A DNA stretch of 64,000 nucleotides, from the NCBI GenBank assembly GCA_050729115.1, contig JBOHKK010000001.1, forward strand, positions 2,947-66,946. The letters run 5' to 3'. Each line of letters starts with the position of its first letter. The stretch's first letter is position 1. The stretch is from Geminicoccaceae bacterium (GTDB taxonomy: Bacteria; Pseudomonadota; Alphaproteobacteria; Geminicoccales; Geminicoccaceae). A model generated the notes under the pieces. The model did not search any database and had not been told where the DNA came from. It saw only the letters and a program-made list of their open reading frames with translations. Positions 1 through 64,000 of this stretch are shown one piece after another. A program made the translations under genes and the position numbers.

Positions 1-263
1 AGCCAGCAGCTGACGCTGTCGCATACGAGGATGACGTGGCGCCCCACCGGGCTGCGGAAGATCAGGTTGTAGAAGGTCGCGACGGCCTCGAGGTCCTCCG
101 TCGCGAGGCGAAGAAAGGCAGCGAGGTCCGCGAGCGTCGCGTCCGAGACCCACCCGCGCCGCCGCTGCAGGGCCTTCAGCGACTCGACGCTCGCCGCCTG
201 CGCATCGCCGCCGTACTGCGAGAGCACCTCCTCGATCTCCTGCCTTTCCTCCTCGCTCAGCAT
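1..263 (-). CDS. nuoE: NADH-quinone oxidoreductase subunit E (5' part; continues past the window edge)
   Basis: Not in the ORF track because it is open at the window edge. The reverse complement of 1..263 translates to MLSEEERQEIEEVLSQYGGDAQAASVESLKALQRRRGWVSD...ATFYNLIFRSPVGRHVILVCDSVSCW. This resembles the NuoE (24-kDa) N-terminus up to the first Cys cluster. A GGAG sits upstream of the ATG at 261..263. The gene lies directly downstream of nuoCD. Confidence 0.85.
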   Translation of the reverse strand, partial: MLSEEERQEIEEVLSQYGGDAQAASVESLKALQRRRGWVSDATLADLAAFLRLATEDLEAVATFYNLIFRSPVGRHVILVCDSVSCW

Positions 264-271
264 GGGAACTC

Positions 272-2065
272 CTAACGGTCGACGTCGCCCATGACGAAGT
301 CGATGCTGCCGAGGATGGCGATCAGATCCGGCAGCATGGCGCCGCGGGCGATCAGCGGAATCATCTGGAGATGCGGGAACGAGGGCGTGCGGATGCGCGT
401 CCGATACGAGATCGTGCTGCCGTCGCTGATCAGGTAATAGGCGTTGATCCCCTTGGTGGCCTCGATCGCCACGCAGGCCTCGCCGGGCGGGATCACCGGG
501 CCCCAGCTCACGTTCAAGAAGTGCGTGATCAGGGTCTCGATGTCGTGCATGGTGCGGTCCTTGATCGGCGGGGTCGTGAGCGGGTGGCGCGCCTTGTAGT
601 CGCCCGCCGGCATGTTCTCCAGGCACTGCTCGACGATCCGCAGGCTCTGGCGCATCTCCGCCACGCGCACCGCGGTGCGGTCGTAGCAGTCGCCGTTCTG
701 TGCGGTCGGGATCTCGAACTCGAACCGGTCATAGCCGGAGTAGGGTCGCGCCTTGCGCAGATCCCAGCCGAAGCCGGTGGCGCGCAGGCCCGGTCCGGTC
801 ACGCCCCAGGCGATCGCCTCCTCGGTGCTGTAGGCGCCGACCCCGACGGTGCGCCGCTTGAAGATCCGGTTGCCCATGACCATCCGGTCGTACTCGTCGA
901 GCCGGCGCGGCATGTAGGCGAGGAACTCGCGGATCAGCCGGTCCCAGCCCTCTGGCAGGTCGTCGGCCACGCCGCCGATGCGAAACCAGCCGGGGTGCAT
1001 GCGGAAGCCGCAGATCGCCTCGGTGATGTCGAAGATGCGCTCGCGATCCGTGAACATGAAGAAGACCGGCGAGAGCGCGCCCAGGTCCTGCGCCATGGTG
1101 CCGTAGAAGACGAGGTGGCTCGCGATCCGGAACAGCTCGCACAGCATCACCCGGATCACTTCCGTGCGCTCCGGCACCTCGATCCCGGCGAGACGCTCGA
1201 CCGCGAGCACATAGGGCAGGTTGTTCATGACCCCGCCCAGGTAGTCGACGCGGTCGGTGTAGGGGATGTAGGTGTGCCAGGACTGCCGCTCGCCCATCTT
1301 CTCGGCGGCGCGGTGGTGGTAGCCGATGTCGGGGACCGCGTCGACGATCTCCTCGCCGTCGAGCTGCAGGATCACGCGAAAGACGCCGTGCACGCTCGGG
1401 TGATTGGGTCCCAGATTGAGGAACATGAACTCGGCGTCGTCGCTGGCCCGCGCCATGCCCCAATCCTCCGGCCTGAAGCGCAGCGCCTCCTGCTCGCGCT
1501 CCTGCCGGTCGTCGGGAAGCTCGAACGGACCCATCTCCGTCGCGCGCGCCGGATGATCCTTGCGCAGAGGATGCCCCTCCCAGGTGGGTGGCATCAGGAT
1601 GCGGCGCAGATGGGGATGGCCGTCGAAGGTCACGCCCAACATGTCCCACGCCTCGCGCTCGTACCAATTGGCCACGGGCCAGAAGTCGGTAACCGAGGCG
1701 AGGCGAGGCTCGTCGTCATCGAGCGCGACCTTGAGGCGGAGATCCGCGTTCCGCTCGAGCGAGAGCAGGTGGTAGACGGTGGTGAAGGCGGACGGCGGCT
1801 GGTGGTCGCGATGCTCGCGTGCCCGCTCGTCGATCGCCGTCAGGTCGAACAGCATGGCGTAAGGCCGCGGCGCCTCTTCCTTGAGATAGCGAAGCAGGCG
1901 CGGCGCGTCGTCCTTTTGGACCCAGATCGTCGGGATGCCGTCCACGGTCGCCTGCGGCAGAGCGGCGATCTGCCCGAACCGGGCATGCAGCTCATCGAGA
2001 ATGCCGGTCGCGCCCTCGGGCGCGTTGGCGGGGCGATCGCGTGCCTCGTGCCTCGAGGGGCTCAT
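272..2065 (-). CDS. nuoC: NADH-quinone oxidoreductase fused subunit C/D
   Basis: 597-aa ORF. The N-terminal NuoC-like part contains [23 protein letters not shown]. The NuoD part contains [14 protein letters not shown]...[10 protein letters not shown]...[10 protein letters not shown] fused CD subunit is the E. coli-type arrangement. Confidence 0.95.
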
Positions 2066-2700
2066 ACGTGGTCGGGCTCGCGCAGCGTGGTGGCGCTCAT
2101 GCGTTGGTCGCGCTTGAGGTCACGAAAGCTCGGCCGCTCCGCGTGGGCGACGCCTTGCGGACCGAGGACCCAGCTGAGCGGGCGCCGGTCCGTGCCGATC
2201 GCCTCCTGCAGCAGGATGAGCCCCTCCAGCAGGGCCTCCGGCCGCGGCGGGCAGCCGGGCACGTAGACGTCGACCGGCAGGAAGCTGTCCACGCCCTGCA
2301 CCACGCTGTAGACGTCGTACATGCCGCCAGAATTGGCGCACGAGCCCATCGAGATGACCCAGCGCGGCGCCATCATCTGATCGTAGAGACGCCGTATGAC
2401 CGGCGCCATCTTGGTGAAGACGGTGCCCGAGATGACGATCAGGTCGGCCTCGCGCGGGGTCGCCCGGATCACTTCCGAGCCGAAGCGGCTCATGTCGTAC
2501 TTGCTGGTCAGCGCGGTCGCCATCTCGACGTAGCAGCACGACAGGCCGAAATTGTAGGGCCAGATCGAGTTCTTGCGGCCCCATGCCACGACGTCCTGCA
2601 GCCGGCCGAAGAAGAGGCTGCGCTGCACCGCCTCGTCGAACGAGCCTTTGCCCTGCTCGATGCCGGGGTGGCTCCGCGGCCGGGTGAACGTCCAGCGCAT
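2062..2700 (-). CDS. nuoB: NADH-quinone oxidoreductase subunit B
   Basis: Starts at an internal ATG (2698..2700) of the 372-aa track ORF. Sequence MRWTF...[14 protein letters not shown]...[11 protein letters not shown]...[15 protein letters not shown] carries the N2 Fe-S cluster Cys motifs. The stop overlaps the nuoCD start. Confidence 0.93.
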
Positions 2701-2702
2701 GA

Positions 2703-3095
2703 TCAGGCTTTCCTCGCTGCCGGGCGCCTGCGGCGCGGCGGCGGGGCCCAGTCGAGCGCGCCGACGCGCCACAGATAGACCAGCGCGCCGAGCAGGATGC
2801 CGATGAAGATCAGGACCTCGATGTAGCCGGCCCAGCCGACCTCGCGAAAGCTGATCGCCCAGGCGAAGATGAACACCGCCTCGAGGTCGAAGATCACGAA
2901 CAGCACGGCGACCAGGTAGAACTTGGCCGAGAAGCGGCCGCGGGCGTCGCCCACCGTCACGATGCCCGACTCGAACTGCTCCTCGGTCGCCATGCCGCGA
3001 TGGCGTTCGCCGAGGACGTACGAAAGCCCAAGGATCGCAGCGACCAGCGCCACGGTGGCGGCGATGTAGACCAGCAATGGCCAAACGCTGCTCAT
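2703..3095 (-). CDS. nuoA: NADH-quinone oxidoreductase subunit A
   Basis: Starts at an internal ATG (3093..3095): [18 protein letters not shown]...FESGI...[12 protein letters not shown]. This is a typical 3-TM NuoA. It sits immediately upstream of nuoB. Confidence 0.88.
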
Positions 3096-3501
3096 TCCGG
3101 CATCCGAAGGAAATGGCGCGACGCGCAAGGGCTCGCAATCGACGCCGTGACAACGACTGCTCCCTGACCACACCTGCCAACGAGCGGGTCCGGAGATGGT
3201 TCCACGCGCCTTGCCGGTAAGTTGGCGACAGGCCTCGCGAGCCCAGATCCGCCGAACAGCGGCTTCAAGGCCACGGCCTCCCGCTCACCGAGGCACCTCC
3301 CTCGGGTCGGCCGAGCGGTAAGGGACGCGCCTGATGCCGGGACGGGTCGTGACCGGTAGGAGCCCGCTCCAGGGCAGCCCCCGGATCGCCCCACAGCCTC
3401 CGCTCCGGACGCGGTGCGCGTGCTGCGGCGAGGCGGCGTGGCGCCCTTGACAGCGGCGGCGGCGCTCGGGCATAATCGCGGCCCGACAGGGGAGGGGGAA
3501 C

Positions 3502-4551
3502 ATGCGAATGAGCATCAGGCGGGTGGTGCTCGGCGCCGCCGGCGTCGTGGCGGCGATCGGGGTCGGAACCGCCGGCGCCCAGGAACGGGTCAACTGGAAG
3601 CTCGCGAGCGCGTACCCGAGCACTCTGTCGGTGCTCGGCCCGGCGCCGTTCGAGACCGCGGAGGTCCTCGCCACGATCACCGGCGGCGCGCTCGACATCG
3701 AGGTCTACGAGCCGGGCGCCCTGGTGCCGCCGCTCGAGACCTTCGATGCGGTCGCCAAGGGCTCGATCGACGCCGGCTACACCGCCGGCACCTTCTGGGC
3801 CGGCAAGGACGTCGCGTTCAACATCTTCTCCGCGATTCCCTTCGGCCCCGCCGCGCCCGGGTACCTCGCCTGGATGCGCCACGGCGGCGGTCTCGAGCTG
3901 CAGGACGAGCTCTACGCCGAGCACGATCTGAAATCGGTGCTGTGCGGCGTGGTCACGCCGGAGGCGGCCGGCTGGTTCCGGAAGGAGATCGCGGGGGTCG
4001 ATGACCTGAGGGGCCTGAAGATGCGCATCGCCGGCCTCGGCGCCCGCGTCATCGCCGAGCTCGGCGTCTCGCCGCAGCTCCTGGCGCCGGGCGACATCTA
4101 CCTGGCGCTGGAGACCGGCACCATCGACGCGACCGAGTTCTCGACGCCCGCGGCCGACGCCAGCCTCGGATTCTACGAGATCGCCGACTATTATTACTTC
4201 CCGGGCTGGCATCAGCAGTCGGCCTTCGCGCAGATGCTGATCAACCTCGATGCCTGGAACGGGCTCTCGGATGCCCATCGGATCGCCATCGAGACCGCCT
4301 GCGACGCCACGATCACGCGCACGCTCGCCGAGGGCGAGGCGGCGCAGGCGCAGGCGCTCGCCGAGCTCGAAGCGAAAGGGGCGCAGGTGCGCACGCTTCC
4401 GGACGACGTGCTGGCAGCCCTCGAGGATGCCTGGACCGAGACCGTCGCCGGGCTCAGCGCCGAGAACGCCTCGTTCAAGGAGGCGTGGGAGAGCTATCAG
4501 AGCTTCCGCGACAGCTATCGGCGCTGGCGCGAGGTCGGCTATCTCGACTGA
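3502..4551 (+). CDS. TRAP-type transporter periplasmic solute-binding protein (DctP family), orphan
   Basis: 349 aa. GGAGGGGG RBS and a signal peptide (AAIGVGTAGAQE). DctP-like motifs are present (FNIFSAIPFG, GLKMRIAG, TGTIDATEF). No DctQ/DctM genes are adjacent. Confidence 0.8.
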   Translation: MRMSIRRVVLGAAGVVAAIGVGTAGAQERVNWKLASAYPSTLSVLGPAPFETAEVLATITGGALDIEVYEPGALVPPLETFDAVAKGSIDAGYTAGTFWAGKDVAFNIFSAIPFGPAAPGYLAWMRHGGGLELQDELYAEHDLKSVLCGVVTPEAAGWFRKEIAGVDDLRGLKMRIAGLGARVIAELGVSPQLLAPGDIYLALETGTIDATEFSTPAADASLGFYEIADYYYFPGWHQQSAFAQMLINLDAWNGLSDAHRIAIETACDATITRTLAEGEAAQAQALAELEAKGAQVRTLPDDVLAALEDAWTETVAGLSAENASFKEAWESYQSFRDSYRRWREVGYLD

Positions 4552-4607
4552 AGCATCCGGCGCCAACGCGATTCCCGATCTCTGCCCGCAACGGGGGAGA
4601 CGCCGTC

Positions 4608-5696
4608 TTGGCGATCCGCCTGACCCACGGCACCCGTCAGCGATTTCGCTACCGTTACGGCGACATCACGATCCGCGGTGAGGTCGACGACCTCGTCCCG
4701 CCGCTCGCGCGCGCCGAGCAACGCCTGAACGACGCGCCACCGCGGCCCTTCTACGTCGAGCAGATCCCGGACGAGGGTACCGACTGGGTGGGCGGCTACA
4801 AGGCGACGCCGGCGGAGCTGCGCTGCAAGGAGGAGGGCGAGTTCTGCGTCGAGATCGGGATCGACGATCCGGCGCTCCGCGAAGGCGACAACCGGCTCGT
4901 GCTCGCCACCGCGGACGCGCGCGGCCGGCGGCACGAGGCCCTGCTCGGCTTCGCCTGGGACCCGCGCCCCCTCCCGTTGCCGCTCGACCTCAGGGACCTT
5001 GGCCGCTTTCAGGACATCCAGGAGGTCGGGCAGGCGATCAACGGCGCCTTCGACCTCGACCGCGCGCAGAACCTGATCCGCTCGCGCGCGCCGGTCGCCC
5101 CCGACGCGTTCTTGGTGCTGGGCTCGCCGCACGCGAGCCAGGAGGCGACCTATGCCGTCCGCTTTCTGGAGCCGGCGGGCTCGAAGTGGCTCGGCCTCGC
5201 CGACTTCATGGCCGGACAGGAGGAGGGCGCGCCGCCGCGCGGGCTCAAGGTCGGCTGGTCGAGCGCAGGCATGGCGGCCGTGAGCCCGAAGGGCGAGGCG
5301 CGGAGCTTCATCGCCTGGGGCGATCACTCGGGCCGGGAGGAGGAGTGGGCGATCGCGACCCATCCGCCGGCAAAGGTCGGCATCGAGAAGGGCCGGCTGT
5401 ACCGCGTCCGCCATCAGGTCTGCTTCGCGCACGGGATCGATCGCGTGCGCTTTCGCGTCTGGCCCGCGGATCAGCCCGAGCCGGACGGCTGGCTCTGCTC
5501 CGAGCAGGACGATCGCGTCCCGGATGGCCTGCCGCGCCACCGCCGCGCCTCGTTCGGACTGTTCCAGCACCTCGGGCATCCGATCGAGTGGTCGGACATC
5601 CTGATCGAAGCGCACGCGCCGGCGCCGGACGACCTACCCAAGCCCGGCGCCGGCCGGGAACCGTTCCTGAAGCGCGCGCGGCCGGGGGCGTTCTAG
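4608..5696 (+). CDS. hypothetical protein
   Basis: Long ORF with coding-like composition and no family I recognise. The proposed TTG start at 4608 follows GGGGAG. The track start at 4485 overlaps the end of the TRAP gene. Confidence 0.45.
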   Translation: MAIRLTHGTRQRFRYRYGDITIRGEVDDLVPPLARAEQRLNDAPPRPFYVEQIPDEGTDWVGGYKATPAELRCKEEGEFCVEIGIDDPALREGDNRLVLATADARGRRHEALLGFAWDPRPLPLPLDLRDLGRFQDIQEVGQAINGAFDLDRAQNLIRSRAPVAPDAFLVLGSPHASQEATYAVRFLEPAGSKWLGLADFMAGQEEGAPPRGLKVGWSSAGMAAVSPKGEARSFIAWGDHSGREEEWAIATHPPAKVGIEKGRLYRVRHQVCFAHGIDRVRFRVWPADQPEPDGWLCSEQDDRVPDGLPRHRRASFGLFQHLGHPIEWSDILIEAHAPAPDDLPKPGAGREPFLKRARPGAF

Positions 5697-5761
5697 ATCT
5701 AGATCAGAAGCGGTGGTCCACGTGAGACGCTCGCGCCCGCTCCGATCCGTCGATGGCGCGC

Positions 5762-6538
5762 TCAGCCGCCGAGATAGGCGCGCGCGACGCGCTCGTCCCG
5801 CAGCAAGTCGTGGCTTCGGCCCTGGTACTTGTTGTCGCCCATCTCGAGGACGTAGCCGCGATGGGAGTTCTCCAGCGCCAGCGCGGCGTTCTGCTCGACC
5901 ATCAGGATCGCCAGGCCGAGCTCCTTGTTGATCTCGAGTATCTTCTCGAAGATCAGATCGACGAGCTTGGGCGCGAGCCCCAAGGTGGGCTCGTCCAGGA
6001 TCAGAAGCTCCGGGCTGATCATCAGCGCGCGGGCAAGCGAGAGCATCTGCTGCTCGCCGCCGCTCATCGTCTTGGCGGTCTGGCTCCTGCGCTCGGCCAA
6101 GCGCGGGAACAGCTGATGGACGCGCTGCCGCGCCGCGCGCCTCTCCGCTTCGGACCTGAGGATCCAGCCGCCCATGTCCAGATGCTCGTCCACGGTCATG
6201 TCCGAGAAGACGGCGCGCCCTTGGGTCACGAAGGAGAGCCCCAGGCGGACGATCTTGTCCGGCGTGAGCGGGGTCAGGTCGGTGCCCTTGAAGACGACGC
6301 GCCCCTGCCAGGCGGGCAGGAAGCGCATGATCGTCTTGAGCACCGTCGACTTGCCGGACCCGTTCGGCCCGATGATGGTGACGATCTCGCGCGGCCTCAC
6401 CTCCAGCGAGATGCCGTGCAGGATCTCCTGCGGGCCATAGCCGGAGACGATCCGGTCGACCTCCAGGAAGCCGCCGTTCGTCGGAGCGCCGGCGCCGTCG
6501 GTCGCGGCACCGGCGCCGAGGTCAGATCCGTTGGTCAT
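5762..6538 (-). CDS. livF: branched-chain amino acid ABC transporter ATP-binding protein (LivF-like)
   Basis: Walker A GPNGSGKST, signature SGGEQQML, Walker B LLILDEP, and a LivF-type C-terminus ending ...RVARAYLGG. Confidence 0.9.
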   Translation of the reverse strand: MTNGSDLGAGAATDGAGAPTNGGFLEVDRIVSGYGPQEILHGISLEVRPREIVTIIGPNGSGKSTVLKTIMRFLPAWQGRVVFKGTDLTPLTPDKIVRLGLSFVTQGRAVFSDMTVDEHLDMGGWILRSEAERRAARQRVHQLFPRLAERRSQTAKTMSGGEQQMLSLARALMISPELLILDEPTLGLAPKLVDLIFEKILEINKELGLAILMVEQNAALALENSHRGYVLEMGDNKYQGRSHDLLRDERVARAYLGG

Positions 6539-7280
6539 GTGCCGGCCGCGCTGAGGGATGGGCGGGCTTGTTGCCGAAATAGGCCTCGAGCACCTCCGCG
6601 TTCGACTGGATCTCGTCGCTGCTGCCTTCGGCGATCACCCGGCCCGCGTTCATCACCACGATCTTGTCGCAGTGGCCCATGATCAGGCGCATGTTGTGCT
6701 CGATGATGAGGAAGGTCTTGCCCCATTCGTCGCGCAGCCGGTGGATGAACTCGAGCAGGCTCCGCAACAGCGTCGGGTTGACCCCCGCCGCCGGCTCGTC
6801 GAGCAGGATCAAGGCCGGATCGAGCATCAGGATGCGCGCCAGCTCGAGCAGCTTCTGCTGGCCGAAGGACAAGTTGCTGGCATAGTCGGCGCGCTTGTCG
6901 GCGAGCCGGACCAGCTCCAGGTACCGGACCGCCCGCTCGTGCGCATGATGCTGGTGCGGCGAGGCGACGATCATGTTCTCCATGAGCGTCATCTTCGGGA
7001 AGACGCGCGTGACCTGAAAGGTGCGCCCGAGTCCCTTCAGCGCCCGCTGGTGCGGCTTCAGACGACTGATGTCCTCGCCCTTGAAGATGATCTGGCCGCC
7101 ATCCAGCCTCTCGGCGCCGGCCGCGAGATTGAACAGCGTCGTCTTGCCGGCGCCGTTCGGCCCGATCAGCCCGACGATGGCGCCACGCTCGACCTCGAAC
7201 GAGCAGCCGTCGACCGCGCGCAGGTTGCCGAACGCCTTGCTCGCGTCGCGCGCCTCGAAGATCGCGTCTGCCTCGTGCAC
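6522..7280 (-). CDS. livG: branched-chain amino acid ABC transporter ATP-binding protein (LivG-like)
   Basis: Lies inside the 567-aa track ORF. GTG start at 7278..7280, preceded by GGAG. Walker A GPNGAGKTT, signature LSFGQQKLLELAR, Walker B LILLDEPAAG, and C-terminal AEVLEAYFG. Confidence 0.88.
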   Translation of the reverse strand: MHEADAIFEARDASKAFGNLRAVDGCSFEVERGAIVGLIGPNGAGKTTLFNLAAGAERLDGGQIIFKGEDISRLKPHQRALKGLGRTFQVTRVFPKMTLMENMIVASPHQHHAHERAVRYLELVRLADKRADYASNLSFGQQKLLELARILMLDPALILLDEPAAGVNPTLLRSLLEFIHRLRDEWGKTFLIIEHNMRLIMGHCDKIVVMNAGRVIAEGSSDEIQSNAEVLEAYFGNKPAHPSARPAHDQRI

Positions 7281-7297
7281 GAGCCGCTCCGCGGTGC

Positions 7298-8305
7298 CTA
7301 TATCTTGCGCGTCTTGGGCAGGTAACCGTGCTCCTTGAGCCACTCGAGGATCCCCTGGGGCAGGAACAGGATCAGCGCGACCAGGACCAGGCCGAAAACC
7401 GCGAGATTGAGCCGCAGGACATGGGTCCAGACGTAGTCGTTGAGGAGCTCCAGCACGGTGCCGCCGATCACCGGCCCCAGCACGGTCCCGATGCCGCCGA
7501 AGAACGCCATGACGATCGGGATCACGGTATACTGGATGTTGAACGCGTTGAACGGGTCGATGTAGCTCAAAAACGTCGCGTGCAGGCCGCCGCCGAGGCC
7601 GGCGAGCAGGGCGCTCAGCACGAACACCCCGATCTTCAGGCGGGTGCTGTCGATGCCGAGGTTCTCGGCCGCGTGCTCGTCCTCGCGGATCGCCAGGAGC
7701 CGCAGGCCGATCCGCGAGTTGGCGATGGCGTAGGTCACGAGCACGGTGACGACGACCAGCGCCAGCATGGCGAAGTACTTGGTCTCCATGCTGATGCGGA
7801 CGAACAGGGGGATGCCGGACCCGGCGCGGGTCAGCGGCTCCATGTACTCGGTGCTGATGAGCACGCGCGTGCCCTCGGAGATCGCGAGCGTCGTGATCGC
7901 GAAATAGGGCCCCTTGACCCGCAGCAGCGGGAAGCTCAGCACGGCGGCGTAGGTCGCGGCGATGAGGCCGCCCAGCGCGACCGCGAGAAACCAGGGCAGC
8001 TGGTAGTCGACGATCGCGATCGCCGTGCCGTACATCCCCATGCCGACGAACGCCACATGCGCGAAATTGATGTAGCCGGTGAAGCCCGAGACGATGTTCC
8101 AGCTCGCCGCGAGCAGAATGAAGTATAGAACCAGGTAGAGAAGGCTGAGCGTGCCGCGGTTGACGTACCAGGGCGCCGCGCACAGAGCCGCCACATAGAG
8201 GACGAGCAGGACCAGGCCCAGCCACCAGAGGATCTGATGAGCGTTGACGGCAAATCGTTCCCGGCCGACGACCTCGCCGCTTCCGCTCGGGTTCCTCGGC
8301 ATCAT
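7298..8305 (-). CDS. livM: branched-chain amino acid ABC transporter permease (LivM-like)
   Basis: Starts MMPRNPSG... at 8303..8305, overlapping the livH stop (ATGA). Polytopic membrane protein containing AIREDEHAAENLGID, which is typical of LivM. Confidence 0.88.
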   Translation of the reverse strand: MMPRNPSGSGEVVGRERFAVNAHQILWWLGLVLLVLYVAALCAAPWYVNRGTLSLLYLVLYFILLAASWNIVSGFTGYINFAHVAFVGMGMYGTAIAIVDYQLPWFLAVALGGLIAATYAAVLSFPLLRVKGPYFAITTLAISEGTRVLISTEYMEPLTRAGSGIPLFVRISMETKYFAMLALVVVTVLVTYAIANSRIGLRLLAIREDEHAAENLGIDSTRLKIGVFVLSALLAGLGGGLHATFLSYIDPFNAFNIQYTVIPIVMAFFGGIGTVLGPVIGGTVLELLNDYVWTHVLRLNLAVFGLVLVALILFLPQGILEWLKEHGYLPKTRKI

Positions 8306-9165
8306 CGATCCACGCTCGTGCCGAACAGGCCGGACGGACGCAAGGTGAGGATGGCGACCAGGATCACGAACGGCAGCGCCTGGGCGACCCGGGCCGACAG
8401 CAGGTAGGTGCCCGCGCTTTCCAAGAGGCCGTAGATGAACGCCGCGATCAGGGCGCCGGTGGCGCTGCCGAGGCCCCCGAGCACGACGATGGTGAACGCC
8501 TTGACCAGATACTCGAATCCCATGTTCGGGTAGATGAAGCCGGTCATGCTGATGATCGTTCCCGCCGCGGCCGCCAGCGCCGCGCCGATGCCGAACGCGA
8601 GCATCCGCACCCGCACGGTGTCGATGCCGCAGGCGAGCGCCACGTCCTGATTCTGCGAGGTCGCGCGGATCGCCTTGCCTTGCGGGCTGAACTTGAGAAA
8701 GGCGAACAATGCCGCCGTGAGCGTGAGCGCGAGCGCGAACCCGACGATGTAGGACTGCGACATGGAGACGCCCAGGAAGGAGACCGGCTGCGTCAGATAG
8801 GGAACGCCGCGAATCTGGGTCGTGAACGCCGCCTCGCTCGAGTTCCAGATCATCAGGGACAGGCCGAAGGTCAGCATCAGCGACGCGAGCAGAGGCTTGC
8901 CCACGACGCGCTCGATCACGACCCGCTGCATCACCATGCCGAGCACGAACAGGAGCGCCATGGCCGGCAGCAAGGACAGGAGCGGATTGATGCCGTACCA
9001 ATGCCAGGCGAAGAAGGCCACGTAGGCGCCCAGCATGGCGAGATCGGCATGGGCGATGTTGATCACCCGCATCACGCCGAACACCAGGCTCAATCCGACC
9101 GCGATCAGCGCGTAGATCGCGCCGATCACCAAGCCGTTGGCAATCAGCTGAAGGGCCTGCTCCAT
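8302..9165 (-). CDS. livH: branched-chain amino acid ABC transporter permease (LivH-like)
   Basis: Starts MEQALQLIANGLVIGAIYALIAVGLSLVFGVMRVINIAHA... at the ATG at 9163..9165, preceded by AAGGGG. Typical LivH N-terminus. Confidence 0.88.
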   Translation of the reverse strand: MEQALQLIANGLVIGAIYALIAVGLSLVFGVMRVINIAHADLAMLGAYVAFFAWHWYGINPLLSLLPAMALLFVLGMVMQRVVIERVVGKPLLASLMLTFGLSLMIWNSSEAAFTTQIRGVPYLTQPVSFLGVSMSQSYIVGFALALTLTAALFAFLKFSPQGKAIRATSQNQDVALACGIDTVRVRMLAFGIGAALAAAAGTIISMTGFIYPNMGFEYLVKAFTIVVLGGLGSATGALIAAFIYGLLESAGTYLLSARVAQALPFVILVAILTLRPSGLFGTSVDR

Positions 9166-9281
9166 CGCACCCCTTGCCCGGTCGACTGACAACATGGTCC
9201 CGGCGAGGGACCGTGCCCTCGCCGGGACCGCAGATCAAGCCGGGATCTTAGCAGGATCCCGGTCGCCGTATTCGTACGCCG

Positions 9282-10574
9282 TCATGCGAAGGGATAGATC
9301 CACTCCGCCGCGGCGGCGTCGTCCGGCGCCACGACCGGCTTGGTCAGCTCGCCGCCGTCGCCCTCCTGAACCTGGAGCATGACGCGATCCGCCGCGAGCT
9401 GCAGCCCGGAATTGGGCGAATCCAGCGGCGCCACCTCGTAGGGATTGTAGATGGTCGTGGTCTTGAGCGCATACATGGCGTCGCGGATCTTCTCCAGGTC
9501 GTCGATGCTGCCGACCTGCTTGATCGCGATCTCGAGGATCTGCGCCCCGCCGTAGCCGCCGGCGGAGTGGTACTCGGGCAAGGTGCCGTACTTGGCCTGA
9601 TACGCCGCGATGTATTCCTGCGCGCCCGGGAAGTCGACCGTGGTCACCCAGTCCGAATCGCCGGTCACGGTCAGGGCGTCCTGGCCGAGCGTCTGCTCGA
9701 AGTCGGGCAGGGCGACGCCGACCAGCAGCGACAGGATGTTGGGCTGGTAGCCGAGCGAGCGCACCGCCCGCGTGATTCCGATCGCATCCGGCAGATAGCC
9801 GCCGCCGGCGAGAACCGTGGCGCCGGACCCCGAAGCCCGCTCGACGATCGGCGTCCAGTCGGTGATCTTGGTGGGATAGGCGGCATCGTGCACGATCCGC
9901 ATGCCGTCCTCTTTTGCGCGCGCGCGGATCGCCTCCGCCGAGTTGCGCGGGAACTCGGTGTCCTCGTAGACGATCGCGATGGTCTCGTCGCCGTGTGCGT
10001 TCGCGGTCTCGGTCAGACCGGGCAGGCGCTTGCTCGCCGGCGGCTGGATCTGCACCTGCCACTGCAGGCTCCGGTCGGTCCAGATGGCGGTGCTCGAGGC
10101 CATCGGGTTGGGCGTCGGGATCTGGGCCTGCTCGATCACCGGCGCGACCGCGTTGGTCACGGCGCTGCTGTAGGGCCCGAGCAGCAGGTCGACCTCCTGG
10201 TTGTAGATCAGCTCGTTGTAGAGCCGCACGCCGGTCGTCGGGTCGCTGCGGTCGTCCAGCACGATCAGCTCCACCGGCCGGCCGAGCAGCCCCGTGGCGC
10301 TGGTGTTGGGCAAATCAGCCTTGCCGAAGCTGTGGCCGAACTGGTTGATGTGCTCGACCCAGAGCTGATAGCCGCGATGCTCCTCCTCGCCGGTCCGCGC
10401 GTACTTGCCGGTCAGCGAGAGGGAGGCCCCGATCCGGATCGGCTGCTCCTGGCTCAGGACATGGGGTGCCCTGGCGAGGACGACGGTCGCTCCGGCGGCC
10501 GCGCCGGCCACCTTGACGAAATCGCGCCGGGTCTGCCCGACCCGCCTGGGGCGGATTTGCTTGGATGAAGACAT
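9282..10574 (-). CDS. ABC transporter substrate-binding protein (Leu/Ile/Val-binding family, Tat-type signal)
   Basis: ATG at 10572..10574 with a GGGAGAG RBS. Starts MSSSKQIRPRRVGQTRRDFVKVAGAAAG, then IRIGASLSLTGKYA...LLGPYSS, the periplasmic binding protein type I fold pattern. It heads the liv operon. Confidence 0.85.
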   Translation of the reverse strand: MSSSKQIRPRRVGQTRRDFVKVAGAAAGATVVLARAPHVLSQEQPIRIGASLSLTGKYARTGEEEHRGYQLWVEHINQFGHSFGKADLPNTSATGLLGRPVELIVLDDRSDPTTGVRLYNELIYNQEVDLLLGPYSSAVTNAVAPVIEQAQIPTPNPMASSTAIWTDRSLQWQVQIQPPASKRLPGLTETANAHGDETIAIVYEDTEFPRNSAEAIRARAKEDGMRIVHDAAYPTKITDWTPIVERASGSGATVLAGGGYLPDAIGITRAVRSLGYQPNILSLLVGVALPDFEQTLGQDALTVTGDSDWVTTVDFPGAQEYIAAYQAKYGTLPEYHSAGGYGGAQILEIAIKQVGSIDDLEKIRDAMYALKTTTIYNPYEVAPLDSPNSGLQLAADRVMLQVQEGDGGELTKPVVAPDDAAAAEWIYPFA

Positions 10575-10722
10575 TTTGCTCTCCCTGCGTGTTAGTATGC
10601 GACATAAGCCTCGGACCGAATTGGTCAAGCGGCGTGGGCCCCGAGCCACGTCGAACGGCCTGCCGGGCGCGCGGACAAGGCCGCAAGGAAGTCGTGGGAA
10701 ACGGGCGTGGCGCCCGGCAGGT

Positions 10723-10749
10723 CGGCTTCGGCGGCTTCGGCGGCTTCGG
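10723..10749. repeat. 3 x 9-bp perfect tandem repeat (CGGCTTCGG)
   Basis: Read directly from the sequence: cggcttcgg cggcttcgg cggcttcgg. It lies inside a roughly 0.9-kb stretch with no credible ORF. Confidence 0.9.
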
Positions 10750-11498
10750 ACCGGGGGACCTGCAGGCTCGGCGGAGGCTGGGCTTCTCGGGCGCGATCTG
10801 GGTCGCCGATCCGAACGCCCGTGCGCGCGCCCGCCTCGCCTCCACGCCTCGGGCCGGCCGGGCGGGGCAGGGACAGACCCGATGCTCCGGCTGGCCCGTC
10901 GCGCCTTCGACGACGAGGCCCGTCTCGAACGCACGGGGTCCGGCCTGCTGGAGCTGTTGCCCGACGTGATCGCGCCCGGTCGCACCAGGGGCGTACCGGC
11001 CCGGACGTTTCGACCCCGCGCCCGTCGCCCGAGCGGGCACCCTGCAAACTCACGCTCCTTCGGCGTCCTCTGACCGTCGAATTTTCGAGCTTCTGACACC
11101 CGTGCCAGAATGGCGGTCGTTCGGTTGCGTCAGAGAAGCCGGCCCGACAGACAAGGAAAACGGCCGAAATCGGCCTCTCTGCCAGTGCCCGTGGTTCGGA
11201 CGAATGGGCGCAAGGGCCCGCATTCGGTGCCGTTCCGGCGGGCTCGTGCGACCGGATAAAGAATGTCACGCGTGAGGCGACTGGCGGAGGGAGAGGAACT
11301 GTCGTCCAACCCTCTCCGGGCCTTTTTCAATGACTTACGAACCACACAAAATGCGGTGGATGTTGCCTGGAGAAACCTGGGCTTGCCTTTGCGGTTTCCA
11401 CCTCTGCAAGGGCGGGCCGGCCGGTGAGCGGCCGGCCAGACGGCCTTGATCCAGACCTCGAGCTGCGCGCCGCCGACTCTGGTGTCCTTCCCGTGACA

Positions 11499-12188
11499 CT
11501 ACGTTGGCGGGCCACTCCAGGTGTGGGCGACAATTCGCTTGTACAGCCACCCGGACATCGTACCCAGCGCAATCCAGAACAAGCCAGTGGTCGCGAGTGA
11601 CGCGATCACGAACTCCCGCACGAGTTCAGCCGGGGCCGACCCACCGTGCTCCGACGGCTGCGGCGCGCCGATGAGATGCGGCAGCACCATGACGGGCAAT
11701 GCCAGCACCTTGACCCAAGCTGGCCTGCCGAATGCGATGAGACCGAGGCCAAGGGCCGTAGCTGCGGCTGTCCCGATCCACCAGAGCTGGCGCGTCGACA
11801 GCTCCGCCGCGGCGCTGCCCGGAAGCTCGGGCGGCAGACCGATCGAGGGAACCAGCGCGAAGACCAGGAAGCCGGCGAGGCCCCACAGGAGCCCGCGCAA
11901 GGTGTCGATCGGACGACCTGCCGTCTCGGCCAAGACAAACCCCCCCACCAGCAAGAGCCCGAACCCGACTCCGACCAGGAGGTTGGCCATGACGGTGTAG
12001 GCGGTCCGTTCGACGCCGTCCTCGGGCGACCACGTCGCTTCGTCTGCGGTGAGCTCCGAATGGTCGGCTACTTCAAAGACCTCCGCCTCCAGGATCAACG
12101 GCGCGACCCGGACCATCTGGGCCGCGGAGATGAACGCGCCAGCAAGGGCCCCGGCGAGCAAGGCAACCGTCAGAGTGCGGGCAAGCAT
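11499..12188 (-). CDS. cbtA: cobalt transporter subunit CbtA
   Basis: 229-aa polytopic protein. Its N-terminal TM is followed by an acidic loop, and later VLPHLIGAPQP is CbtA-like. It lies downstream of cbtB in a B12-riboswitch operon. Confidence 0.8.
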   Translation of the reverse strand: MLARTLTVALLAGALAGAFISAAQMVRVAPLILEAEVFEVADHSELTADEATWSPEDGVERTAYTVMANLLVGVGFGLLLVGGFVLAETAGRPIDTLRGLLWGLAGFLVFALVPSIGLPPELPGSAAAELSTRQLWWIGTAAATALGLGLIAFGRPAWVKVLALPVMVLPHLIGAPQPSEHGGSAPAELVREFVIASLATTGLFWIALGTMSGWLYKRIVAHTWSGPPT

Positions 12189-12203
12189 CTTGGTCGGCCT
12201 CGC

Positions 12204-12383
12204 TTAGTGGCAGGGGAAGGCGAAGCCATGGCGGACGTCGTGCGCCGCGTTGTGCAGGACCTCCGGGCCCGCAAACCCCGTGCCGAAGAGGACGATCAAT
12301 GCCAGCGCGATCAGGACGCCGGCCGTAAGCATGCGGGAGATCTTGGCGGTTTCGCCCGCATGCGCAGCGCTTGCTCGATACAT
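12204..12383 (-). CDS. cbtB: cobalt transporter subunit CbtB (59 aa, below the ORF-track cutoff)
   Basis: My own translation: MYRASAAHAGETAKISRMLTAGVLIALALIVLFGTGFAGPEVLHNAAHDVRHGFAFPCH*. It has one TM plus the C-terminal HDxRH...FPCH motif characteristic of CbtB. GAGGAAAGG RBS. Confidence 0.8.
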   Translation of the reverse strand: MYRASAAHAGETAKISRMLTAGVLIALALIVLFGTGFAGPEVLHNAAHDVRHGFAFPCH

Positions 12384-12428
12384 GACTGAAGCCTTTCCTC
12401 GATGACAGTGGCCTTGCGACTACGGGGG

Positions 12429-13052
12429 TCAAAGCACAAGGAAAAGTACGACCCCGGTCGCGGCGATGGCCCAGCCGCCCTGACGCACCAGTCGCTGCAG
12501 CACGGCCCATCGCTTGAGCTGGCCGATCCCGAGCCCGACGGCATGCAGGATCGCTGTCGCGATCACGAAACCCAGGCCGTAAAGGGCGGGCGAGGCGGTC
12601 CCCGGCAGCCCGGTGCCGTGCGCATGGCCATGGAACACTGCGAACAGCATCACCAGCCCCGTGCAGGCCCAGAGCGGTGGCTTGAGCGCCAACCCGATCA
12701 TCACGCCGAGGACCAGAACGGATGTCGCGATGCCGGACTCGACCCACGGCAGCGGCATCCCATAGGCGCCAAGCAGGCCGCCGAGCGCCATGGTCAAGGG
12801 GAAGGCCAACGGCAGCGGCCAGAGTGCCGGACGGCCGATCTGCGCCGCCCACAAGCCCACCGCCAGCATCGCCAGGACGTGATCGAGCCCCGAGAAGGGA
12901 TGGCTGAACCCGGCGTTCCAGCCGGCTCCGGCCTCACTGAAGACATGGGCCGCCGCCTGTGGGGCAGCCAAGAGGAGGGCGGCAGCAACCGCAGCGCCTG
13001 GGAAGAGGGGACCGCTTTGCCGGCCCGCTGAGAAGGATTCTTGATTGCGCAT
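12429..13052 (-). CDS. hupE: HupE/UreJ family Ni/Co transporter
   Basis: ATG at 13050..13052 with a GAGGGAG RBS. Signal peptide, then HVFSE...GFSHPFSGLDHVLAMLAVGLWAAQ and FHGHAHG motifs typical of HupE/UreJ. Confidence 0.85.
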   Translation of the reverse strand: MRNQESFSAGRQSGPLFPGAAVAAALLLAAPQAAAHVFSEAGAGWNAGFSHPFSGLDHVLAMLAVGLWAAQIGRPALWPLPLAFPLTMALGGLLGAYGMPLPWVESGIATSVLVLGVMIGLALKPPLWACTGLVMLFAVFHGHAHGTGLPGTASPALYGLGFVIATAILHAVGLGIGQLKRWAVLQRLVRQGGWAIAATGVVLFLVL

Positions 13053-13085
13053 GGCTCCCTCGCCGCGTAGACCATTGCTGTCATC

Positions 13086-13117
13086 GCGAAGCAAGGAAGC
13101 TCCTCACGGAGAGGAGC
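13086..13117 (-). terminator. putative riboswitch expression-platform hairpin (attenuator)
   Basis: On the minus strand, GCTCCTC-tccgt-GAGGAGC is followed by TTCCTTGCTTCG. It lies between the B12 aptamer and the hupE start. Confidence 0.4.
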
Positions 13118-13159
13118 CGCCGAGCACCGGTACACCCCGCCCGATGCGCACGCGCTGAC

Positions 13160-13330
13160 GGTCTCGATGGCAGGTCTCCGGACTCGCGGCTCTACGCCTC
13201 GCGCCACCTTCCCGGTTGCCCAGTGGCTCTTTAGCGCTTGGCTCGCCGCCTACCGTAGCGGGGGCTGTCGCGGCCTTGGGCGTACCCGCACCGCGTTCCC
13301 TTTTCATCCCCAGAGGGGAACCATCGGTCG
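13160..13330 (-). promoter_or_regulatory. cobalamin (B12) riboswitch
   Basis: The minus strand reads GGTTCCCCTCTGGGGATGAAAAGGGAACGCGGTGCGGG...GCCGCGACAGCCCCCGCTACGGTA...GAGCCACTGGGCAACCGGGAAGGTGGC...GAGTCCGGAGACCTGCCATCG. This includes the conserved GGGAA / GGTG core, GCCACTG, and the B12 box (AGTCCGGAGACCTGCC). It is upstream of hupE-cbtB-cbtA. Confidence 0.88.
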
Positions 13331-13436
13331 CGATGATTGCCTGAAGCCAGGTGGCGAGTCAAAGGGTCATTGATCTTGCGATTGGCGACAGTCGACCGAT
13401 GGCCTGATCTTCCTGCCCGACTTGCCGCGCGATAGC

Positions 13437-14675
13437 TCAAGTGCCGTCCCGGTCGTGCGGGCGGTCCGGCCGTTGCCTTGAGGCGGGGTCGGTCGCCGCA
13501 AACGCAATGAGCGCAAAGCTCGCCAGTCCCGCTCCGGCGAGGAAGGTCGCAGGCGGTCCGTACGCGTCCCATAGTCCGCCGGCGATGACGCTCGCCGCGA
13601 GGATGGCGAAGCTCGCCACCATGTTGAAGATGCCGAACGCGGTGCCCCGTCTCGCGGCGGGCACGGCATCGGCCACGAGCGCCGCGACCAGCCCCTGCGT
13701 CAGGCCCATGTGCAGACCGAAGAGCGCCACTCCGACCAGCACCGTGACCGGGTCCCCGGCACGGGCGAGGACTACGTCCGCGACGATCAGCACGACGATG
13801 CCGGTAAGGAGCACCTGCCGTCGCCCCACCCGGTCGGACAGAGCGCCGGCGGGATAGGCGCTGCCCGCGTAGGCCAGGTTCATAACGACCAGGACGACCG
13901 GCACCCAGGCCAGCGCCAGACCCTCACCTTGGGCCCTGAGGATCAGGAACGCCTCGCTGAAGCGGGCGAGCATGAGAACGGACGCGGCGGCGATCAGCCA
14001 CCAGAACGCCGATCCCATGGCACGAGCCGGCGCAAGGTCCAGCGCGCGCTCGGCCGAAGGCCGCGGTCTTTGGGCTTGTGGCTCCTCGACGGCCAGCGTC
14101 AGGACGACGACCGCGAGCAGGGCAGGAACGATCGCGATCCAGAAAACCGCGCGGATGTCGTCCGCCAGCAGGATCATGAGGACGATCGCGAGCAGCGGCC
14201 CGAGAAAGGCGCCAACCGTGTCGAGGGATTGGCGCAGGCCGTAACATGCGCCGCGCAGGTCGGGCGGGGCGAGATCGCCGACCAGCGCATCCCGTGGAGC
14301 CACCCGGATCCCCTTCCCGATGCGGTCGACGAAGCGAGCAGTGAACACCAGCGCCACCGAATCGGCGAGTGGGAAGAGCGGCTTGGCCACGGTCGCGAGA
14401 CCGTAACCAACGAGGGCGAGCGGCTTGCGACGGCCGATGTGATCGCTGAGCCGGCCCGATACCAGCTTGACGAGGGCCGCCGTGGCCTCCGCGACGCCCT
14501 CGATCACACCGACCGAGAGCGCGCTCGCGCCGAGCGCCGTGACGAGGAAGACCGGCAAGAGGCTGTGGATCAGCTCGCTCGAGACGTCCATGAACAGGCT
14601 GACGAAGCCGAGGGCCCAGATCCCGCGCGGGATGGCCCGGACACCTCGCGCAGCAGGGTCGGAGAGCGCGCTCAT
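13437..14675 (-). CDS. MFS transporter
   Basis: About 12 TM segments. Motif A-like GRLSDHIGRRKPL and a second LSDRVGRR. The ATG at 14673..14675 (MSALSDP...) is chosen over the upstream track start. Confidence 0.85.
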   Translation of the reverse strand: MSALSDPAARGVRAIPRGIWALGFVSLFMDVSSELIHSLLPVFLVTALGASALSVGVIEGVAEATAALVKLVSGRLSDHIGRRKPLALVGYGLATVAKPLFPLADSVALVFTARFVDRIGKGIRVAPRDALVGDLAPPDLRGACYGLRQSLDTVGAFLGPLLAIVLMILLADDIRAVFWIAIVPALLAVVVLTLAVEEPQAQRPRPSAERALDLAPARAMGSAFWWLIAAASVLMLARFSEAFLILRAQGEGLALAWVPVVLVVMNLAYAGSAYPAGALSDRVGRRQVLLTGIVVLIVADVVLARAGDPVTVLVGVALFGLHMGLTQGLVAALVADAVPAARRGTAFGIFNMVASFAILAASVIAGGLWDAYGPPATFLAGAGLASFALIAFAATDPASRQRPDRPHDRDGT

Positions 14676-14700
14676 CGCCGTCGGGCCGAGCCCTCCGTCC

Positions 14701-15033
14701 TCAACTTGCACCCCGCGGACCGAAGAGGATCACCGCGGCTCCCATGAGACAGATGCCGGCGCCGGTCAGGTCCCAACGATCCGGTCGCGCACCCTCGACC
14801 ATGCAGAGCCATAGCAGCGACGCCGCGATGTAGACGCCACCATACGCCGCATAGGCCCGGCCGGCGAAAGCCGCATCGATGCGCGTCAGCAGAAACGCGA
14901 ACAGCGCGAGCGAGACCATGCCTGGCGCGACCCAGAACGCCGACCTGCCGAGCCGCAGCCAAGCCCAGAACGCGAAGCAGCCCGCAATCTCGGCGACCGC
15001 CGCGGCGGCATAGACTCCCAGTGCCTGCAGCAC
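14701..15033 (-). CDS. ynfA: YnfA family (UPF0060) small membrane protein
   Basis: 110 aa with a GTG start. [21 protein letters not shown]...[16 protein letters not shown] matches the YnfA pattern. Confidence 0.8.
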
Positions 15034-15108
15034 CTCTCGTCCCCTGACGGCGGTCAGCCGCGCTTGGGCTCCGCGAGTCCGAGCGGGCCTCGCCGGCGAT
15101 GATTGCGA

Positions 15109-15420
15109 TCACGCGGTGAAGTGAGTGAACAACTCGTCGGCAGCACCTTTCGCCTCGGGGGGTGCGGTAATATTCAGGTGGACCGCGTCGGCGCTCTCAC
15201 GCACATCGAAGCGAAGGAAACCGCAGCACGCCTTCTCGCGACGGACGAGGTCGTGCACCTCGGCCGCCGCGGACCTGTCGTAGGTAAGTTCCAGCATCAG
15301 CCCGTCCCGACGATGGCCCCGGAGCGACTTGGCCGACAGTTTTTGGATCCACCCCACCCGAGCCTCGAAGTCGCCCGAGCCGAGCGTGCAGGCGATCGGT
15401 GGAGATTCGCTGTCCGTCAT
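15109..15420 (-). CDS. hypothetical small cytoplasmic protein with vicinal Cys pair
   Basis: 103 aa with a GGAGAG RBS. Contains IACTL near the N-terminus and EKACCGFLRF. It is the last gene of the arsR-led trio. Confidence 0.6.
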   Translation of the reverse strand: MTDSESPPIACTLGSGDFEARVGWIQKLSAKSLRGHRRDGLMLELTYDRSAAAEVHDLVRREKACCGFLRFDVRESADAVHLNITAPPEAKGAADELFTHFTA

Positions 15421-15474
15421 GTCTTCTCTCCTTGCTCGCAGCAGGGCTGGAAGAGCGCAACATAGTCAGGACCG

Positions 15475-15945
15475 TCAGGCGCGCTCGAACGCTGCGCCGC
15501 GGGTCTGACGGAAGCTGATCCGGCACAGAACCCAGAGGAACACGGCGAACAGCAGGTGCGGAACGAGGGAGGCCACGATCAGTTTCGGGCTGACCGCCAG
15601 CCCGAGGATGCCCCAGCCGACGATCGGGAAGAACACGAACAGCACGAGCAGCCAGAGGAAGAGGCCGAGCAGCAGCGCGTTGACCAAGGTGAGGGCGTGG
15701 CGGAACAGGGCGACGTACACCACCGACCAGGCGGTCACATAAGCGACGTGGAACAGCAGGCCGACCGGAAGAGGCAGGGGGCCTGCAAGGACGGTCTCCG
15801 CAAACGCGAGTCCGAGGGGCTTGGGCAGTGGTGAAATCCCGAGCCGAAGCGCCGGGACCATGACTGCCGACAGCAGGAGCGCGGTGGCGATCCCGATGCC
15901 GATGGCCTTGAGGAGTTCGGTGGGCGTGAGCTTGTGAAAGCGCAT
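15475..15945 (-). CDS. hypothetical 4-TM membrane protein
   Basis: ATG at 15943..15945 with a GGAGG RBS, 3 nt after the arsR stop. Strongly hydrophobic, with no family I recognise. Confidence 0.6.
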   Translation of the reverse strand: MRFHKLTPTELLKAIGIGIATALLLSAVMVPALRLGISPLPKPLGLAFAETVLAGPLPLPVGLLFHVAYVTAWSVVYVALFRHALTLVNALLLGLFLWLLVLFVFFPIVGWGILGLAVSPKLIVASLVPHLLFAVFLWVLCRISFRQTRGAAFERA

Positions 15946-15947
15946 GG

Positions 15948-16334
15948 CTACCTCCGTTGACCTTTCGATCCACAAGGGGACGGCTTTCCTTTGACCTCCA
16001 TCGCCGCGTCGATCGGCTTGGTCGGGCAGCCGGGCAGGCATCCCGAGGGCGCATTGTCGCAGCAGTCCTCGAGCAGGAAGCTCAAGAGCCCGCTCAGTCG
16101 GTCGTACTCCACTGCATAGAAGATCTGCCGGCCAGCGCGCCGCGAGGTGACGAGATCCGCCTGGACGAGCCGAGACAGATGGAATGACAGCGCGTTCGGC
16201 GGCATGCCCATGCGTTCGCTGATCTCGCCGGCGGCCAGCCCATCGGGGCCAGCCGGTATCAGGAGGCGGAACACCGCCAAGCGTGTGTCGTGACCGAGCG
16301 CTTCGAAAGCCGCAACCGGGCTCGTCCCTCGCAT
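15948..16334 (-). CDS. ArsR/SmtB family transcriptional regulator with C-terminal CC-X5-C-X3-C cluster
   Basis: Winged-HTH core (LGHDTRLAVFRLL...ISERMGMPPNALSFHLSRLVQADLV..RR.GRQIFY). The C-terminal LEDCCDNAPSGCLPGC resembles the C-terminal As(III)-site type of ArsR rather than the alpha3 CVC type. Confidence 0.85.
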   Translation of the reverse strand: MRGTSPVAAFEALGHDTRLAVFRLLIPAGPDGLAAGEISERMGMPPNALSFHLSRLVQADLVTSRRAGRQIFYAVEYDRLSGLLSFLLEDCCDNAPSGCLPGCPTKPIDAAMEVKGKPSPCGSKGQRR

Positions 16335-16409
16335 CCTTGAACAAATATTGAAATGTCGGCCGCCGTCAACCGGGCTCCGCCGCCGAGGGCTTCACGCCTG
16401 CGCGAGGTC

Positions 16410-17765
16410 TCAGATCAGATAGCCGAGGTCCGAAGCGGCGGAGGGATACGCGCTGACGAGCTTTCTAAGATCGGTCGCGGTGAGGCCGGTGCGCATCGCG
16501 AGCCCGAAGAAGTTGATCAGCTCGCTCGCCTCGGGGCCCAACAGGTGCGCGCCGAGAATGCGCGCCGTGCCCTTCTCGAGCAGCACCTTGGCCGCGGCAT
16601 GGGTCTCGCCGACCCGCTCGACGCTGTACCAGTCGCTCATGTCGGTGGTTTTGACCTCGACGTCGAGCCCCTGCGCGCGCGCCTCGGCTTCGTCAAGGCC
16701 GACCCGGGTCAGCTCCGGGATGGTGAACACGGCGCTCGGCACGCCGGTGTAGTCGGGCGTCTCGGTGTTGCCCTCGAGGAGGTTCGTCGCGACCACCGCG
16801 CCCTCCAGGCTGGCGACCGGCGTCAGCGGCGCTCCGGCGGTGGCGGCGGCGTCGCCGGCCACGTAGACCCGCGGGTTGGAGACGCTCTGCAGGAACTGGT
16901 TGACCGCGACGCCCTTCTTTTCGGCGCAGACGTTGCCTCGCTCGAGGTCCAGGCGCTCGAGTGCCGGCGCACGGCCCGCTCCGTGCACGACCAAATCCGC
17001 TTCGAAGGTCTGGTTGCGACCGTCGATCTCGGCGGTCACGCCCAAGCCTGTGCTGGTGCGCTCGATCGCTTCGACCGCCGCCTTCGCCCGGAAGTCGACA
17101 CCGAGAGCGCGGGTGCGCTCCAGAAGCTTTACGACCAAGTCCGGATCGAACGCCTTCAGCGGCCGCTCGCCGCGATCGAGGACGACCACCTCGGCGTCCG
17201 CCCGGGCCGCGAGATGCGCGAACTCGAACGAGACATAGCCGCCGCCGATGAACAGCACGCGCTGCGGCAGCTCGTCGAGCTCGAGAAAACGATCGCTTGT
17301 CGTCACGTGCTCAGCACCCTGGATCGGCAACGGCACGGGCTCGGCACCGCTCGCGATGACCACATGGCGCGCCTGCAGACGCTCGCCGCCGACCTCCAGG
17401 GCGTCAGCCGCGACGAACCGCGCGGTGCCTCTGTGCGTGACGATGCCCTTATCGGCGAAGGCCTTCTCTTTGCTGGCCGGCACCGGATCGGTGAAGCTGC
17501 GCTTGAAGCGCATCAGGCTCGGCCAGTCGATACGGACGCCCGGGTCGGCGATGCCCTTGCCGTGCAGGAGCCGGGCCGCGTCCACGACCTCGGCGCCGCG
17601 CCGAAGCACCTTCTTGGGGTCGCATCCGCGCAGCTGGCACGTGCCGCCATACGGCAGCTCGTCGACGATCGCCACCGACCAGCCGGCCGCACGGCAGCGA
17701 TTGGCAACCGTGCTTGCGGCAGCGCCGGTGCCGACCACGACCAGGTCGAAGGTGTCATCCATCAC
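16410..17765 (-). CDS. class-I pyridine nucleotide-disulfide oxidoreductase (glutathione reductase / dihydrolipoyl dehydrogenase-like)
   Basis: FAD fingerprint DLVVVGTGAAAS, redox-active disulfide GGTCQLRGCDPKK, NAD(P) fingerprint FIGGGYVSFEF. There is no C-terminal CC tail, so it is not MerA. The GTG at 17765 is immediately followed by an ATG at 17762. Confidence 0.85.
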   Translation of the reverse strand: MMDDTFDLVVVGTGAAASTVANRCRAAGWSVAIVDELPYGGTCQLRGCDPKKVLRRGAEVVDAARLLHGKGIADPGVRIDWPSLMRFKRSFTDPVPASKEKAFADKGIVTHRGTARFVAADALEVGGERLQARHVVIASGAEPVPLPIQGAEHVTTSDRFLELDELPQRVLFIGGGYVSFEFAHLAARADAEVVVLDRGERPLKAFDPDLVVKLLERTRALGVDFRAKAAVEAIERTSTGLGVTAEIDGRNQTFEADLVVHGAGRAPALERLDLERGNVCAEKKGVAVNQFLQSVSNPRVYVAGDAAATAGAPLTPVASLEGAVVATNLLEGNTETPDYTGVPSAVFTIPELTRVGLDEAEARAQGLDVEVKTTDMSDWYSVERVGETHAAAKVLLEKGTARILGAHLLGPEASELINFFGLAMRTGLTATDLRKLVSAYPSAASDLGYLI

Positions 17766-17784
17766 GGTTTCCCAGAGAGTGTGG

Positions 17785-18309
17785 TCAGTAGACGAGGTAG
17801 TCGGCGTCGGCGGTCAGAACCTGCAGGAGAGCCTGCAGTTCCAGCGGCTCCAGGGCGTCGTCGATCCGCTGCGGATCGATCTGGTAGAGGAGCGCCATGG
17901 TCGTGTTGTAGTAGATCTCGGCGCCCTTCGCCTTGATGAAGTCGAGGTACGCGCCGTAATCGTGCGGCACCTCCTCAAGCGGCACGCCGAACTGCTCGGC
18001 GAGCGAGCGCCGCTCGCGCTCGGGGAGCGCGGCGCGGTCCATTGCGGTACTGTCGATGCCGAGCCAGCCCCGCCAGCCATACCCGCGGGCAACCGAGGTC
18101 ACGGCGCTGCCGTCGAACACGATGGTCACCGGCCTGCCCTCGGCGAGCGCCGCCCAAGCCACATTGGGCACCACGCAGATCTGTGCGTCGTCGACGCTGA
18201 GCGCGGTCTTGACGTGGAAGACGAGTGGCCGCTCTGCCGCGGCGACCATCGATGCCGCCGGCAGGAGGGCGAATAGAGTGAGCGCGAGTATGGTGTAGCG
18301 CGTGATCAT
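17785..18309 (-). CDS. exported hypothetical protein, possibly DsrE-like fold
   Basis: ATG at 18307..18309. Signal peptide MITRYTILALTLFALLPAASMVAAA. The segment HVKTALSVDDAQICVVPNVAWAAL..GRPVTIVFDGSAV is reminiscent of DsrE/DsrF-like proteins. This is a by-eye impression only. Confidence 0.55.
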   Translation of the reverse strand: MITRYTILALTLFALLPAASMVAAAERPLVFHVKTALSVDDAQICVVPNVAWAALAEGRPVTIVFDGSAVTSVARGYGWRGWLGIDSTAMDRAALPERERRSLAEQFGVPLEEVPHDYGAYLDFIKAKGAEIYYNTTMALLYQIDPQRIDDALEPLELQALLQVLTADADYLVY

Positions 18310-18563
18310 CGCGGTGATTCCAGCCGCTTCGGCTCGCGGTGGGCACGACCCTCCGCGAGCAAGCGCCCCTCCGTGCGCTTCGAGCTCCCGACGACCACCA
18401 CCACGATCAGCCCGATCAGCGCGGCGCCCAGCAGCCACCGGCCAGCACCATCCAGCAGCCAGACGCCGAGGCCGCCGAGCGCCCCTGTCGCAGCCAGCGT
18501 CAGCCCAACGCAGCAGGCCACCTTCGCCAGCAAGAGGACGAGAACCTTATCGCCGGTCGCCAT
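18306..18563 (-). CDS. hypothetical 2-TM membrane protein with intramembrane CC pair
   Basis: 85 aa. LLLAKVACCVGLTLAATG places a vicinal Cys pair in TM1, as in MerT/MerF-type Hg transporters. It lies immediately downstream of merA, and its stop overlaps the next gene by 4 nt. Confidence 0.55.
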   Translation of the reverse strand: MATGDKVLVLLLAKVACCVGLTLAATGALGGLGVWLLDGAGRWLLGAALIGLIVVVVVGSSKRTEGRLLAEGRAHREPKRLESPR

Positions 18564-18570
18564 CGCCTCA

Positions 18571-20216
<1,646 letters not shown>

Positions 20217-20220
<4 letters not shown>

Positions 20221-20942
20221 GAAGTCACCGCCAGGCCCGCGAGGCTCGGGGCGAAGATCGCGCGACCGGCCTGGAGTGCCTCATCGACCGACAGGCGAAA
20301 GCCCCGGGCCTCCGGATGGTGCTCCGCACGCCAGGCCTCCAGATGCGCGTCGTCGCAGAAGAAGGCGATGACGGTGCACATCGAGTTGGCTGCGCAGCCG
20401 TCCGTCCGGCGAATGCCCGACCAGACGACGGTCGAGCCTGGCCGGACGTCGGCCACCGCCCTGCTCCGATCGCTGGTCGCGATAGTGACCGGCGCGCCGC
20501 AGGAGCGGCAGCGCGACCGGATCTCGACGTCGCGTCCGTACATGTCGCCGGCGCCGAGAGCATCGATCGCGGATAAGGCATTCAGGGTTCGCTTCCCCAG
20601 GCTGACCCGATGCTCGGTGGCGCGATCCGTCCATGGATAGGCGCCGACGATGCGCTCGCCATCGGCATCGAGGACGACGAGGTCCCGTGCCTTGAGGCTC
20701 GCCAGGAGCGACCTGATCACGCTCTCGCGGACGCCGGCATGCCGTGCAAGGTCGGCGATCGCCGGCGCGCCGCCCTGCTCGGCGTAGAGGCGGAGAAGAG
20801 CGGTGCGCACGTCGTCCTCTGCGGGCGTGTAATCCCGCCACATACTCTCGATGCCGATCGCCTCGAGAATCGCGAGCAGGGCCTCGCGCGCCTGCGGTGA
20901 GGATACCGCCGCCCAGTCCGGGAACGTCACCCCAGGACGCAC
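20217..20942 (-). CDS. MerB-like (alkylmercury lyase family) protein, 5' end apparently severed by the IS
   Basis: The C-terminal half aligns by eye with MerB: LNALSAIDALG..RSRCRSCGAPVTIATS...SMCTVIAFFCDDAHLEAWRAEH versus MerB YAWCALDTL..SSHCAATGAPVSLTVS...FCCHVHFFAS. The GTG at 20940..20942 lies 6 nt from the IS end and has no RBS. Confidence 0.65.
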
Positions 20943-20948
20943 GTGATA

Positions 20949-22889
20949 GCTAGCCCGAAGTTACGTTGCGTAAAATGACATAGATCATTGATTCCAGGCA
21001 TGGATTTTGCCTAGCGGTGATTCTCGACTGGGAACGCGTCGATCAGGTCCTGGGCGCGGCGCTGGATCTCCGTGGGCGTGGTGATCTGGGTGAAGGTGGG
21101 GGCGTCGGGATCGGTCTTGAGGCGGCAGGTGTTGCGGCAGCGGGTGGCGAGCTCGGCGAGCAGGGTGTCGAAGCTGTGCAGCGGCAGGCCGTCCTCGGTG
21201 CGGCGGGTGGCCTTCTTGCGCTTGGCGTGCGGGGTAGGCGTCGCCGGGGCGACGGGGTCGCGGGTCTGGCGCTCCGGCTCCAGGGTGTCGTCGTCGAACA
21301 GCAGCGGCGCGAGAGCGCGGCGCAGGTGCCATTCGAGATAGGCGCTCAGGAGACAGAGGAAGACGTGGGCGCGGACCCGGCGCTCGTCGCGGTGGCGGAT
21401 CGGTCGGACCAGGATCTCGAGGCCCTTGAGGGTGCGAAACAGGCGCTCGACCTGGGCCAGGCCCTTGTAGGCGCGCACCGTGTCCGCGGCCGCGAGACGG
21501 GCCGCGGGCTCGCTGGTGCGGAGCACATAGATGCCGTCGAGGGCGGCCTCGGCGGCGATCGCCTGCTGGTCGCGGCGCCAGGCGAAGACGCCGTCGGCGA
21601 TGGCGAGCCGGAAGTGCTTGGCCACCTTGAAGCGGGCGATCACCCGGCCGACCATCTGGCCGATCGCGGCGGCCGAGAAGGGCGTCCTGGTCCGGCGTTG
21701 GACCTGGCGGGCGATCTTGGCCAGGTCCTTCTCGGTGGCGGCCAGGAGGGCCGCGCGCTTGCGCGCCCGCTCCTCGGCGAGCAGGGGATTGTAGCAGGCG
21801 ATCAGGCGCTCGCCCGGAAAGTCCGGTGCGGTGATCTCGGCCAGGTTCTGCTGGTCGAACAGCGAGAGCTGGAGGTGCTGGTGCGCGACCAGCTGGCGGA
21901 TGGCCGCTGACCTGAGGGCGGCGATCCAGCCGAGCTGGGGGTGTTCGCGCAGCCGCTCGATCTGGGTCTCGGTGCGCAGGCCGCGGTCGCCCACCAGGAC
22001 CACGCGCGCCAGCCCGAAGCGCTGCTTGAGCTTGTCCAGCTGGTCGGCGACGGTCGCCGGGTCGCCGGTGTTGCCCGGGGAGACCTCGACCGCCACCGGT
22101 CGGCCGCCGCGGCCGGTCAGCACGCCGTAGACCAGCTGGGTCTTGCCTTTCTTGCCGTCGCGGTTGTGACCGAAGCGCATGAGGGGACAACTCCGGCCCT
22201 CGTCGTAGCTGCTGGTCACGTCGTAAAAGACCGGCTGGCCGGCGCTCAGGTGCCGGCGGGCCAGGGCCTGCTCGATCCGCGCCTGGCGCGCGAGCAGCCA
22301 GTCCATGGCCCCATAGAGCTCGTCCACATCGGCCTCCTCGACGGCCAGTTCCTGCGCCAGGCTGGTGCTGTGCCAGAGCCGGGTGGTGGCGAGCTTGGAG
22401 GCGGGGTGGATCAGGCGCTCGAGGATCATCGCCAGGACCAGGTCGCGCTCGCGGCAGGGCTTGGCGGCGATCAGACGATCGAGGCCGAGGCGGCGCACCA
22501 TGGCCAGCAGCGCCGCGACATGGCCATGCGGCCACGAGCGTTCGATGGCAAAGGCGTCCTGGGCCGCGACCAGGCGCTCGCCCTTCAACAGGCGGCGCAG
22601 CGCCTGCACCTTGGCACCGGGCCAGTCGGTGAGATTGGCGAGGGTTCGCTTGCGGACCTTCTTGCCCTCGCGCCAGCCCTCGCGCAGCAGGATCGCGGGC
22701 CTCGATTTGCGGTTGGGGACGGTCTCGATGTACATGGGAACCATACTACCATAAACCTACCACCAATTCAATCCGAATAATCCCGTATACATGGGAACAT
22801 ACCGGTCGGCGCACAGGCCACCATCCGCTAGCAAATTCAACGCCATATGCGAACCTGACTCCTCAAGTTCAGGGCAACTTCGGGCTAGC
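20949..22889 (-). mobile_element. IS element (IS1634-like, IS4 superfamily), about 1.94 kb
   Basis: 14-bp perfect terminal inverted repeats: GCTAGCCCGAAGTT at 20949..20962 and AACTTCGGGCTAGC at 22876..22889. The sub-terminal regions are AT-richer and flank a single 577-aa transposase ORF. I could not identify a target-site duplication. Confidence 0.8.
21011..22744 (-). CDS. IS1634-family (IS4 superfamily) DDE transposase
   Basis: 577 aa. The N-terminus MYIETVPNRKSRPAILLREGWREGKKVRKRTLANLTDWP and the internal FYDVTSSY..., VLVGDRG and YKGLAQVERLFRTLK segments are typical of this transposase family. ATGs at 22744 and 22735. Confidence 0.85.
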   Translation of the reverse strand: MVPMYIETVPNRKSRPAILLREGWREGKKVRKRTLANLTDWPGAKVQALRRLLKGERLVAAQDAFAIERSWPHGHVAALLAMVRRLGLDRLIAAKPCRERDLVLAMILERLIHPASKLATTRLWHSTSLAQELAVEEADVDELYGAMDWLLARQARIEQALARRHLSAGQPVFYDVTSSYDEGRSCPLMRFGHNRDGKKGKTQLVYGVLTGRGGRPVAVEVSPGNTGDPATVADQLDKLKQRFGLARVVLVGDRGLRTETQIERLREHPQLGWIAALRSAAIRQLVAHQHLQLSLFDQQNLAEITAPDFPGERLIACYNPLLAEERARKRAALLAATEKDLAKIARQVQRRTRTPFSAAAIGQMVGRVIARFKVAKHFRLAIADGVFAWRRDQQAIAAEAALDGIYVLRTSEPAARLAAADTVRAYKGLAQVERLFRTLKGLEILVRPIRHRDERRVRAHVFLCLLSAYLEWHLRRALAPLLFDDDTLEPERQTRDPVAPATPTPHAKRKKATRRTEDGLPLHSFDTLLAELATRCRNTCRLKTDPDAPTFTQITTPTEIQRRAQDLIDAFPVENHR

Positions 22890-22909
22890 CGAGCGGCTGT
22901 CGTCGGCCA

Positions 22910-23203
22910 TCAGTCGCCTCCTTGTCCGATCACCCGTGAGGGAAAGCCGACGCCAGCGGTGGCCTCGGTTAGGGCTGCCACGGTCGTCCTGGCATCATCG
23001 AACGTCACCACTGCCATCTTTTCGGTGTAGGAGACCTCGGCGCGCGCAACTCCCGGCACCTCCTGCAGAACCGTCCGCACGATGTAGGGGCAGCTCGCAC
23101 AGGTCATGCGGTCGACGGCGAGCGTCACGGTGCGCTCGGCCGCGGTGGCGGCGAGGCTGGCGAGGAGGGTCGCGGACACTGCGGCGGCGAGGAGACGGGA
23201 CAT
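22910..23203 (-). CDS. merP: periplasmic mercury-binding protein MerP
   Basis: ATG at 23201..23203 with an AAGGAG RBS. Signal peptide, then VTLAVDRMTCASCPYIVRTVLQEVPGV (HMA fold with the MTCxxC motif). Confidence 0.9.
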   Translation of the reverse strand: MSRLLAAAVSATLLASLAATAAERTVTLAVDRMTCASCPYIVRTVLQEVPGVARAEVSYTEKMAVVTFDDARTTVAALTEATAGVGFPSRVIGQGGD

Positions 23204-23223
23204 TCGGTGGATCTCCTTCTCTT

Positions 23224-23625
23224 TCAGGTGCCGAGGAGCGCAGGCGCGACGTAGGGGAAGGCAAGCGCGGCGGCGACCAGTCCGGTCGCCAGCCACAAGC
23301 TGGTCTTGACGATGCGGTCCGACAGCGGCCGCGCGCAGGCTGCGCCGTCAGTGCAGGCAGGCTTTGGCCGCAGGTAGACGAGCCAGAAACCAGCCCCGAG
23401 GAAGGCGAGCGTGATCGCAACGAAGATCGGCTGGTATGGTGAAAGCGCCGTCAGGGTGCCGATCCAGGCGCCGCCGAGCCCGAGGCTGAACAGCACGAGC
23501 GGCAGGATGCAGCAGGACATCGACGCGAACGCGCCCAGCATACCGCCGGCCGCGAGCCATGCCCGCCGCTTCTCCGTCCGCACCGTCCGACCGTGCGGCG
23601 GCTGCTTCAGCTGAATCGCCTGCAT
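23224..23625 (-). CDS. merT: mercury transporter MerT
   Basis: 133 aa. TM1 reads SMSCCILPLVLFSLGLGGAW (CC pair). A second Cys pair lies in the cytoplasmic loop (KPACTDGAACA). This is MerT architecture. Confidence 0.88.
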   Translation of the reverse strand: MQAIQLKQPPHGRTVRTEKRRAWLAAGGMLGAFASMSCCILPLVLFSLGLGGAWIGTLTALSPYQPIFVAITLAFLGAGFWLVYLRPKPACTDGAACARPLSDRIVKTSLWLATGLVAAALAFPYVAPALLGT

Positions 23626-23655
23626 CGCCCTTGACCTTTTCTTTGCGACACCAGG

Positions 23656-23686
23656 AACCTAGGTCCTGTAGCGGGTACAGGTTCAA
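23656..23686 (-). promoter_or_regulatory. MerR-type mer promoter/operator (19-bp spacer with dyad)
   Basis: Minus strand: TTGAAC - ctgtacccgctacaggacc (19 nt) - TAGGTT. The spacer contains the inverted repeat CCTGTA-N5-TACAGG. It lies between divergent merR and merT. Confidence 0.7.
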
Positions 23687-23728
23687 GGGGCTTTGTGGGA
23701 TCCGAGTTCACGGATACGGGAGCGGGCG

Positions 23729-24124
23729 ATGCGGCGTGGTGAGCTGGCGGAGCGGAGCGGCTGCAACATCGAGACGGTCAGGTTCTACGAGAAGCAGGGG
23801 CTGCTGCCGGCTCCGCCGCGCACGGCCGGCGGTCACCGCGACTATGCTTTCGAGCACCTGAAGCGGCTCACCTTCATCCGTCGCTCGCGTGAGCTCGGCT
23901 TCACGCTTGGAGAAGTGCGCAGTCTGCTCGGGCTGGTCGATGGCGGTGACTGGACTTGCGCTGAGGTCAGGGCGATGACCCTGGAACACCTCGCGGACGT
24001 CCGGCGCAAGATCGCCGACCTCGAGCGGCTCGCTCGAATCCTCGAAGAGATGGCGGCGCGGTGCGAGGGCGGCGCCGTACCCGAGTGCCCGATCGTCGAC
24101 GCCCTCTTACAGGATCCTCTCTAA
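23729..24124 (+). CDS. merR: Hg(II)-responsive transcriptional regulator MerR
   Basis: ATG at 23729 with a GGGAG RBS. HTH is ELAERSGCNIETVRFYEKQGLL. Three Cys are spaced C-35-C-8-C (TCAEV...ARCEGGAVPEC). Divergent from merTP. Confidence 0.85.
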   Translation: MRRGELAERSGCNIETVRFYEKQGLLPAPPRTAGGHRDYAFEHLKRLTFIRRSRELGFTLGEVRSLLGLVDGGDWTCAEVRAMTLEHLADVRRKIADLERLARILEEMAARCEGGAVPECPIVDALLQDPL

Positions 24125-24253
24125 ACCACTTCGTGGCATTCCCTGCGCCTGCGGCGGCTGCCAGCATATCTACGGAGTTCGAGCTGAGCGCTCTGGAGGG
24201 ATCGCCGCCGGTGGCCATTCTTCGCGATGCCTCCGTTGGCTTTGCTGAGCTGC

Positions 24254-26707
24254 TCAGGCAGGCTGTGGCGCCGCCTCCCCGACCGGGCGGCCGACACTCA
24301 GGATGGCGTCAAAGAACAGCCGCGGGCGGCCCCAGAGCGAGTTGAAGAAGATCGTGGTCACGCTGACCGCCATCGCCGCCATCGCCCAGACCGGGTAGAG
24401 CAGCCCGGTCGCGGCGATCGGGATGCCGATGCCGTTGAACATGAAGGCGAGCGTCACGTTCTGCACCATCTTGCGGTAGCCGCGCCGGCTGGTCTCGTAG
24501 GCGAGGGGCAGCGCGTCGAGCCGGTTCGACAGGATGATGATATCGGCCGAATCGATCGCGATGTCGGTGCCGCCGCCCATGGCGATGCCGATATCGGCCT
24601 GCATCAGCGCCGGCGCGTCGTTGATCCCGTCGCCGACCATCGCCACCCGGCCGCCGCCCTGGAGTCGGCGCACGATCTCGGCCTTCTGATCCGGCAGCAC
24701 GCCCGCGTGAACCTCCTCGATCCCAGCCTCCTGCGCAATGCGCCGCGCTGCGCGCTCATTATCACCCGTGAGCAGCACGGTCCTGAGCCCGGCCTTGCGC
24801 AGCGTGGCGACCGTCTCGACGGCATCCGGTCTCAGTCCGTCCCCTAGGGCAAGGAGCCCCAGGGCGCGCCCGTCGCGGCCGACCGCGATCACCGTCCGCC
24901 CGGCATGCTCGAGCGCGCTGATCCGCTCGGTGAGGGGCGCGAGATCGATGCCGCGATCGGCCACGAACGTCGGGCTGCCAACCACGACCTCACCGCTGTC
25001 GATGCGGGCGATGACGCCCTGGCCCGGGACCGCCTCGAAGGAGTCGACGTCCGGGGGAACCACGCCGCGATCGAACGCGGTCCTGACCACCGCCTGTGCC
25101 AGAGGATGCTCGGAGGACGCCTCGGCGGCCGCCGCGACGCCGAGAAGGTCGTTCTCGCCGCCATCGAGCGTTTCGATCTCCTGAACGACCGGACGCCCTT
25201 CGGTGAGCGTGCCCGTCTTGTCCAGGATGACGGTGCGCACCAGACGGAACCCCTGGAACGCCTCGCCGGTGCGCATCAGAATGCCGTGCTCGGCGGCCTC
25301 GCCGGCGCCGCGCACGATCGACAGCGGCGCCGAGATGCCGACCGCGCAGGGATAGCCCATGACCAGGACGCTCAGGCCGGCGAACACCGCCCGCTCGACG
25401 TCCGGCTGTCCCGCGAAGAGCCAGGAGCCGAAGAACCAGGCGATGAAGGCCAGGCCCGAAAGTGCCAGAACGGTCGGCGTATAGACGCGCAGCACCCGGT
25501 CGACCAGATGCAGGAGCCCGGGCTTGAGCGCCCGGGCGTCTTCGACCTCGCGGATGACCTTGTGCAGAAAGCTTTCCTCGCCGACCGCGGTCACCTTCAC
25601 CAGAAGCGTACCGGTGCCGTTGATCGAGCCGCCGATCACCGCGTCGCCTTCCTGCTTCTCGACCGGGATCGGCTCGCCGGTGACGAGCGCCTGGTCCACG
25701 GCCGAATGGCCGCTGACCACCTGCCCGTCGACGGGGACGCGCTCGCCCGGGCGGATCCGCACCAGGTCTCCCACGACCACCGCCTCGATCGGCACCTCCA
25801 GCTCTTCGCCGTCGCGCTCGACCCGGGCGGTCTCCGGCTGCAGGTCCAGCAGCCGCTTCACCGCCTGGGAGCTTCGCGTTTTCACGATCAGCGACAGCCA
25901 CTCGGAGAAGATGTGGTAGGTGGTGATCAGCACCGAGACGGCGAAGAACGCTGCGGTCGGATAGTTGGGCGGAGCGAAGATCAGTCCGATGAGGCCACCG
26001 ACGAGGCCGGCGAAGGCGCCGGCTTCGAGCAGTACGTGCTGATTGAGGATGCCCCGGCGCAGCGCCTGGACGGCCATGACCAAGATGTGCTGTCCGACGA
26101 CGAACACCAGCGTGACCGCCAGCGCTGCCGCCAGCCAGGGGATTGCTTGGCCGAGCAGGCCTTGCTGCTTGAGGAGCAGCAACCCCAGCGCTACCGCGCT
26201 CACGCCCACAGCGCCGCCTACCGCCGTCCAAAGGCCACGCGCCCGCAGGACGAGGAAGATGAAGCCCAAGAGACTGGCGATCACGATGCCGTGCAAAAGG
26301 ATCGTGGGGGCGGCGGTGAAGTTGCCGATCAGTGCGATGGTGAGGAGGCTGAAGGCGGTGGCGATCAGGAAGCGACGGCCTTCCCGCACCAGATCCTGCT
26401 CCTCCTCCTCGAACGGCCGGACCTTGCGCGGGTCATGGATCGTATAGCCGATGTCGCGGAGGGTCTGCAGCAGCGCCTCGGCGCGGATGACGGCGGGGTC
26501 GAACTCGACCAGCGTCTGCTCATGCGTCAGGCTCACGGCGACCCTATCGACGCCGGGCAGGCGCCCGAGCGCCTTCTCGATCGTGCCGGTGCAGAGCGAG
26601 CAGTGCAGCCCGCCGATGCGGGCGCGGATACGCGTCCGGTTCGGGCGGCTCGCTGGCTCCTCGCTCCATGGGCGGTGAATTGGCTCGGACACTGCTGCCG
26701 TGCTCAT
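24254..26707 (-). CDS. heavy-metal P1B-type ATPase with N-terminal HMA domain and atypical YPC transmembrane motif
   Basis: ATG at 26705..26707 with a GGAGG RBS. HMA is GGLHCSLCTGTIEKAL. Also [27 protein letters not shown] and GDGINDAPAL. The metal-binding TM helix reads MGYPCAVGISAP instead of CPC. The last TMs read NVTLAFMFNGIGIP and AMAAMAVSVTT. Confidence 0.88.
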   Translation of the reverse strand: MSTAAVSEPIHRPWSEEPASRPNRTRIRARIGGLHCSLCTGTIEKALGRLPGVDRVAVSLTHEQTLVEFDPAVIRAEALLQTLRDIGYTIHDPRKVRPFEEEEQDLVREGRRFLIATAFSLLTIALIGNFTAAPTILLHGIVIASLLGFIFLVLRARGLWTAVGGAVGVSAVALGLLLLKQQGLLGQAIPWLAAALAVTLVFVVGQHILVMAVQALRRGILNQHVLLEAGAFAGLVGGLIGLIFAPPNYPTAAFFAVSVLITTYHIFSEWLSLIVKTRSSQAVKRLLDLQPETARVERDGEELEVPIEAVVVGDLVRIRPGERVPVDGQVVSGHSAVDQALVTGEPIPVEKQEGDAVIGGSINGTGTLLVKVTAVGEESFLHKVIREVEDARALKPGLLHLVDRVLRVYTPTVLALSGLAFIAWFFGSWLFAGQPDVERAVFAGLSVLVMGYPCAVGISAPLSIVRGAGEAAEHGILMRTGEAFQGFRLVRTVILDKTGTLTEGRPVVQEIETLDGGENDLLGVAAAAEASSEHPLAQAVVRTAFDRGVVPPDVDSFEAVPGQGVIARIDSGEVVVGSPTFVADRGIDLAPLTERISALEHAGRTVIAVGRDGRALGLLALGDGLRPDAVETVATLRKAGLRTVLLTGDNERAARRIAQEAGIEEVHAGVLPDQKAEIVRRLQGGGRVAMVGDGINDAPALMQADIGIAMGGGTDIAIDSADIIILSNRLDALPLAYETSRRGYRKMVQNVTLAFMFNGIGIPIAATGLLYPVWAMAAMAVSVTTIFFNSLWGRPRLFFDAILSVGRPVGEAAPQPA

Positions 26708-26834
26708 TGCTGAGACCTCCGGTTCCAAACCGTGGTCGGCGAACCCGCCGACATCGATCGAATTGAATGTGGGGTCCCTACCTACATACGGAGTCAAGCT
26801 CTCTTGCTTCGCTGAACGGCGGTGTTTGCGCGCG

Positions 26835-27509
26835 CTACGCCTTGATGTCGACGAGCAGGCCGAAGCCGATCGACCAGAGGCCCAACGCGATCAGCAGCAA
26901 GCCCGTCCAGAACGGCAGCCGCCTCGACAGTCTCGCCAGCCAGTCGAGCATCCGCCGCGCCGGCTCGAGGAGCACCGCCAGGACGAGGGGCAGAGAGAGC
27001 GCGAAGCCGAAGAGCCCGAGAGAGACGAACCCGGCGGCGAGCGTCGCGCCGGCGACGCCGCCGGCCGCCGCCGTGCCAAGCAGGGCGAAGATCAAGGGCG
27101 CTGCGCACGCCGGGATGTTGAGGCCGAACAGGACGCCCAGACCCGTGGAGCCGCCTACCCCGGAGATCCGGTCCAGGCGAGGCCCCAAGGAGATCATCAA
27201 GACGTTCGCCCTGCCCGCGAGGTAGATGGCCCCGATCGCGACATAGACCGCGCCGAGACCGATCCAGGCGCCCTTCTGGAGGCCCAGGAACATCGCGCCG
27301 ACCACGACCGCCAGCATCCCCAGCGCCCCGATGAAGAGCGCGCGGGCGGCGGCAAACGCCATGACCTGCGCGAGCTTGGCCGCCGCCGTCCTGCCCTCGA
27401 GATACTTAATGAACACCAGGCTCGATCCGATCGAGCACGGCTCGATAAAGCCCAACAGGCCGAGCCCGATCGGCAGCACCACAAGGTTGATCAGCCCGAA
27501 GTCGGTCAC
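26835..27509 (-). CDS. CcdA/DsbD-transmembrane-domain family protein (DsbD_2-like)
   Basis: 224 aa, about 6 TM, with two conserved Cys in TM helices (FIEPCSIGS and NIPACAAPL). Confidence 0.75.
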   Translation of the reverse strand: MTDFGLINLVVLPIGLGLLGFIEPCSIGSSLVFIKYLEGRTAAAKLAQVMAFAAARALFIGALGMLAVVVGAMFLGLQKGAWIGLGAVYVAIGAIYLAGRANVLMISLGPRLDRISGVGGSTGLGVLFGLNIPACAAPLIFALLGTAAAGGVAGATLAAGFVSLGLFGFALSLPLVLAVLLEPARRMLDWLARLSRRLPFWTGLLLIALGLWSIGFGLLVDIKA

Positions 27510-27724
27510 GGCTTACGAGCCGGAACCCGATAGCCACCCTTTTCGATCACCCTGACCAACTGGTCTTCGCTGGCGGTCTGCGGGTCATAGAGGATTCGCG
27601 CCCGGCGGTCCTTGTAGGAAATCTCGGCGGCCCGTACGCCCGGCTGCGCATCGATCAGAGCTTTGATCGTCTCAGCGCAACCCCCGCAGTGCATGCCTTC
27701 GATCGTGAGCGTGACGGATTTCAT
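27506..27724 (-). CDS. cytoplasmic heavy-metal-associated (HMA) domain protein (CopZ/MerP-like, no signal peptide)
   Basis: 72 aa. MKSVTLTIEGMHCGGCAETIKALI carries the GMxCxxC motif. Start and stop overlap the neighbouring genes. Confidence 0.88.
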   Translation of the reverse strand: MKSVTLTIEGMHCGGCAETIKALIDAQPGVRAAEISYKDRRARILYDPQTASEDQLVRVIEKGGYRVPARKP

Positions 27725-28197
27725 GTCAGTGCTCCGTCGTGTGCTTGAGAAGCGCTCCTCGACCGCGGTTGCCGGACGACCTCGAGCGCTTCAAGGATCG
27801 TGCACGCCCGCAGCGCCCCGTGACCCGGGCACGCCGCGATGATGTCTTCGAGGGCGCCACGAATCCGCTCCAGCTCGGCGATCTTCCGATGGACTTCCTT
27901 GACCTTCGCCGTGGCTCTTTCGCGCACGTCCCTGCAATCGGCCGAAGGATCTGCCCGCAGCGACAGCAGTTCTTTGATCTCGCGCAGCGAGAAGCCGATC
28001 TGCTGGGCCTGCCGGACGAACTGGATTCGCCTCACCGTATCGGTCGAGTAAACCCGATAGCCGGCGCCATCGGGCTTCGGCGGCTGCTCGATCAGCCCGC
28101 GCCGCTCGTAAAAGCGAATCGTCTCGACGCCGACGCCCGCCGCCCGGGCCGCCTTGCCAATCGTCACTGCTTTCATCGTCTGTTCTCGACCGTTCAC
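27721..28197 (-). CDS. MerR family metal-responsive regulator with Hg/Pb-type three-Cys spacing
   Basis: HTH is IGKAARAAGVGVETIRFYERRGLI. Cys are spaced C-35-C-9-C (SADCRD...AACPGHGALRAC). The GTG at 28197 has an AGGAG RBS. An alternative ATG is at 28176. Confidence 0.85.
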   Translation of the reverse strand: MNGREQTMKAVTIGKAARAAGVGVETIRFYERRGLIEQPPKPDGAGYRVYSTDTVRRIQFVRQAQQIGFSLREIKELLSLRADPSADCRDVRERATAKVKEVHRKIAELERIRGALEDIIAACPGHGALRACTILEALEVVRQPRSRSASQAHDGALT

Positions 28198-28210
28198 GCA
28201 CCCCGCTCCT

Positions 28211-28241
28211 GATATAGGGTCCGTATCATGGTCCGGAGCAA
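28211..28241 (-). promoter_or_regulatory. putative MerR-type promoter/operator for the merR2-HMA-ccdA-ATPase operon
   Basis: Minus strand: TTGCTC - 19 nt - TATATC. On the plus strand the spacer reads TCCGTATCATGGTCCGGA. This resembles the classical mer operator dyad TCCGTAC-ATGA-GTACGGA, with an imperfect right arm. Confidence 0.4.
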
Positions 28242-28272
28242 GCGGGCGGCGTGGACCGCATATCCCTTGAAA

Positions 28273-28485
28273 TCAACGCACGAAAAATGCCACCGCCGTC
28301 TTCGAGGCAATCGTTGCGTCCAGAAGCCGTCCGTCTCGAACGTGGATCACGCGGTCCGCCAGCCGGGCCAGGTCTTCCGCGTGCGTCACCACGAGCACTG
28401 TCCGCTCCGTCAAGATTTCCGGCAGAAGCCCGTAGATCATCTGACCGGATCGCGAATTGAGATTGCTTCTGCCGACTCAGCCGGA
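28273..28485 (-). pseudogene. remnant of an ABC transporter ATP-binding protein (C-terminal about 65 codons)
   Basis: My own translation: GRSNLNSRSGQMIYGLLPEILTERTVLVVTHAEDLARLADRVIHVRDGRLLD...*. This is the region after Walker B, including the H-loop VTH, of a LolD/MacB-like ATPase. An in-frame TGA lies directly upstream, and no Walker A or signature region is intact. Confidence 0.6.
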
Positions 28486-28826
28486 TCGGCCTTTGGGCCG
28501 AGGCGATGCAGGTCGCAGCGGCTATAAACGATGTCAGCTCGACGGCGGGTGGATGGCGCTCGGCCAGGAAGCGCCTGGCTTTGCGCAGTGAAGGCGGCGC
28601 CCTCCCGCGATCGCCGGGGCGAGGCGCTGGAGCAAGCCTATAGTGACTTCGATGATGTTCTCTCAGGCGGTGACGTGAGTGAACGGCGGCGTCGCCGTCG
28701 CGCTGGCGCTTGGCTGGGCGCAGATCGCCGTCGCAGCAGCTGCCGATCGCGTCATCCGGCCGTCGGACGGAGCACGGGCCGGAAGCGGCCCATTTGAGCA
28801 AGCGGACATCCGCCCGGTACGGCGGA

Positions 28827-29387
28827 TCAGGCGTAGGCCTCATCGCAGCGCCGGGCGGCCACTCGTAGCGTCAGCGCCGTCCCCGCCAGCAGGAAGACGA
28901 ACGCCGCCGGGATCATCAGCCCCATGAGCGTGACCAGCGATGCCGTGACCTGAACGCCCAGCAGGACGAACAGCATGGGCGCGCAGCACGCGCTGCCTGC
29001 GAGCAGCCCCGGCAGACCCGCAAGCACCCCCGTAGCCGGCCTGAGGCCGCAGGCGACGGCGCAGCGTCGGGCGATGCGCACCAGTGCGATCTGGCATCCG
29101 GTGAGCAGGCCGAGCGCCAGGCCGATGGCGATGTTCATCGGCGAGATCAGCCACACCAGGTAAGGCGTCTCCAGGATCGCCACCGCCTCGAACTGGAAAG
29201 GCGCCCGCTCGCGCAGGAGCAGACTCTCCCAGTTCGGCACTATGAAAATCGAGGTCGGGCGAGAGGCACCATCGATCGTCAGATCAGCCACGGCGATCTG
29301 GAACACCGCCAGATATACCAGTGCGATGCCCCAGACGAGGACTTGGCTGGCCGGGTCGGTGAGAAGACGCCGCAGGATCTCACTCAT
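28827..29387 (-). CDS. hypothetical Cys-rich polytopic membrane protein
   Basis: The ATG at 29385..29387 overlaps the DUF3179 gene's stop by 8 nt. Cys sit in TM helices (LLTGCQIAL, RRCAVACGL, AGSACCAPMLF). Confidence 0.6.
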   Translation of the reverse strand: MSEILRRLLTDPASQVLVWGIALVYLAVFQIAVADLTIDGASRPTSIFIVPNWESLLLRERAPFQFEAVAILETPYLVWLISPMNIAIGLALGLLTGCQIALVRIARRCAVACGLRPATGVLAGLPGLLAGSACCAPMLFVLLGVQVTASLVTLMGLMIPAAFVFLLAGTALTLRVAARRCDEAYA

Positions 29388-30441
29388 GAACTGCCGTCTC
29401 GGGATAGAAGGCCGCCCAGGCGAACCACATCGCCTGGAAGGCATTTACTGGCTCGAGGGCATCGCCACCGGACCAGGAGACATTGTAGGGACCGGCGCCG
29501 TCGATCTGCGCGTCTGCCTTCGTGCGTCCGCGGAAGACGTAGCCGGTGTCGAGAATCTTGTCGTAGAGAGCCGTGAAGACCTCGCCGTTCGCCTTGAGCT
29601 CCAGCCGACCGGCCGCGCGCAGGCTCCCGAGTCTAACGGCGACCGCTGCATCCCGGGTGCGTGCGCCGATGAAATCGGATTTTGGCGGGGAGCGGCGGTC
29701 GTCGTGCATCAGCGGGAACATCGTGCTGCTGTCCGGCTCGTAATAGCCCGAGGGCGGGTTGTAGGCGCCGTACGGGTCGCGATGGTAGTTGCGCGCAAAG
29801 CCCGTATCGGTAGACAGCACCTCCGTGTCGGGATAGGCGGCTCGCCAGCGCTGCCAAGTGGTCCAGACCACAGGTCGTTCGACCAGTGCCGTGCCGCGGT
29901 GCGGGCCGCGGATGCCGATCGCGAGCACCTGCGGGAACCAGGTATCGGTGTCGCGGTCGTACATGATCAGGTTGCTGTTCACCAGCCGGCCGGAGACCCC
30001 AAACTCTGTCTGTGCGCGCTCGAAGGCGAGTGCCGTGCCGGTCAGCGGGCAGTAGGTCACGGCAAGCCCGAGGCCGCCCACGGTGTCGTTCACGATCTCA
30101 TGCCAAACCACGACGCGCTGCGGATAGGCGCGGGCGACCCCGTTCTCGACCAGCCCGAACACGATGTCGCCGCCGTCGAGGTAACCGTCAGCATCCGCCG
30201 CCGTCCAGAATTTGGGGTGGTCAATGGCGGGGATCCCGTCCTTACCGGGGCCGCCCGACAGCTTGGCGTTGTCGTAGTCCTGCGGCTGCGACGGCATCAG
30301 GCGTCCTCCGGGGAGCGTGGGGTACGGGGCCGCACCACTCGCAGCCATCGTGGCGAGAGGCAAGCCGGCCAGCGACGCCCAGGAGGCCAGGCCGGCCGCG
30401 CGACCCATCAGCACCCGGCGTGTCAGATCCTCATGAATCAT
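29380..30441 (-). CDS. DUF3179 domain-containing exported protein (Tat-like signal)
   Basis: 353 aa with a GGAGG RBS. DGIPAIDHPKF...VARAYPQRVVVWHEIVNDTVGG..LAVTYCPLTGT...SGRLVNSNLIMYDR.TDTWFPQ matches my memory of the DUF3179 signature. Confidence 0.75.
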   Translation of the reverse strand: MIHEDLTRRVLMGRAAGLASWASLAGLPLATMAASGAAPYPTLPGGRLMPSQPQDYDNAKLSGGPGKDGIPAIDHPKFWTAADADGYLDGGDIVFGLVENGVARAYPQRVVVWHEIVNDTVGGLGLAVTYCPLTGTALAFERAQTEFGVSGRLVNSNLIMYDRDTDTWFPQVLAIGIRGPHRGTALVERPVVWTTWQRWRAAYPDTEVLSTDTGFARNYHRDPYGAYNPPSGYYEPDSSTMFPLMHDDRRSPPKSDFIGARTRDAAVAVRLGSLRAAGRLELKANGEVFTALYDKILDTGYVFRGRTKADAQIDGAGPYNVSWSGGDALEPVNAFQAMWFAWAAFYPETAVHE

Positions 30442-30829
30442 GTGCGCCTCCGTTTCACCTCAGCCCCGTCACCACATTTTATGAAGTGCGCCGCTGCTAC
30501 GCCTCGGCTTGGGCTCCGCTCGATCGAAAAGCTTTGTCGTGATCGCGGCGGTGTCGAGGCCTTCGGCCGCGTTTCACCAACGCTTTACCGGGCGTGACTG
30601 CCCGCCGCCGGTACAACGCCGACGACACTCGGATTCACCTCGTCAGCCGTGCTAATGGCGACTGCCGCCACCATAGCGGGTGGGATTGGCATCCTACCTC
30701 TGTGATTCTCCCGGCGCGTGGAATGGTGAACTGTAGACGCTGAAAGCCCTGCCCGCGTGCCCGATTACCTCGTCGAGCTTCGAAGACGCAAACGGCACTG
30801 GCCTGGGAGACGTTCGGCTTTGGTTGAAC

Positions 30830-31987
30830 ATGGGGGTGGAACGAGTGAGCACAAGCAAGCGTGTCGTCCTCCTGGGTGCCGGGCACGCCCACCTCTACGC
30901 TCTCAAGCGCGCGCGGGAATTTTCGCGCCGAGGGTATGAACTCGTGGTCGTGGCGCCCGACGCGTTCTGGTACTCCGGCCTTGCGACCGGCGTGCTCGGC
31001 GGCAAGTACGCGCCCGAAATGGACCGGGTGGACGTCGGCGTGCTGGTCGCGCGCGGCGGCGGCCGCTTCAGGCAAGACAGAGTCGTCGGCGTTGATGTCG
31101 CTTCTCACACAGTTCACCTCGAAGCATCGCCGCCACTGTCGTATGACGCGCTCTCCATCACGCTCGGCAGCTGCCCGCCGCCGATCCCGGCTGCGAGCAA
31201 AGCGGTCGGCTGCTATTCGGTGAAGCCGATCCGCCGTCTGTGCGAGCTGCGCGCCGATCTCGAGACGCGCTTTGACGATCGTCCCGGTCGCCGGGTTCGA
31301 GTTGCCGTTGCGGGAGGCGGGGTCACTGCGTGCGAGGTCGCCGCCAACGTCGCGGCTCTCGCCGAGGCTCGCGGCGGGCGCACCGACGTGACGGTGCTCG
31401 CGGGCAGCCGCCTCCTCAAGCAGTTGCCGGATCGGGCGGCGCGCCGCGTGGTCGGAGCGCTCGAGCGGCGTGGCGTGCGGTTCTACAGTCCCGCGCGGGT
31501 GGCGGGTGTCGAGACCGGGCGCGCGATCCTCGAGGATGAGCGCGCGGTCGCTTTCGATCTGTTCGTGAACGCCACCGGGCTCAGGCCCTCCCCGATCGTC
31601 CGCGAGATCGGACTGCCGGTCGACGACGAAGGGGCGCTCCTGGTGGACCACAGCCTGCGCTCGATCGCCGATCCGACGGTGCACGGTGGTGGCGATTGCA
31701 TCACGCTTAGCGATGAGAAGCTCGCGAGGATCGGCGTATACGCGATTCGCGAGGCGCCGGTGCTGTACCGCAATCTGTTGGCCGCGCTCGGAAGCGGTGA
31801 AACCACGCGCTTTAAGCCCCAGACCAAGTTCCTCTGGATCATGAACCTGGGCGACGGCACCGGCCTTGCCGCCCGCGGCCGGCTATGGTGGCACGGCCGG
31901 CTCGCCTTTCGACTCAAGGATTGGATCGACCGCCGGTTCCTGCGCGAATACCAGCTGGCCGCCGGCGTTGCCGCGCCGCCTGAGTGA
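30830..31987 (+). CDS. FAD/NAD(P)-dependent pyridine nucleotide-disulfide oxidoreductase family protein (NDH-2 / SelD-N-terminal-like)
   Basis: KRVVLLGAGHAHLY dinucleotide fold, a second fold RVAVAGGGVTACEVA, and a GGGDC motif. The start is ambiguous (TTG 30824, ATG 30830, GTG 30845). Confidence 0.75.
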   Translation: MGVERVSTSKRVVLLGAGHAHLYALKRAREFSRRGYELVVVAPDAFWYSGLATGVLGGKYAPEMDRVDVGVLVARGGGRFRQDRVVGVDVASHTVHLEASPPLSYDALSITLGSCPPPIPAASKAVGCYSVKPIRRLCELRADLETRFDDRPGRRVRVAVAGGGVTACEVAANVAALAEARGGRTDVTVLAGSRLLKQLPDRAARRVVGALERRGVRFYSPARVAGVETGRAILEDERAVAFDLFVNATGLRPSPIVREIGLPVDDEGALLVDHSLRSIADPTVHGGGDCITLSDEKLARIGVYAIREAPVLYRNLLAALGSGETTRFKPQTKFLWIMNLGDGTGLAARGRLWWHGRLAFRLKDWIDRRFLREYQLAAGVAAPPE

Positions 31988-32110
31988 CTTGAAGCGAAGC
32001 CAACGACTCCGCGGCCATTCCCGCTCCTCCGCCGTGGTGTCCTATCCAGCCGCTCGCTCGCCATGGCGACCGGAGGAAGAAAGCGATCAGCGAATGCATT
32101 TGCCGCATCC

Positions 32111-34645
32111 TCAGACCACGTAGCGATCCCAACCACCGTAATGTTCGGAGCTCCGCTTGCCGCGCGGCAGACTGAGAGCGATCAGCGCCGCCCCGGCGAG
32201 CACACCGGCCCAGGCGCCGAGCAGGGTGGCGCCCGGCAGCAGCCAAGGCGCGGCGATCAGCCAGAGGCCGAACAGGACATTGATGAAGCGCAAGGGCCGC
32301 GCGACCTCGGCCATGGCGCTCACCGCCACGGTGATGGCGAGCGCGCCGATCAAGTGGTCACTGTCCGCCAGCGGCGGTTCGGTGCCGAAGATCAGGCGGC
32401 TGAACATGAGCCAGACGCCCAAGGCGGCGCTCGCAACCAGCGTCCAAGGCACGGTCACCCCCCAGGCCATCGCTGCCCCCATCGTCCGCAGATCCGCCCC
32501 GAAGCCTGGTCGCTCACTCTCCGTGGCGCCCGGCATGGCGCCGCCCTGGAAGAAGGTACGCCAGAAGGGCTTGCCTGCCCGGTGGCTGTGCAGGAGGAAC
32601 TGCCCCATCGCCACGAGCTCGTCGAGCGCGAAGGGGATCATGATCAGCATAGCGAGCGCTGCGAGCAAACAGAGCGTGCAATAGGTACCGATGACGATTG
32701 GCTGGATGATGATGAAATAGATGCTGACGACGCCGAGCGGCACCACGACGATACCGAACAGGACCACCATCCAGGGCATAGTGCGCCAGCGGCGGCGGTC
32801 GCCCATGACGCCCATCAGCACCTCGAACATGTAGCTCACCGCACCGAGGCCGGCGTCGGCGATCGGCCAGGCCTTCGAAACGTCCGAGGTGATGATGACC
32901 TCGGTGCCGTTCAGGCCGCCTCCACCGGAGAAGAACGGTTCCCAAACCCCGTCGACGTGCCCGAGCTGGTAGGCGGCGAGGGAGCGGGCGATGACGAAGC
33001 CGACAAAGCCAAGCGCGATGATGGGCAGGCGCTGCAGGTAGGTCGATGGGGAGTAGGTCCAGCCGGGCGGGGTATCTGAGCTGTCCATCATCCCTTCGCG
33101 GCTCATGCCCGGCATCATCGGCACCAGGATGGCGAAGGCGATGACCAGCGCGCCGATGAAGGTGTCGTTGGCGTAGACCGCAGCGCTCGGCGACCAGAAG
33201 ACGAGCGGCGCGAACAGGAGCCAGATCCCCACTGCGGTATTCGCCCATTGCGCCCACGCGAAGCGCTGAGAGAGAGACAACGCACCGAATGCCATGATCA
33301 GCAGGCCGCTGGTCAGGTCGCTCCAGGCGGTGAGTGCGCTGCGCAACCCGGGCTCCCACAACCCGCGCTCCTCGGTCACGCGTAGCACGCCTTCGCCGAA
33401 GGCCGCATGGTCGAACGTGCCGAAGACGAACGGACTGGCCGCCAGCCAGGCGCCGAGCATGATGTTGAGAAAGTGCACCCAGAGCATGCCGAGGTGCATC
33501 CGCCGCATCCCCTCCATGTGCTCGCGCACCATCTCCTGATGCTCGAGCGGATCGGCGGTGGGCTGCTCCTGCTGATCCTGCTCGACCCGCTTCGCCGCCA
33601 CCCTGGCGGCGTTCAGCTTGTTCGCCCGATACCAGCCGACCGGATCGGCGTCGAGCGCTGCGACGATTTTCGGCAGCGTCCGCCGCAGGGAATGCTTCGG
33701 CTCCCAGCCGAGGACGCTCCGGGCACGAGAGAGGTCGAGCTCGTAGTGGTCGTCGGCGATCTCGACCATCCACGGCTTGATGAACGGATCCTCCTCCAGA
33801 ATCTCGTCCTGGACCCACGCGCCGGTCCTGGCTAAGGCTTTCGGGACTTGGCGTGTCTCCCACTCCTCATCGTGGATGAGCCAGCCGAGCTCGCGCTGAA
33901 TCTCGCCGAAGCTCATCGTCTCCGGCTCGCCGAGGAGGAGCGGAAGCTCGGGCGGCAGCTCCTTGCGGCGCTCGACGATCCGCAGCAAAGCGTCCGTAAG
34001 GTCGTCGAGATGCAAGAAGGGCTGTCCGGTCCGGAGGTCGCCCGGATAGGAATGACTGATGAGCTTGCGCTCATAGATCCGAGAAATCTGTCGAGCGAGG
34101 AAGGCTGAACGGCAGAGATCGTCGTAGACCCCGGCAGGACGCACCAGAACGGCCGGGATGGAACCGCGCTGCTCTTGGATCAGCCGCTCCGTTCGGATCT
34201 TGGATTCCCGGTACGGGAGCTTTGGGTCGATTGGCCAGTCCTCGTCGATCGGTTGCGCACGTTTGCCGGGCGCATGGACCAACATGGTGCTGGCGAAGAC
34301 AAACTGCTCGACCTCGAAGGATTGCAGGCCGCGCAACAGCCGTTCGGTGCCACGAACGGTGACTTGTTCGTATTTCGGATTTGGCTCACCAGTAAGGTCG
34401 AAATAGGCGGCGAGGTGGATTACCGAAGCAATGCGCTCGCCATAGGCCGTTCGCACCCGCCGAAGCGCGGCCTCGACACTCTCTTCGGAAGTCAGATCGA
34501 TGCAGATGCATTCGGCGGCCGGTGGTGGATGAGGCGGCGTCGCACGGTCCAGGCCGACCAGGGCGAAATGGTTGCCCAGCTTTTCGATCAGCGCCGCGCC
34601 GATGAAACCGCTGCTGCCGGTGACGACTACCGTGTCCTTTTCCAT
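32111..34645 (-). CDS. fusion protein: NAD-dependent epimerase/dehydratase (SDR) domain plus polytopic membrane region with SPW-repeat-like and VKOR-like (CxxC) segments
   Basis: 844 aa. N-terminal VVVTGSSGFIGAALIEKL...YRESK (extended SDR). After about residue 385 there are at least 10 hydrophobic helices. Several carry the W-L-x-x-(S/A)-P-(W/F) pattern seen in the SPW protein at 37239..37670. One segment, ...TEVIITSDVSKAWPIADAGLGAVSYMF...IGTYCTLCLLAALAML, resembles the VKOR loop plus the CxxC helix. Confidence 0.7.
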   Translation of the reverse strand: MEKDTVVVTGSSGFIGAALIEKLGNHFALVGLDRATPPHPPPAAECICIDLTSEESVEAALRRVRTAYGERIASVIHLAAYFDLTGEPNPKYEQVTVRGTERLLRGLQSFEVEQFVFASTMLVHAPGKRAQPIDEDWPIDPKLPYRESKIRTERLIQEQRGSIPAVLVRPAGVYDDLCRSAFLARQISRIYERKLISHSYPGDLRTGQPFLHLDDLTDALLRIVERRKELPPELPLLLGEPETMSFGEIQRELGWLIHDEEWETRQVPKALARTGAWVQDEILEEDPFIKPWMVEIADDHYELDLSRARSVLGWEPKHSLRRTLPKIVAALDADPVGWYRANKLNAARVAAKRVEQDQQEQPTADPLEHQEMVREHMEGMRRMHLGMLWVHFLNIMLGAWLAASPFVFGTFDHAAFGEGVLRVTEERGLWEPGLRSALTAWSDLTSGLLIMAFGALSLSQRFAWAQWANTAVGIWLLFAPLVFWSPSAAVYANDTFIGALVIAFAILVPMMPGMSREGMMDSSDTPPGWTYSPSTYLQRLPIIALGFVGFVIARSLAAYQLGHVDGVWEPFFSGGGGLNGTEVIITSDVSKAWPIADAGLGAVSYMFEVLMGVMGDRRRWRTMPWMVVLFGIVVVPLGVVSIYFIIIQPIVIGTYCTLCLLAALAMLIMIPFALDELVAMGQFLLHSHRAGKPFWRTFFQGGAMPGATESERPGFGADLRTMGAAMAWGVTVPWTLVASAALGVWLMFSRLIFGTEPPLADSDHLIGALAITVAVSAMAEVARPLRFINVLFGLWLIAAPWLLPGATLLGAWAGVLAGAALIALSLPRGKRSSEHYGGWDRYVV

Positions 34646-34690
34646 CGTGTGGCTTACCGCCCCTGACTTAGGTAATCGGTTGATCCGTTA

Positions 34691-34807
34691 TTAACGGCTG
34701 GACATCAGATATTTGACCAGCGCCGCAGCAGCGAGGATCAGCACGATGAGCACGACAAGGCCGATCGGGCCCATGCCGCCCATCATCCAGCCCATGCCGT
34801 CCATCAT
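34691..34807 (-). CDS. Met-rich single-TM micro-protein (38 aa), paralog of 43244..43369
   Basis: My own translation: MMDGMGWMMGGMGPIGLVVLIVLILAAAALVKYLMSSR*. GGGAGGG RBS 7 nt upstream. It lies between cueR and the 844-aa fusion gene. A second copy with the same architecture sits in the dsbA-ccmG cluster. Confidence 0.6.
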   Translation of the reverse strand: MMDGMGWMMGGMGPIGLVVLIVLILAAAALVKYLMSSR

Positions 34808-34966
34808 GGCGCGCCCTCCCGCGTGATCCGCATCTACGTGACATACGCTTTGACAACGGCGCAGGCGGCGTAATGTTTCCGGTCGCCGTGCAAGGGGGCG
34901 CGTGCATACGCCGACCAGCACTGCGCTTGGCGCTTTCGCGGGACGCGTGATGCTGGATGGCGCGGC

Positions 34967-35446
34967 TCAATCCCATTCCATGCCCGCTTCGCCGACCTCG
35001 GCTCGTCCGCGTCGGGCACCGTTCGCTCGACCGGCTCCGTTCGCCCAGCCACTCTCCTCGGGATCGGCAAGATCCCTCAGGATCGGGCAGTCGGGTCGGT
35101 CGTCACCGTCGCAGTGGTCCGCCAGATGCTTCACCGTATCCCGCAGTGCCTCGAGCTCTGCGATCTTTGCCTGGAGCTCGGCCACGTGGTCGAGGGCGAC
35201 GCGCTTCACCTCGGCGCTGGACCGGTCGCGGTCGCGCCACAATCCCAAAAGCTGCTCGACGCGCTCCACCGAGAACCCAAGACTTCGCGCCCGTTTGATG
35301 AAGGGCAGCGTATGGACGTCCGAGGTGGTGTAGGCGCGATAGTTGCCGGTGGTCCGCCTGGCCTCGGAAATCAGCCCGATGTCCTCGTAGTAGCGGATGG
35401 TCTTCGCCGGAAGGCCAGACGTCCTTGCGGCTTCTCCAATATTCAT
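34967..35446 (-). CDS. cueR: Cu(I)-responsive MerR-family regulator CueR/HmrR
   Basis: MNIGEAARTSGLPAKTIRYYEDIGLI HTH. C-terminal metal loop CDGDDRPDC (C-8-C, as in CueR). GGAAGGAGG RBS. Confidence 0.88.
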   Translation of the reverse strand: MNIGEAARTSGLPAKTIRYYEDIGLISEARRTTGNYRAYTTSDVHTLPFIKRARSLGFSVERVEQLLGLWRDRDRSSAEVKRVALDHVAELQAKIAELEALRDTVKHLADHCDGDDRPDCPILRDLADPEESGWANGAGRANGARRGRAEVGEAGMEWD

Positions 35447-35714
35447 GGATCCTCCTTCCCTTAGGGCTGTCGGGCGTACAGTTCACAAGGTGCGACCAAT
35501 TGATGCCTGTGCTGAGGCCGCTGAAGGCCGTGTCTGCGCGCAATCACTGCGCACCAGGCGATTGTCATGGCCGCCCTTTCGAGATGCGTCCGCATGATGC
35601 GCACCTGAGTCAACGACGTGGCGATTGATTCCTGCTCGTCGTCAGAGGTGAAATCGATCCTGCCGCGATGCCAGACGTCCTGCTTCTCCGTTCCGGCCCG
35701 GCTCGGGAGAAAGA

Positions 35715-35741
35715 TTGACCTTCCAGTGAGTGGAAGGTCAA
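35715..35741. promoter_or_regulatory. CueR-type operator/promoter, perfect palindrome TTGACCTTCC-N7-GGAAGGTCAA
   Basis: Read directly: ttgaccttccagtgagtggaaggtcaa. It matches the E. coli PcopA architecture (TTGACC, 19-bp spacer containing CCTTCC-N7-GGAAGG). Read on the minus strand, the -10 would be AATCTT (35711..35716), pointing toward cueR. Confidence 0.7.
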
Positions 35742-35756
35742 GGGCGAAGGCGAGGG

Positions 35757-35787
35757 TTGACCTTCCTCCGGCTGGAAGGTCGATGGT
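35757..35787. promoter_or_regulatory. second CueR-type operator/promoter, TTGACCTTCC-N7-GGAAGGTCGA
   Basis: Read directly: ttgaccttcctccggctggaaggtcga, 42 bp (about four helical turns) from the first box. Read on the plus strand, TTGACC - 19 nt - GATGGT. Confidence 0.65.
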
Positions 35788-36019
35788 TAATCCGGTTCAG
35801 CACCCCAGAAAATTGTACGGTCCCTACGCCTAGGGAATGAGCTGCGGCCGTTGCCGCCCAGATGGTCGCGGAGATCGTCAAGCCGCCGCATCCGGCGCCT
35901 TCATGAAGCGCGACTGCGGGGGCGCGGCTGAGTCGAATGGAATTCTGGCGTGCTCGTGGACACAACGTGGGCAGCAGCAACGCCGGGCAAGGGCTGGCCT
36001 CAACAGAGGGAGAGATCCT

Positions 36020-37002
36020 GTGCCGAGCAGGCAACCAGCGTTCGCTACATGGGTGGCCAAGATCCTGGAGCTCGCGGGTGACGCCATCGTCTGTGTCGAC
36101 GAAACTGACCGTGTCTTCTTCTTCAATCGGGCCGGCGAGGCGATGTTCGGGTGCCGCGCCGAGGAAGTCTTGGGCCGGCGAGTCGGTGTTCTCATGCCCC
36201 GGCACTCCCGGCAGGTATACCGGGAATACGTACGCGCCCTCGCCCCCGGGGAGGACATCCGATGGGAAGGGACGGGCCGCCGCAAGGCGGCGAATTCCCA
36301 CTCGAGGCCACACTCTCATGCCAGGATTTTGACGGCCGCCCGGTGCTGATCATCAGCGCACGCGACATCTCCGAACGCCAACGGGCGCGCGAGCATGACG
36401 AGCTGCTGCTGCGGGAGATGGAGCACCGGGTAAAGAACCTTCTGGCCAGTGTCCAGGCCCTGGCGCGGCAGACGCTGTGCGTCAGCCCCTCACCCGAGAT
36501 CTTCGCGGAAAGCTTCATTGAGCGGCTGGCGGCGTTGAGCCGCATTCACGCTCTGCTCATTCAAAGCCGCTGGCGGGGCGCGGCGCTGCACGATCTGGTC
36601 GGCGCTGAGCTGTCACCTTATCGTTCAGAGGAGCGCGGTCATGCCGCGATCAAAGGCGATGCGGTGTTCCTCGACCCAGAGCCGGCGCTGGCACTGAGCC
36701 TGGCGATGCATGAGCTCACAACCAACGCTGCTAAATACGGGGCGCTGTCGGTGCCCGAGGGTCGGGTCGAGGTAGCCTGGGAGGTAGAGGACAGGGGTGC
36801 GGAGCGGTATCTAATGCTGCACTGGGCGGAGCTGGGCGGTCCCGAGGTACAGGAGCCGCAGCGACGAGGTTTCGGGAGTACGCTCCTTGAGCAGGGAATC
36901 ATATCGACGCTCGGCGGGACGGTGGATCTCCGGTTCCCGCCGGAGGGCGTGCGCTGCCAGATCGAGCTGCCGGTTAGCGCCAATCCGGAGCGGCAGCCTT
37001 AG
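36020..37002 (+). pseudogene. PAS-domain HWE-family histidine kinase, frame broken near 36286..36292
   Basis: The PAS part runs in frame 1 from the GTG at 36020 (GGGAGAG RBS): ...IVCVDETDRVFFFNRAGEAMFG...WEGTGRRK. The continuation is in another frame (track ORF 36151..37002): GGEFPLEATLS...ISARDISERQRAREHDELLLREMEHRVKNLLASVQAL...ELTTNAAKYGAL...GFGSTLL (HWE kinase core). An upstream in-frame ATG at 35837 is also possible. Confidence 0.75.
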
Positions 37003-37238
37003 CTCCGGCTCTACAGCACGCTTTGGGCCTCCGGGCGGGAAGCTTGCTGATACCAGGATTGCGCTCTGGGTGCTCGGCGCTAGGCCGGGCAGGATACAAC
37101 CTCCCGAGTTGGGTTTTCGTCCGACGGTAACAGGGCGAGCATGCGTGCATGGGGTCCGTGCGCGCCTGACCTGAATGGCGCACACGGATCCCCGTCACCG
37201 CCGATGGGATGGAACGGTGCGCCAGATGTCGACGCAGA

Positions 37239-37670
37239 TCACCGGCTCGTCGCGGACGCCGTCTTACGGATGTCGTACAGCTCCCATGCCGCCAGAGCGA
37301 AGATCAGCAGGCCCACGACGAGCGTATTCCACGTCGCCACGGCATTGCCGCTGAATCCCAGCACCCATGGTGAGATGACGAGCCACAGGCCGATGAGGAG
37401 ATTCGTCCATTCCTCCCACGCGTGCGCTCCGAGGAGCCCGGCGGCGGCGATCGCCGCAACGACAACGCCGAAGATCCAGGCGTTCCATGCGGCCGCCACA
37501 ACGACACTGCCGGCAGCGGCCGCCTCGGCGGGAGTGCCGACGGTAGTGGCTCCGGAGGCGAACTGCAGGACCCAGGGCGAAATGAACAGCCAGATCGCCA
37601 GGATCAGGTTCGTCCAATCCTGCCAGCGGTTGGCATTGGTGCGCTGCGTCATGAAGCGATTTCGCGCCAT
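37239..37670 (-). CDS. SPW repeat protein
   Basis: ATG at 37668..37670 with a GGAGG RBS, 143 aa. Two repeats, WTNLILAIWLFISPWVLQF and WTNLLIGLWLVISPWVLGF. Confidence 0.8.
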   Translation of the reverse strand: MARNRFMTQRTNANRWQDWTNLILAIWLFISPWVLQFASGATTVGTPAEAAAAGSVVVAAAWNAWIFGVVVAAIAAAGLLGAHAWEEWTNLLIGLWLVISPWVLGFSGNAVATWNTLVVGLLIFALAAWELYDIRKTASATSR

Positions 37671-37847
37671 GACATACCCTCCTACTCCGCTGCCATGTCC
37701 CTTTTGCGGGAGCCGCCCCCACGAGGGGTCGCGCGCTGCCGCCCGGCAGCCACGCCTCATCCCGGAAGCCCAGGGCACCTCCTCGGGGACCATGGCGGTT
37801 GCGATCGGGGCTTCCACCGGTCGAACTAGGTCTCTAGTCGCTGGAAG

Positions 37848-38056
37848 GCCAACGCCCCCGCTGAAACTTCTCTGCTCAGCGAAGTCGGCTGGGCATCTTG
37901 CCAACTGGGGCCAGCAACCCCGTGTTACGTCGCCATGAGAGTCTTGTTTTGGCATCGGATGCGAGGCGGGCTCCTGGCGCTTTTGCTGGGCCTCAGCATG
38001 AGTCTGGCCGTAAGCCACGCCGGTTCCATGTCGGCCGAGATGGCTGTCGCGGCTGA
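37848..38056 (+). repeat. copy A of a roughly 200-bp duplicated segment (upstream region plus first about 41 codons of the exported Cys/His protein gene)
   Basis: By-eye alignment with 39657..39866 gives roughly 75-80% identity. Copy A begins ccaacgccc..ttctctgctSagcgaagtcggctgggcatcttgccaac...ATGAGA...TTTGGCATCGGA...CTCAGCATGAG..GCCACGCC...ATGTC.GCC.AGATGGC. Confidence 0.8.
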
Positions 38057-38057
38057 G
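37935..38057 (+). pseudogene. truncated paralog of 39744..40097 (signal-peptide part only)
   Basis: MRVLFWHRMRGGLLALLLGLSMSLAVSHAGSMSAEMAVAAE compares with MRRWLWHRTRVLLLALLLGLSMSLAISHASAMSAKMAVSAE. Similarity stops at about 38056, and the rest of the 117-aa track ORF is Arg/Gly-rich read-through. Confidence 0.7.
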
Positions 38058-38247
38058 CGAGCTGCTCGATGGTTATGGCTGGGTCGACCGGGAGGAGGGC
38101 ATCGCGCGCATCCCGATCGATCGGGCAATGGCAATTCTGGCCGAGCGCGGCTGGCCCAAGCCGGCCACCGGCGATTCCACCTCGGTGCGCCACGCGCCGC
38201 CCTTCGCGACCTTCTCGGAGCCGAATGCGATGGGCGAGCAGAGCTGA
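38053..38247 (+). pseudogene. C-terminal remnant of an unidentified conserved protein
   Basis: The frame beginning at the duplication breakpoint translates to LSELLDGYGWVDREEGIARIPIDRAMAILAERGWPKPATGD...*. The YGWVD..G..RIPI..AM motif is protein-like, but there is no start codon or N-terminal part. Confidence 0.4.
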
Positions 38248-38315
38248 GGCGCAGCAGGCGAAACTTTGGCCCATGGGACGTTGCGTAGCCATCCGCCAGC
38301 GGAGGCGTACAATTC

Positions 38316-38816
38316 ATGCAGACGGTGGTGATCACCGGCGGCAGCGCGGGGATCGGCATAGCCGTAGCCGAGAGTTGCGCGGGCCGGGGCTGCCGCATCG
38401 GCCTGATCGCGCGCGGCGAGGAGCGGCTGGAGGATGCTGGTCGGGCTCTGCGCGAGCTTGGCTCGCCCGCGGTGGAGGTGGCGTCCGCAGACGCTTCCGA
38501 AGCTGCCGAGGTCGAGGCGGCCGCCGACCGGTTCGAGCAGGCGCTCGGCCGGATCGGCGTCTGGGTCAACGCCGCGATGACCACCGTCTACTCGCCGTTC
38601 GTCGATATGAGCGCGGAGGAGTACGACCGGGTCACACGGGTCGTCTATCTCGGCGCGGTCAACGGCACGCGCGCGGCGCTGAAGCGCACGCGCCCCCGGC
38701 GCCCGGGTGCGATCGTCAACGTCGGGTCCGGCGTCACGGGATCACGCGCGAGCGCCACCCTGCTCACTAACTACGATGGCTTTGGCACTCCCGACGAGCG
38801 GGCGGTGATCAGCTAA
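38316..38816 (+). pseudogene. short-chain dehydrogenase/reductase, 3'-truncated
   Basis: MQTVVITGGSAGIGIAVAE...VWVNAAM...IVNVGSG is a normal SDR N-terminal two-thirds. After NVGS the sequence diverges and the catalytic YxxxK region is absent. GC content drops right after it. Confidence 0.6.
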
Positions 38817-38903
38817 AAGCAGACGTAAAGTAGGGATGTTGCAATGATGGACAAGATGCACCAGGCCTGATCGGCGACGTCTCCTTCCCTCTCGCTTTCT
38901 GCG

Positions 38904-39398
38904 ATGGGACGAAAGAAGTCTGAGATGAAAGAAATATCCACGCGTCGGCGCGTATGTGGCGAGTGCCATCGCTATTTTGTGAGGGATATCGCCGATGCGG
39001 GAGTTATGCTTGCGCCGATGCTGCAAAACGCCATCTGGAAGCGCTTGGGGTATCGCAAGAAGGATGTCATCTGTTGGGACTGCGTCCGCAGTCGAGCGCA
39101 ACAGCGTCTCGGACGCCCTCTGCGGGATCGGGATTGGCAGACCTGTAAAGCCACCCTGCTGCTCGGTGCCTATTGGCACTGGCCACGGGATGAGGTGCCA
39201 CCGCATCTTCGCCCTTGGTTCGAAGCAGCATCTTTGTATTTCCGGCGCGCAGCCGCCGGAATTATGGCAAAGGAGACGCAGGCGGAGTTGCTCAGCATGT
39301 TCTATGCGGTCGTAGAGACCGAGGGCAGGGAGCCTGCATTCAGCCGGTCGGTTGATGCTCTCCGCGAGGCGATGGGCATAAAGAAATCGTTGAGATAA
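38904..39398 (+). CDS. hypothetical protein with CxxC...CxxC pattern, in a lower-GC patch
   Basis: 164-aa ORF with VCGECHRYF...VICWDCV. The surrounding 38.8-39.45 kb is visibly AT-richer than the rest of the window. Confidence 0.4.
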   Translation: MGRKKSEMKEISTRRRVCGECHRYFVRDIADAGVMLAPMLQNAIWKRLGYRKKDVICWDCVRSRAQQRLGRPLRDRDWQTCKATLLLGAYWHWPRDEVPPHLRPWFEAASLYFRRAAAGIMAKETQAELLSMFYAVVETEGREPAFSRSVDALREAMGIKKSLR

Positions 39399-39477
39399 GC
39401 GCCATACCGTTATGTACAACCTCACGTAGAGCCATGTCTCTCGTTTGTATTATGCGGACTTTATTGCGCTTCGTGGG

Positions 39478-39660
39478 ATGGCCCTGGCGATTACGCGTAA
39501 CGACTTATCGGCCGCCGACCTGCGCGCCTTGCGGCGCGGCGGTCGAAGGGCCCCCATCAAGCGCCGGCTGCTGGCGCTTGCGCTTGAAGGCGCCTGGCGG
39601 ACGGCGGCGGCGCGGGCGGCGGACATGGACCGCCAGCCCCTGCGCGACTGGGTGATCCAA
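39478..39660 (+). mobile_element. IS630-family transposase N-terminal (HTH) fragment, truncated
   Basis: MALAITRNDLSAADLRALRRGGRRAPIKRRLLALALEGAWRTAAARAADMDRQPLRDWV resembles the winged-HTH N-terminus of IS630-family transposases. The similarity ends exactly where duplicated copy B starts. No DDE domain is present. Confidence 0.6.
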
Positions 39661-39866
39661 CGCCCACTCCCAAATTTCTCTGCTGAGCGAAGTCGGCTGG
39701 GGCATCTTGCCAACAGCGGCCAACAACGCCATCTTAGGTCACCATGAGACGGTGGCTTTGGCATCGGACGCGAGTTTTGCTCCTAGCGCTCTTGCTGGGA
39801 CTCAGCATGAGCTTGGCCATAAGCCACGCCAGTGCAATGTCCGCCAAGATGGCCGTCTCGGCCGAG
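39657..39866 (+). repeat. copy B of the roughly 200-bp duplicated segment
   Basis: See copy A (37848..38056). Here it is continuous with the intact 117-aa gene and the multicopper oxidase. Confidence 0.8.
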
Positions 39867-40097
39867 GCTCCCCAGCCCGGTGCGAACGGCTGCGACACCT
39901 GCAACGGCGACGATCTTTCCGCCGGCCTCGGCACATGTTTGTCGGTGTGCGGTTCTGCCGGACATGGCCTTGTGCCGGAAGGGCCTGCGGCCCTGCCGCC
40001 GTTCGACAAAGCAGACCCACGACTCGCGCATCGACAGGCCGGGGGCCATACGAGCCACCCGGATCACGGTCCTCCTAAAGCTCTCACCCTTTCCTGA
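39744..40097 (+). CDS. exported Cys/His-rich hypothetical protein upstream of the multicopper oxidase
   Basis: 117 aa. Signal peptide LLLALLLGLSMSLAISHA. The mature part contains GCDTCNGDD, CLSVCGSAGH and HTSHPDH. Confidence 0.6.
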   Translation: MRRWLWHRTRVLLLALLLGLSMSLAISHASAMSAKMAVSAEAPQPGANGCDTCNGDDLSAGLGTCLSVCGSAGHGLVPEGPAALPPFDKADPRLAHRQAGGHTSHPDHGPPKALTLS

Positions 40098-40221
40098 CGC
40101 CTGACCGTCTGCTCCCGCAGACGACGGCGTCGAGGCCTCCGCGCACCTCAGACGCACGGAGGTGACTTGGCTCTGCCACGCGCGCCAAAGCTGGCCGTAT
40201 CCAAGGGTGAGTTTCCTCGAG

Positions 40222-41685
40222 ATGAAGTCTGCCAGATTCGGACATCTCTCGCGCCGGTCCTTGCTGGCTGCGAGCGGCGCAGCTGCTCTCGCGGCGGTGG
40301 TACGGCCTTGGCCGCTCCGGGCCGGCTCGCCCATCGAGTATCGCCTTGTTGCAAGTCCGGGACGCGCGCATCTGGTCGGCGCGCCATATCCAGAGACCGC
40401 GGTCTGGTCGTACAACGGGACGGTGCCAGGCCCGGAGATCCGGGTGCGCCAGGGCGAACGGCTGCGCGTCGTCGTCGAAAACCGGCTCGGCGAGGAGACG
40501 ACGGTGCACTGGCACGGCCTCCGCGTGCCGAATCCGATGGACGGCGTGCCCGACCTCACCCAGCCGCCGATCGCGCCGGGCGATGAGTTCATCTACGAGT
40601 TCGATGCGCCGGACGCCGGAACCTACTGGTACCACCCGCACCAACGGAGCTTCGAGCAGGTCGGACGCGGGCTTTACGGGCCGCTGATCGTCGAGGAGCG
40701 GCAGCCGATCAAGGTCGACCGCGAGATCACCTGGGTGCTGGACGACTGGCGCCTTGAGCGTGATGCGCAGATCAGCGGCGGCTTCGGCAACTTCATGGAC
40801 GTCAGCCACGGCGGCCGGCTGGGTAACACGGTCACTGTCAACGGCCGCATTCTCGATAGCTTCGCGGTGCGCGCCGGCGAGCGTCTGCGGCTGCGGCTCA
40901 TCAATGCCGCGAACGCGCGCATCTTCGGGTTGGCGTTCCAGGACCACCGACCAACGGTCATCGCGCTCGACGGCCAACCGGTAGAGCCGCATGAGCCGGC
41001 GGAGGGCCGCGTCGTCCTCGGCCCCGCGATGCGGGCCGATCTCGTGGTCGACATGAGCGGCAGGCCGGATAAGCGGTTTACCGTGGCTGACACGTTCTAC
41101 CGCGACCGCGAGTACCGCCTGCTCGATCTCGTTTATGGCAAGGAGCCGCCGCTCCGTGAGCACCCGCTCGATGCGCCGGTGCACCTTGCCGCCAACACCA
41201 TGCCCGAGCCGGATCTAGCAACAGCCGAGCGGCACCAGGTGACCTTCGGCGGCGGCATGATGGGCATGATGATGGCTGGTGGAATGATGGGTGGCGGGAT
41301 GATGGGCGACATGATGAGGGGCACGATGAGGGGCACGACAGGCATGATGACGGGCCGCGGCGTCTGGACCGTCAACGGCGTGTCGGCGACCGGACACACC
41401 CCCAAGCCTTTCCTGACCCTGCGGCGGAACGACTCGTACGTCCTCGCCATGCACAACAACACGTTCTTCCATCATGGGATTCATCTGCACGGACACTCGT
41501 TCCGTGTGATCGCGCGGGACGGCGGACCGACGCGCTATCGCGAGTGGCAGGACACCGTGCTCATGGCGGCGGATGAGCGCGTCGAGATCGCTTTCGTGGC
41601 CGACAATCCCGGCGACTGGATGATCCACTGTCACATGTTGGAGCACCAGGCGGGCGGGATGATGGGCGTGATCCGGGTGGTCTGA
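40222..41685 (+). CDS. multicopper oxidase (CopA/PcoA/CueO-like) with Met-rich insert, Tat signal
   Basis: MKSARFGHLSRRSLLAASGAAALA is a twin-Arg signal. Copper ligands are HWHG, WYHPH and HCHMLEHQAGGMM. The Met-rich insert is GGGMMGMMMAGGMMGGGMMGDMMRGTMRGTTGMMTG (about 41248..41358). Confidence 0.9.
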   Translation: MKSARFGHLSRRSLLAASGAAALAAVVRPWPLRAGSPIEYRLVASPGRAHLVGAPYPETAVWSYNGTVPGPEIRVRQGERLRVVVENRLGEETTVHWHGLRVPNPMDGVPDLTQPPIAPGDEFIYEFDAPDAGTYWYHPHQRSFEQVGRGLYGPLIVEERQPIKVDREITWVLDDWRLERDAQISGGFGNFMDVSHGGRLGNTVTVNGRILDSFAVRAGERLRLRLINAANARIFGLAFQDHRPTVIALDGQPVEPHEPAEGRVVLGPAMRADLVVDMSGRPDKRFTVADTFYRDREYRLLDLVYGKEPPLREHPLDAPVHLAANTMPEPDLATAERHQVTFGGGMMGMMMAGGMMGGGMMGDMMRGTMRGTTGMMTGRGVWTVNGVSATGHTPKPFLTLRRNDSYVLAMHNNTFFHHGIHLHGHSFRVIARDGGPTRYREWQDTVLMAADERVEIAFVADNPGDWMIHCHMLEHQAGGMMGVIRVV

Positions 41686-41699
41686 GGGAAGACGGCGAG

Positions 41700-42428
41700 A
41701 TGCTTGCCAGAGCCTCAATGATCGGGGCCATCGCGGCCGGCGTAATGGTGATCATTGGCGGCGCATCCGCGGCGCAGGGCGATCCCGAACAGGGCGAGCA
41801 GGTCTTTCGCGCCTGTATCGCCTGTCATTCGCTAGAGCCGGGCAAGCATCGCACCGGGCCGAGCTTGGCCGGCATCTGGGGCGAGAACGCTGGGACGGTC
41901 GAGGGCTTCTCCCGATATTCGCCGGCGCTCAAATCGACGGACGTGACGTGGACCGCAGAGACGCTCGACGCCTGGCTCGCTGATCCTCGGGCGTCCATTC
42001 CGGGGAACCGGATGATCTTCCCGGGTCTCAAGGATTCACAGGCGCGGGCGGACCTGATTGCATACCTGAAAGTCGCTGCGGCCGGAGGCGACGGTCCGCC
42101 GGACACCGCGGGCCAAGACGGGATGATGGGCGGCGGCATGGCAAGATCCGACATGCCGGACCTAAAGGCCATCGGTCCGGACCAGCAGGTGACGGCCATC
42201 CGCTATTGCGGCGACACCTATCACGTCACGACCGCTGCGGGTGAGACGCTTGCGGGTGAGACGCTCGCTTTTTGGGAGTTCAATCTCCGCTTCAAGACCG
42301 ACTCGAGCGAGAAGGGACCCAGTGAGCGTCGCCCGGCGCTGTTGCCGGCCAGCTCCATGGGCGACCGGGCGTTCGTCATCTTTGCCCATCCTTCGGAAAT
42401 CAGCTCCTTCATCGAGAAGCGCTGCTGA
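41700..42428 (+). CDS. class-I c-type cytochrome with C-terminal extension of unknown function
   Basis: Signal/anchor, then the haem site CIACH and a distal Met region (GNRMIFPGL) like cytochrome c2. This is followed by about 110 extra residues. The gene contains a 2 x 15-bp tandem duplication. Confidence 0.8.
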   Translation: MLARASMIGAIAAGVMVIIGGASAAQGDPEQGEQVFRACIACHSLEPGKHRTGPSLAGIWGENAGTVEGFSRYSPALKSTDVTWTAETLDAWLADPRASIPGNRMIFPGLKDSQARADLIAYLKVAAAGGDGPPDTAGQDGMMGGGMARSDMPDLKAIGPDQQVTAIRYCGDTYHVTTAAGETLAGETLAFWEFNLRFKTDSSEKGPSERRPALLPASSMGDRAFVIFAHPSEISSFIEKRC

Positions 42429-42461
42429 AAGGGGCCAACGAGCCAAGGACTGGTGGATACG

Positions 42462-43244
42462 ATGCGACGACTTCCAGTGATCTTTGTAGCGGCTCTGCTT
42501 TGCATGGCTGCGGGCGCCACCTGGTTTGCGGTCGATGCGGCTGCGCAGCAAAGGGCACCCGTTTCGGGCACCTCCGAAAGGCCTGTGGAACTCGATGAAT
42601 TCGAGCAGCGTGTGCGCGACTTCCTGCTCGAGCATCCGCAAGTGATCATGGACGCCTTACAGGTGCTGCAGGAGCGACAGCGCGCGGCCGAGGCCGACGA
42701 TATTAAGCGCACCATCGCGGCGCGGCGAGACGAGATCTTCAATGATCCGAACGCTCCGGTAGGTGGCCATCCCGCCGGCGACGCCACCGTCGTCGAGTTC
42801 TTCGACTACAACTGCCCCTACTGCCGCAGGGTGGCGCCCACTCTGACCGAGGTCGAAGAGGCCGATGCCAATCTGCGCGTCCTGTACAAGGAGTTCCCGA
42901 TCCTTGGGGCCGGTTCTCGATTCGCCGCCCGGGCGGCGCTCGCGGCGCACAAACAGGGGAAATACCTCCCCTTCCATACCGCCCTGATGCAGGCGCAAGA
43001 GCAGCTTGACGAGCTCAACGTCATGAAAATCGCGCAGGCGGTCGGGCTGGACGCCGAACGCCTGCGGCAGGACATGCAGGATGCCGCGATCGGGGAAGCG
43101 ATCGCGCGCAACCTCCAGCTCGCCGAAGCGCTCGGGATCACCGGGACTCCGAGCTTCGTGATCGGCGACCAGATCGTCCCTGGCGCGGTCGGTCGCAGCA
43201 GGCTGGAGCGGCTGATCGCCGAGGCGCGGGACCGGGGAACCTGA
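42462..43244 (+). CDS. DsbA-family thiol:disulfide oxidoreductase
   Basis: Signal peptide MRRLPVIFVAALLCMAAGA. Thioredoxin motif FFDYNCPYCRR. GTPSFVIG near the C-terminus. Confidence 0.85.
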   Translation: MRRLPVIFVAALLCMAAGATWFAVDAAAQQRAPVSGTSERPVELDEFEQRVRDFLLEHPQVIMDALQVLQERQRAAEADDIKRTIAARRDEIFNDPNAPVGGHPAGDATVVEFFDYNCPYCRRVAPTLTEVEEADANLRVLYKEFPILGAGSRFAARAALAAHKQGKYLPFHTALMQAQEQLDELNVMKIAQAVGLDAERLRQDMQDAAIGEAIARNLQLAEALGITGTPSFVIGDQIVPGAVGRSRLERLIAEARDRGT

Positions 43245-43369
43245 TGATGGACTGCATGATGATGATGGGCGGATGGCCGGGCATGCTGGCGGGCGGCCTC
43301 GTAGTTCTGCTGCTCGTTGTGCTGCTGGTTCTGAGTGCCGCCGCCCTGGTCAAGTACCTCCGGAGTTGA
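43244..43369 (+). CDS. Met-rich single-TM micro-protein (41 aa), paralog of 34691..34807
   Basis: My own translation: MMDCMMMMGGWPGMLAGGLVVLLLVVLLVLSAAALVKYLRS*. The ATG overlaps the dsbA stop (TGATG). The ORF ends 11 nt before ccmG. It shares the Met-rich head, one TM and the AAALVKYL tail with the other copy. Confidence 0.6.
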   Translation: MMDCMMMMGGWPGMLAGGLVVLLLVVLLVLSAAALVKYLRS

Positions 43370-43380
43370 GGGTGGAGCTC

Positions 43381-43998
43381 ATGCAATCGCGGCAGGAATC
43401 GGCACAGGCGCTGGCCAACACAGACGGAGTCCTTGCTCCTGCCTTGGGGGCGACAGCTCGCCATCAGCGGATACGAGGGATTTTCCTGCTGCCGCTGCTG
43501 GTGTTTGCCGGGCTTGCCGTAGCCCTCGGCTGGGGGTTGACGCGTAGCCCCGAGGTGCTCCCTTCCCCGCTGATCGGCAAGCCGGTGCCCGAGTTCAGCC
43601 TGCCCCCGGTGAAAGGCCGAACGCTCGGTCTCTCGAGCGCCGACCTCAAGGGCGAAGTCTCGCTCGTCAACGTCTTCGCCTCCTGGTGCACCGCCTGCCG
43701 CTATGAGCATCCGGTGTTCATGCGGATCAAGGAGGAAGGCGTCGTGCCGATCCACGGCATCAACTACAAGGACCGCCCCGACGACGCTGCCAACTGGCTG
43801 GACGATCTAGGCGATCCTTACACCCGCACGGGCGCCGATCGCGACGGCCGCGTCTCGATCGAATGGGGCGTGTACGGCGTGCCGGAGACCTTCGTGATCG
43901 ATCGCGAGGGGCGGATCGTCTTCAAGCAGGTGGGGCCGGTCCTGCCCGAGATCTGGCGGGACAAGATCGCACCACTGATCGAGGAGCTGCGCCGGTGA
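43381..43998 (+). CDS. ccmG: periplasmic thiol:disulfide oxidoreductase DsbE/CcmG family
   Basis: ATG at 43381 with GAGGGTGGAG upstream. Membrane anchor, then VNVFASWCTACRYEHP and GVYGVPETFVID motifs. Confidence 0.8.
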   Translation: MQSRQESAQALANTDGVLAPALGATARHQRIRGIFLLPLLVFAGLAVALGWGLTRSPEVLPSPLIGKPVPEFSLPPVKGRTLGLSSADLKGEVSLVNVFASWCTACRYEHPVFMRIKEEGVVPIHGINYKDRPDDAANWLDDLGDPYTRTGADRDGRVSIEWGVYGVPETFVIDREGRIVFKQVGPVLPEIWRDKIAPLIEELRR

Positions 43999-44741
43999 GC
44001 GCCGTGGAGACTGCCATGCGGTTGAAGCCCATCATCGGGGCGGCCGCTGCACTGGTTGTGACCGCGCTGATCGCGGGCGGGGCGTACTTGGCCACGAACA
44101 CCGCGCAGGAAGCGCGAGCGCCTGAGCCCACATCGCCGGCCACGGCGGCATCGACCAAGAAGGGCTTCGCCTTCAGCGCGCTCGAGACGCCGCGGGAACT
44201 GCCCGAGCTGCGCTTCGTGGACGGCGATGGCCGCGAGATGACCCTGGAGGCGTTCGAGGGCAGGACGATCCTGCTCAACATCTGGGCCACATGGTGCGTC
44301 CCGTGCCGGGAGGAGATGCCGGCGCTCGATCGCCTGCAGGCAAAGCTCGGCGGCCCCGACTTCGTCGTCGTGCCGCTGTCGATCGACCGCGAAGGTCTGC
44401 CGGCGGTCAAGGCGTTCTACGAGGAGCTCGGCCTCGAGGCGCTCGGCATCTACGTCGATCAGTCCGGCAAGGCGAGCCGGCAGTTGGGGGCCGTGGGCAT
44501 CCCGACGACGCTGCTGGTCGATAGCGAGGGGCGCGAGGTCGGGCGCACTCTCGGGCCGGCGGAGTGGGATAGCGACGAGATCGTGGAATTCCTGCGCGGC
44601 TTCATCGCGGAGCGACCCGCCGCCGCTTCTCAGCCCGAAATCCCGGGAGAGACGCAGTTTGCCCTGCGTCCGGAGAAGCGCGGCGCCGAGTCGCAGCGCC
44701 ACGTCCCCCTTGCCTTCCAGCCACTGGAAGGAACTATCTGA
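43995..44741 (+). CDS. TlpA-family thioredoxin-like protein (membrane-anchored)
   Basis: The GTG at 43995 overlaps the ccmG stop (GTGA). An alternative ATG is at 44016. Contains LLNIWATWCVPCREEMP and GIPTTLLVD. Confidence 0.8.
   Translation: MSAVETAMRLKPIIGAAAALVVTALIAGGAYLATNTAQEARAPEPTSPATAASTKKGFAFSALETPRELPELRFVDGDGREMTLEAFEGRTILLNIWATWCVPCREEMPALDRLQAKLGGPDFVVVPLSIDREGLPAVKAFYEELGLEALGIYVDQSGKASRQLGAVGIPTTLLVDSEGREVGRTLGPAEWDSDEIVEFLRGFIAERPAAASQPEIPGETQFALRPEKRGAESQRHVPLAFQPLEGTI
44710..44740 (+). promoter_or_regulatory. CueR-type box CCTTCC-N7-GGAAGG embedded in the 3' end of the tlpA-like gene
   Basis: Read directly: cTTGCCTTCCagccactGGAAGGaacTATCTG. It has the same half-sites and N7 spacing as the boxes at 35715 and 35757. 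The -35-like TTGCCT and -10-like TATCTG are separated by 19 nt. Confidence 0.55.
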
Positions 44742-44770
44742 TAGTTGCAGCAAATCGAGGAGACGAGAGC

Positions 44771-45226
44771 ATGGACACATCGCGGACGGTAGCGGCCGAG
44801 AAGTCGTCGCTGGTGCAGGACTGGCTTGGCGCCCTGCGCTACTGGCTCGGCGGCCGGCGGGGTCTGATCGGCTTGGCCGTGGTGCTTGGGTTGGCGGCCA
44901 TCGCGCTGAACTGGGGCTGGCTGGTCGCGGTCGGGATCGCGCCCCTGCTCCTGGCGTTCGCGCCCTGCGCCGCCATGTGCGCGCTCGGCCTCTGCGCGAG
45001 CAGGATGGGCGGAGGATCGTGCTCCAGCAAGACGGGCACCGCGGGCGATGGGACGTCGAAAGCGGCAGGGCCGGAGGCACTGCCCGCCGCGGCACCGGAC
45101 CCGAACCAGCTCACGCTCAGCCTCGACGCTAGCAGCACCGCGACCCGGCCGGCGCTCGTCGCCCCGGCGGCGCCCGAGGGCGCGATTGAAACCCAAACTC
45201 CGGAGGAGGAGAAGATCCATGTCTAG
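44771..45226 (+). CDS. hypothetical membrane protein with Cys-rich helix
   Basis: 151 aa with 2-3 TM. Contains APCAAMCALGLCASRMGGGSCSS, followed by a low-complexity Ala/Pro tail. Confidence 0.55.
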   Translation: MDTSRTVAAEKSSLVQDWLGALRYWLGGRRGLIGLAVVLGLAAIALNWGWLVAVGIAPLLLAFAPCAAMCALGLCASRMGGGSCSSKTGTAGDGTSKAAGPEALPAAAPDPNQLTLSLDASSTATRPALVAPAAPEGAIETQTPEEEKIHV

Positions 45227-45536
45227 GAACCTGAAAACCCTCGTCGCGGCGTCGGCCTTGATCGGCAGCCTGCTCGCCGCGCCCGCACTGTACGCCCACG
45301 GCACCGGTGGAAGTGGGGTGATGGGCGGCATGATGCAGGGGCGCCAGGGGGACATGATGGGTCAAGGCGGCATGATGGAAGGGATGATGGGCATGATGAA
45401 CATGATGGGCCAGATGACCGGCATGATGGAGGACTGCAGCGAGATGATGCAGGGCATGGAAGGTGCCCAGCGTCCGAACGAGCAGTGGCAAGACCGGCAG
45501 CCCGAGCAGCCGCAGCCGGAAGGCGACGCCAGTTAG
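45219..45536 (+). CDS. secreted Met-rich protein (putative periplasmic Cu(I) binder)
   Basis: ATG at 45219 with a GGAGGAGGAG RBS. Signal peptide ...LLAAPALYAHG. Then GVMGGMMQGRQGDMMGQGGMMEGMMGMMNMMGQMTGMMEDCSEMMQGMEG, with about 19 Met in about 50 residues by my count. Confidence 0.75.
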   Translation: MSRNLKTLVAASALIGSLLAAPALYAHGTGGSGVMGGMMQGRQGDMMGQGGMMEGMMGMMNMMGQMTGMMEDCSEMMQGMEGAQRPNEQWQDRQPEQPQPEGDAS

Positions 45537-45740
45537 CGAAACCGGTCGCCGGGCAGCCGAAAAATGCCGAACCCGGCGGCCCGCCGGCGCTTTGATCGAA
45601 AGTCCTTCGGTCAATGCCACCTTTCCGTTGGAGCATCGGCGAGCGCCCGGTGCCCAACGATCGCGGATCGGAGCTGATCAAGCAAAGCGTGCTTCCGGCT
45701 CGATCTGACCCCGCGCTGATCTTCAGCTTGGAGATGAACC

Positions 45741-46586
45741 ATGGCCACCTATACCCATCCCGAGACCCTCGTGGACACCGAATGGGTTGCCGAGCACATC
45801 AACGATCCTGGCATCCGCGCGGTCGAGGTCGACGTCGACACCTCCGCGTACGAGCAGGGGCACATACCGGGCGCGATCGCCTGGAACTGGACCACGCAGC
45901 TCTGCGACACGGTCCGCCGCGACGTCATCCCGAAGGACCAGTTCGAGCGGCTGATGGCGGACTCGGGTGTCGGCAACGACATCACGGTGGTCCTCTACGG
46001 CGACAACAACAACTGGTTTGCCGCCTGGGCATTGTGGCAGATGAAGCTCTACGGCCACGATGACGTTCGGATCATGAACGGCGGCCGCAAGAAGTGGATG
46101 ACCGAGGGGCGCGAGCTGACCACAGACGCGCCGAAGGTCGAGCAGGCCAGCTACACCGCGCGCGACCCGGACCTCTCGCTGCGGGCGTTTCTATCCGAGG
46201 CGATACAGACGTCGGCGGACCGCAGCAAAGGGTTCGTCGATGTGCGCAGCCCGGACGAGTTCACGGGCAAGATCCTTGCCCCGCCTGGGCTTCCCGAAAC
46301 CTGCCAGCGCGGCGGCCACATCCCCGGTGCCGCGAACATTCCGTGGGGCCAGGCCGTCAATGAGGACGGCACCTTCAAGTCCTTCGATGAGCTGAAGGCG
46401 CTCTATGAGGGCATGGGCATCACGCTGGACAGGCCGGTGATCACCTACTGCCGCATCGGCGAGCGCTCCAGCCACTCCTGGTTCGTGCTCAAGTACCTGC
46501 TCGGCTATCCGGACGTGAAGAACTACGACGGCTCCTGGACCGAGTGGGGCAATCTCGTCGGCGCCCCGGTCGAGAGGGGCGCATGA
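45741..46586 (+). CDS. sseA: thiosulfate / 3-mercaptopyruvate sulfurtransferase (tandem rhodanese)
   Basis: 281 aa with two rhodanese domains. Contains GHIPGA and the active-site loop YCRIGERSS. Confidence 0.88.
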   Translation: MATYTHPETLVDTEWVAEHINDPGIRAVEVDVDTSAYEQGHIPGAIAWNWTTQLCDTVRRDVIPKDQFERLMADSGVGNDITVVLYGDNNNWFAAWALWQMKLYGHDDVRIMNGGRKKWMTEGRELTTDAPKVEQASYTARDPDLSLRAFLSEAIQTSADRSKGFVDVRSPDEFTGKILAPPGLPETCQRGGHIPGAANIPWGQAVNEDGTFKSFDELKALYEGMGITLDRPVITYCRIGERSSHSWFVLKYLLGYPDVKNYDGSWTEWGNLVGAPVERGA

Positions 46587-46623
46587 CGTTGGTTCTCGCA
46601 AGTGCGCTCTCCGAACGCTGCCG

Positions 46624-46657
46624 GCGCGATGGCTGCGGAAGCCCGACGCCATCGCGC
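46624..46657 (+). terminator. 10-bp perfect stem-loop downstream of sseA (possible terminator or REP)
   Basis: GCGCGATGGC - 14 nt - GCCATCGCGC. No U-tract follows, so it is not a canonical intrinsic terminator. Confidence 0.3.
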
Positions 46658-46731
46658 ATTCCAGCCGGCGACCGCCACTGTCACTGCATGCGCTTGCGAC
46701 CAGCTCGAACCGCGCGGAAGGACCGCCACCA

Positions 46732-47625
46732 ATGACGGCCGCTCCCAAGACGGCATTGCGATCGTTCCGTGATCGCCTACCCTGCGTGGGCGCGCTCGTG
46801 CTGGCGGTTGGCCTGGTCGCTGTCCATGGCATCGCGAGCGCTCGCAATGGGAACGAACCACGCGGCGCGGTCGTCGCGCTGGCTTACGAAGCGGGGTCAG
46901 ACGCGCTCTTAAAGGCGTACCCGAGAGCGCTCTATCGGAGCAGCGACAGCGGGCGGGGCTGGACGCCGGTTCCGTTGCCGTCCTCGGTTGAGGACGGAAG
47001 CATTGCGGCGGTGGCGACCCCCGCCGAGGGCCAGGGCGTACTGTACGTCGCGGGCCCGGGCCTGGGTGTGCTCCGTAGCGAAGACAACGGCGGCAGCTGG
47101 ATTGCGCAAAACGATGGGCTGCCCAGCCGCGATGTGGTCGCATTCGCCACCCACGCCGATCAACCGGACACCCTCTACGCCCTCATTGCGGACAGCGGCA
47201 TCTACCGGAGCCAGGACGCCGGCAAGAGCTGGCGGCTGATGGATCGGGGGCCGCAAGGCACCCGGCAGCTCATGCACTCGGACATGGAGGGCAGCATGGA
47301 GACCGGCTGGCTCTACGCCGCCACGGCGCAGGGGGTGCGCGTCTCCATGGACTGCTTCTGCCTCTGGCGCGACGCCGGCGAGCTCACCGGCGGGGTCCAC
47401 AGCGTCGTCTACGACCCTCAGCAGCCGGAGCACCTCTACGCGGCGGCCGAGCAGGGGCTCTTCCGCAGCACCAACGGCGGTCAGGAGTGGGAGGCCACGT
47501 CGCCGGGGCCGGACGTGACGGCGCTCGCCCTCACGCCTTCGGGTGTGCTGTACGCCGCCACGGGTGATGGGGCGCTGTTTCGGAGCGTGGATCGGGCCGA
47601 CACCTGGGAGCGCATCGGTGCATAA
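46732..47625 (+). CDS. exported BNR/Asp-box (Ycf48-like beta-propeller) repeat protein
   Basis: Repeated S-x-D-x-G-x-(S/T)-W motifs: SSDSGRGW, SEDNGGSW, SQDAGKSW, STNGGQEW, SVDRADTW. Confidence 0.75.
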   Translation: MTAAPKTALRSFRDRLPCVGALVLAVGLVAVHGIASARNGNEPRGAVVALAYEAGSDALLKAYPRALYRSSDSGRGWTPVPLPSSVEDGSIAAVATPAEGQGVLYVAGPGLGVLRSEDNGGSWIAQNDGLPSRDVVAFATHADQPDTLYALIADSGIYRSQDAGKSWRLMDRGPQGTRQLMHSDMEGSMETGWLYAATAQGVRVSMDCFCLWRDAGELTGGVHSVVYDPQQPEHLYAAAEQGLFRSTNGGQEWEATSPGPDVTALALTPSGVLYAATGDGALFRSVDRADTWERIGA

Positions 47626-48109
47626 CGTGCTCCTCGCCGGGATGATGGGGCTGGCCGCCCCTGTCGCGGTGGCGGGCGCAGCCCAGGACGCCCCGCCAGC
47701 GCTGGATCCCGAACACGTCGGAACGGGCCGCGCCATCTACCGCGAGTACTGCGCCTCCTGCCATGGCCTGGAGGGCGAGGGCGCCTCCGACTGGCAGGAG
47801 CCGGACGAACAAGGCGAGCTTCCCGCGCCGCCCCACGGTCCCCAAGGCCACACTTGGAGACACGCCGACGCAGCACTCTATCGGATGGTCAGCCAGGGTT
47901 GGCGGGATCCGTTCAACAAGACCAAGCGACTGACCATGCCCGGGTTCGAGGACGTGCTTTCCTCAGAGGAGATCCGGGCAGTAATCACCTACTTGAAGAC
48001 GCTCTGGACGCCCGAGCAGCGACGCTTCCAGCGGGAAGAGAGCCGCGACAGGCCCTTTCCGTCCGATGCGCGGGAGCCTGTGTCTGTCAGCCCACCCAGA
48101 AGTGATTGA
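47618..48109 (+). CDS. c-type cytochrome (mono-haem)
   Basis: The GTG at 47618 overlaps the preceding stop. Signal peptide, then haem site CASCHG and MPGF as the distal Met region. Confidence 0.8.
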   Translation: MHNVLLAGMMGLAAPVAVAGAAQDAPPALDPEHVGTGRAIYREYCASCHGLEGEGASDWQEPDEQGELPAPPHGPQGHTWRHADAALYRMVSQGWRDPFNKTKRLTMPGFEDVLSSEEIRAVITYLKTLWTPEQRRFQREESRDRPFPSDAREPVSVSPPRSD

Positions 48110-48114
48110 GGACC

Positions 48115-48552
48115 ATGATGCGAGCTTTCGTCACTTTGCTTTTCGCAGCGATCGTTCTCGGCACCGGGGCAGCGAGCGCCACAGCCGCCAGCCCGGCCAC
48201 CATGTACAAGAACCCGCAATGCGGCTGCTGCGAGGAGTACGCCAAGTACCTCGAGCGCAACGGCTTCGAGATCACGATCGAGCCTACGGTCGACCTCGCG
48301 ACGATCAAGAAGATGGCTCGCGTGCCCTCGAAGCTCGAGGCGTGCCACACGCTGGCGATCGACGGCTACGTGGTCGAGGGCCACGTGCCGGTCGACACGC
48401 TCAACCGCCTGCTGACTGAAAAGCCGAAGATCAGAGGCATCGCGTTGCCCGGCATGCCGATGGGCTCGCCCGGCATGACGGGGAGCAAGGCAGGACAGTT
48501 CACCGTCTACGAGATCTCCGACGGCGTACCCGAGGTGTACGCCGTCGAGTGA
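48115..48552 (+). CDS. copG: DUF411 / CopG-family periplasmic metal-binding protein
   Basis: ATG at 48115 with a GAGGA RBS. Signal peptide, then NPQCGCCEEYAKYL (CxCC) and MPMGSPGM motifs typical of CopG/DUF411. Confidence 0.85.
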   Translation: MMRAFVTLLFAAIVLGTGAASATAASPATMYKNPQCGCCEEYAKYLERNGFEITIEPTVDLATIKKMARVPSKLEACHTLAIDGYVVEGHVPVDTLNRLLTEKPKIRGIALPGMPMGSPGMTGSKAGQFTVYEISDGVPEVYAVE

Positions 48553-48596
48553 GGAGCGGCTTGAACGAGCTGAAGGTGCGGGAACAGGAGGGTGAG

Positions 48597-49289
48597 ATGC
48601 TCCAGCGACGACTGTTCGCTGCGCTCGTAACGGCGGTGCTCGTGGCGGCTGCCAGCCCGTCGGCCCTGGCGCATTCTGTCGACGATCTCGAGCAGCAGCT
48701 CTGGGACCGAGAGAAGTATTTCCAGCCGATCGACAAGGAGGCGCCCGAATTCACGCTCGAAGACGCCGACGGGCGGGCCTTCAGCCTCGACTCCCTGCGG
48801 GGCAAGGTCGTCGTCCTGCACTTCATCTACGCGAGCTGCCCGGATGCCTGTCCTTTGCACGCCGACCTGATCGCCAGGGTCCAGGAGATGGTCAACCAGA
48901 CCCCGACGCGCGAGCAGGTGCAGTTCTTCAGCATCACCACGGATCCCGAGAACGACACGCCCGATATCCTGCGCGACTATGGTCCAGCGCACGGACTTGA
49001 TCCGTCCAATTGGGTGTTCCTCACGAGCGGCCCCGACCGGCCCGAAGATACGACCCGCAAGCTCGCCGAGAGCTTCGGCCACAAGTTCACCAAGGCCGAG
49101 GACGGCTACCAAGTCCACTCGGTCGTCACCCATGTCATCGGCCCTGACGGGCGCTGGCGGGCGAACTTCCACGGCCTCGAGTTCGAGCCGACGAACCTCG
49201 TCACCTACATCAACGCTCTCGCCAATGCGCACGGCAGCGAAGGGCATCCGGAGCAGAGCTGGTGGGGCAGGATCGTCAACCTGTTCTGA
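48597..49289 (+). CDS. SCO1/SenC family copper chaperone
   Basis: ATG at 48597 with an AGGAGGG RBS. LRGKVVVLHFIYASCPDACPLH carries the CxxxC motif, and the conserved His region is HSVVTHVIGPDG. Confidence 0.88.
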   Translation: MLQRRLFAALVTAVLVAAASPSALAHSVDDLEQQLWDREKYFQPIDKEAPEFTLEDADGRAFSLDSLRGKVVVLHFIYASCPDACPLHADLIARVQEMVNQTPTREQVQFFSITTDPENDTPDILRDYGPAHGLDPSNWVFLTSGPDRPEDTTRKLAESFGHKFTKAEDGYQVHSVVTHVIGPDGRWRANFHGLEFEPTNLVTYINALANAHGSEGHPEQSWWGRIVNLF

Positions 49290-49291
49290 GC

Positions 49292-49942
49292 ATGGTGAAC
49301 GTGCACCAAGCTGCGGCAGTGCCGGGCGGGCCGGGCCGAGCGCTCGGAACAGCCGGGCGGCGCCGGAAGAATGCGGTGGTCGTCGCCGTGCTGCTCGGCA
49401 TCCTCGCGGGAATGGGCACGCTGGTCTATTTCGCGGTGCCGCTCTATCAGCTCTTCTGCCAGGTCACGGGATTCGGCGGCACGACGCGCGTTGCAACCGC
49501 CGCGCCCGAGGCTGCCGGCGCCGCGGCGATCACGGTGCGTTTCGACGCCAACGTGGCGCCGGACCTGCCCTGGAAATTCGTCGCCCCCAAGCCGGTCACG
49601 CTCCCGCTTGGGGAGGAGCGCCTGGTGGCGTTCGAGGCCACCAACCTCGGTGACGAACCCGTCCTCGGGACGGCGACGTTCAACGTGACGCCTTTCAAGA
49701 CCGGCGAGTACTTCAACAAGATCGAGTGCTTCTGCTTCACCGAGCAGCTCCTGATGCCCGGCGAGAGCAAGGAGTTTCCCGTGACCTTCTTTGTCGACCC
49801 GGCGATCGTCGATGACGCCAGTGCCGCCGAGGTGTCGGCGATCACGCTCTCTTACACCTTCTTCAACAAGGGCGAAGCTGCGCGCGATGAATATCTCCGA
49901 ACTCATCAGGTCGAAACCGCCGCTTCGAAGAGGGCTGAGTGA
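49292..49942 (+). CDS. ctaG: cytochrome c oxidase assembly protein CtaG/Cox11
   Basis: TM anchor plus LYQLFCQVTGFGG and FNKIECFCFTEQ (CFCF Cu site). Confidence 0.9.
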   Translation: MVNVHQAAAVPGGPGRALGTAGRRRKNAVVVAVLLGILAGMGTLVYFAVPLYQLFCQVTGFGGTTRVATAAPEAAGAAAITVRFDANVAPDLPWKFVAPKPVTLPLGEERLVAFEATNLGDEPVLGTATFNVTPFKTGEYFNKIECFCFTEQLLMPGESKEFPVTFFVDPAIVDDASAAEVSAITLSYTFFNKGEAARDEYLRTHQVETAASKRAE

Positions 49943-50094
49943 TGGGACCTCTCGGACGGCTGCGGCGGCGACAGCCATGTCCACTGACCTGAGCTGGATC
50001 GGCACCCACCCGGGCCAGTGCCGCTGGGCGAGGCCTGCAGGCAAAGTCTTAAGTCTCGTGTGCCCGGGAGGCGCAGTGATGCGGGAGATCAGCC

Positions 50095-50652
50095 ATGGCG
50101 AAGGAGATCGCTAACTCGCTGGGCCCGCTGCCGGAAAGCGGCAAGACCCGGCGCGATTTTCTCTACCTCACGACAGGTACCACCGCGGCCGTCGGCACCG
50201 CCGCCGCGCTCTGGCCGCTGATCGACACCATGAATCCCTCGGCCGACGTGCTGGCTCTTTCGACCGTCGAAGTCGATCTGGAAGGCGTCGAGCCTGGTCA
50301 GCGGATCACCGTCCAGTGGCGCAGCAAGCCGCTGTTCATCGTTCGCCGGATGCCCGAGCAGATAGCAGAGGCTCGCGCCGACGATTCAGCGGATCTGATC
50401 GATCCGGAGCCGGACAGCGCACGCGTCCAGCGCGCTGAATGGCTGATCATGGTGGGAGTGTGCACCCACCTCGGCTGCATCCCGCTGGGCCAGCGGGAGG
50501 GGGATCCGGTCGGGCGGTACGGCGGCTGGTTCTGCCCCTGCCATGGGTCGCTCTACGACATCTCTGGCCGCGTGCGTCGTGGGCCGGCGCCGCGCAACCT
50601 CGACGTGCCCGAATACACCTTTCTCGACGATACGCAGGTGCGAGTTGGCTAG
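50095..50652 (+). CDS. petA: Rieske 2Fe-2S protein of the cytochrome bc1 PetA type, orphan
   Basis: Tat-like [16 protein letters not shown]. Rieske boxes CTHLGC and CPCHGS. No petB/petC genes follow. Confidence 0.85.
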
Positions 50653-50965
50653 CGTCGCAGGAGGGTTAGCGCAGAGGATTGGTAGAGCGACGAACGATCT
50701 CTTGCACAGGCTCGGGGTGGATGCGGACCGCGGTTGCGGCCTTTGTGGGTGGTTTTCGCTACTGCGGTCCGGGGCGCACGGGGCCGAGGCACCTATGAGG
50801 CAAAGGCGCTCCAACGCTCGAATGGACCCTTCCCTGGCCACCGCCCTTCCACACGTTCGAGGAACTACCGCAGGTCAACTAGGGATGCGCTGGCAGTCCA
50901 GACGACCGTGATGGTCTCCGTCCGCCGTCAGGACGGCGCGCAGCAGTGAGCGAGGAAATCAAGCC

Positions 50966-51418
50966 ATGAACATCGGAACCGTCGCCGAGAGGTCCGGGGT
51001 GCCCCCCAAGACGATCCGCTATTACGAGAGCATCGGGCTCATCCCTTCGGCGGATCGACGACCGAACGGCTACCGGACCTACAGCGTGGTCGACATGCAC
51101 ACGCTCAACTTCATCAAACGGGCCCGCAGCCTCGGATTTTCCGTCGACGAGGTGCGCGATCTCCTCGAGCTCTGGCGTGACAAAAGGCGGACGAGCGCGG
51201 CGGTCAAGGCTTTGGCCACGCGGCACCTGGGCGAGCTCGACCGCAAGATCGCGGAGATCCAGACTATGCGCAGAGCGCTTGGCGACCTCGTCGCGCGCTG
51301 CCGCGGCGATCAGCGCCCCGACTGCCCGATCCTGGATGACTTCAGCCACAATCGAAACGGCTTGGTAGGACTCGATGCCGCGAGCAATTTGCGTGAGCGA
51401 CGAGCCTCAGGCAGCTAG
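50966..51418 (+). CDS. cueR: second CueR/HmrR-type Cu(I)-responsive MerR-family regulator
   Basis: MNIGTVAERSGVPPKTIRYYESIGLI. Metal loop CRGDQRPDC (C-8-C). Clearly paralogous to 34967..35446. Confidence 0.85.
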   Translation: MNIGTVAERSGVPPKTIRYYESIGLIPSADRRPNGYRTYSVVDMHTLNFIKRARSLGFSVDEVRDLLELWRDKRRTSAAVKALATRHLGELDRKIAEIQTMRRALGDLVARCRGDQRPDCPILDDFSHNRNGLVGLDAASNLRERRASGS

Positions 51419-51424
51419 CATCTT

Positions 51425-52162
51425 ATGCTCGAGCTATCCAGCATCGGCGTCCTGACCGCGTTCGCGGCAGGGGCGATCTCCTTCATCTCCCCTTGCGTGC
51501 TGCCTTTGGTGCCGGCGTACGTGTCCTACGTCGCTGGCGAGAGCCTGAACGGACCTGAGCACGCGAGCACTACGGCCAAGCTGCCGGCGCTGGCCTTGAG
51601 CCTGTTCTTCGTGCTCGGGTTCAGTACGGTATTCGTGATCCTCGGCGCCAGCGCCACCGCGCTGGGACAGCTGCTGCTCCAGTATCGCTACGAGACGAAC
51701 ATCGGCGGCGGCGTGATCGTCATTGCGTTCGGGCTGTTCATGATGGGGCTGCTCCGCCTGCCCTGGTTTCAGCGTGAGCTGCGGTTTCACACCACGATTC
51801 CCGGCGGACGCCCCCTCGGCGCCTATGTGCTCGGCCTGGCCTTCGCGTTCGGCTGGACGCCATGCATCGGACCGGTCCTGGGCGCGATTCTCACCGTCAG
51901 CGCAGTCTCGACGACCGTCTCGAGCGGCGTGGCTCTGCTGGGCGTTTACTCGCTCGGCCTCGGTCTGCCGTTCCTGGCAGCGGCGGCCTTTACCGGAGGC
52001 TTTCTCGCCCGGATACCGATCATGCGTCGGTTCGGTCGGCCGCTTCAGCTCCTCGCGGGCGGCGTGATGGTGCTGATGGGAATCGCAATGGTCACCGGGT
52101 ATCTCTCCACATTCTCTTATTGGCTCCTCGAGACCTTCCCGGGCTTGGCGACCATCGGATGA
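51425..52162 (+). CDS. ccdA: cytochrome c biogenesis thiol-disulfide transporter CcdA (DsbD TM domain)
   Basis: AGAISFISPCVLPLVPAYVSYV and FGWTPCIGPVLGAIL are the two canonical CcdA Cys helices. Confidence 0.88.
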   Translation: MLELSSIGVLTAFAAGAISFISPCVLPLVPAYVSYVAGESLNGPEHASTTAKLPALALSLFFVLGFSTVFVILGASATALGQLLLQYRYETNIGGGVIVIAFGLFMMGLLRLPWFQRELRFHTTIPGGRPLGAYVLGLAFAFGWTPCIGPVLGAILTVSAVSTTVSSGVALLGVYSLGLGLPFLAAAAFTGGFLARIPIMRRFGRPLQLLAGGVMVLMGIAMVTGYLSTFSYWLLETFPGLATIG

Positions 52163-52226
52163 GAACCGTCAGCGATTCAATCTCAGGTAGGAGCGCGATT
52201 CACGCGCGGATTCGCGTGCGGCCGGG

Positions 52227-52991
52227 ATGACCAAACCCATGGCACTGGACGACGCTCGTCCGAAAGCCAGGAGCACTCGGCGTACCCAGGAGACAAGACC
52301 GCCGGTGGTGCGGCGTCGGGTCCTGTCGGGCGCTCTCGCACTCTTCGTGGTGCTGGCGGTCATCGGCGCGGCCGGGCTGACACTCCTCCTTGTCGAGCGG
52401 ATGGAGGGAGAGATCTCAGTCCAGGCGTTCGAGGATGTGATCCTTTCGTGGGGGCACTGGGGCGTCCTAGCGTCGATCGGTCTGATGGTGCTCCACTCCT
52501 TCGTGCCTTTCCCGGCCGAGTTGGTCGCTCTCGCGAATGGCATGCTCTACGGTCCGTTCTGGGGCACGGTGATCACCTGGGTCGGCGCGATGCTGGGGGC
52601 GTTCCTGGCCTTCGGGCTTTCACGCGCGTTCGGCCGACCTTTCGTCGTGGCCATGGTGGCGCGCCGCGACTGGCGGATGCTCGACGACTGGGCCGGCAAG
52701 CATGCGGCGGAGATGGTTTTCCTCGCCCGCTTCCTCCCTGTCATCTCCTTCAACTTGGTGAACTACGCGGCCGGTCTCACGAGGATCTCGTGGTGGGCCT
52801 TCGGATGGACAACGGGCGTCGGTATCCTGCCCCTAACCATTCTGATGGCGGCGATGGGGGACCAGGTCGGCAAGATGCCGTGGCACTGGTGGCTCGCGCT
52901 CTTCGCGGCTGCCGCGGCGGGCTGCTTCGTCGTCCAGCGGTGGCTCCGGGTCAGAGCCTCGAACAAAGCTTGCACTCGCCGACAGCGTTGA
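52227..52991 (+). CDS. TVP38/TMEM64 (DedA-related, SNARE-associated) family membrane protein
   Basis: FVPFPAELVALANGMLYGPFWG..ITWVGAMLGAFLAFGLSRAFGRP and FLARFLPVISFNLVNYAAGLT motifs. Confidence 0.8.
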   Translation: MTKPMALDDARPKARSTRRTQETRPPVVRRRVLSGALALFVVLAVIGAAGLTLLLVERMEGEISVQAFEDVILSWGHWGVLASIGLMVLHSFVPFPAELVALANGMLYGPFWGTVITWVGAMLGAFLAFGLSRAFGRPFVVAMVARRDWRMLDDWAGKHAAEMVFLARFLPVISFNLVNYAAGLTRISWWAFGWTTGVGILPLTILMAAMGDQVGKMPWHWWLALFAAAAAGCFVVQRWLRVRASNKACTRRQR

Positions 52992-53080
52992 TTCCTGTCT
53001 CGGGAGGTTCAGACCACGCAGTCAGGGCAGGCGGAGAAATCCCGATATGTAAGAACCGGTACGGACACTCGACCCAAAGT

Positions 53081-54091
53081 CTGAGGTGGCCGGAGGTCCG
53101 TCGGGCCCCGAGAGCGGCGATCCGCGTCGCCCTCCTCGCAGCCGTCCTTGCCCTTTCGGCATGCGCGCCGCAGACGCAGCTGAGGGGCCCCGCGATCCAG
53201 CCGCCGGAACTGGCGGATGATCACTTTATCATGGCCGATGGCACGCATTTGCCGGTCCGCCGCTGGATGCCAGAAGGCAACGTAGATGCCGTCGTCGTTG
53301 CGCTGCACGGCTTCACCGACTACCGCAACGCCTTCTCCGATCTCGGCACCTATCTGGCCCGGCGCGGCATCGCCACGTACGCCTATGACCAGCGTGGCTT
53401 CGGAGGCACGGCACGACGCGGCATTTGGCCGGGTACCTCGCTGCTTGTGGAGGACCTGATCCAAGCCACCGAACTGGTGCAGAAGCTTCATCCCAAGGCC
53501 AAACTCTTCGTGCTGGGAGAAAGCATGGGGGCTGCCGTGGTGCTGGTCGCGATGAAGCGTCACGATCTCTCCGATATCAGCGGGGCAGTACTTGTCGCTC
53601 CTGCTGTGTGGGGATGGCGGGTAATGAATCCCGCGCTCGCGGGGCTGCTGCGTCTTCTCGCACACAGCGCGCCACGGCTGCCCATTTCCGCCAGCGAATT
53701 CCGAAAATTGGCCTCCGACAATCAGGCAATGCTGGAGGCGCTCGATCGGGACCCCCTGGTGCTGCAGTCCGTGCGCGTGGATGCCCTATACGGCCTCGTC
53801 ACGCTCATGGACGACGCTCTCGAAAGCGCGACTTCTCTCGGTACTCCGACGCTCGTCCTGTACGGAGCTCGAGAGCGCATCATTCCTCGAGCAGCCAGGG
53901 AAGAATTCATGAGCCGCCTACGAGCCTCGCAGCGGGTGCTGATCTACCCCCAGGGCCACCACACGCTCCTTCGCGACCGCAACGCTGAAGTTGTTCTGCA
54001 TGAGGTGGCAAGCTGGATCGACGAGATTTTCGGTTCTCGGAGCGGCCGGGGTGCAAGTCTGAAGAACGCCGTAGCGACGAGCAGGAGCTAA
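53081..54091 (+). CDS. alpha/beta hydrolase (lysophospholipase / monoacylglycerol lipase-like), probable lipoprotein
   Basis: Lies inside the 547-aa track ORF. Lipobox-like LLAAVLALSAC, HGFTDY, nucleophile elbow GESMG, and C-terminal GHH. The start is uncertain (CTG 53081; the first in-frame ATG at 53231 would remove the signal peptide). Confidence 0.7.
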   Translation: MRWPEVRRAPRAAIRVALLAAVLALSACAPQTQLRGPAIQPPELADDHFIMADGTHLPVRRWMPEGNVDAVVVALHGFTDYRNAFSDLGTYLARRGIATYAYDQRGFGGTARRGIWPGTSLLVEDLIQATELVQKLHPKAKLFVLGESMGAAVVLVAMKRHDLSDISGAVLVAPAVWGWRVMNPALAGLLRLLAHSAPRLPISASEFRKLASDNQAMLEALDRDPLVLQSVRVDALYGLVTLMDDALESATSLGTPTLVLYGARERIIPRAAREEFMSRLRASQRVLIYPQGHHTLLRDRNAEVVLHEVASWIDEIFGSRSGRGASLKNAVATSRS

Positions 54092-54239
54092 GCTACCGCC
54101 CCCGGGGCCGCGCCATTCCCATCAGGGCGAGGTTGCCTTGCGCGGCGCCGATCACGGGGAGGCCCGCCCAGGATGATCGCGAGTGCCCAGCGCGAGATCG
54201 GGGCGAGTAGCCGCTTGCAACGCTCGTTTCCCGCCGGCC

Positions 54240-54270
54240 TTGACCTTCCATCGACTGGAAACCCTATATG
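54240..54270 (+). promoter_or_regulatory. MerR/CueR-type promoter upstream of copA (19-bp spacer, imperfect dyad)
   Basis: TTGACC - ttccatcgactggaaaccc (19 nt) - TATATG. The left half-site CCTTCC is intact and the right half reads GGAAAC. Confidence 0.55.
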
Positions 54271-54443
54271 CATCGTAGCCGCTAGGCTAGGCCGGCGACG
54301 ACCTTCTTCCGGAGAGTTTCGCGCCCGCCTCGAGGAGGCGGCCCCAGGCCATCACCCGGGCGGGTACACCGGCGAAGAAGAGCTTCTCCGCATGGACCAG
54401 CAACCGAGCGCGAGTGGCTCTGGCAAAGCGTCGAGGGAAGTGG

Positions 54444-56912
54444 ATGAACGAGACCACCGGCGTCACGCGCGAGCGCGTAAAGGATCCCGTCTGCGGCATG
54501 GAGGTCGATCCGGCAACGACCGAGCACCGCGCCGAGCACGAAGGGGTCTCCTACCACTTCTGCTGCCGGCGCTGCGCCGAGGCCTTCCGAAAAGATCCTC
54601 AGGGCGCGCTGGGGAAGATGGTTACGGGCGGTAACGCCCACGCCGATCAAGGCGCCGGTCAGCGGCGGCCAGCCGCAAGCGCCGGCAAGTACATCTGTCC
54701 GATGTGCCCGGGCGTCGAGAGCGAGGAACCTGCCGCCTGCCCGAAGTGCGGGATGGCACTCGAACCCGCAGCTCCCGCCCTTGGCGGCACAAAGGTTCAG
54801 TACACCTGCCCGATGCACCCCGAGGTTGTTCGGGACGAGCCCGGAGAATGCCCGAAGTGCGGCATGGCCCTCGAGCCGATGACGATCTCTGCCGAGACGG
54901 AGAACCCCGAGCTCACCGACATGACGCGACGGTTCTGGGTTGGTGCCGTCCTGACGGTGCCGATCCTGGTTCTCGCGATGGGCAGTTACATTCCAGGGCT
55001 GGGGCCGCTCCTCGAGCAGCTCGTCCCGCATGACGTCTCCAGATGGCTGGAGCTCCTCCTTGCGACCCCTGTCGTGCTTTGGGCCGGCTGGCCGTTCTTC
55101 CAGCGGGGCTGGAAGTCGGTGGTCACCTGGAACCTCAACATGTTCACGCTGATCGCGATCGGCGTCGGTGCGGCCTACGCCTACAGCGTCGTCGCGACGC
55201 TGGCCCCGGGCATCTTCCCGGCGGCTTCTCGCTACGCGTCGGGCACGATCGGTGTCTACTTCGAAGTGGCGGCCGTCATCGTCGTGCTGGTGCTGTTGGG
55301 ACAGGTTCTGGAATTGCGGGCGCGGGAAAGGACGGGTGGTGCTTTGCGCGCGCTGCTCGACCTCGCGCCCCAGACCGCCCGGCGTCTCAAGGACGACGGC
55401 GACGAGGAGGAGATCGCGCTCGCACAGGTCCACGAGGGCGACCGCCTGCGCGTGCGCCCGGGCGACAAGGTGCCGGTCGATGGCGAGGTGCTGGACGGGC
55501 GCAGCGCCGTCGACGAATCCATGGTGACCGGCGAGCCCATCCCCGTCGAGAAGACCGCGGGCGACAAGGTCATCGGAGGCACGGTGAACGGCACCGGCGG
55601 CTTCGTGATGCGAGCCGAGCGCGTCGGCAGCGAGACCATGCTCGCGCAGATCGTGCAGATGGTGGCGGAAGCGCAGCGCTCGCGGGCGCCGATCCAGCGG
55701 CTTGCCGACGTCGTGGCCGGCTACTTCGTGCCGGCGGTCGTGGCGGTGGCCGTGCTGGCCTTCATCGCGTGGGCGATCTGGGGGCCGACCCCTGCGATGG
55801 CGCATGCGCTCGTGGCCGCGGTCGCGGTCCTGATCATCGCGTGTCCCTGCGCGCTCGGCCTGGCGACGCCGATGTCGATCCAGGTCGGCGTCGGCCGTGG
55901 CGCGCAGGCGGGCGTGCTGATCAAGAGCGCCGAGGCGCTCGAGCGGCTGGAGAAGGTCGATACGCTGGTGGTCGACAAGACCGGCACGCTCACGGAAGGC
56001 AAGCCGCGCGTCGTTACCGTCGACGCCGGCGACGGCATCGGCCAGGACCGACTTCTGCGGCTTGCGGCCAGCCTCGAGCGTTCCAGCGAGCATCCGCTCG
56101 CCGCCGCGATCGTCGAGGCTGCCAGGGAGCGGGGGGTCAGGCTGGCCGAGACCCGCGATTTCGACGCACCGACCGGGAAGGGCGTCGTGGGCATGGTCGA
56201 GGACCATCGCGTCGCTCTCGGCAATGCTCGCCTGATGGACGATCTGCGCCTGGAGGCCGGCCGGTTCGCCGCACGGGCGGAGGAGTTGCGCCGGGATGGC
56301 CAGACGGTGATGTTCGTCGCGCTCGACGACGCGGTGGCCGGCCTGATCGGCGTGGCGGACCCGATCAAGACGACGACTCCGAAGGCGATCCGGGATCTCC
56401 GGGCGGACGGCTTGCGGATCGTCATGCTGACCGGCGACAACCGGACGACGGCCGAGGCGGTCGCCCGCAAGCTCGACATCGACGACATCGAGGCCGAGGT
56501 CTTGCCGCAGGAGAAAGGCGAGGTCGTCAAGAAGCACAAGTCCGAAGGTCGCATCGTCGCCATGGCCGGGGACGGCGTCAACGACGCCCCCGCGCTCGCC
56601 GAGGCCGACGTCGGCATCGCCATGGGCACCGGCACCGACGTCGCGATCCAGAGCGCCGGCGTCACCCTGATCAAAGGCGACCTCGCGGGCATCGTGCGCG
56701 CGCGACATCTGAGCCGGACGGTGATGCGCAACATCCGGCAGAACCTGTTTCTCGCCTTCGTCTACAACTCGCTCGGCGTGCCGGTGGCGGCGGGCGTGCT
56801 CTATCCGGTCTTCGGGCTGCTGCTGAGCCCTATCATCGCCGCCGCGGCCATGAGCCTGAGCTCGCTCTCCGTCGTCAGCAATGCGCTGCGTCTGCGAGCG
56901 GCGCGCATCTAA
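54444..56912 (+). CDS. copA: Cu(I)/Ag(I)-translocating P1B-1 ATPase (CopA/SilP-like) with YHS/TRASH-like and CxxC...[11 protein letters not shown]-terminal modules
   Basis: N-terminal DPVCGMEVD...YHFCCRRC, then two copies of C-P-M-x-P...[10 protein letters not shown]. Also [37 protein letters not shown]7 YN (FVYNSLGVP) and TM8 MSLSS. ATG at 54444 (GGGAAG RBS); the track start at 54414 is a GTG. Confidence 0.92.
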
Positions 56913-56957
56913 CCTGGCTCGGACGATCAGGGGCAAGCCCGCGGAGGGAAGACCGAG

Positions 56958-57269
56958 ATGAAAAAAATCACGTTCATCTTGTTATCCGCATCGTTCGCTT
57001 ACGCTGCAGCTGCGGGATCCCTCCCGGATGTTGAGAGGCCCGATTTCTCCGTCAGCAGCGAGGTGATTACGAGCCTGGATTCGATGATCGGCCGCCTCCA
57101 GGCCGCGGCAGAGGATGGCCCGTCCTCCTGGCAGGTGGGCCGTGCGCTCGGCAACTGCAAAGAGGTTCGGCGCACTGTCGCGCAGTGGCCGGGCGTCGGC
57201 GCCTACGATGCGCGTGGCGCCGAACGACTCTGGCAGGAATGCAGAAGCACCTATGACGCGGTGCGCTGA
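56958..57269 (+). CDS. hypothetical small secreted protein
   Basis: 103 aa with a GGAGGGAAG RBS. Signal peptide MKKITFILLSASFAYAAAA. Two Cys. The 5' end is AT-richer than its surroundings. Confidence 0.55.
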   Translation: MKKITFILLSASFAYAAAAGSLPDVERPDFSVSSEVITSLDSMIGRLQAAAEDGPSSWQVGRALGNCKEVRRTVAQWPGVGAYDARGAERLWQECRSTYDAVR

Positions 57270-57315
57270 GACATTGCGACATCGGACCCACGCCTGATCG
57301 AGCGAAAGCAAGCCC

Positions 57316-57957
57316 ATGATCGAGACCTACTCCGACTGGCTGCAACTCTGGCCCTATGCGATCGTGACGATCGTCATCGCCTCATGGGTCCTCTATCACT
57401 TTCTGGCACCCGCGAGCTGGCGCGATTGGGCCAGCGCGGGACTGGTGCAAGCGTTCATCATCGCGCTGTACGCGGAGATGTACGGCTTCCCGCTCACGAT
57501 CTACGTCCTGACCAGCTTCCTGCCGATCGAGATCCCGCTGGTCCACGAGAGCGGCCATCTCTGGGCTACGCTTCTGGGCTACGGGAAGATCGGGGCTGGG
57601 ATGGAGATGGCGATCGGCTACGCCTTTGTGGTCACCGGCCTCATCATGATCATCAAGGGCTGGATCAAGGTCTACTATGCCGGCGGGCGGCTGGTCACGG
57701 ACGGGATCTACGGGATCGTGCGCCACCCGCAGTATACCGGCATCTTCCTCGCGATCTTCGGGCAGCTCGCGCACTGGCCAACCATCCTGACGCTGGCGCT
57801 CTCTCCGGCGATCGTCCTGGCCTACGCGCACCTGGCCCGATGGGAGGAGCGACGCCTGATCGCGCATTTCGGCCCCACATACATCGCGTATCAGCAGCAC
57901 GTGCCGATGTTCTTGCCCCGCTGGCAGACGATTCGCCAGCTGCTGGCGGCGTCCTGA
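57316..57957 (+). CDS. isoprenylcysteine carboxyl methyltransferase (ICMT/PEMT-like) family membrane protein
   Basis: LVTDGIYGIVRHPQYTGIFL...ARWEERRLIAHFGPTYIAYQQHVPMFLP is the characteristic C-terminal SAM-binding motif region. Confidence 0.8.
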   Translation: MIETYSDWLQLWPYAIVTIVIASWVLYHFLAPASWRDWASAGLVQAFIIALYAEMYGFPLTIYVLTSFLPIEIPLVHESGHLWATLLGYGKIGAGMEMAIGYAFVVTGLIMIIKGWIKVYYAGGRLVTDGIYGIVRHPQYTGIFLAIFGQLAHWPTILTLALSPAIVLAYAHLARWEERRLIAHFGPTYIAYQQHVPMFLPRWQTIRQLLAAS

Positions 57958-58039
57958 CCACGGCTCGGGTACGCCAATCACGTTCAGACGGGTTCAGCAA
58001 TCAGAACGGCAACTTCACAGAGTGCCGACGCTCTAAGGC

Positions 58040-58759
58040 ATGGCGGACATGGTGCGATGGGAGACTGAGGGGTTGCGGAGTCGACTGTATCGTTGGCGGC
58101 TACTGCCGTTTGGGGCCGTCATCGTCGGTGCTTGTTCCATGACTTCGGCGACGGCAGGCGAGGCCGTGTTGCTGGTCGATCCCACGGAAGCGCTCGACCA
58201 GACCTGGACCCACCAGCGCTTCGAGGGCGAGACCGACTACGAAAGGGTCACGCTCGACGGCATTGACGCGATCCGGGCCGTGGGCCGCGATTCCGCGTCC
58301 GGCCTCTATCGCGAAGTCCAGCTCCAGGTTTCCGACCACCCTTGGCTGGAATGGACTTGGCGCGTCGATCGGCTGCAAACGACGGCAGACATCCGCGTCA
58401 AGAATCGCGAGGACTTTGCGGCCGCGATCTTCCTGATCTTTGGCCGCCCGAGCATGTTCAATCGAGACGTGCCGACCTTGGCTTACGTCTGGACGAGCGA
58501 CCGACTGCCCGAAGGGTCGGTGGTCGACAGCCCCTATCATCCCGGCTCGGTGCGGGACATCGTCCTGCGCAGCGACGGAGATGACCTGGGACAGTGGCTC
58601 CGCGAACGACGCAACGTCGTGGAGGATTTCCGCAAGGCGTTCGGACGCGACCCTCCGCCGGTCGTGGAGGTCCTCGCGCTGTTCACGGATAACGACCAGA
58701 CGGGCGAGCCGGTAGAGGCCTATTACGGAGCGATCATCGCGCTCTCCGACTCGACATGA
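58040..58759 (+). CDS. DUF3047 domain-containing protein
   Basis: 239 aa. L.WTWRV...DFAAAIFLIFG......TLAYVWTS...GS ... ALFTDNDQTGEPVEAYYG matches my memory of DUF3047. Confidence 0.7.
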   Translation: MADMVRWETEGLRSRLYRWRLLPFGAVIVGACSMTSATAGEAVLLVDPTEALDQTWTHQRFEGETDYERVTLDGIDAIRAVGRDSASGLYREVQLQVSDHPWLEWTWRVDRLQTTADIRVKNREDFAAAIFLIFGRPSMFNRDVPTLAYVWTSDRLPEGSVVDSPYHPGSVRDIVLRSDGDDLGQWLRERRNVVEDFRKAFGRDPPPVVEVLALFTDNDQTGEPVEAYYGAIIALSDST

Positions 58760-58806
58760 CTCCCTCACGGAGGCTGGTCGCCGCGTTGGGGCCAGTTCTT
58801 GCCCGA

Positions 58807-59064
58807 TTAAGCATCCCTCCGATGCGCTTCATCCGCAGTCGCGCCAGCGCCTGCGCTCGCGATCAGAGCCAGTCCGACGAATCCGCCGAGGCCCAAGACC
58901 GTCGCCACTCCCGCGATCCGGAGTGCGGCCAGAACGGTCACAATATGTTTGCCTGTCTCGGGATCGTAGTCGTAGCGAAAGAGGAACAGCTGGTCGGTGA
59001 ACGAGCCGATTGTCCCATCAGCCGCCTCGATCAATCCGAACTTCAGGTCACGAGGCGGGTACAT
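58807..59064 (-). pseudogene. C-terminal remnant of an SCO/SenC-like protein with TM anchor
   Basis: YPPRDLKFGLIEAADGTIGSFTDQLFLFRYDYDPETGKHIVTVLAALRIAGVATVLGLGGF resembles the tail of membrane-anchored SCO-family proteins. The thioredoxin domain with CxxxC is missing. Confidence 0.35.
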
Positions 59065-59327
59065 AGCGGGCAACGCGACCGGCTGGCGTATGGTCGAAGT
59101 ACACCCTCTCACCGCTGGACGGACAAAGGGGCAGGGCTGAGCCAATCAAGGGCGAGGCACGCTTCCTCCGGGCAGAGGGCTCAGGCCACTGCCAAAGAGG
59201 TCCCCGCCCCCGCCGCCGTCGAGCGTGCGTATATGGGAGCTGCACGAAGCTTCTCCCACCTCTTGACCCGAGTTTCTCGCGATGAACTAGTACCCACTGT
59301 CGCAAGAACGTGAGCCATGAGCGTCTC

Positions 59328-59416
59328 GTCATTGCGAGCGCCCGAAGGGAGCGAAGCAATCCAGCGACTGCGGGCTGGTCTGGATCGCCACGACCGCTTT
59401 GCGGTCTCGCGATGAC
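59328..59416. repeat. REP/MITE-like nested palindromic element
   Basis: The outer arms are GTCATTGCGAG...CTCGCGATGAC. The inner arms are ATCCAG/CTGGAT and CCAGC/GCTGG. The cattgcgagcg...gaagcaatcc core resembles repeats common in Rhizobiales genomes. Confidence 0.6.
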
Positions 59417-59470
59417 GGGAAGGATGGCGCACGAACTTATGGTTTCGGGCACTAGAACGGCAAGATCCCG

Positions 59471-59924
59471 GTGACCGAGATCGAGCCCCGCCGTTACCTC
59501 GCCGAGTCGAATACGATCTTCTGGTTCCTCGCCGACGGCGGGCCGCTCCTGCCGGCGATGAGGCTCGAGCGGGCGGGGGGCTGCAGTGGCTGTTCTTCGA
59601 GCAGTACAGCCACGAGCCAGCGCTCGCCCTCGCCCGCTCCTGGCTGCCTAAGCATCTTCAAGCAGGGCGAGGATCGGCGCGAGGCGCTGGCAGAGCGGCA
59701 GCGCGCGGGCCACAACGTGCGGCAGGTCACGAAGGCGCGCTTGGCCAGAGCGCCGTTCCTGGTCGCCGAGCGCTATTCGATCGCCGACATCGTGCTCTAT
59801 ACCTGCACGCACGTGGTCCGACGTGACGGCATCGACCTCGCACCCTGTGCGGGCATCCCGGGCCTGGCTACGCCGGGTCGCTGCTCAGCTGGACCACACC
59901 CCGATCACGGCGCCGGTCGCCTAA
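59471..59924 (+). pseudogene. glutathione S-transferase, 5'-truncated with at least 3 frameshifts
   Basis: Pieces lie in three frames: YLAESNTIFWFLADGGPLLP..RLERA, then LQWLFFEQYSHEPALALARSWL, then FLVAERYSIADIVLYTCTHV..DGIDL, then RAWLRRVAAQLDHTPITAPVA*. The N-terminal thioredoxin-like beta-alpha-beta part is absent. Confidence 0.75.
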
Positions 59925-59934
59925 ACGGCGCGGC

Positions 59935-60933
59935 TCAAGCGAACAGCCGCTCCCCATCCAGTTCCCGATACAGGTGGGCGACGTATTCGCCGTAGCCGTT
60001 GAACAGCTGCGTCAGCACGCGTTCGTCACTGCCGAGCACGCGTTCGGTCGCCTGGCTCCAGCGCGGGTGCGGCACCTCGGGGTTGACGTTGGCCCAGAAA
60101 CCGTACTCCGATGGCTGGATCGCCTCCCAGAACGTCACCGGCCGCTCGTCGGTGAAGGTGAAGCGGACGATGGATTTGACCGACTTGAAGCCGTACTTCC
60201 ACGGCGCCACCAGGCGAAGTGGGGCTCCGTTCTGGCACGGCATCGGCCTGCCATAGAGACCGGTCGCGATGAAGGCGAGCTCGTTGGTCGCCTCGGCCAT
60301 GGTCAGGCCCTCGATGTAGGGCCAGGGATACCAGCTCTGGCGCTGGCCGGGCGCCATCTCGGCATCCATGAATGTCTCCATGCGAAGATAGCTGGCGCCG
60401 GACAACGGGCGGGCGAAGTCGACCAGCGCAGCGAGCGGAAAGCCGCTCCAGGGTACTGCCATCGACCAAGCCTCGACGCAGCGGTGCCGGTAGAGCCGCT
60501 CCTCGAGCGGCATCCGGCGGATGAGCTCGTCGGCGTCCAGCGCACGCGCCGTTTCCACCATGCCGTCGATCGTCACCGTCCAGGGCTGGAGCTGGAGCGC
60601 TTGCGCGGCGCTCGCGATCTGCTTGTGCGAACCGAACTCGTAGAAGTTGTTGTAGCTGGTTGCCCAGCTCTCCTCGGTGAGCGGACGATCGAGCCAGTAG
60701 GCGTCATTGCGCTGGACAGGGTAGAGATCCGCCCACGGATCCGGCGAAGGCTCGGGCTCGGCCTGCGCGCTTCGCATGTGCTCCGGCGCCATACGCAAGG
60801 CTGCCGGTGCGGCCAGGATCGCGCCGCCAAGGCCGAGCCCGGCCAGGATGCGACGGCGATCCAGGTAGACGCGCTCGGGCGTCGCCGCTTTCTCAGGCAG
60901 CTCCCAGGCGCGCTTCTTCCTGATGTTCATCAT
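59935..60933 (-). CDS. msrP: protein-methionine-sulfoxide reductase catalytic subunit MsrP (YedY)
   Basis: Tat signal DRRRILAGLGLGGAILAAPA. Contains YNNFYEFG, RHRCVEAWSMAVPWSGFPL, PWKYGFKS.KSIV and HPRWSQA motifs. Confidence 0.9.
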   Translation of the reverse strand: MMNIRKKRAWELPEKAATPERVYLDRRRILAGLGLGGAILAAPAALRMAPEHMRSAQAEPEPSPDPWADLYPVQRNDAYWLDRPLTEESWATSYNNFYEFGSHKQIASAAQALQLQPWTVTIDGMVETARALDADELIRRMPLEERLYRHRCVEAWSMAVPWSGFPLAALVDFARPLSGASYLRMETFMDAEMAPGQRQSWYPWPYIEGLTMAEATNELAFIATGLYGRPMPCQNGAPLRLVAPWKYGFKSVKSIVRFTFTDERPVTFWEAIQPSEYGFWANVNPEVPHPRWSQATERVLGSDERVLTQLFNGYGEYVAHLYRELDGERLFA

Positions 60934-61273
60934 GGCTCCTTGTGCCAGACAAGGCCACGACCAGCGCCACGCCCGGCGCGCCGAGCAGCGACCAGGCGGG
61001 CCAAGTGAGCGCGCTCTGGAGAATCGGAGCCCAGAGTGCCGGATGCAGGTAGCGCTGGGTGATCGCCTGGGCGAAGTTCAGGCTGCCGCGGTCGAGCGCG
61101 TACCAGAGCTCGCCCGCAGCAATCATGCGCCAGGTCCCGCCGGCTGCCGCGAGCAGCACCTCATAGCCGAGCGCCGCAAGGGCAAGGCAGACCAGCACCC
61201 AGCCCACCACCCGGCCGAGCCTAATCACCAGGCTCGCCCCGACTTCCTTCTCTGCTGCGTTCTGCACGAACAT
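60893..61273 (-). CDS. hypothetical membrane protein
   Basis: ATG at 61271..61273, 126 aa, 3 predicted TM. Overlaps the msrP start by about 40 nt. It lacks MsrQ-like His ligands as far as I can see. Confidence 0.45.
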   Translation of the reverse strand: MFVQNAAEKEVGASLVIRLGRVVGWVLVCLALAALGYEVLLAAAGGTWRMIAAGELWYALDRGSLNFAQAITQRYLHPALWAPILQSALTWPAWSLLGAPGVALVVALSGTRSHDEHQEEARLGAA

Positions 61274-61466
61274 CGCTCCAAGGCTCTCCTTCAGTCCTAC
61301 ATATGCGGCGCCAGCGGCGAACGGAAATGCCGGCTGCTCACAAATTCGATAGCCTCCGCTCATGGCGGCGGGTGTAGCCGCCGGTGCTGGAGCATTCTGA
61401 ACTTTAACACATCTCGCTGTCGGGTATGCTATGCTCCGCTGATCGCGACGCTCGGGGACCCGGCCG

Positions 61467-62486
61467 ATGGAAAGACCTGCCGATCTTACCGATGGCGCGG
61501 CCGGCAACCACTCTGCGCCAGATCCAGCGATCGCCCAGGCAAACGCCTGCGGGGTCGCTCGAGGCATCACGCGCCGGCGCGCCGGCCTGCTGCTTGCGTC
61601 CCTGGCGGCATCCTCATTTGCTGGCTGGACGATGCTACAAGCCGGTCCGTTCTCCGGACGGTCGGCTTTCGGGTCTATCCGCTCGATCACTCCGGAAGCC
61701 GGACGAGCGCTGTTCGACGAAGCCGCGGCGAGTGTTCTACCGACCACGGGTTTCCAGAGCCGGATTGCGTTGCAAGACAGCGTGCTCAAACTGGTCGCCG
61801 AGGGTGTCATCGATCCAGAGCGCTTCGCGTCGGTCTATGAGAGCCGCGGCGGGCTTCCGGTCGAGCTGAGGTACACCTTGATCTGGCCGTCCCTCCTGCC
61901 GATCCACCTGACCGCGGAGAACGCCGGTTACTATGTCAATCTGCTGTGGCCGCTCGGGCTCGCCAACTACATGTCGACGAACCAGACCAGCCCGGTCAAC
62001 GGCGATTCGCTGTTCAACCTCGCGTCGACCGGAGGATGGACCTTGGGCAAGGAGGAGAACGGCGGCGCATACTTCAACAGGTCCCGCATCGTCGAGCTGA
62101 CGCCCGAGCAGGAGGCGCTGGTGACCCGGGTCGCCAAGAACACCTACCGGCCCTGCTGCAACAACTCGACCTTTTTCCAGGACTGCAACCACGGCTCAGC
62201 TCTCCTCGGGCTGTTGGAGCTCGGCGCATCCCAGGGGCTGACCGAAGACGAGCTCTATCAGGAGGCGCTTGCATTCAATGCGTTCTGGTTCCCGCAGGTC
62301 TACATGCAGACCGCGCTCTACTTCAAGGTGGTGGAGGACATCGACTGGGCCGATGTCGATCCCAGGACGGTGATGAGCGCCCGCTATTCCGCGCTCGGAC
62401 CTTGGCGGGCAACCGTCGGGGCGCAGCTTGCCGAAATTCCCAATCTCCTTCCGGAGCAGGAAGACGGCGCCAGCTGCGGGACGTGA
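61467..62486 (+). CDS. hypothetical exported protein with YRPCCNNSTFFQDCNHGSA motif
   Basis: 339 aa with a Tat-like RRRAGLLLASLAASSFA. It has a Cys/His cluster, but I do not recognise the family. Confidence 0.6.
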   Translation: MERPADLTDGAAGNHSAPDPAIAQANACGVARGITRRRAGLLLASLAASSFAGWTMLQAGPFSGRSAFGSIRSITPEAGRALFDEAAASVLPTTGFQSRIALQDSVLKLVAEGVIDPERFASVYESRGGLPVELRYTLIWPSLLPIHLTAENAGYYVNLLWPLGLANYMSTNQTSPVNGDSLFNLASTGGWTLGKEENGGAYFNRSRIVELTPEQEALVTRVAKNTYRPCCNNSTFFQDCNHGSALLGLLELGASQGLTEDELYQEALAFNAFWFPQVYMQTALYFKVVEDIDWADVDPRTVMSARYSALGPWRATVGAQLAEIPNLLPEQEDGASCGT

Positions 62487-62504
62487 CGGGACCGACGCGT
62501 CGAC

Positions 62505-63358
62505 TCACCCCGGTCGGGCACGCTTCATCCGCGCTGCAACCTGCGGTCGGGGGCCAGAGATCGCCGGAGCTCCGTTGAGGTAGGCCCGGACGATGAGGTA
62601 GATTCCGATAAGAATCATCGGCATCGACAGAATCTGCCCCATGGTCAGCGTGCCGACAATGAAGCCGAGATGCGCGTCGGGCTCCCGAAACAGCTCGACG
62701 ACCGTGCGGCTAACGCCGTAGCCGAGGAAGAACACGCCGGTGAGAAGTCCGGTACGCCTGGTCATCCCGGGAAGATGCGCAAGCACGGCGAGCACGGCGA
62801 AGAGGGCGATGCCTTCGAGGAACGCCTCATAGAGCTGGCTCGGATGCCGCGGCAGAGCGCCGCCGTGCGGAAACGCGACCGCCCACGGAACGTCGGTCAC
62901 GCGGCCAAACAACTCACCATTGATGAAGTTGGCGATGCGACCGAAGAACAGCCCAATGGGCGCGGCCGCAGCCACGAGATCGCCGAGCGCCAACATCGGG
63001 AAACCCCGCCGGTGGGAGAACACCAGGACCGCCACGACGAGGCCGAGCAGCCCGCCATGGAATGACATCCCGCCTTGCCAGACATAGACGATCTCCACCG
63101 GGTTCTGGAGGTAATAGGCCGGCTTGTAGAAGAGCACGTAACCGAGCCGGCCGCCCAGGATGATACCCAGGACGGCCCAGCTCATAAAATCGTCGAAGTC
63201 CCTGGCATTCGGAGGAAAGTCGTTGCGCTTGGCGAGATGGACGCAGTAGCGCCAGCCGAGCATATCCCGACGATGTAGGCTAGGGCGTACCATCGTATCG
63301 CGAAGGGGTCGATGGCGATCACGACGGGATCGATGTTGGGGAACGTGATTGATGACAT
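62505..63358 (-). pseudogene. lgt: prolipoprotein diacylglyceryl transferase Lgt, frame broken near 63262..63266
   Basis: The N-terminus is in one frame, from the ATG at 63356..63358: MSSITFPNIDPVVIAIDPFAIRWYALAYIVGI. The rest is in track ORF 62505..63407: LGWRY...GGRLGYVLFY...GGMSFHGG...GRIANFINGELFGR...HPSQLYEA. Total length is 854 nt (3n-1), consistent with a 1-nt deletion in ggg-ata-(t)tg-ctc. Confidence 0.8.
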
Positions 63359-63736
63359 GCTGCTGCTCGGATGATCGGGACCTGAACCTATGCTGGGTCG
63401 ACTGCATCGTTCGCCGGTTTGGAACCAGTTACCCGGAGCCGTAATCCATCCATCTACTAGAAGGTCAACCCCTGTCATTGCAGCGAGCGTCCATCCGTGC
63501 CGGTGAGGGACGCCGCCTCCCTCGCTGTAGACTGGTAGACGATTCGGGCGAGCGTTTGCGCTCGAGGCGTCGCGAATCAGCTGTTCTGCGGCGCCTCCGA
63601 TGAAGGCTTTCCAATCTTCCGGTGCGCACCTACTGTTCGAACTCTCGCACCAATGAGTCAGAAGAGTTTTCAGGGGGATGCCGACGACGCCGATACTTCT
63701 CGATCCTCATCCGCCCGCGGATAAACAGGTCACGTA

Positions 63737-64000
63737 GTGCCGATTGTCTTCTATCTGGTGGTGGGTGCGCTCGTTGTCGCCTTCCTTGCGGCGGCGCTCA
63801 GAGTTCTGCGCGAGTACGAGCGGGCGGTGATGTTCACCCTTGGTCGCTTTACCGGGGTCATGGGTCCTGGGCTCATGATCATGGTGCCATTGATTCAGCA
63901 GATGGTCCGTGTGGATTTGCGGACGCACGTGCTCGATGTCCCCCAGCAGGACGTCATCTCCCGGGACAACGTTTCGGTGAGAGTCAACGCCGTCGTCTAC
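63737..64000 (+). CDS. SPFH/band-7 (stomatin/QmcA-like) protein, 5' part (runs off the window)
   Basis: Not in the track because it is open-ended. From the GTG at 63737: [88 protein letters not shown]. This is the typical stomatin-family N-terminus. Confidence 0.8.

Follow-up and report, generated by a model that had tools for sequence, protein, structure and literature searches.

The minus strand of the 64-kb window (the whole 64,000-nt stretch of DNA analysed here) encodes, in this order, a three-Cys MerR paralogue (MerR2), an HMA protein, a 224-aa membrane protein (mem224) and an intact P1B ATPase with a YPC motif (Table 1). This pump belongs to a family of uncharacterised metal-pumping ATPases with Tyr in place of one of the two usual ion-site cysteines. 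The evidence now points towards mercury—operator identity, the presence of linked merA/merT in roughly half of the loci with full flanks, and adjacency to merA in haloarchaea—and we favour, with belief and doubt evenly balanced, the reading that the locus belongs to mercury-resistance islands as a copy of a widespread, laterally mobile accessory module that senses Hg(II) and whose pump, as we infer for both substrate and direction, would extrude Hg(II). Because it lies beside mer genes in bacteria as well as archaea and is accompanied by a mercury-type sensor, the YPC pump may be devoted to mercury; a dedicated pump of that sort has so far not been described. The first-pass annotation, whose sequence features were all recovered at their positions, had seen a thiophilic-metal system of undefined specificity, a view supported by the three-Cys regulator, the mer-like operator and the YPC pump.

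Table 1. Coordinates of the locus and of the adjoining mer operon in the window
Feature	Position	Strand	Description and basis
MacB-type ABC ATPase remnant	28273..28464	-	last ~55 codons; 72% identity over 50 aa to Delftia ABC subunit
promoter P1	28211..28241	-	-35/-10 read from sequence; dyad search
merR2	27721..28176	-	MerR-family metal sensor, 151 aa from ATG 28176; alternative GTG start 28197
HMA metallochaperone	27506..27724	-	cytoplasmic, 72 aa; Pfam HMA 9.4e-15; overlaps merR2 by 4 nt
mem224	26835..27509	-	224-aa membrane protein; overlaps HMA gene by 4 nt
promoter P2	26766..26797	-	read from sequence; dyad search; -10 assigned by eye
YPC-type P1B ATPase	24254..26707	-	817 aa; Pfam, NCBIfam; AF2 model among the basis
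adjoining broad-spectrum mer operon	18571..24124	both	Pfam/NCBIfam MerT, MerP, MerB, Pyr_redox, DDE_Tnp_1
merR1	23693-24124	+	divergent from merT
merT	23625-23224	-	MerT model
merP	~23203-22910	-	MerP model
IS transposase	22744-21011	-	DDE_Tnp_1
merB	20942-20217	-	MerB model
merA	19869-18571	-	Pyr_redox; 45% identity to Delftia MerA

Promoters, operators and regulator

MerR, HMA and E1-E2 ATPase/HAD domains are recognised in the ORFs of the locus by Pfam and NCBIfam, and by their coordinates the second and third genes each overlap the preceding one by 4 nt. The single tight four-gene operon first proposed nevertheless has to be given up, since the 127-bp gap preceding the ATPase gene contains an internal mer-type promoter (P2) of its own, and the locus therefore comprises two MerR-type transcription units. 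The length of the pump homologues (816-820 aa) and a GGAGG box before ATG 26707 place the ATPase start at this codon; a TTG start at 26797 was rejected, this TTG being the beginning of the TTGACT -35 hexamer of P2.

P1 consists of a -35 element TTGCTC (28241-28236), a 19-nt spacer holding TCCGTATCATGGTCCGGA at 28220-28237, and a -10 element TATATC (28216-28211), and its dyad, TCCGGA-CCATGA-TACGGA (28220-28237), is mer-operator-like with one mismatch. P2 combines TTGACT (26797-26792) with a 19/20-nt spacer, a weak -10 (CCACAT or CACATT) and the dyad TCCGTA-TGTAGG-TAGGGA (26775-26792), again with one mismatch. When the whole window was searched for the classical mer operator TCCGTA-N6-TACGGA with at most one mismatch, using 100 shuffles to estimate chance, two matches were obtained, both at this locus (0.04 expected; 0/100 shuffles reach two). 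Among 80 related genome loci (1.45 Mb), 32 have this dyad before a MerR2 homologue, and it is also found directly upstream of the pump gene (10), upstream of MacB-like ABC genes (5) and at canonical Tn21-type merR/merT promoters (4). The sequence of P1 and these canonical matches bear out the 19-bp-spacer promoter with a mer-like operator described at first pass; the operator is that of Tn21-type merR/merT promoters, not of the CueR type, and is presumably also unlike PbrR, CadR or ZntR sites. The MacB-type gene, a remnant here, is intact (FtsX-FtsX-ABC) and directly upstream of merR2 in related loci L015, L017, L056 and L083.

MerR2 (Pfam MerR/MerR_1/MerR-DNA-bind; recognition helix GVGVETIRFY) is 43% identical to Tn21-type MerR, with all three Hg-ligand cysteines of the latter aligned. 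Its Cys81, Cys116 and Cys125, counted from ATG 28176 and spaced by 35 and 9, are invariant in 48/48 homologues, which agrees with the initial assignment to a Hg/Pb-type regulator with C-35-C-9-C. In +1 sensors the dimerisation helix typically starts with Ser and the loop of CueR has eight residues, whereas MerR2 has Cys and a nine-residue loop. Two points stand against the mercury reading: the best NCBIfam model, Hg-MerR TIGR02051, scores 134 bits, under its cut-off of 150.85, and PbrR-type Pb sensors have the same 35/9 spacing. So does a third, that about half of the related loci carry another regulator, best matched by a ZntR-like model and associated with the operator TTGGAG-N4-CTCCAA.

The YPC pump and its accompanying proteins

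The pump has an N-terminal HMA domain (GLHCSLC) and the motifs DKTGT, TGE, SEHP and GDGINDAP, its translation matching the earlier description of a catalytically complete ATPase with the ion-binding helix GYPCAVGISAP; FMFNGIGIP and MAVSVTT are likewise present. The window encodes a second pump with the standard CPC/YN/MxxSS set, against which a conservation map was made, and the membrane signature of the YPC pump reads LNQH224VLLE228, Y264-H265..E269, G-Y452-P-C454, F-N758 and M776/M779..S782-V. YPC is found in 120/120 of the closest database homologues and in 21 of the 150 top-ranking cluster representatives, where it co-varies with the M5, M6 and M1 motifs: FN (vs YN) in M5, M-x-x-S-V (vs MxxSS) in M6, and His/Glu/Tyr residues newly present in M1 and M2. 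In a neighbour-joining tree these sequences group as one clade, reaching into the haloarchaea. YPC, flagged as unusual at first pass, is therefore a truly unusual but conserved clade signature, and the pump represents, by sequence, a distinct P1B ATPase clade with its origin in the Cu(I)-pump lineage.

Comparison with A. fulgidus CopA (AfCopA) and the window's own CopA shows a loss of Cu(I) ligands: clade-wide, other residues stand in place of the first CPC Cys, the YN Tyr and the final MxxSS Ser. At what we take to be the entry-site Met position in LpCopA numbering, the YPC pump has Gln-His. Zn/Cd/Pb pumps combine CPC with an M5 Lys and an M6 Asp; in the YPC pump, in contrast, NVTLAFMFNGIGIPIAATG lacks Lys and PVWAMAAMAVSVTTIFFNSL lacks Asp, and the pump thus falls outside both signatures, as had been suspected. 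The Zn/Cd/Pb signature is also given in PMC10246665. Our literature search found neither a functional study of the YPC family nor an experiment with mercury on any of its members, and the sole mention of YPC found was a metagenomic clone, CopAL6, which made E. coli accumulate more Cu and resist it less (PMC11082258); its architecture differs from that of the locus pump, the likeness being that of the YPC motif.

The HMA protein carries the motif GMHCGGC (mostly GMHC(D/G)GC in the family) and no signal peptide, and in 45/80 loci its gene precedes that of the pump at a distance of no more than 400 nt, lying further upstream where mem224 intervenes. For mem224, Pfam and NCBIfam returned no match even at E<=10, and the proposed likeness to CcdA/DsbD draws on other features: hydropathy indicates six hydrophobic segments, E23-P24-C25 (helix 1) and P133-A134-C135-A136-x-P138 (helix 4) are invariant, and hhalign gives a weak profile match to DsbD_TM-positive neighbours (67% probability, E 5e-5). 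On these grounds mem224 appears CcdA/DsbD-like in layout; its more than 2000 homologues carry the JGI label 'cytochrome c-type biogenesis protein'. Far from being the non-standard partner it was first taken for, mem224 or a DsbD_TM-type protein recurs in 31/46 full-flank loci.

The module is physically linked to mercury-resistance genes

Linkage was counted in the 80 related loci, of which 46, from different species, have full flanks. A mer gene lies within ~10 kb in 24/46 full-flank loci, and merA in 20/46. In bacteria the module is thus physically linked with merA/merT/merP, and in haloarchaea with merA. Examples include Afipia pOC167 (HMA-pump-MFS-MerR-Trx-CcdA-MerT-MerP), Marinobacter pSMR5 (merAPT within 8 kb, then CcdA-pump-HMA) and Haloarcula and Halobacterium plasmids, where the YPC pump is 0.7-1.6 kb from merA. 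The mer operon adjoining the locus has its own, different operator, CTGTA..TACAG, at the merT promoter.

Proposed mechanism and alternative readings

In the mechanism we propose, Hg(II) would bind to the three cysteines of MerR2, which would then untwist both promoters and so induce merR2-hma-mem224 as well as the pump gene. Hg(II) would be taken up by the cytoplasmic HMA protein, which would pass it to the N-terminal HMA domain or the entry site of the pump; the pump would hold it by one thiolate (Cys454) and Met/Tyr/His/Asn donors; since such a site would be weaker and more labile than a bis-thiolate, release would be allowed, and Hg(II) could be expelled to the periplasm at the expense of ATP. 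In ZntA, leaving linear bis-thiolate Hg coordination has been argued to help release during turnover (PMC10246665). mem224 might either carry reducing power outward, keeping periplasmic Hg-binding thiols reduced, or itself be an Hg(II) permease, and in fuller modules the MacB-type ABC exporter under the same operator, truncated in this window, would move the metal onward. Two points speak against Hg(II) export: it seems to run counter to the neighbouring operon, in which MerT/MerP serve import, and Hg(II) prefers two thiolates where the pump site offers one.

The best placed of the alternatives, although unlikely, is that a monovalent coinage metal, Cu(I), Ag(I) or Au(I), is exported by what would be a variant of the usual pumps, and that proximity to mer genes reflects only general island clustering. 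Cu(I) pumps are the closest solved structures to the YPC pump (AfCopA 463 bits vs ZntA 314), its score of 455 with the NCBIfam Cu-subfamily model TIGR01511 is above the cut-off of 397, and some of the related loci contain a second P1B pump. Islands do cluster metal-resistance genes generally, a Thalassobaculum plasmid copy lies among copper-resistance genes, and CopAL6, with its altered Cu accumulation, hints at Cu handling or inward transport, all of which count against mercury. However, throughout the family only three of the six classical Cu(I) ligands remain, Gln-His occupies the entry site, neither the MerR2 cysteine and loop nor the operator is of the CueR type, and the window already has a standard CPC pump.

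Ranked next, and improbable, is a mercury system working inward (pump, with or without mem224, to HMA protein to MerA) or moving RHg+ species, for which a single thiolate suffices. The lone M4 Cys is in keeping with the one-thiolate chemistry of RHg+, the window and 7/80 related loci contain merB, and haloarchaeal merA loci have the YPC pump and HMA protein without annotated MerT/MerP. The window MerA ORF as called (432 aa) has no HMA domain match in Pfam/NCBIfam, so that a separate HMA protein could serve it; mem224 and MerT occur together in 3/14 loci, as against MerT in 20/46 overall, and CopAL6 raised metal accumulation. Yet MerT or MerC is already present in 17/20 merA-linked loci, merB linkage is weak relative to that of merA, and those P1B pumps with a cytoplasmic HMA partner that have been characterised work as exporters. 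Few P1B ATPases are documented to transport inward, HmtA being one such rare case (PMC8456098).

Third in rank, and doubtful as well, is export of a borderline divalent metal such as Pb(II), Cd(II) or Zn(II) under a PbrR/CadR/ZntR-like MerR2. The shared 35/9 spacing, the best match to ZntR models and a ZntR-like operator where the pump has the alternative regulator, a pass with the Cd-family model TIGR01512, and the new conserved His and Glu in M1/M2, which would suit harder divalent ions, speak for it; the missing CPC, M5 Lys and M6 Asp, the presumed dissimilarity of the mer dyad to PbrR, CadR or ZntR sites, and the linkage to merA, merT and merP, in a survey that systematically covered mer genes, speak against it.

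Finally, although Cys (TGY) and Tyr (TAY) codons can be a single base apart, a sequencing error or decaying pseudogene of a CPC copper pump can practically be dismissed, as the ORF is intact with complete catalytic motifs, and YPC co-varies with other membrane-site changes and recurs in all 120 close homologues, the cluster representatives, plasmid copies of several genera and haloarchaea.

Gene layout, promoters and regulator of the pump locus

The pump locus comprises four minus-strand genes, in which merR2, encoding a three-Cys MerR-family regulator, is followed by genes for a small cytoplasmic metallochaperone (HMA), a membrane protein (mem224) and a P1B-type ATPase, the pump, where YPC replaces the CPC of the ion-binding helix. 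The first three genes are joined by 4-nt overlaps (merR2/HMA and HMA/mem224). The ATPase ORF was listed as an 847-aa frame beginning at TTG 26797; the pump is instead an 817-aa protein starting at ATG 26707, because its homologues are 816–820 aa long, a GGAGG box precedes this ATG, and the TTG forms the first bases of a TTGACT hexamer. The gap between mem224 and the pump gene thus becomes 127 bp of non-coding DNA, and as it contains an internal promoter, the single four-gene operon proposed by the first-pass annotation was abandoned. A megablast search against plasmids returned no near-identical record.

Coordinates of the pump locus and of other features in the window
Feature	Position	Strand	Basis
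merR2, MerR family	28197/28176..27721	-	ORF list, domain scans
HMA protein, 72 aa	27724..27506	-	ORF list, domain scans
mem224, membrane protein, 224 aa	27509..26835	-	ORF list
P1B-type ATPase (pump), 817 aa	26707..24254	-	ORF list, domain scans
P1, promoter before merR2	28211..28241	-	
P2, promoter before pump gene	26766..26797	-	
Insertion region of pump, residues ~127-181	~26165-26329		
Second pyridine nucleotide-disulfide oxidoreductase	16410-17765	-	
merB	20942-20217		
DDE transposase gene, 577 aa	21011-22744	-	
merP	ends 22910		
MacB-type ABC ATPase remnant	28273-28464	-	
Stretch with no clear ORF, ~360 bp	28465-28826		
Membrane protein, 205 aa	28827-29444	-	
DUF3179 protein	29380-30441	-	
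ORF, 844 aa	32111-34645	-	
MerR-family gene	35054-35452	-	
MerR-family gene	50912-51361	+	
Second P1B pump	54414-56912	+	

Two promoters were found on the minus strand: P1 upstream of merR2 (TTGCTC-CGGACCATGATACGGACCC-TATATC, spacer 19 nt) and P2 in the internal gap (TTGACT-CCGTATGTAGGTAGGGACC-CCACAT). Each holds in its spacer, with one mismatch, the dyad TCCGTA-N6-TACGGA, corresponding to the operator of Hg-responsive MerR (TCCGTAC-N4-GTACGGA within a 19-nt promoter spacer). The 64-kb window has no others at up to one mismatch, and its two matches compare with 0.04 expected by shuffling (two matches were reached in 0 of 100 shuffles). Across related loci totalling 1.45 Mb, 56 copies of the dyad were counted: 32 precede MerR2 homologues, 10 stand immediately before the pump gene, 5 precede MacB-like ABC permease genes and 4 are at canonical Tn21-type merR/merT or related mer promoters; perfect operator dyads are found in many of these loci and at canonical merR/merT promoters. 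By this distribution in the window and in related loci, the operator of MerR2 is the classical mer operator. A different dyad, CTGTA..TACAG, lies in the merR1/merT promoter of the adjoining mer operon, and MerR1 and MerR2 are probably mutually orthogonal.

MerR2 itself, which has the helix-turn-helix of the MerR family, is 43% identical to Tn21-type MerR, and its Cys81, Cys116 and Cys125 (numbered from ATG 28176) align with the three Hg ligands of that protein (Cys82, Cys117 and Cys126). These cysteines are invariant in 48 of 48 homologues, among which the CPGxGxLxxC loop and the recognition helix GVGVETIRFY, near-identical to GVNVETIRFY of MerR, are also kept. The top NCBIfam model is that of Hg-MerR (TIGR02051), whose score of 134 bits is under the equivalog cut-off of 150.85, with CueR (117) and ZntR (116) close behind. 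While the aligned cysteines, the 19-nt spacer and the dyad are those of the classical MerR of Tn21/Tn501, the genetic arrangement is not: merR2 is the first gene of its operon, co-directional with its targets instead of divergent, what it controls, in place of merTPA, is a P-type ATPase together with an HMA protein and a CcdA-like protein, and the merTP-merBA genes beside the locus are under the separate merR1.

Loci without MerR2 carry another MerR-type promoter before HMA-pump (TTGACC-TTGGAG-N4-CTCCAAG, 19-nt spacer), located upstream of the HMA gene in L016, L022, L023, L028, L031, L034, L037, L041, L042, L078, L080 and others, together with a second regulator (Cys86/87, Cys122 and Cys132; best model ZntR-like), so that two alternative sensors serve the same pump. 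In L083 (14770-16140; also L015 ~14497 and L017 ~15177), one more copy of the mer dyad stands ahead of a small operon, which may be an uptake-type module of the same regulon; its products are two HMA proteins, the first of them secreted or membrane-anchored, and between these a DsbD-like protein of 229 aa whose first helix contains CPC.

The HMA protein of the window matches the Pfam HMA model (9.4e-15), contains CxxC and, as in cytoplasmic metallochaperones of the CopZ/MerP-like fold, has no signal peptide, beginning directly with its first strand (MKSVTLTIEGMHCGGC). As for mem224, the earlier description of a CcdA-like two-Cys membrane protein holds for the layout: hydropathy gives six hydrophobic segments, and the invariant motifs EPC25 in helix 1 and PAC135 in helix 4 place one Pro-adjacent Cys in each, as in CcdA/DsbD and ArsG-type permeases of about 225 aa. 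It has more than 2000 homologues, among which database labels such as 'cytochrome c biogenesis protein CcdA' occur. Family models, on the other hand, do not recover it, as mem224 matches no Pfam (including DsbD_TM and DsbD_2) or NCBIfam model even at E<=10. As to wider homology, BLASTP gives E 0.002, a profile comparison with DsbD_TM-positive proteins of sister loci gives a weak match over the C-terminal half only (hhalign probability 67%, E 5e-5), and a Foldseek search of the PDB with an AF2 model (pLDDT 68) gives nothing under E 0.26, its matches being mostly unrelated transporters. In contrast with CcdA/DsbD, the mem224 operon has no thioredoxin-like partner, sister loci having Trx with a DsbD-type protein instead. 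We treat mem224 as CcdA/DsbD-like in design and as a putative member of the family.

The YPC clade of P1B pumps

The three pump motifs quoted by the first-pass annotation (GYPCAVGISAP, FMFNGIGIP and MAVSVTT) were all recovered in the sequence, along with an N-terminal HMA domain (GLHCSLC) and the TGE, DKTGT, SEHP and GDGINDAP motifs, and the protein is assigned to the P1B ATPases by Pfam (PF00122, PF00702, PF00403) and NCBIfam (TIGR01525, 570 bits, cut-off 346). The 120 best homologues all read (M/L)GYPCA(V/I/L)G(I/V)SAP, and YPC is also present in Thalassobaculum plasmid copies and, at 48% identity, in a copy from Haloarcula marismortui. When 1.84 billion cluster representatives were searched, the top 150 matches comprised 21 with YPC and 124 with CPC, and YPC co-varies there with FN in M5, M..SV in M6 and LNQHVLLE in M1. 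All 16 full-length YPC sequences fall into one clade with no intruder in a neighbour-joining tree without support values, rooted on the window's own CPC pump (the midpoint root fell inside the YPC group and was uninformative). YPC is a clade signature; the 120 homologues, the Haloarcula copy and the co-varying motifs rule out a sequencing error as its source. The identity of about 75% between close homologues from different phyla is suggestive of lateral transfer.

That the pump exports Cu, Ag or Au is one rival reading. By sequence and solved structure its nearest relatives are the P1B-1 Cu(I) pumps (CopA of Archaeoglobus fulgidus and Legionella pneumophila, ATP7A/B), with 463 bits to AfCopA, 314 to ZntA and 270 to a P1B-4 pump; P1B-1 pumps share its domain order (HMA, membrane helices, A domain, then P/N domains carrying DKTGT, SEHP and GDGxNDxP) and likewise have a small cytoplasmic HMA chaperone as partner. 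The P1B-1 signature consists of CPC in M4, YN in M5 and MxxSS in M6. Aligned to AfCopA and to the window's CPC pump, its CopA, the pump keeps the second Cys of M4, the Asn of M5 and the Met of M6, but no longer has the initial Cys of CPC, the Tyr of YN or the final Ser of MxxSS, and reads YPC, FN and MAVSV (MxxSV) instead, as does the whole clade; nevertheless, the Cu-subfamily model TIGR01511 is passed (455, cut-off 397). Also unlike P1B-1, the entry-site Met position is taken by Gln-His, His224, Glu228, Tyr264, His265 and Glu269 are new invariant residues, and the regulator, neither CueR nor CsoR, belongs to the three-Cys MerR type and has a mer operator.

Copper is also the metal of the only experiment that we found on any YPC protein. 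This is CopAL6 (Li et al. 2022, PMC11082258), a 'CopA-like' clone from a metagenome whose ion-binding helix is reported to carry the YPC triplet; it was assayed for copper only, with resistance lowered and accumulation raised. By its description it has an HMA domain at either end and seven predicted helices, unlike the pump (PMC11082258). The result cannot be tied to the clade. No other published P1B ATPase with YPC in the ion-binding helix was found in the literature searched.

Export of Pb, Cd or Zn would place the pump with P1B-2 (ZntA, CadA, PbrA), which is likewise MerR-family regulated but more distant (314 vs 463 bits), and the conserved M5 Lys of ZntA is absent from the pump sequence, as are its CPC and M6 Asp (DxG). 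ZntA uses CPC and this Asp, the role of which has been described (PMC10246665). That the pump lies outside both the Cu(I) and the Zn/Cd/Pb signatures, as first proposed, was thus borne out; P1B-4 (SPC) and the other listed xPC/CPx classes do not accommodate it either, Xaa being Tyr, whereas classical reviews give only Cys, Ser or His at this variable position (PMC8456098).

Compared with the CopA of the window, the YPC pumps of bacteria contain a poorly conserved insertion of 41 residues, which on hydropathy and an AF2 model of moderate confidence (pLDDT 69) appears to add two membrane helices ahead of the usual core, making ten in total. Haloarchaeal YPC pumps (759 aa; cf. L091 5992-8268) are without it.

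Association with mer genes and a possible route for mercury

Mercury resistance is taught as an exception among metals, Hg(II) being imported and reduced, not pumped out. A survey of mer genes mentions no ATPase or efflux component (PMC8261052). We fetched 80 loci carrying pump homologues from different species and scored them with a protein panel, 46 of them forming a full-flank subset with at least 8 kb on each side. In 45 of the 80 loci the pump has an HMA gene no more than 400 nt upstream (the gene is farther off where mem224 intervenes), and MerR2 is present in 47. Within the full-flank subset, a mer gene is found in 24/46 loci and merA in 20/46, MerR2 (26/46) and the second regulator type (18/46) are nearly mutually exclusive (both in 1/46), and so are mem224 (14/46) and a DsbD_TM-type protein (18/46; both in 1/46). 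The pump is also repeatedly accompanied by an MFS transporter, a thioredoxin-like protein, a MacB-like ABC exporter and a GDCCVxC protein. Organisms with the module include Afipia carboxidovorans OM5 (pOC167), Nitrobacter hamburgensis X14, Methylobacterium spp. and Haloarcula marismortui (pNG600). The arrangement with mer varies: merA-HMA-merT ... HMA-pump-MFS-MerR-Trx-CcdA-MerT-MerP in Afipia pOC167; merAPT about 7 kb upstream, then CcdA-pump-HMA, in Marinobacter pSMR5; the whole set adjoining merRTPCAB in Delftia-type ICEs; pump and merA 0.7-1.6 kb apart on Haloarcula and Halobacterium plasmids; and, in the window, merA, merB, IS, merP, merT, merR1, pump, mem224, HMA, merR2 and an ABC ATPase gene remnant.

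The GDCCVxC-domain protein, 76 aa and Cys-rich, is encoded at L003 3943-4173 (NCBIfam NF041374, 104 bits), and homologues recur in the mercury-linked clusters L013, L022, L038, L053, L058 and L059.

The sequence data show the parts of the locus, its two mer-type promoters, the clade signature and the mer linkage. It is quite possible, if still somewhat short of probable, that the YPC clade is a dedicated family of mercury-translocating P-type ATPases, providing an ATP-driven route for Hg(II) or single-thiolate RHg+ across the cytoplasmic membrane that complements MerT/MerP-MerA or, in some organisms, replaces it; the family would have travelled on transposons, ICEs and plasmids through bacteria into haloarchaea and be controlled by a second, orthogonal Hg-sensing MerR branch whose regulon includes MacB-type ABC exporters and DsbD-like membrane proteins. 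MerR2 would be activated by Hg(II), the HMA protein would deliver Hg(II) to the pump, and the pump would expel it through a one-thiolate, mixed-donor site, while mem224 may pass reducing power to periplasmic thiols or act as a permease. Among P1B pumps, Hg(II) binding and ATP-driven Hg(II) translocation are described for P1B-2 only, and for ZntA it has been argued that Hg can be released because its coordination is not the linear bis-thiolate one (PMC10246665); the YPC site would depart from this geometry further than ZntA. A rival within mercury transport is that the pump works inward or carries organomercurials.

A MerR-controlled P1B pump operon is a kind of system already known. The pump clade, its ion-site signature, its operator and the systematic mer link are, as far as searched, undescribed: full-text literature searches found no study of the YPC pump family, with CopAL6 as sole match, two reviews leave the motifs unlisted, a selenoprotein/organomercury preprint has no mention of P-type ATPases, FtsX, MerR or DsbD, and a rhizobial Hg transcriptome paper offers nothing usable about adjoining genes. 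The family is abundant, conserved, tied to the mer operator and found beside merA in bacteria and archaea. Should mercury be its substrate, the mer paradigm would gain a transport arm and the P1B classification a new ion-site chemistry, in which one Cys is combined with Tyr/Met/His. The annotation of YPC genes would then change; their current labels, "Cu+-exporting" or generic "cation-translocating", distort the numbers of copper- and mercury-resistance genes counted in metagenomes. Were the substrate Cu, Ag or Pb, the family would still represent an uncharacterised P1B subgroup, although a far less surprising one. MerR2 and its operator are also a candidate orthogonal biosensor part.

Other features around the pump locus

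A DDE transposase gene interrupts the mer operon between merT-merP and merB-merA, the latter pair of which it may cut off from the merT promoter. Upstream of merR2 lies a remnant of a MacB-type ABC ATPase gene, reduced to its last ~55 codons, where related loci have intact FtsX-FtsX-ABC genes upstream of merR2 with the same operator; the adjacent stretch with no clear ORF suggests a deletion or recombination scar. Beyond it, the 205-aa membrane protein matches no family and has a membrane-embedded Cys-Cys pair (GSACCAPML) that recalls small mercury transporters; it adjoins a DUF3179 protein, and DUF3179 is near the pump in L089 too. The 844-aa ORF combines an NAD-dependent epimerase/dehydratase domain with a VKOR (vitamin K epoxide reductase) domain and SPW repeats, an unusual fusion in metal/thiol-redox surroundings. 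With a second P1B pump of standard signature (CPC/YN/MSLSS; YHS and HMBD N-terminal domains) and two more MerR-family genes, the window looks like a multi-metal resistance island. Just past merA, a second pyridine nucleotide-disulfide oxidoreductase, which may be glutathione reductase-like or of another kind, is 30% identical to MerA.

What the first reader, a model, noticed from the sequence alone, without database searches (positions are those of the whole stretch)
32111..34645. 844-aa fusion of a cytoplasmic NAD(P)-binding SDR domain to an SPW-like / VKOR-like membrane domain lacking the VKOR loop cysteines
The N-terminal 340 or so residues are a standard extended-SDR (epimerase/dehydratase) fold, with GSSGFIGAAL and YxxxK.

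The remaining 460 or so residues are polytopic membrane. Helices carry the W-L-x-x-(S/A)-P-(W/F) pattern of SPW-repeat proteins. One block looks like VKOR: ...TSDVSKAWPIADAGLGAVSY... followed by a TM helix with CTLC.

The two loop cysteines that shuttle electrons in characterised VKORs appear to be absent. Only the CxxC remains.

A nucleotide-binding domain tethered to a quinone/disulfide-type membrane module is an unusual way to wire cytoplasmic NAD(P)H to the membrane or periplasm. The gene lies downstream of cueR and a Met-rich micro-ORF. A free-standing SPW protein is 2.6 kb away.
Basis: partly seen in the sequence, partly recalled or inferred. Interest (0 to 1): 0.7.

Follow-up and report, generated by a model that had tools for sequence, protein, structure and literature searches.

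The report
Copper-island SDR fused to cysteine-poor VKOR-like membrane protein
This is a real, widespread but unstudied bacterial gene that joins a cytoplasmic NAD-dependent enzyme to a 12-helix membrane module related to vitamin K epoxide reductase; it travels with copper-resistance genes and carries a methionine cluster that probably binds copper, so it may be an overlooked part of copper defence.

Summary
ORF 32111-34645 (-) encodes 844 aa: an extended SDR (1-345) followed by 12 TM helices arranged SPW(4)-VKOR-like(4)-SPW(4). The only membrane cysteines are C656/C659.

It is not an assembly artefact. At least 585 species genomes and 135 plasmids encode relatives, and a natural split version exists (separate SDR gene 45 bp upstream of the membrane gene).

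- The whole family lacks the VKOR loop cysteines.
- Two fused sister clades also lack the CxxC yet keep an intact SDR catalytic triad.
- No cofactor-binding domain that could carry electrons across the membrane was detected.

What tracks the copper context is a set of 12 invariant methionines, 11 of them on the predicted cytoplasmic side. Copper-island clades have them and non-copper clades do not. 58 of 80 Met-cluster loci carry copper-type genes (copper ATPase, multicopper oxidase, RND pump or Csp) within 10 kb, against 0 of 7 control loci.

In the window, a perfect CueR operator lies upstream of cueR, a Met-rich small ORF and this gene.

Best reading (confidence 0.35): a copper-induced, Cu(I)-binding membrane oxidoreductase acting on a lipid-soluble substrate. 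Its function has not been characterised.

The parts
32111..34645 (-). Whole gene, 844 aa: SDR-SPW-VKOR-like-SPW fusion. Identical to MGH6894961.1 from a Geminicoccaceae MAG.
33611..34645 (-). Residues 1-345: cytoplasmic extended SDR. It has G10xxG13xxG16, D33 (suggesting NAD(H) preference) and the catalytic residues T120/Y145/K149.
   Evidence: Pfam. Foldseek matches UDP-hexose 4-epimerases at E~1e-12 and TMt 0.75-0.80 over about 345 columns. These residues are invariant in 54 sequences from two clades.
33485..33610 (-). Residues 346-387: low-confidence linker followed by an amphipathic His/Met-rich helix (H369, M372, H376, M377, M380, M383, H384, M387) just before TM1.
   Evidence: AF2 pLDDT is below 50 for 354-365 and a helix is predicted for 366-386. 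M380 is in 100% of copper-clade sequences and 0% of clade B.
33128..33484 (-). Residues 388-506: N-terminal SPW four-helix unit, with W400-L-A-A-S-P405-F and A479-P480-L motifs.
33083..33124 (-). Residues 508-521: VPMMPGMSREGMMD, a Met motif at the predicted cytoplasmic end of TM4.
   Evidence: M510, M511, M514, M519 and M520 are in 100% of copper-island clades A1 and A2 and 0-3% of clade B. The same motif occurs in free-standing modules from copper islands.
32579..33040 (-). Residues 536-689: VKOR-like four-helix bundle. The periplasmic loop 561-596 has no cysteine. T581 and S587 sit where the loop cysteines are expected (inferred from the spacing pattern).
   Evidence: Pfam. Foldseek's best PDB hits are VKORs (6wvb, 4nv2; probability 0.97, E 0.29-0.85). 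Also.
32669..32680 (-). C656-T-L-C659: the CxxC at the periplasmic end of VKOR-like TM4. A weak hhalign match aligns it to human C132/C135.
   Evidence: Present in all clade A1 sequences and absent from A2 and B.
32168..32446 (-). Residues 734-826: C-terminal SPW four-helix unit (A799-P800-W801).
   Evidence: best SPW stretch in Pfam
34691..34807 (-). 38-aa small ORF MMDGMGWMMGGMG-TM-KYLMSSR: a Met-rich single-pass membrane protein, 45 bp upstream of the fusion.
   Evidence: Called as a gene in public assemblies. Homologues lie immediately upstream of the fusion in at least 12 other loci, in both the CxxC and STPA clades. No Pfam or NCBIfam family.
34967..35446 (-). cueR, the Cu(I)-responsive MerR-family regulator. 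It is the first gene of the likely cueR / small ORF / fusion operon.
   Evidence: TIGR02044, 169.9 bits against a cut-off of 147.4
35705..35741 (-). CueR-type promoter: TTGACC, then a 19-bp spacer holding the perfect dyad CCTTCC-N7-GGAAGG, then the -10 region. It lies about 270 bp upstream of cueR.
   Evidence: No terminator-like site is predicted between it and the end of the fusion gene on the - strand.
35757..35785 (+). A second, divergent CueR-type promoter (TTGACCTTCC-N7-GGAAGGTC).
37239..37670 (-). Free-standing SPW protein, 143 aa.
   Evidence: Pfam SPW, E 7.7e-26; gene call
38316..38816 (+). Truncated (166 aa) classical SDR of the PRK07109 type. Full-length copies sit next to the fusion or the membrane module in other loci.

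Best explanation
The gene is a genuine member of a large, uncharacterised family. In it, a catalytically intact NAD(H)-type extended SDR sits on the cytoplasmic face of a 12-helix SPW-VKOR-like-SPW membrane module.

Shown:
- the architecture;
- an N-in topology with the VKOR loop and CxxC on the periplasmic side;
- family-wide loss of the VKOR loop cysteines;
- a natural split SDR + membrane gene pair;
- residence in Cu/Hg islands;
- a perfect CueR operator upstream of cueR, the small ORF and this gene;
- a clade-specific set of 12 invariant methionines plus histidines, 11 of the 12 on the predicted cytoplasmic side.

Inferred:
- The gene is copper-induced through CueR.
- The Met/His cluster binds cytoplasmic Cu(I), either as a switch or as a membrane-face sink or hand-over site, possibly working with the periplasm-facing Met tail of the co-encoded small protein.
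- The SDR uses NAD(H) to reduce or oxidise a lipid-soluble substrate held by the membrane module. A quinone is the most plausible candidate, which would make this a lipid-phase protective reaction under copper stress.

It does not work as a VKOR/DsbB-type disulfide relay. The retained CxxC is an accessory feature of this sub-clade.
For: Architecture and fold.

Real and widespread: at least 585 genomes; 135 plasmids.

Functional coupling of SDR and membrane module:
- a split gene pair in L091, with a 45-bp gap on the same strand;
- independent fusions of the module to classical adh_short SDRs, P0399 and P0420;
- classical SDR genes adjacent to the fusion.

SDR competence: T120, Y145, K149 and the glycine motif are invariant across clades.

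Topology: summed over the family alignment, predicted cytoplasmic loops hold 17.8 K+R on average and periplasmic loops 2.9.

Copper link:
- island gene content;
- 58 of 80 loci have a hit to a P1B-ATPase, multicopper-oxidase, RND-pump (CusA-seed) or Csp seed within 10 kb, against 0 of 7 loci of relatives without the Met cluster;
- CueR at 169.9 bits, above its cut-off;
- three perfect CueR dyads in this 64-kb window, against 8 in 1.4 Mb of other loci.

Met cluster: M380, M510, M511, M514, M519, M520, M611, M614, M626, M669, M680 and M747 are in 100% of sequences in both copper clades and 0-20% of clade B. Methionine makes up 5.6% and 5.2% of the membrane part in the copper clades, against 2.1% in clade B. 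The motif also marks free-standing modules from copper islands.

Quinone/redox theme (weak): VKOR fold; D597 aligns with human N80; 1-Cys peroxiredoxin lies directly downstream in about 9 loci; terminal-oxidase clusters sit next to non-copper members.
Against: - No substrate is identified.
- The canonical VKOR quinone pocket lies near the periplasmic face, far from the cytoplasmic SDR site, and I could not measure distances because no model coordinates were available.
- Methionine is the usual periplasmic Cu(I) ligand rather than a cytoplasmic one.
- The exact CueR dyad is rare upstream of homologues in other taxa, so CueR control is shown by sequence only for this window.
- Recurrent neighbours include sugar enzymes (GH15, glucose-1-dehydrogenase-like SDR, Gfo/Idh/MocA). 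These fit a sugar substrate at least as well as a quinone.
- The RND and P-type ATPase seeds are not copper-specific, so some of the 58 loci may carry other pumps.
- The context statistics are not corrected for phylogeny, and the control set is small (7 loci).
Confidence: 0.35

Rival explanations
1. Cu(I) relay or export. The membrane module passes Cu(I) from the cytoplasmic Met/His cluster through membrane-embedded methionines to the periplasmic CxxC and to the Met-rich tail of the co-encoded small protein, which then hands it to CusF, CusB or the multicopper oxidase. The SDR would be regulatory, acting as an NAD(H) sensor.
For: - The clade-specific methionines include intramembrane positions M611, M614, M626, M669 and M747.
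- The Met-rich single-pass small ORF is a conserved upstream partner in at least 12 other loci.
- The fusion often lies directly next to RND (CusA-type seed), CusB or multicopper-oxidase genes.
- From general knowledge, CusA offers a precedent for a methionine relay starting in the cytoplasm.
Against: - There is no evident energy coupling.
- The catalytic triad of the SDR is invariant, which argues that the SDR is an enzyme rather than a sensor.
- Sister clades with neither Met nor Cys keep the whole architecture, so the core function is not copper transport.
- The membrane model has no significant structural match to any known transporter.
Confidence: 0.15
2. Sugar or glycolipid enzyme. The extended SDR acts on a sugar moiety, such as a glucoside, trehalose-derived compound or lipid-linked sugar, that the membrane module presents or transports. 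It would work with the adjacent GH15 trehalase-like hydrolase and sugar dehydrogenases. The copper-island copies would remodel the envelope or compatible solutes under stress.
For: - The SDR fold matches sugar-nucleotide epimerases and dehydratases best.
- A cassette of fusion, glucose-1-dehydrogenase-like or PRK07109-type SDR, and GH15 occurs in L045, L055, L059, L061 and L075. GH15 overlaps the start of the free-standing module in L090.
- A Gfo/Idh/MocA gene lies directly upstream in S. meliloti pSymB (next to a sugar ABC transporter and a LacI regulator) and in Sphingomonas lenta.
Against: - These neighbours occur in a minority of loci (GH15 in 7 of 80) and could simply share a stress regulon.
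- No NCBIfam sugar-enzyme model approaches its cut-off.
- The idea explains neither the Met cluster nor the VKOR-like pocket.
Confidence: 0.15
3. Electrons from cytoplasmic NAD(P)H are delivered through the protein to the CxxC/quinone site, to reduce or oxidise periplasmic targets.
For: An NAD-binding domain and a periplasm-facing CxxC lie in one polypeptide. CcdA-like genes are more frequent near CxxC-bearing copies: 13 of 52 against 1 of 26, Fisher p = 0.027, not corrected for phylogeny.
Against: No transmembrane redox cofactor domain is detected, and an SDR only transfers hydride. The CxxC is missing from two fused clades that keep the SDR. The loop cysteines that mediate exchange with partner proteins are missing family-wide.
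Confidence: 0.1
4. A stripped-down DsbB/VKOR-type oxidase. It would make disulfides from quinone and pass them directly from the CxxC to the island's ScsC-like DsbA.
For: The island encodes a ScsC-like DsbA (42453-43244) and a TlpA-like redoxin (43273-43998). The CxxC is conserved in about 61 of 71 diverse family members.
Against: Published VKOR analysis treats both loop cysteines as fully conserved and catalytic (PMC4555120), and here they are absent. In solved VKORs the CxxC is buried under the loop cap (general knowledge). This model also gives no role to the SDR.
Confidence: 0.05

Closest known systems
Bacterial and vertebrate VKOR (PF07884; Synechococcus VKOR 3KP9/4NV2, human VKORC1 6WV3)
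   Same: A four-helix bundle recognised by the Pfam model (E 7e-22). VKOR structures are the best Foldseek PDB hits (probability 0.97). The orientation is canonical, with the CxxC at the periplasmic start of TM4. An Asp (D597) aligns where human N80 binds the quinone (weak alignment).
   Different: - No loop cysteine pair; T581 and S587 occupy those positions by pattern.
- No fused or obligatory Trx-like partner.
- The bundle is flanked on both sides by SPW four-helix units.
- It is fused to, or operon-coupled with, an SDR.
- The CxxC itself is lost in sister clades.
- The published VKOR phylogeny removed sequences lacking the conserved residues (PMC4555120), so this branch was not covered.
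Extended SDRs (PF01370; GalE-like epimerases, 3-beta-HSD-like and HpnA-like reductases)
   Same: Rossmann fold plus a C-terminal substrate domain, GxxGxxG, and the S/T-Y-K triad. TM-score normalised to the target is 0.75-0.80 against UDP-hexose 4-epimerases.
   Different: Tethered to a 12-TM domain. No curated NCBIfam subfamily reaches its cut-off; the best is HpnA at 54 bits against 368. The substrate is unknown.
SPW repeat proteins (PF03779)
   Same: Two SPW four-helix units with the Ser/Ala-Pro-aromatic helix kink. A free-standing SPW protein lies 2.6 kb away.
   Different: Here the SPW units bracket a VKOR-like bundle. No SPW protein has a known function. The co-occurrence of SPW with VKOR or Epimerase domains has been noted only as a Pfam architecture (PMC8078820).
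Methionine-based Cu(I) sites of copper-resistance proteins (CusA relay, CopA entry platform, Ctr1 Mets motifs, PcoC/CopC, multicopper-oxidase Met-rich loops). This is a functional analogy drawn from general knowledge.
   Same: Clustered, invariant Met (+His) residues that appear only in copper-island clades. The gene is co-encoded with CueR, P1B-ATPases, RND pumps and multicopper oxidases.
   Different: No homology to any of these. The cluster faces the cytoplasm and sits next to an NAD-dependent enzyme. Copper binding has not been tested.

Membership tests
VKOR family (PF07884) | Match to the family HMM and a four-helix bundle fold | tested here: met
   Pfam E 7.2e-22, 78.4 bits against a cut-off of 27.5, covering model positions 2-133 of 134. 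Foldseek's top PDB hits are VKORs at probability 0.97, although E-values are only 0.29-0.85.
VKOR family (PF07884) | Active-site CxxC at the start of TM4 | tested here: met
   C656-T-L-C659, aligned to human C132/C135 by a weak hhalign match (probability 7.5%). Absent from sister clades A2 and B.
VKOR family (PF07884) | A pair of loop cysteines between TM1 and TM2 that shuttle electrons (human C43/C51, Synechococcus C50/C56) | tested here: not met
   No Cys in residues 561-596. None in 71 diverse family members. 3 of 438 members have a single Cys and none has a pair. The requirement is taken from PMC4555120.
VKOR family (PF07884) | Conserved loop Ser/Thr (human S57) | tested here: inconclusive
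   S587 and S590 are highly conserved (66 and 55 of 71), but their register relative to S57/S62 rests only on a motif comparison.
VKOR family (PF07884) | Thioredoxin-fold redox partner, fused or as a separate DsbA | tested here: inconclusive
   No Trx domain in the protein. A ScsC-like DsbA lies 8 kb away in the island but is not a conserved neighbour.
VKOR family (PF07884) | Quinone or epoxide reduction coupled to disulfide formation | not testable with these tools
   Needs biochemistry.
Extended SDR (PF01370 and relatives) | N-terminal GxxGxxG Rossmann motif | tested here: met
   G10, G13 and G16 are invariant in 54 sequences.
Extended SDR (PF01370 and relatives) | Catalytic Ser/Thr-Tyr-Lys (YxxxK) | tested here: met
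   T120, Y145 and K149 are invariant across clades A and B.
Extended SDR (PF01370 and relatives) | C-terminal substrate-binding extension (two-domain fold) | tested here: met
   Foldseek aligns about 340-350 columns to GalE-type structures, with TMt 0.75-0.80.
Extended SDR (PF01370 and relatives) | Nucleotide-sugar substrate | not testable with these tools
   No equivalog model reaches its cut-off.
SPW repeat (PF03779) | HMM match, with the Ser/Ala-Pro-aromatic motif in the first helix of each two-helix repeat | tested here: met
   E 2.8e-24 in 3 stretches. The motifs are S404-P405-F406, A479-P480-L481 and A799-P800-W801.
CueR regulon member | Adjacent CueR orthologue, plus a MerR-type promoter with a 19-bp spacer containing the CCTTCC-N7-GGAAGG dyad | tested here: met
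   TIGR02044, 169.9 bits, above the 147.4 cut-off. The sequence TTGACCTTCCactcactGGAAGGTC lies at 35741-35715. No terminator is predicted before the gene.
CueR regulon member | Copper-dependent transcription | not testable with these tools
   Needs expression data.

The most novel reading that the evidence does not exclude
The family is a new kind of copper-defence determinant: a Cu(I)-gated, NAD(H)-driven reductase embedded in the membrane. It would regenerate a lipid-soluble antioxidant, reducing quinone to quinol in the way FSP1 and vitamin K do in animal cells, or detoxify oxidised lipids, thereby protecting the inner membrane from copper-catalysed lipid peroxidation. It would work with the adjacent 1-Cys peroxiredoxin and with NAD(P)H-generating trehalase and glucose-dehydrogenase genes. 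On this reading the VKOR fold has been repurposed from thiol chemistry to hydride chemistry.
Probability: 0.12. Interest if true: 0.85.

Novelty: new variant of a known kind. Interest (0 to 1): 0.62.

Why it matters
Copper-resistance islands are intensively studied, yet this gene appears in none of the papers found in the held library. It is present in at least 585 species-representative genomes and 135 plasmids, 84 of them mobilisable or conjugative, and often sits directly beside RND (Cus-type), multicopper-oxidase or copper-ATPase genes.

It also shows that the VKOR fold has a large branch that has given up the electron-shuttle cysteines, and in places the CxxC as well, while recruiting NAD-dependent dehydrogenases at least twice. 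That points to a chemistry other than disulfide generation.

The clade-specific cytoplasm-facing methionine cluster and the conserved Met-rich small-protein partner give concrete, mutable targets. Cultured carriers exist in which the hypothesis can be tested directly: Halomonas sp. LBP4, Chelativorans intermedius, Aquibium oceanicum, Paraburkholderia fungorum and, for the non-copper form, Sinorhizobium meliloti 1021.

Tried and rejected
- **Assembly-indel artefact:** rejected. The identical protein is on 3 contigs and hundreds of full-length homologues exist.
- **Canonical VKOR/DsbB relay:** rejected because the loop cysteines are absent family-wide.
- **CxxC as the copper-relevant feature:** rejected. 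The S-T-P-A clade also sits in copper islands.
- **PDB sequence searches for VKOR:** the single sequence and the family profile found no VKOR. This says little, because human VKORC1 against Synechococcus VKOR only reaches E~0.5.
- **hhalign against human VKORC1:** gave a low-probability alignment (7.5%). I used it only as a guide to residue equivalence.
- **Foldseek for the SPW units:** nothing significant.
- **An obligate protein partner:** a Pfam census of 150 flanking genes found none. The commonest families were CBS (12), 1-Cys peroxiredoxin (7) and Cation_efflux (6).
- **The exact CueR dyad upstream of homologues elsewhere:** rare, 8 in 1.4 Mb.
- **Literature searches:** combinations of VKOR, SPW, epimerase and copper, and the S. 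meliloti locus tags, found no functional study.
Full report
**1. Observation**

The ORF at 32111..34645 (- strand) exists as described: ATG start, 844 aa.

Pfam finds three families:
- Epimerase PF01370 at residues 6-229 (E 6.5e-24);
- VKOR PF07884 at 541-673 (E 7.2e-22, nearly the whole model);
- SPW PF03779 in three stretches (E 2.8e-24).

The SDR motifs are G10xxG13xxG16, D33, S119/T120 and Y145xxxK149. Cysteines occur only at 46, 48 and 178 (SDR) and at 656 and 659 (CTLC), so the VKOR TM1-TM2 loop has none.

AlphaFold2 gives a mean pLDDT of 83 for the full length (pTM 0.57) and 84 for the membrane part (pTM 0.80). It predicts 12 TM helices arranged as SPW(4)-VKOR-like(4)-SPW(4).

Foldseek matches the N-terminal domain to UDP-hexose 4-epimerases (E~1e-12, TMt 0.75-0.80, about 345 columns). 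It matches the central bundle best to VKOR structures (6wvb, 4nv2 and 6wv3; probability up to 0.97 but E >= 0.29). Nothing matches the SPW units.

Across the family alignment, predicted cytoplasmic loops hold 17.8 K+R on average and periplasmic loops 2.9. The topology is therefore N-in, the VKOR domain has its canonical orientation, and the CxxC faces the periplasm.

**2. A real gene and a large family**

- The identical protein is on three independent contigs. It is MGH6894961.1 from a Geminicoccaceae MAG.
- The 120 best database hits are all full length, share the architecture and are 66-79% identical. They come from Alpha-, Beta- and Gammaproteobacteria.
- 135 plasmid records carry one, and 84 of those are mobilisable or conjugative.

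The membrane module on its own is commoner still. A search of the 50%-identity representatives gave 1925 clusters at E <= 1e-3 and 310 at E <= 1e-30. Most of the best hits are free-standing proteins of 420-510 aa, and only 8 of the best 150 carry the SDR at full length.

In locus L091, a free-standing module is preceded by a separate 352-aa extended-SDR gene, 45 bp upstream on the same strand. This is a natural split form of the fusion. Other members are fused to classical adh_short SDRs (P0399, P0420). The SDR-membrane partnership is therefore functional and has arisen more than once.

Public annotation is generic, and in places wrong ('DNA polymerase III subunit epsilon'). The only literature mention found notes the Pfam co-occurrence of SPW with VKOR or Epimerase domains (PMC8078820).

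**3. The VKOR-like domain is not a standard VKOR**

Published analysis treats C43, C51, S57, C132 and C135 as universally conserved and catalytic. That study also removed sequences lacking them from its phylogeny (PMC4555120).

In this family the loop is cysteine-free. None of 71 diverse members has a loop Cys. Of 438 members, 3 have a single stray Cys and none has a pair.

Compared with the Synechococcus motif C50-TGDGG-C56-DLVLSS, the window's T581-EVIIT-S587-DVS590 places Thr and Ser where the two cysteines would be. This is an inference from the spacing pattern.

A weak hhalign match (probability 7.5%) aligns C656/C659 with human C132/C135, D597 with N80 and A663 with Y139.

The CxxC is kept in about 61 of 71 diverse modules. 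Among the fused proteins it is dispensable. One large clade (B; Sphingomonadales, Litorimonas, Ramlibacter and others) has W-S-T-L-A-L, and another (A2) has S-T-P-A. Both keep the SDR triad invariant.

**4. Copper context**

In the window the gene lies in a Cu/Hg island. The island holds:
- a multicopper oxidase, a cytochrome c, a ScsC-like DsbA and a TlpA-like redoxin (40162-43998);
- two P1B-ATPases;
- a MerR-HMA-CcdA-like operon;
- merR, merT and merP;
- a transposase.

Upstream on the same strand are cueR (TIGR02044, above its cut-off) and a 38-aa Met-rich single-pass small ORF.

About 270 bp upstream of cueR lies a textbook CueR promoter: TTGACC, then a 19-bp spacer holding the perfect dyad CCTTCC-N7-GGAAGG. 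A second one points the other way, and a third lies at 44713. No terminator-like site separates the promoter from the fusion gene. Copper-dependent co-transcription is therefore inferred, not shown.

Elsewhere the gene recurs beside copper genes:
- Halomonas: MerR, a YHS/HMBD ATPase, the fusion, then a multicopper oxidase;
- Nitrosovibrio: Csp, the fusion, an OEP gene, then a multicopper oxidase;
- Luteimonas: CusBA, a bufferin cluster, then the fusion.

Among the 80 closest genome loci, 58 have a hit to a P1B-ATPase, multicopper-oxidase, RND-pump (CusA-seed) or Csp seed within 10 kb. Among loci of 15 kb or more, the figure is 45 of 55. None of the 7 loci of relatives without the Met cluster has any such hit. 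The RND and P-type ATPase seeds are not copper-specific, so some hits may be other pumps.

**5. What tracks with copper: a methionine cluster**

I aligned 51 A1 sequences (with the CxxC), 26 A2 (S-T-P-A) and 30 B. Twelve methionines are in 100% of sequences in both copper clades and 0-20% of clade B: M380, M510, M511, M514, M519, M520, M611, M614, M626, M669, M680 and M747. H835 and H369/H376 show a similar pattern.

The membrane part is 5.6% and 5.2% Met in the copper clades, against 2.1% in clade B. The SDR part is not enriched.

By the topology above, 11 of the 12 lie at the cytoplasmic interface or in the inner half of the membrane. They sit in the pre-TM1 amphipathic helix, the VPMMPGMSxEGMMD motif after TM4, the cytoplasmic ends of VKOR TM2 and TM3, and the inner part and extension of TM4.

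The same motif marks free-standing modules found in copper islands (P0404, P0490). It is missing from the split form beside a cytochrome oxidase cluster (P0393) and from the S. meliloti pSymB homologue, which keeps the CxxC.

The Met-rich small ORF lies immediately upstream of the fusion in at least 12 other loci, from both copper clades. Its charge distribution predicts a Met tail facing the periplasm.

**6. Other recurrent neighbours**

- A classical SDR (glucose-1-dehydrogenase-like, or PRK07109-type) plus a GH15 trehalase-like gene lies directly downstream in L045, L055, L059, L061 and L075. GH15 overlaps or flanks the free-standing modules in L090 and L092. The window keeps a truncated PRK07109-type SDR at 38316-38816.
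- 1-Cys peroxiredoxin lies directly downstream in about nine A2 loci.
- CBS-domain proteins account for 12 of the 150 flanking genes.
- A Gfo/Idh/MocA oxidoreductase lies directly upstream in S. meliloti and Sphingomonas lenta.
- The same COX1-COX2-DUF2231-UPF0093-CtaG cluster sits next to a split form and to a clade-B fusion.
- CcdA-like genes are enriched near CxxC-bearing copies (13 of 52 against 1 of 26, p = 0.027, not corrected for phylogeny).

No single partner is obligatory.

**7. Interpretation**

Shown:
- the architecture and topology;
- family-wide loss of the loop cysteines;
- that the CxxC is dispensable;
- genetic coupling of the SDR and the membrane module;
- residence in copper islands;
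- the CueR operator;
- the clade-specific Met cluster.

Inferred:
- induction by CueR;
- Cu(I) binding by the Met/His cluster;
- an NAD(H)-dependent reaction on a lipid-soluble substrate held by the membrane module.

I commit to the model of a copper-induced, Cu(I)-binding membrane oxidoreductase at 0.35 overall. My estimates for the sub-claims are:

| Sub-claim | Estimate |
|---|---|
| Real gene and family | ~0.98 |
| Copper-stress role | ~0.75 |
| Met cluster binds Cu(I) | ~0.5 |
| Quinone is the substrate | ~0.2 |

**8. Novelty**

The domains are known and the architecture is visible in databases. No functional study was found. The copper association, the cysteine-less VKOR branch, the Met cluster and the small-ORF partnership appear to be undescribed in the searched literature.

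I rate it a new variant of a known kind, with interest 0.62.

Noticed in passing
window 34691-34807 (-); also L010, L016, L018, L020, L028, L029, L033, L035, L045, L062, L081, L086: A family of 38-60 aa Met-rich single-pass proteins (MMDG..MM..G-TM-ALVKYLRS) with no Pfam or NCBIfam model. It forms a conserved gene pair with the fusion and also occurs elsewhere in copper islands.
   Followed up: partly
window 35719-35737, 35761-35779, 44713-44731: Three perfect CueR-type dyads (CCTTCC-N7-GGAAGG). Two sit back to back between cueR and a divergent HWE histidine-kinase gene. The third lies upstream of a 151-aa ORF (44771-45226) that has no Pfam family.
   Followed up: partly
window 38316-38816 (+): A truncated (166 aa) PRK07109-type classical SDR. 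Full-length copies form a cassette of fusion, SDR and GH15 (trehalase-like) in other loci, so this looks like a remnant of that cassette.
   Followed up: partly
window 26835-27509 (-): A 224-aa membrane ORF (motif FIEPCSIG) between an HMA gene and a P1B-ATPase. It has no Pfam hit on record, but its seed hits the same ORF as the DsbD_TM/CcdA seed in locus L035. It is likely a CcdA-like thiol-reductant transporter inside a MerR-HMA-ATPase operon.
   Followed up: partly
window 28226-30441 (-): A DUF3179 protein followed by two membrane proteins of unknown function (186 and 205 aa; one has a GSACCAP motif) with no family assignment. They lie between the fusion and the MerR-HMA operon.
   Followed up: no
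window 30824-31987 (+): Divergent from the fusion: a Pyr_redox_2 flavoprotein of the TIGR03169 'N-terminal to SelD' type (239 bits, below the 310 cut-off), resembling NDH-2 or SQR. It is found next to the fusion only in this island (1 of 80 other loci).
   Followed up: partly
window 40162-43998 (+): A block of multicopper oxidase, cytochrome c, ScsC-like DsbA (with the ScsC_N domain) and TlpA-like redoxin: a copper-linked periplasmic thiol-redox set in the same island.
   Followed up: partly
L091 8433-13756 and L094 10601-15720: The same alternative oxidase cluster (about 105 aa, COX1 of about 830 aa, COX2, DUF2231, UPF0093, Caa3_CtaG) lies next to a split SDR + membrane pair and next to a clade-B fusion. 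It links the non-copper forms to a haem-copper oxidase.
   Followed up: no
L095 (S. meliloti 1021 pSymB 16483-19023): A model organism carries a fused homologue (CAC48415.1, 48.7% identity) that keeps the CxxC but has no Met cluster. It lies downstream of a Gfo/Idh/MocA gene, a LacI regulator and a sugar ABC transporter, and near katC. It is a tractable entry point to the family's core function.
   Followed up: partly
public records of P0093, P0303, P0305, P0347, P0377, H64: Several family members are named 'DNA polymerase III subunit epsilon' in public databases, an apparent annotation error that has been propagated.
   Followed up: no
plasmid hits H67-H69 (Halalkalicoccus, Halocatena, Natrinema): Haloarchaeal plasmids carry the free-standing SPW-VKOR-like-SPW module at 43-46% identity, so the module crosses the bacteria-archaea boundary.
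   Followed up: no

Follow-up and report, generated by a model that had tools for sequence, protein, structure and literature searches.

A family of Met-rich, single-helix micro-proteins encoded almost exclusively in bacterial copper homeostasis loci

Introduction

Are two open reading frames of 38 and 41 amino acids genuine genes, and if so, what might their products do? The question is raised by a 64-kb stretch of DNA from a Geminicoccaceae bacterium (the window, meaning the whole stretch that was analyzed), in which an initial annotation, made from the sequence alone, noted two short ORFs outside the usual gene calls. These were described as paralogs with a Met-rich N-terminus and one transmembrane (TM) helix, embedded in copper and thiol-redox operons, and were proposed to be accessory subunits of a periplasmic disulfide system. 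Small bitopic membrane proteins are routinely missed by annotation (PMC12648545). The evidence assembled here makes it highly likely that the micro-ORFs represent a real coding gene linked to copper. Their products belong to a large family of ~40-residue bitopic inner-membrane micro-proteins built around a single hydrophobic helix, for which a role in handling periplasmic Cu(I) is considered below.

Two micro-ORFs in a copper island

The window is a copper and mercury island. It encodes two Cu-ATPases, four MerR-family regulators (one of which scores as CueR) and a multicopper oxidase (MCO), together with ScsC, two TlpA-like redoxins, a rhodanese, DUF411, SCO1, Cox11 and CcdA, as well as MerT, MerB and MerA-like proteins. 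Only two copies of the micro-ORF are found in it by a six-frame motif scan. Both lie where the initial annotation had placed them, and the neighbors it named, like the ribosome-binding site it saw in front of ORF1, are confirmed (Table 1).

Table 1. Positions of the two micro-ORFs and of adjoining features in the window
Feature	Position	Strand	Basis
Micro-ORF 1 (ORF1; 38 aa), 'MMDGMGWMMGGM' subtype	34691..34807	minus	Translation; exact public peptide; profile E=6.9e-17
Shine-Dalgarno-like GGGAGGG	34814..34820	minus	Sequence read; 6 nt 5' of ORF1 ATG
cueR, Cu(I)-responsive MerR-type regulator	34967..35446	minus	TIGR02044, E=2.3e-50, over curated cut-off
Epimerase/SDR-VKOR-SPW fusion gene (844 aa)	32111..34645	minus	Pfam Epimerase, VKOR and SPW matches
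Multicopper oxidase, first gene of the operon	40162..41685	plus	Pfam Cu-oxidase, Cu-oxidase_2, Cu-oxidase_3
Cytochrome c-like protein, cluster c1	41700..42428	plus	Pfam Cytochrom_C, E=1.4e-6; cluster membership
ScsC-type DsbA (ScsC_N and DSBA domains)	42453..43244	plus	Pfam; stop codon overlaps ORF2 start
Purine-rich GGGGAA, weak Shine-Dalgarno motif within the ScsC gene end	43234..43239	plus	Sequence read; 4 nt 5' of ORF2 ATG
Micro-ORF 2 (ORF2; 41 aa), Cys-containing 'MMDCMMMMGGWPGM' subtype	43244..43369	plus	Translation; close relatives P0002-P0007
TlpA/DsbE-like redoxin (205 aa if start is 43381)	43381..43998	plus	Pfam Redoxin, AhpC-TSA; start inferred
Second TlpA-like redoxin	43995..44741	plus	Pfam Redoxin, Thioredoxin_8; start inferred

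ORF1 encodes MMDGMGWMMGGMGPIGLVVLIVLILAAAALVKYLMSSR (translation of 34807..34691), and exactly this peptide is present in a public protein collection. The gene for CueR lies upstream on the same strand, 159 nt away, and the fusion gene starts 45 nt downstream; a HWE histidine kinase adjoins ORF1 as well. A promoter scan of the region between cueR and ORF1 found neither a sigma-70-like site nor an obvious MerR-type dyad. Within its family ORF1 is a divergent member: the two interfacial Trp residues seen in the consensus are missing, and its C-terminus reads KYLMSSR, not KYLRS. In Jiella and Sphingopyxis, near-identical members of its subtype likewise precede this fusion gene. A megablast search of plasmids with the ORF1 neighborhood matched only short stretches of cueR (51-91 nt).

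ORF2 encodes MMDCMMMMGGWPGMLAGGLVVLLLVVLLVLSAAALVKYLRS (translation of 43244..43369), a peptide of which the same public collection held no exact copy. Its translation is coupled to that of the ScsC gene: in the TGATG at 43242-43246, the ATG of ORF2 and the TGA of the preceding gene overlap by one A. On its other side, the ATG of the redoxin gene at 43381 follows 11 nt past the end of ORF2. The longest possible ORF for that redoxin, from 43273, would overlap ORF2 in a different frame, and the homolog at a related locus, L013, is called as 205 aa with a start 12 nt past the micro-ORF. The second redoxin begins with a GTG that overlaps the preceding stop codon (GTGA), its L013 homolog having 248 aa. 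Further upstream, the cytochrome c-like protein belongs to a cluster (c1) whose representative combines the haem motif CxxCH with a linker rich in Met (MGGMMGG); found in 24 of 102 loci, this cluster is the most frequent neighbor of the family elsewhere. ORF2 and its close relatives have a Cys in the tail, and these relatives (P0002-P0007) occupy the same slot between ScsC and TlpA genes at loci L013 and L014. The copper and thiol-redox setting of the two ORFs thus recurs, being seen at these two loci and in Sphingopyxis alaskensis and Jiella pelagia.

Evidence for a coding gene

The similarity of two short peptides within one window is easily overrated. At a GC content of 67%, chance ORFs are plentiful, and composition-matched simulated windows share 8-20 8-mers among their six-frame translations; since simulated sequence does as much, the resemblance of ORF1 and ORF2 in the window is not decisive by itself. 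The ORFs are also short, so that they might in principle specify no functional protein at all: they could have arisen by chance, serve as leader peptides or attenuators, encode type I toxins, or be pieces of some larger gene. What takes the similarity beyond chance lies outside the window, in the profile match of ORF1 (Table 1), a family of 1,687 sequence clusters, and a frame-specific codon-position bias. For the initial argument for translation, from conservation at two loci, the shared 8-mer alone is weak evidence; coding is supported by the family and by its codons.

The codon data come from the last 24 codons of members at nine distinct loci, where differences at codon positions 1, 2 and 3 number 256, 78 and 520, respectively. 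In the same comparison, pS is near saturation (0.4-0.9) against a pN of 0.06-0.3, and the AAALVKYL tail is spelled with different codons at different loci. With this third-position bias and low pN, substitutions are not distributed as in non-coding DNA; the peptides are under purifying selection. The closest pair, ORF2 and its L013 counterpart, differs at six sites, mostly by conservative non-synonymous changes (pN 0.10 vs pS 0.04).

Signals for translation initiation agree with this. A Shine-Dalgarno-like motif precedes 63 of 97 members (65%), compared with 16.5% of control ATGs, and members are linked to their neighbors by short gaps after cusA or by ATGA or TGATG overlaps. Members possess ribosome-binding sites or have their translation coupled to that of adjacent genes. 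Being co-directional and coupled with their neighbors is not what would be expected of a type I toxin, while a leader peptide fits poorly with members that often lie after cusA, mid-operon or at the operon end and not only at the 5' end, and with conservation of the entire TM helix and tail beyond a few regulatory codons. Given also that all those clusters share one length and architecture, the absence of a functional product is extremely improbable.

Definition, size and distribution of the family

Homologs conserved at the peptide level were sought and are abundant. A profile of the two peptides matched 338 proteins of 36-71 aa, nearly all of them 36-52 aa long. A 31-member profile, searched against 1.84 billion cluster representatives (50% identity), matched the 1,687 clusters at E<=1e-3, of which 179 reach E<=1e-10; the matched representatives are nearly all 35-60 aa in length. 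Longer matches (70-150 aa) that could be taken for fusions were inspected and look like read-through, frameshift or mis-started calls. At the DNA level, a back-translated pattern that fixes L[ASG]AAALVKYL hit at least 120 metagenome contigs, and about 95 among the matches listed encode a complete member with a Met-rich start.

The family is defined by a length of 35-50 aa, with a stop within ~10 residues past the K-Y-[LV] motif, and by an N-terminal tail of ~8-14 residues with at least four Met, one hydrophobic helix and the motif [AG]xAL[VI]KY[LV]. Both ORFs fall within this length range, align to the family, show its tail, helix and motif, and lie in a copper or metal gene cluster as its members do. 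They are thus paralogs of one family with the features of translated genes, and the single TM helix and Met-rich N-terminus ascribed to each are borne out.

A scan of genome contigs confirmed just one of 134 pattern matches, in Bradyrhizobium (L005), a yield attributed to the short, low-complexity query; tblastn with a 44-aa member against plasmids gave no match, probably for the same reason. Annotated copies on plasmids were retrieved by distant blastn when member DNA served as the query. In RefSeq, members are called "hypothetical protein" or are missed. A family HMM would enable gene calling and would curb the over-extension of neighbors, such as the TlpA-like ORF from 43273.

Database models offer no name for these proteins. 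Neither ORF has a match in Pfam or NCBIfam at E<=0.01, and searches of both collections with 31 members returned only sub-threshold, TM-driven matches (CcmH, TraL and others) that reach at most about half of the cut-off score. The models for AcrZ, KdpF, FixS/CcoS and CydX do not match the family significantly, and there is no Pfam match to copper binders of the CusF, CopC or PcoE type (CusF_Ec included). A description of the family was likewise not found in the literature searched on small proteins and copper, on VKOR with SPW and copper, or on Sala_2554. The family belongs to no described family, although the kinds of protein it resembles, small bitopic accessory proteins and Met-rich Cu(I) motifs, are well known.

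Members occur in Alphaproteobacteria (Sphingopyxis, Bradyrhizobium, Methylorubrum, Sulfitobacter and Jiella) and in one Betaproteobacterium, Polaromonas. Carriers include Sphingopyxis alaskensis RB2256, where the member is called as a 67-aa protein (Sala_2554, WP_011542825.1), Bradyrhizobium sp. I1.14.4 and B. betae, Methylorubrum extorquens AM1 (plasmid p2META1), plasmids of Sulfitobacter and Roseovarius, Stellaceae MAGs, and Jiella pelagia, in which the gene is unannotated. Plasmids of Rhodopseudomonas, Nitrobacter, Agrobacterium, Phyllobacterium and Rhizobium were reached by blastn matches only.

Architecture and predicted topology

The family consensus reads MMDGMGGMMWGMG-LLWLLLVIVLVLAAAALV-KYLRS(DRSK). 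Ahead of the helix lies a tail with a median length of 11 aa, six of them Met; 51% of it is Met, 21% Gly and 8% Asp. Its net charge is -0.9, compared with +2.5 for the C-terminal end past the helix. Following the positive-inside rule, an acidic Met tail and a basic KYLRS-type end predict that the N-terminus is periplasmic and the C-terminus cytoplasmic.

In the metagenome set the invariance of L[ASG]AAALVKYL is by construction, because the search pattern fixes those columns; unbiased matches show [AG]xAL[VI]KY[LV] at this place. MMWGMG is conserved at positions outside the search pattern. The helix itself has no polar or Met ligands and is strongly hydrophobic, with Kyte-Doolittle 19-mer averages of 2.9-3.2. 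From the family alignment, AlphaFold2 predicts one helix spanning residues 11-40, with a core (21-40) at pLDDT 96-98 and a tail of low confidence (pLDDT 59). Most members have no Cys: it occurs in the tail of 9 of 96 members, and a tail His in 21 of 96.

Genomic neighbors

A census of 102 unbiased, non-redundant loci, in which all neighboring ORFs were clustered without prior labels, gives the family's company. Nine cluster representatives were annotated with Pfam, and the other clusters were labeled via annotated genes of the window and of loci L001-L018. Two clusters proved to be shadow ORFs (c7 and c16), the former lying on the strand opposite the micro-ORF and being counted with c1. The commonest upstream gene, on the same strand, encodes a CusA-type RND pump (16/74 loci, with gaps of 8-17 nt), followed by DUF411/CopG (9/74), an uncharacterized protein of ~90 aa with a Cys-rich TM segment (8/74) and ScsC/DsbA (6/74). 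Downstream genes encode a cytochrome c-like protein of ~240 aa whose linker contains MGGMMGGM (17/75), a small cytochrome c with a single haem, whose gene often overlaps by 4 nt (7/75), a TlpA-like redoxin (6/75), COX2 (3/75), the SDR-VKOR-SPW fusion (2/75) and a methyltransferase (2/75).

At least one recognized copper gene is present in 42 of the 55 loci with 3 kb or more of sequence; in the other 13, L018 for example, none was found. The family is found almost exclusively within copper (metal) homeostasis loci, and its link to copper is strongly supported. What these loci share is periplasmic copper handling, around which the partners, SCO1 and COX2 included, are interchangeable; the family behaves as a portable module of them.

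Tight adjacency to cusA and to genes of c-type cytochromes could instead mean that the peptide has specific protein partners. In the strictest form of this idea it would be a small subunit or modulator dedicated to one membrane machine, much as AcrZ is to AcrB and KdpF to KdpABC. The RND pump CusA and a c-type cytochrome docked at the membrane are the candidates, and the Met tail would help to form the site where Cu(I) enters the partner from the periplasm. The close spacing to cusA (L005 and B. betae are among the examples) speaks for this, as do the c-type cytochrome genes directly downstream in about 24 of 75 loci and the invariant interfacial K-Y with its Ala patch, which suggests a specific helix-helix contact. 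Yet cusA was not found in the 64-kb window, despite two micro-ORF copies there, the genes for CopG, ScsC, TlpA, COX2, the VKOR fusion and methyltransferases take each other's place beside the family, and the models of known small subunits (AcrZ, KdpF, FixS, CydX) find no match in it. A single dedicated partner is therefore unlikely.

The proposal that started this analysis draws on the two copies in the window and makes the peptide an accessory subunit, linked to copper, of a disulfide system in the periplasm that is composed of a VKOR-like oxidase and DsbA/ScsC. What speaks for it comes largely from their subtypes. The ORF2 subtype always lies between ScsC and TlpA (window, L013 and L014) and conserves its tail Cys, the ORF1 subtype precedes the SDR-VKOR-SPW fusion by 26-45 nt in the window, S. 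alaskensis and Jiella, and at a further locus (L071) the fusion is less than 1 kb from the micro-ORF. As a general role it is not supported, since the immediate neighbors over the 102 loci are mostly not disulfide proteins: ScsC is upstream and TlpA downstream in only six loci each, and the fusion appears anywhere in just 3 of 102 loci. The family's scarcity of Cys also tells against it.

The fusion can be followed in its own right, with homologs in 138 plasmid records. Plasmids of Aquibium, Rhodanobacter, Paraburkholderia and Sphingobium carry it with no recognizable family member beside it, and in a Pelagibacterium plasmid only a degenerate 27-aa ORF adjoins it. The link of the family to the fusion gene is facultative, and no obligate co-occurrence with VKOR or DsbA genes is observed. 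The pairing of VKOR with DsbA, on which the initial reasoning leaned, is not needed to explain the data, whose common denominator is periplasmic copper handling. A disulfide-related function is accordingly quite improbable, and perhaps true only for the ORF1 and ORF2 subtypes.

Regulators also adjoin some members. In 6-7 loci an ECF sigma factor paired with NrsF is encoded beside the micro-ORF, and ORF1 itself has the HWE histidine kinase and cueR at its side. The peptide might then be a regulatory membrane protein that reports periplasmic copper to an NrsF/DUF1109 anti-sigma factor or to a histidine kinase, as MgrB acts on PhoQ. But most loci have no such sensor near the micro-ORF, and a sigma/anti-sigma pair more simply regulates the whole operon, which makes such signaling very unlikely.

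Possible roles in periplasmic copper handling

The reading preferred here, formed by analogy with known Met-rich proteins, is that the peptide, tethered to the membrane, would buffer or relay periplasmic Cu(I) by means of Met thioethers; we assign it a probability of roughly 0.5. It draws on tail composition and genomic association. The Gly- and Met-rich acidic tail (MMDGMGGMMWGMG) would face the periplasm and most likely bind Cu(I) through its Met thioethers, while the basic KYLRS(DRSK) end would face the cytoplasm. On the periplasmic side of the inner membrane, the peptide could thereby buffer Cu(I) or hand it on, possibly as a homo-oligomer packed via its small-residue patches (G-x-G and AAAA). 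It would work for any periplasmic copper machinery encoded alongside, without a single dedicated complex.

The Met motifs of CusF, CusB, CusA, CopC and Ctr1, and the Met-rich segment of CueO, bind Cu(I) in this way. Like the Met-rich binders of Cu(I) and Ag(I) in general (CusF, the CusB N-terminus, CopC/PcoC, PcoE/SilE, the CueO segment and the 'Mets' motifs of Ctr1), the family has MxM, MxxM or MM clusters, which would be exposed to the periplasm, and like the periplasmic ones it is encoded in copper-resistance loci. It differs in having no sequence homology to them and in carrying an 11-residue tail on a TM anchor in place of a folded domain or a multi-pass transporter. The Trp that follows a Met pair in the family's MMW recalls the Met2-His-Trp site of CusF, which is taken as a lead only. 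Met-rich segments of MCOs bind extra Cu, and CopA passes Cu(I) directly to periplasmic CusF (PMC8456105).

In size and build, the family resembles small bitopic partner proteins: AcrZ (of AcrB), KdpF (of KdpABC), CcoS/FixS (cbb3 oxidase, CcoI), CydX, MgtS and MntS also have 30-50 aa and one TM helix. They, too, are encoded beside or coupled to membrane machinery, which for the family means after cusA, before COX2 and beside Cu-ATPase islands. Unlike them, the family has no one conserved partner gene and possesses a metal-ligand-like tail.

Should the peptide indeed bind Cu(I) on the periplasmic side of the inner membrane, it would fill a poorly understood step between cytoplasmic export and periplasmic acceptors, and the few bacterial micro-proteins whose function is understood would be joined by one that handles metal. 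Its ~40-aa gene is among the most recurrent modules of alphaproteobacterial mobile copper islands. We know of no small membrane component in the copper homeostasis maps for these bacteria, which comprise Cu-ATPases, Cus, MCO/CopG and Scs/TlpA/SCO1.

A more elaborate version would have the peptides assemble into a homo-oligomeric ring whose periplasmic mouth presents 15-30 Met thioethers, a minimal Ctr1-like Cu(I) collar on the inner membrane serving as a universal adaptor. The collar would take Cu(I) exiting CopA-type ATPases or arriving from the periplasm, and would feed it to the client encoded next to it, be it CusCBA, MCO, CopG, the ScsC/TlpA-SCO1 cuproenzyme assembly line or the SDR-VKOR-SPW protein. 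This is a long shot; if true, it would constitute a new portable component of bacterial copper trafficking.

Several observations were counted against the Cu(I) buffer or relay. Besides the tight adjacency to cusA and to c-type cytochrome genes, these are the helix devoid of polar or Met ligands, the Cys or His of some tails, which implies a non-uniform ligand set, the 13 of 55 loci without a recognized copper gene, and the ORF2-L013 pair, in which pN exceeds pS.

Two described systems resemble the setting of the family more than its sequence. CutF, from the cutFOG operon of Rhodobacter capsulatus, is likewise a small and hard-to-detect product of an alphaproteobacterial operon for an MCO and CopG (DUF411), and a role in handing Cu(I) over from CopA to a client in the periplasm has been proposed for it (PMC8456105). 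CutF differs in being a soluble periplasmic protein of 118 aa, with a cleavable Sec signal peptide, a CXXXC motif, a Pro-rich end and an unrelated sequence. The other system is ScsABCD, which ORF2 brings to mind by its place inside a cluster of the ScsC-TlpA(ScsD-like)-CcdA type that combines thiol-redox chemistry with copper tolerance. The micro-protein is not among the four described Scs components, of which ScsA is a larger CXXC membrane protein, and most members of the family lie outside Scs-like clusters.

Neighbors of the micro-ORF family

The commonest single neighbor of the Met-rich micro-ORFs, present at 24 of the 102 non-redundant loci, is a cytochrome c-like protein (cluster c1). 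Its representatives combine a CxxCH motif with a Met/Gly-rich linker, MGGMMGGMGGMM, and score only weakly against Pfam Cytochrom_C. The PPIIPP shadow ORFs are antisense readings of this linker. Another companion, found at 13 loci, is a small protein with a Cys-rich TM segment (APCLIMCAFGLCMMG) for which a Pfam search returned no match. It frequently lies between CcdA/DsbD_TM and SCO1, or immediately 5′ of the micro-ORF.

For the Epimerase/SDR-VKOR-SPW fusion protein encoded downstream of ORF1, tblastn recovered 138 homologous records, of which 73 come from Sinorhizobium; the hits span Alpha-, Beta- and Gammaproteobacteria and reach as far as Natrinema. The genes adjoining these homologs are cusCBAF, copCD, mer genes or Cu-ATPases. 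A literature search found no paper treating VKOR, SPW and copper together. The fusion protein is widespread on metal-resistance plasmids. In the Jiella pelagia plasmid record, the ORF1-type member is unannotated and the fusion gene downstream of it is given as two separate CDS. The 27-aa ORF of Pelagibacterium nitratireducens ends 35 nt 5′ of the fusion gene. Met-poor and reading IKH where the family has VKY, it seems to be a relative of the family that has either decayed or diverged strongly.

Features in the window and in comparison loci (L-numbers, own coordinates)
Feature	Location	Position	Strand
Mercury-resistance block beside copper island	window	16410-24124	
DDE transposase within mercury block	window	21011-22744	
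Epimerase/SDR-VKOR-SPW fusion protein, 844 aa	window	32111-34645	-
Cluster c1 protein, ~240 aa	window	41700-42428	+
Cluster c1 protein	L005	6077-6793	
Cys-rich TM protein, ~90-130 aa	L002	6551-6928	
Cys-rich TM protein, ~90-130 aa	L138	521-958	
Surroundings of family member	L010	434-739 and 892-2144	
ORF1-type member, MMMMDGMGWMMGGMALVWILVLIVLVLAIIALVKYLKT	L147, J. pelagia plasmid NZ_CP114030	~3495-3611	
27-aa ORF, MIGGMTLIVGLALIVLVIGVPIKHRRG	L148, P. nitratireducens plasmid NZ_CP146276	~1870-1953	

Start of the TlpA-like redoxin gene

Read from its longest-ORF start (43273), the TlpA-like redoxin gene overlaps ORF2 in a different frame (43273-43380). We favor a start at 43381, because homologous gene calls give 205 aa (L013) and a Shine-Dalgarno sequence, GGGTGGAG, is present. 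The ORF2 peptide is missing from the protein collection, perhaps as a result of the redoxin gene being called too long.

Genomic setting

The mercury block encodes two MerA-like pyridine-nucleotide disulfide oxidoreductases, MerB, MerT and MerR. As the window's first genes, nuoCD/nuoA, are chromosomal-looking, the copper/mercury region looks like an integrated island. The L010 micro-ORF member resides in a conjugative-element setting (TrbI, VirB8), accompanied by BufA1 (bufferin precursor family), DoxX and two ECF sigma/NrsF pairs, and is flanked by two methyltransferase genes.
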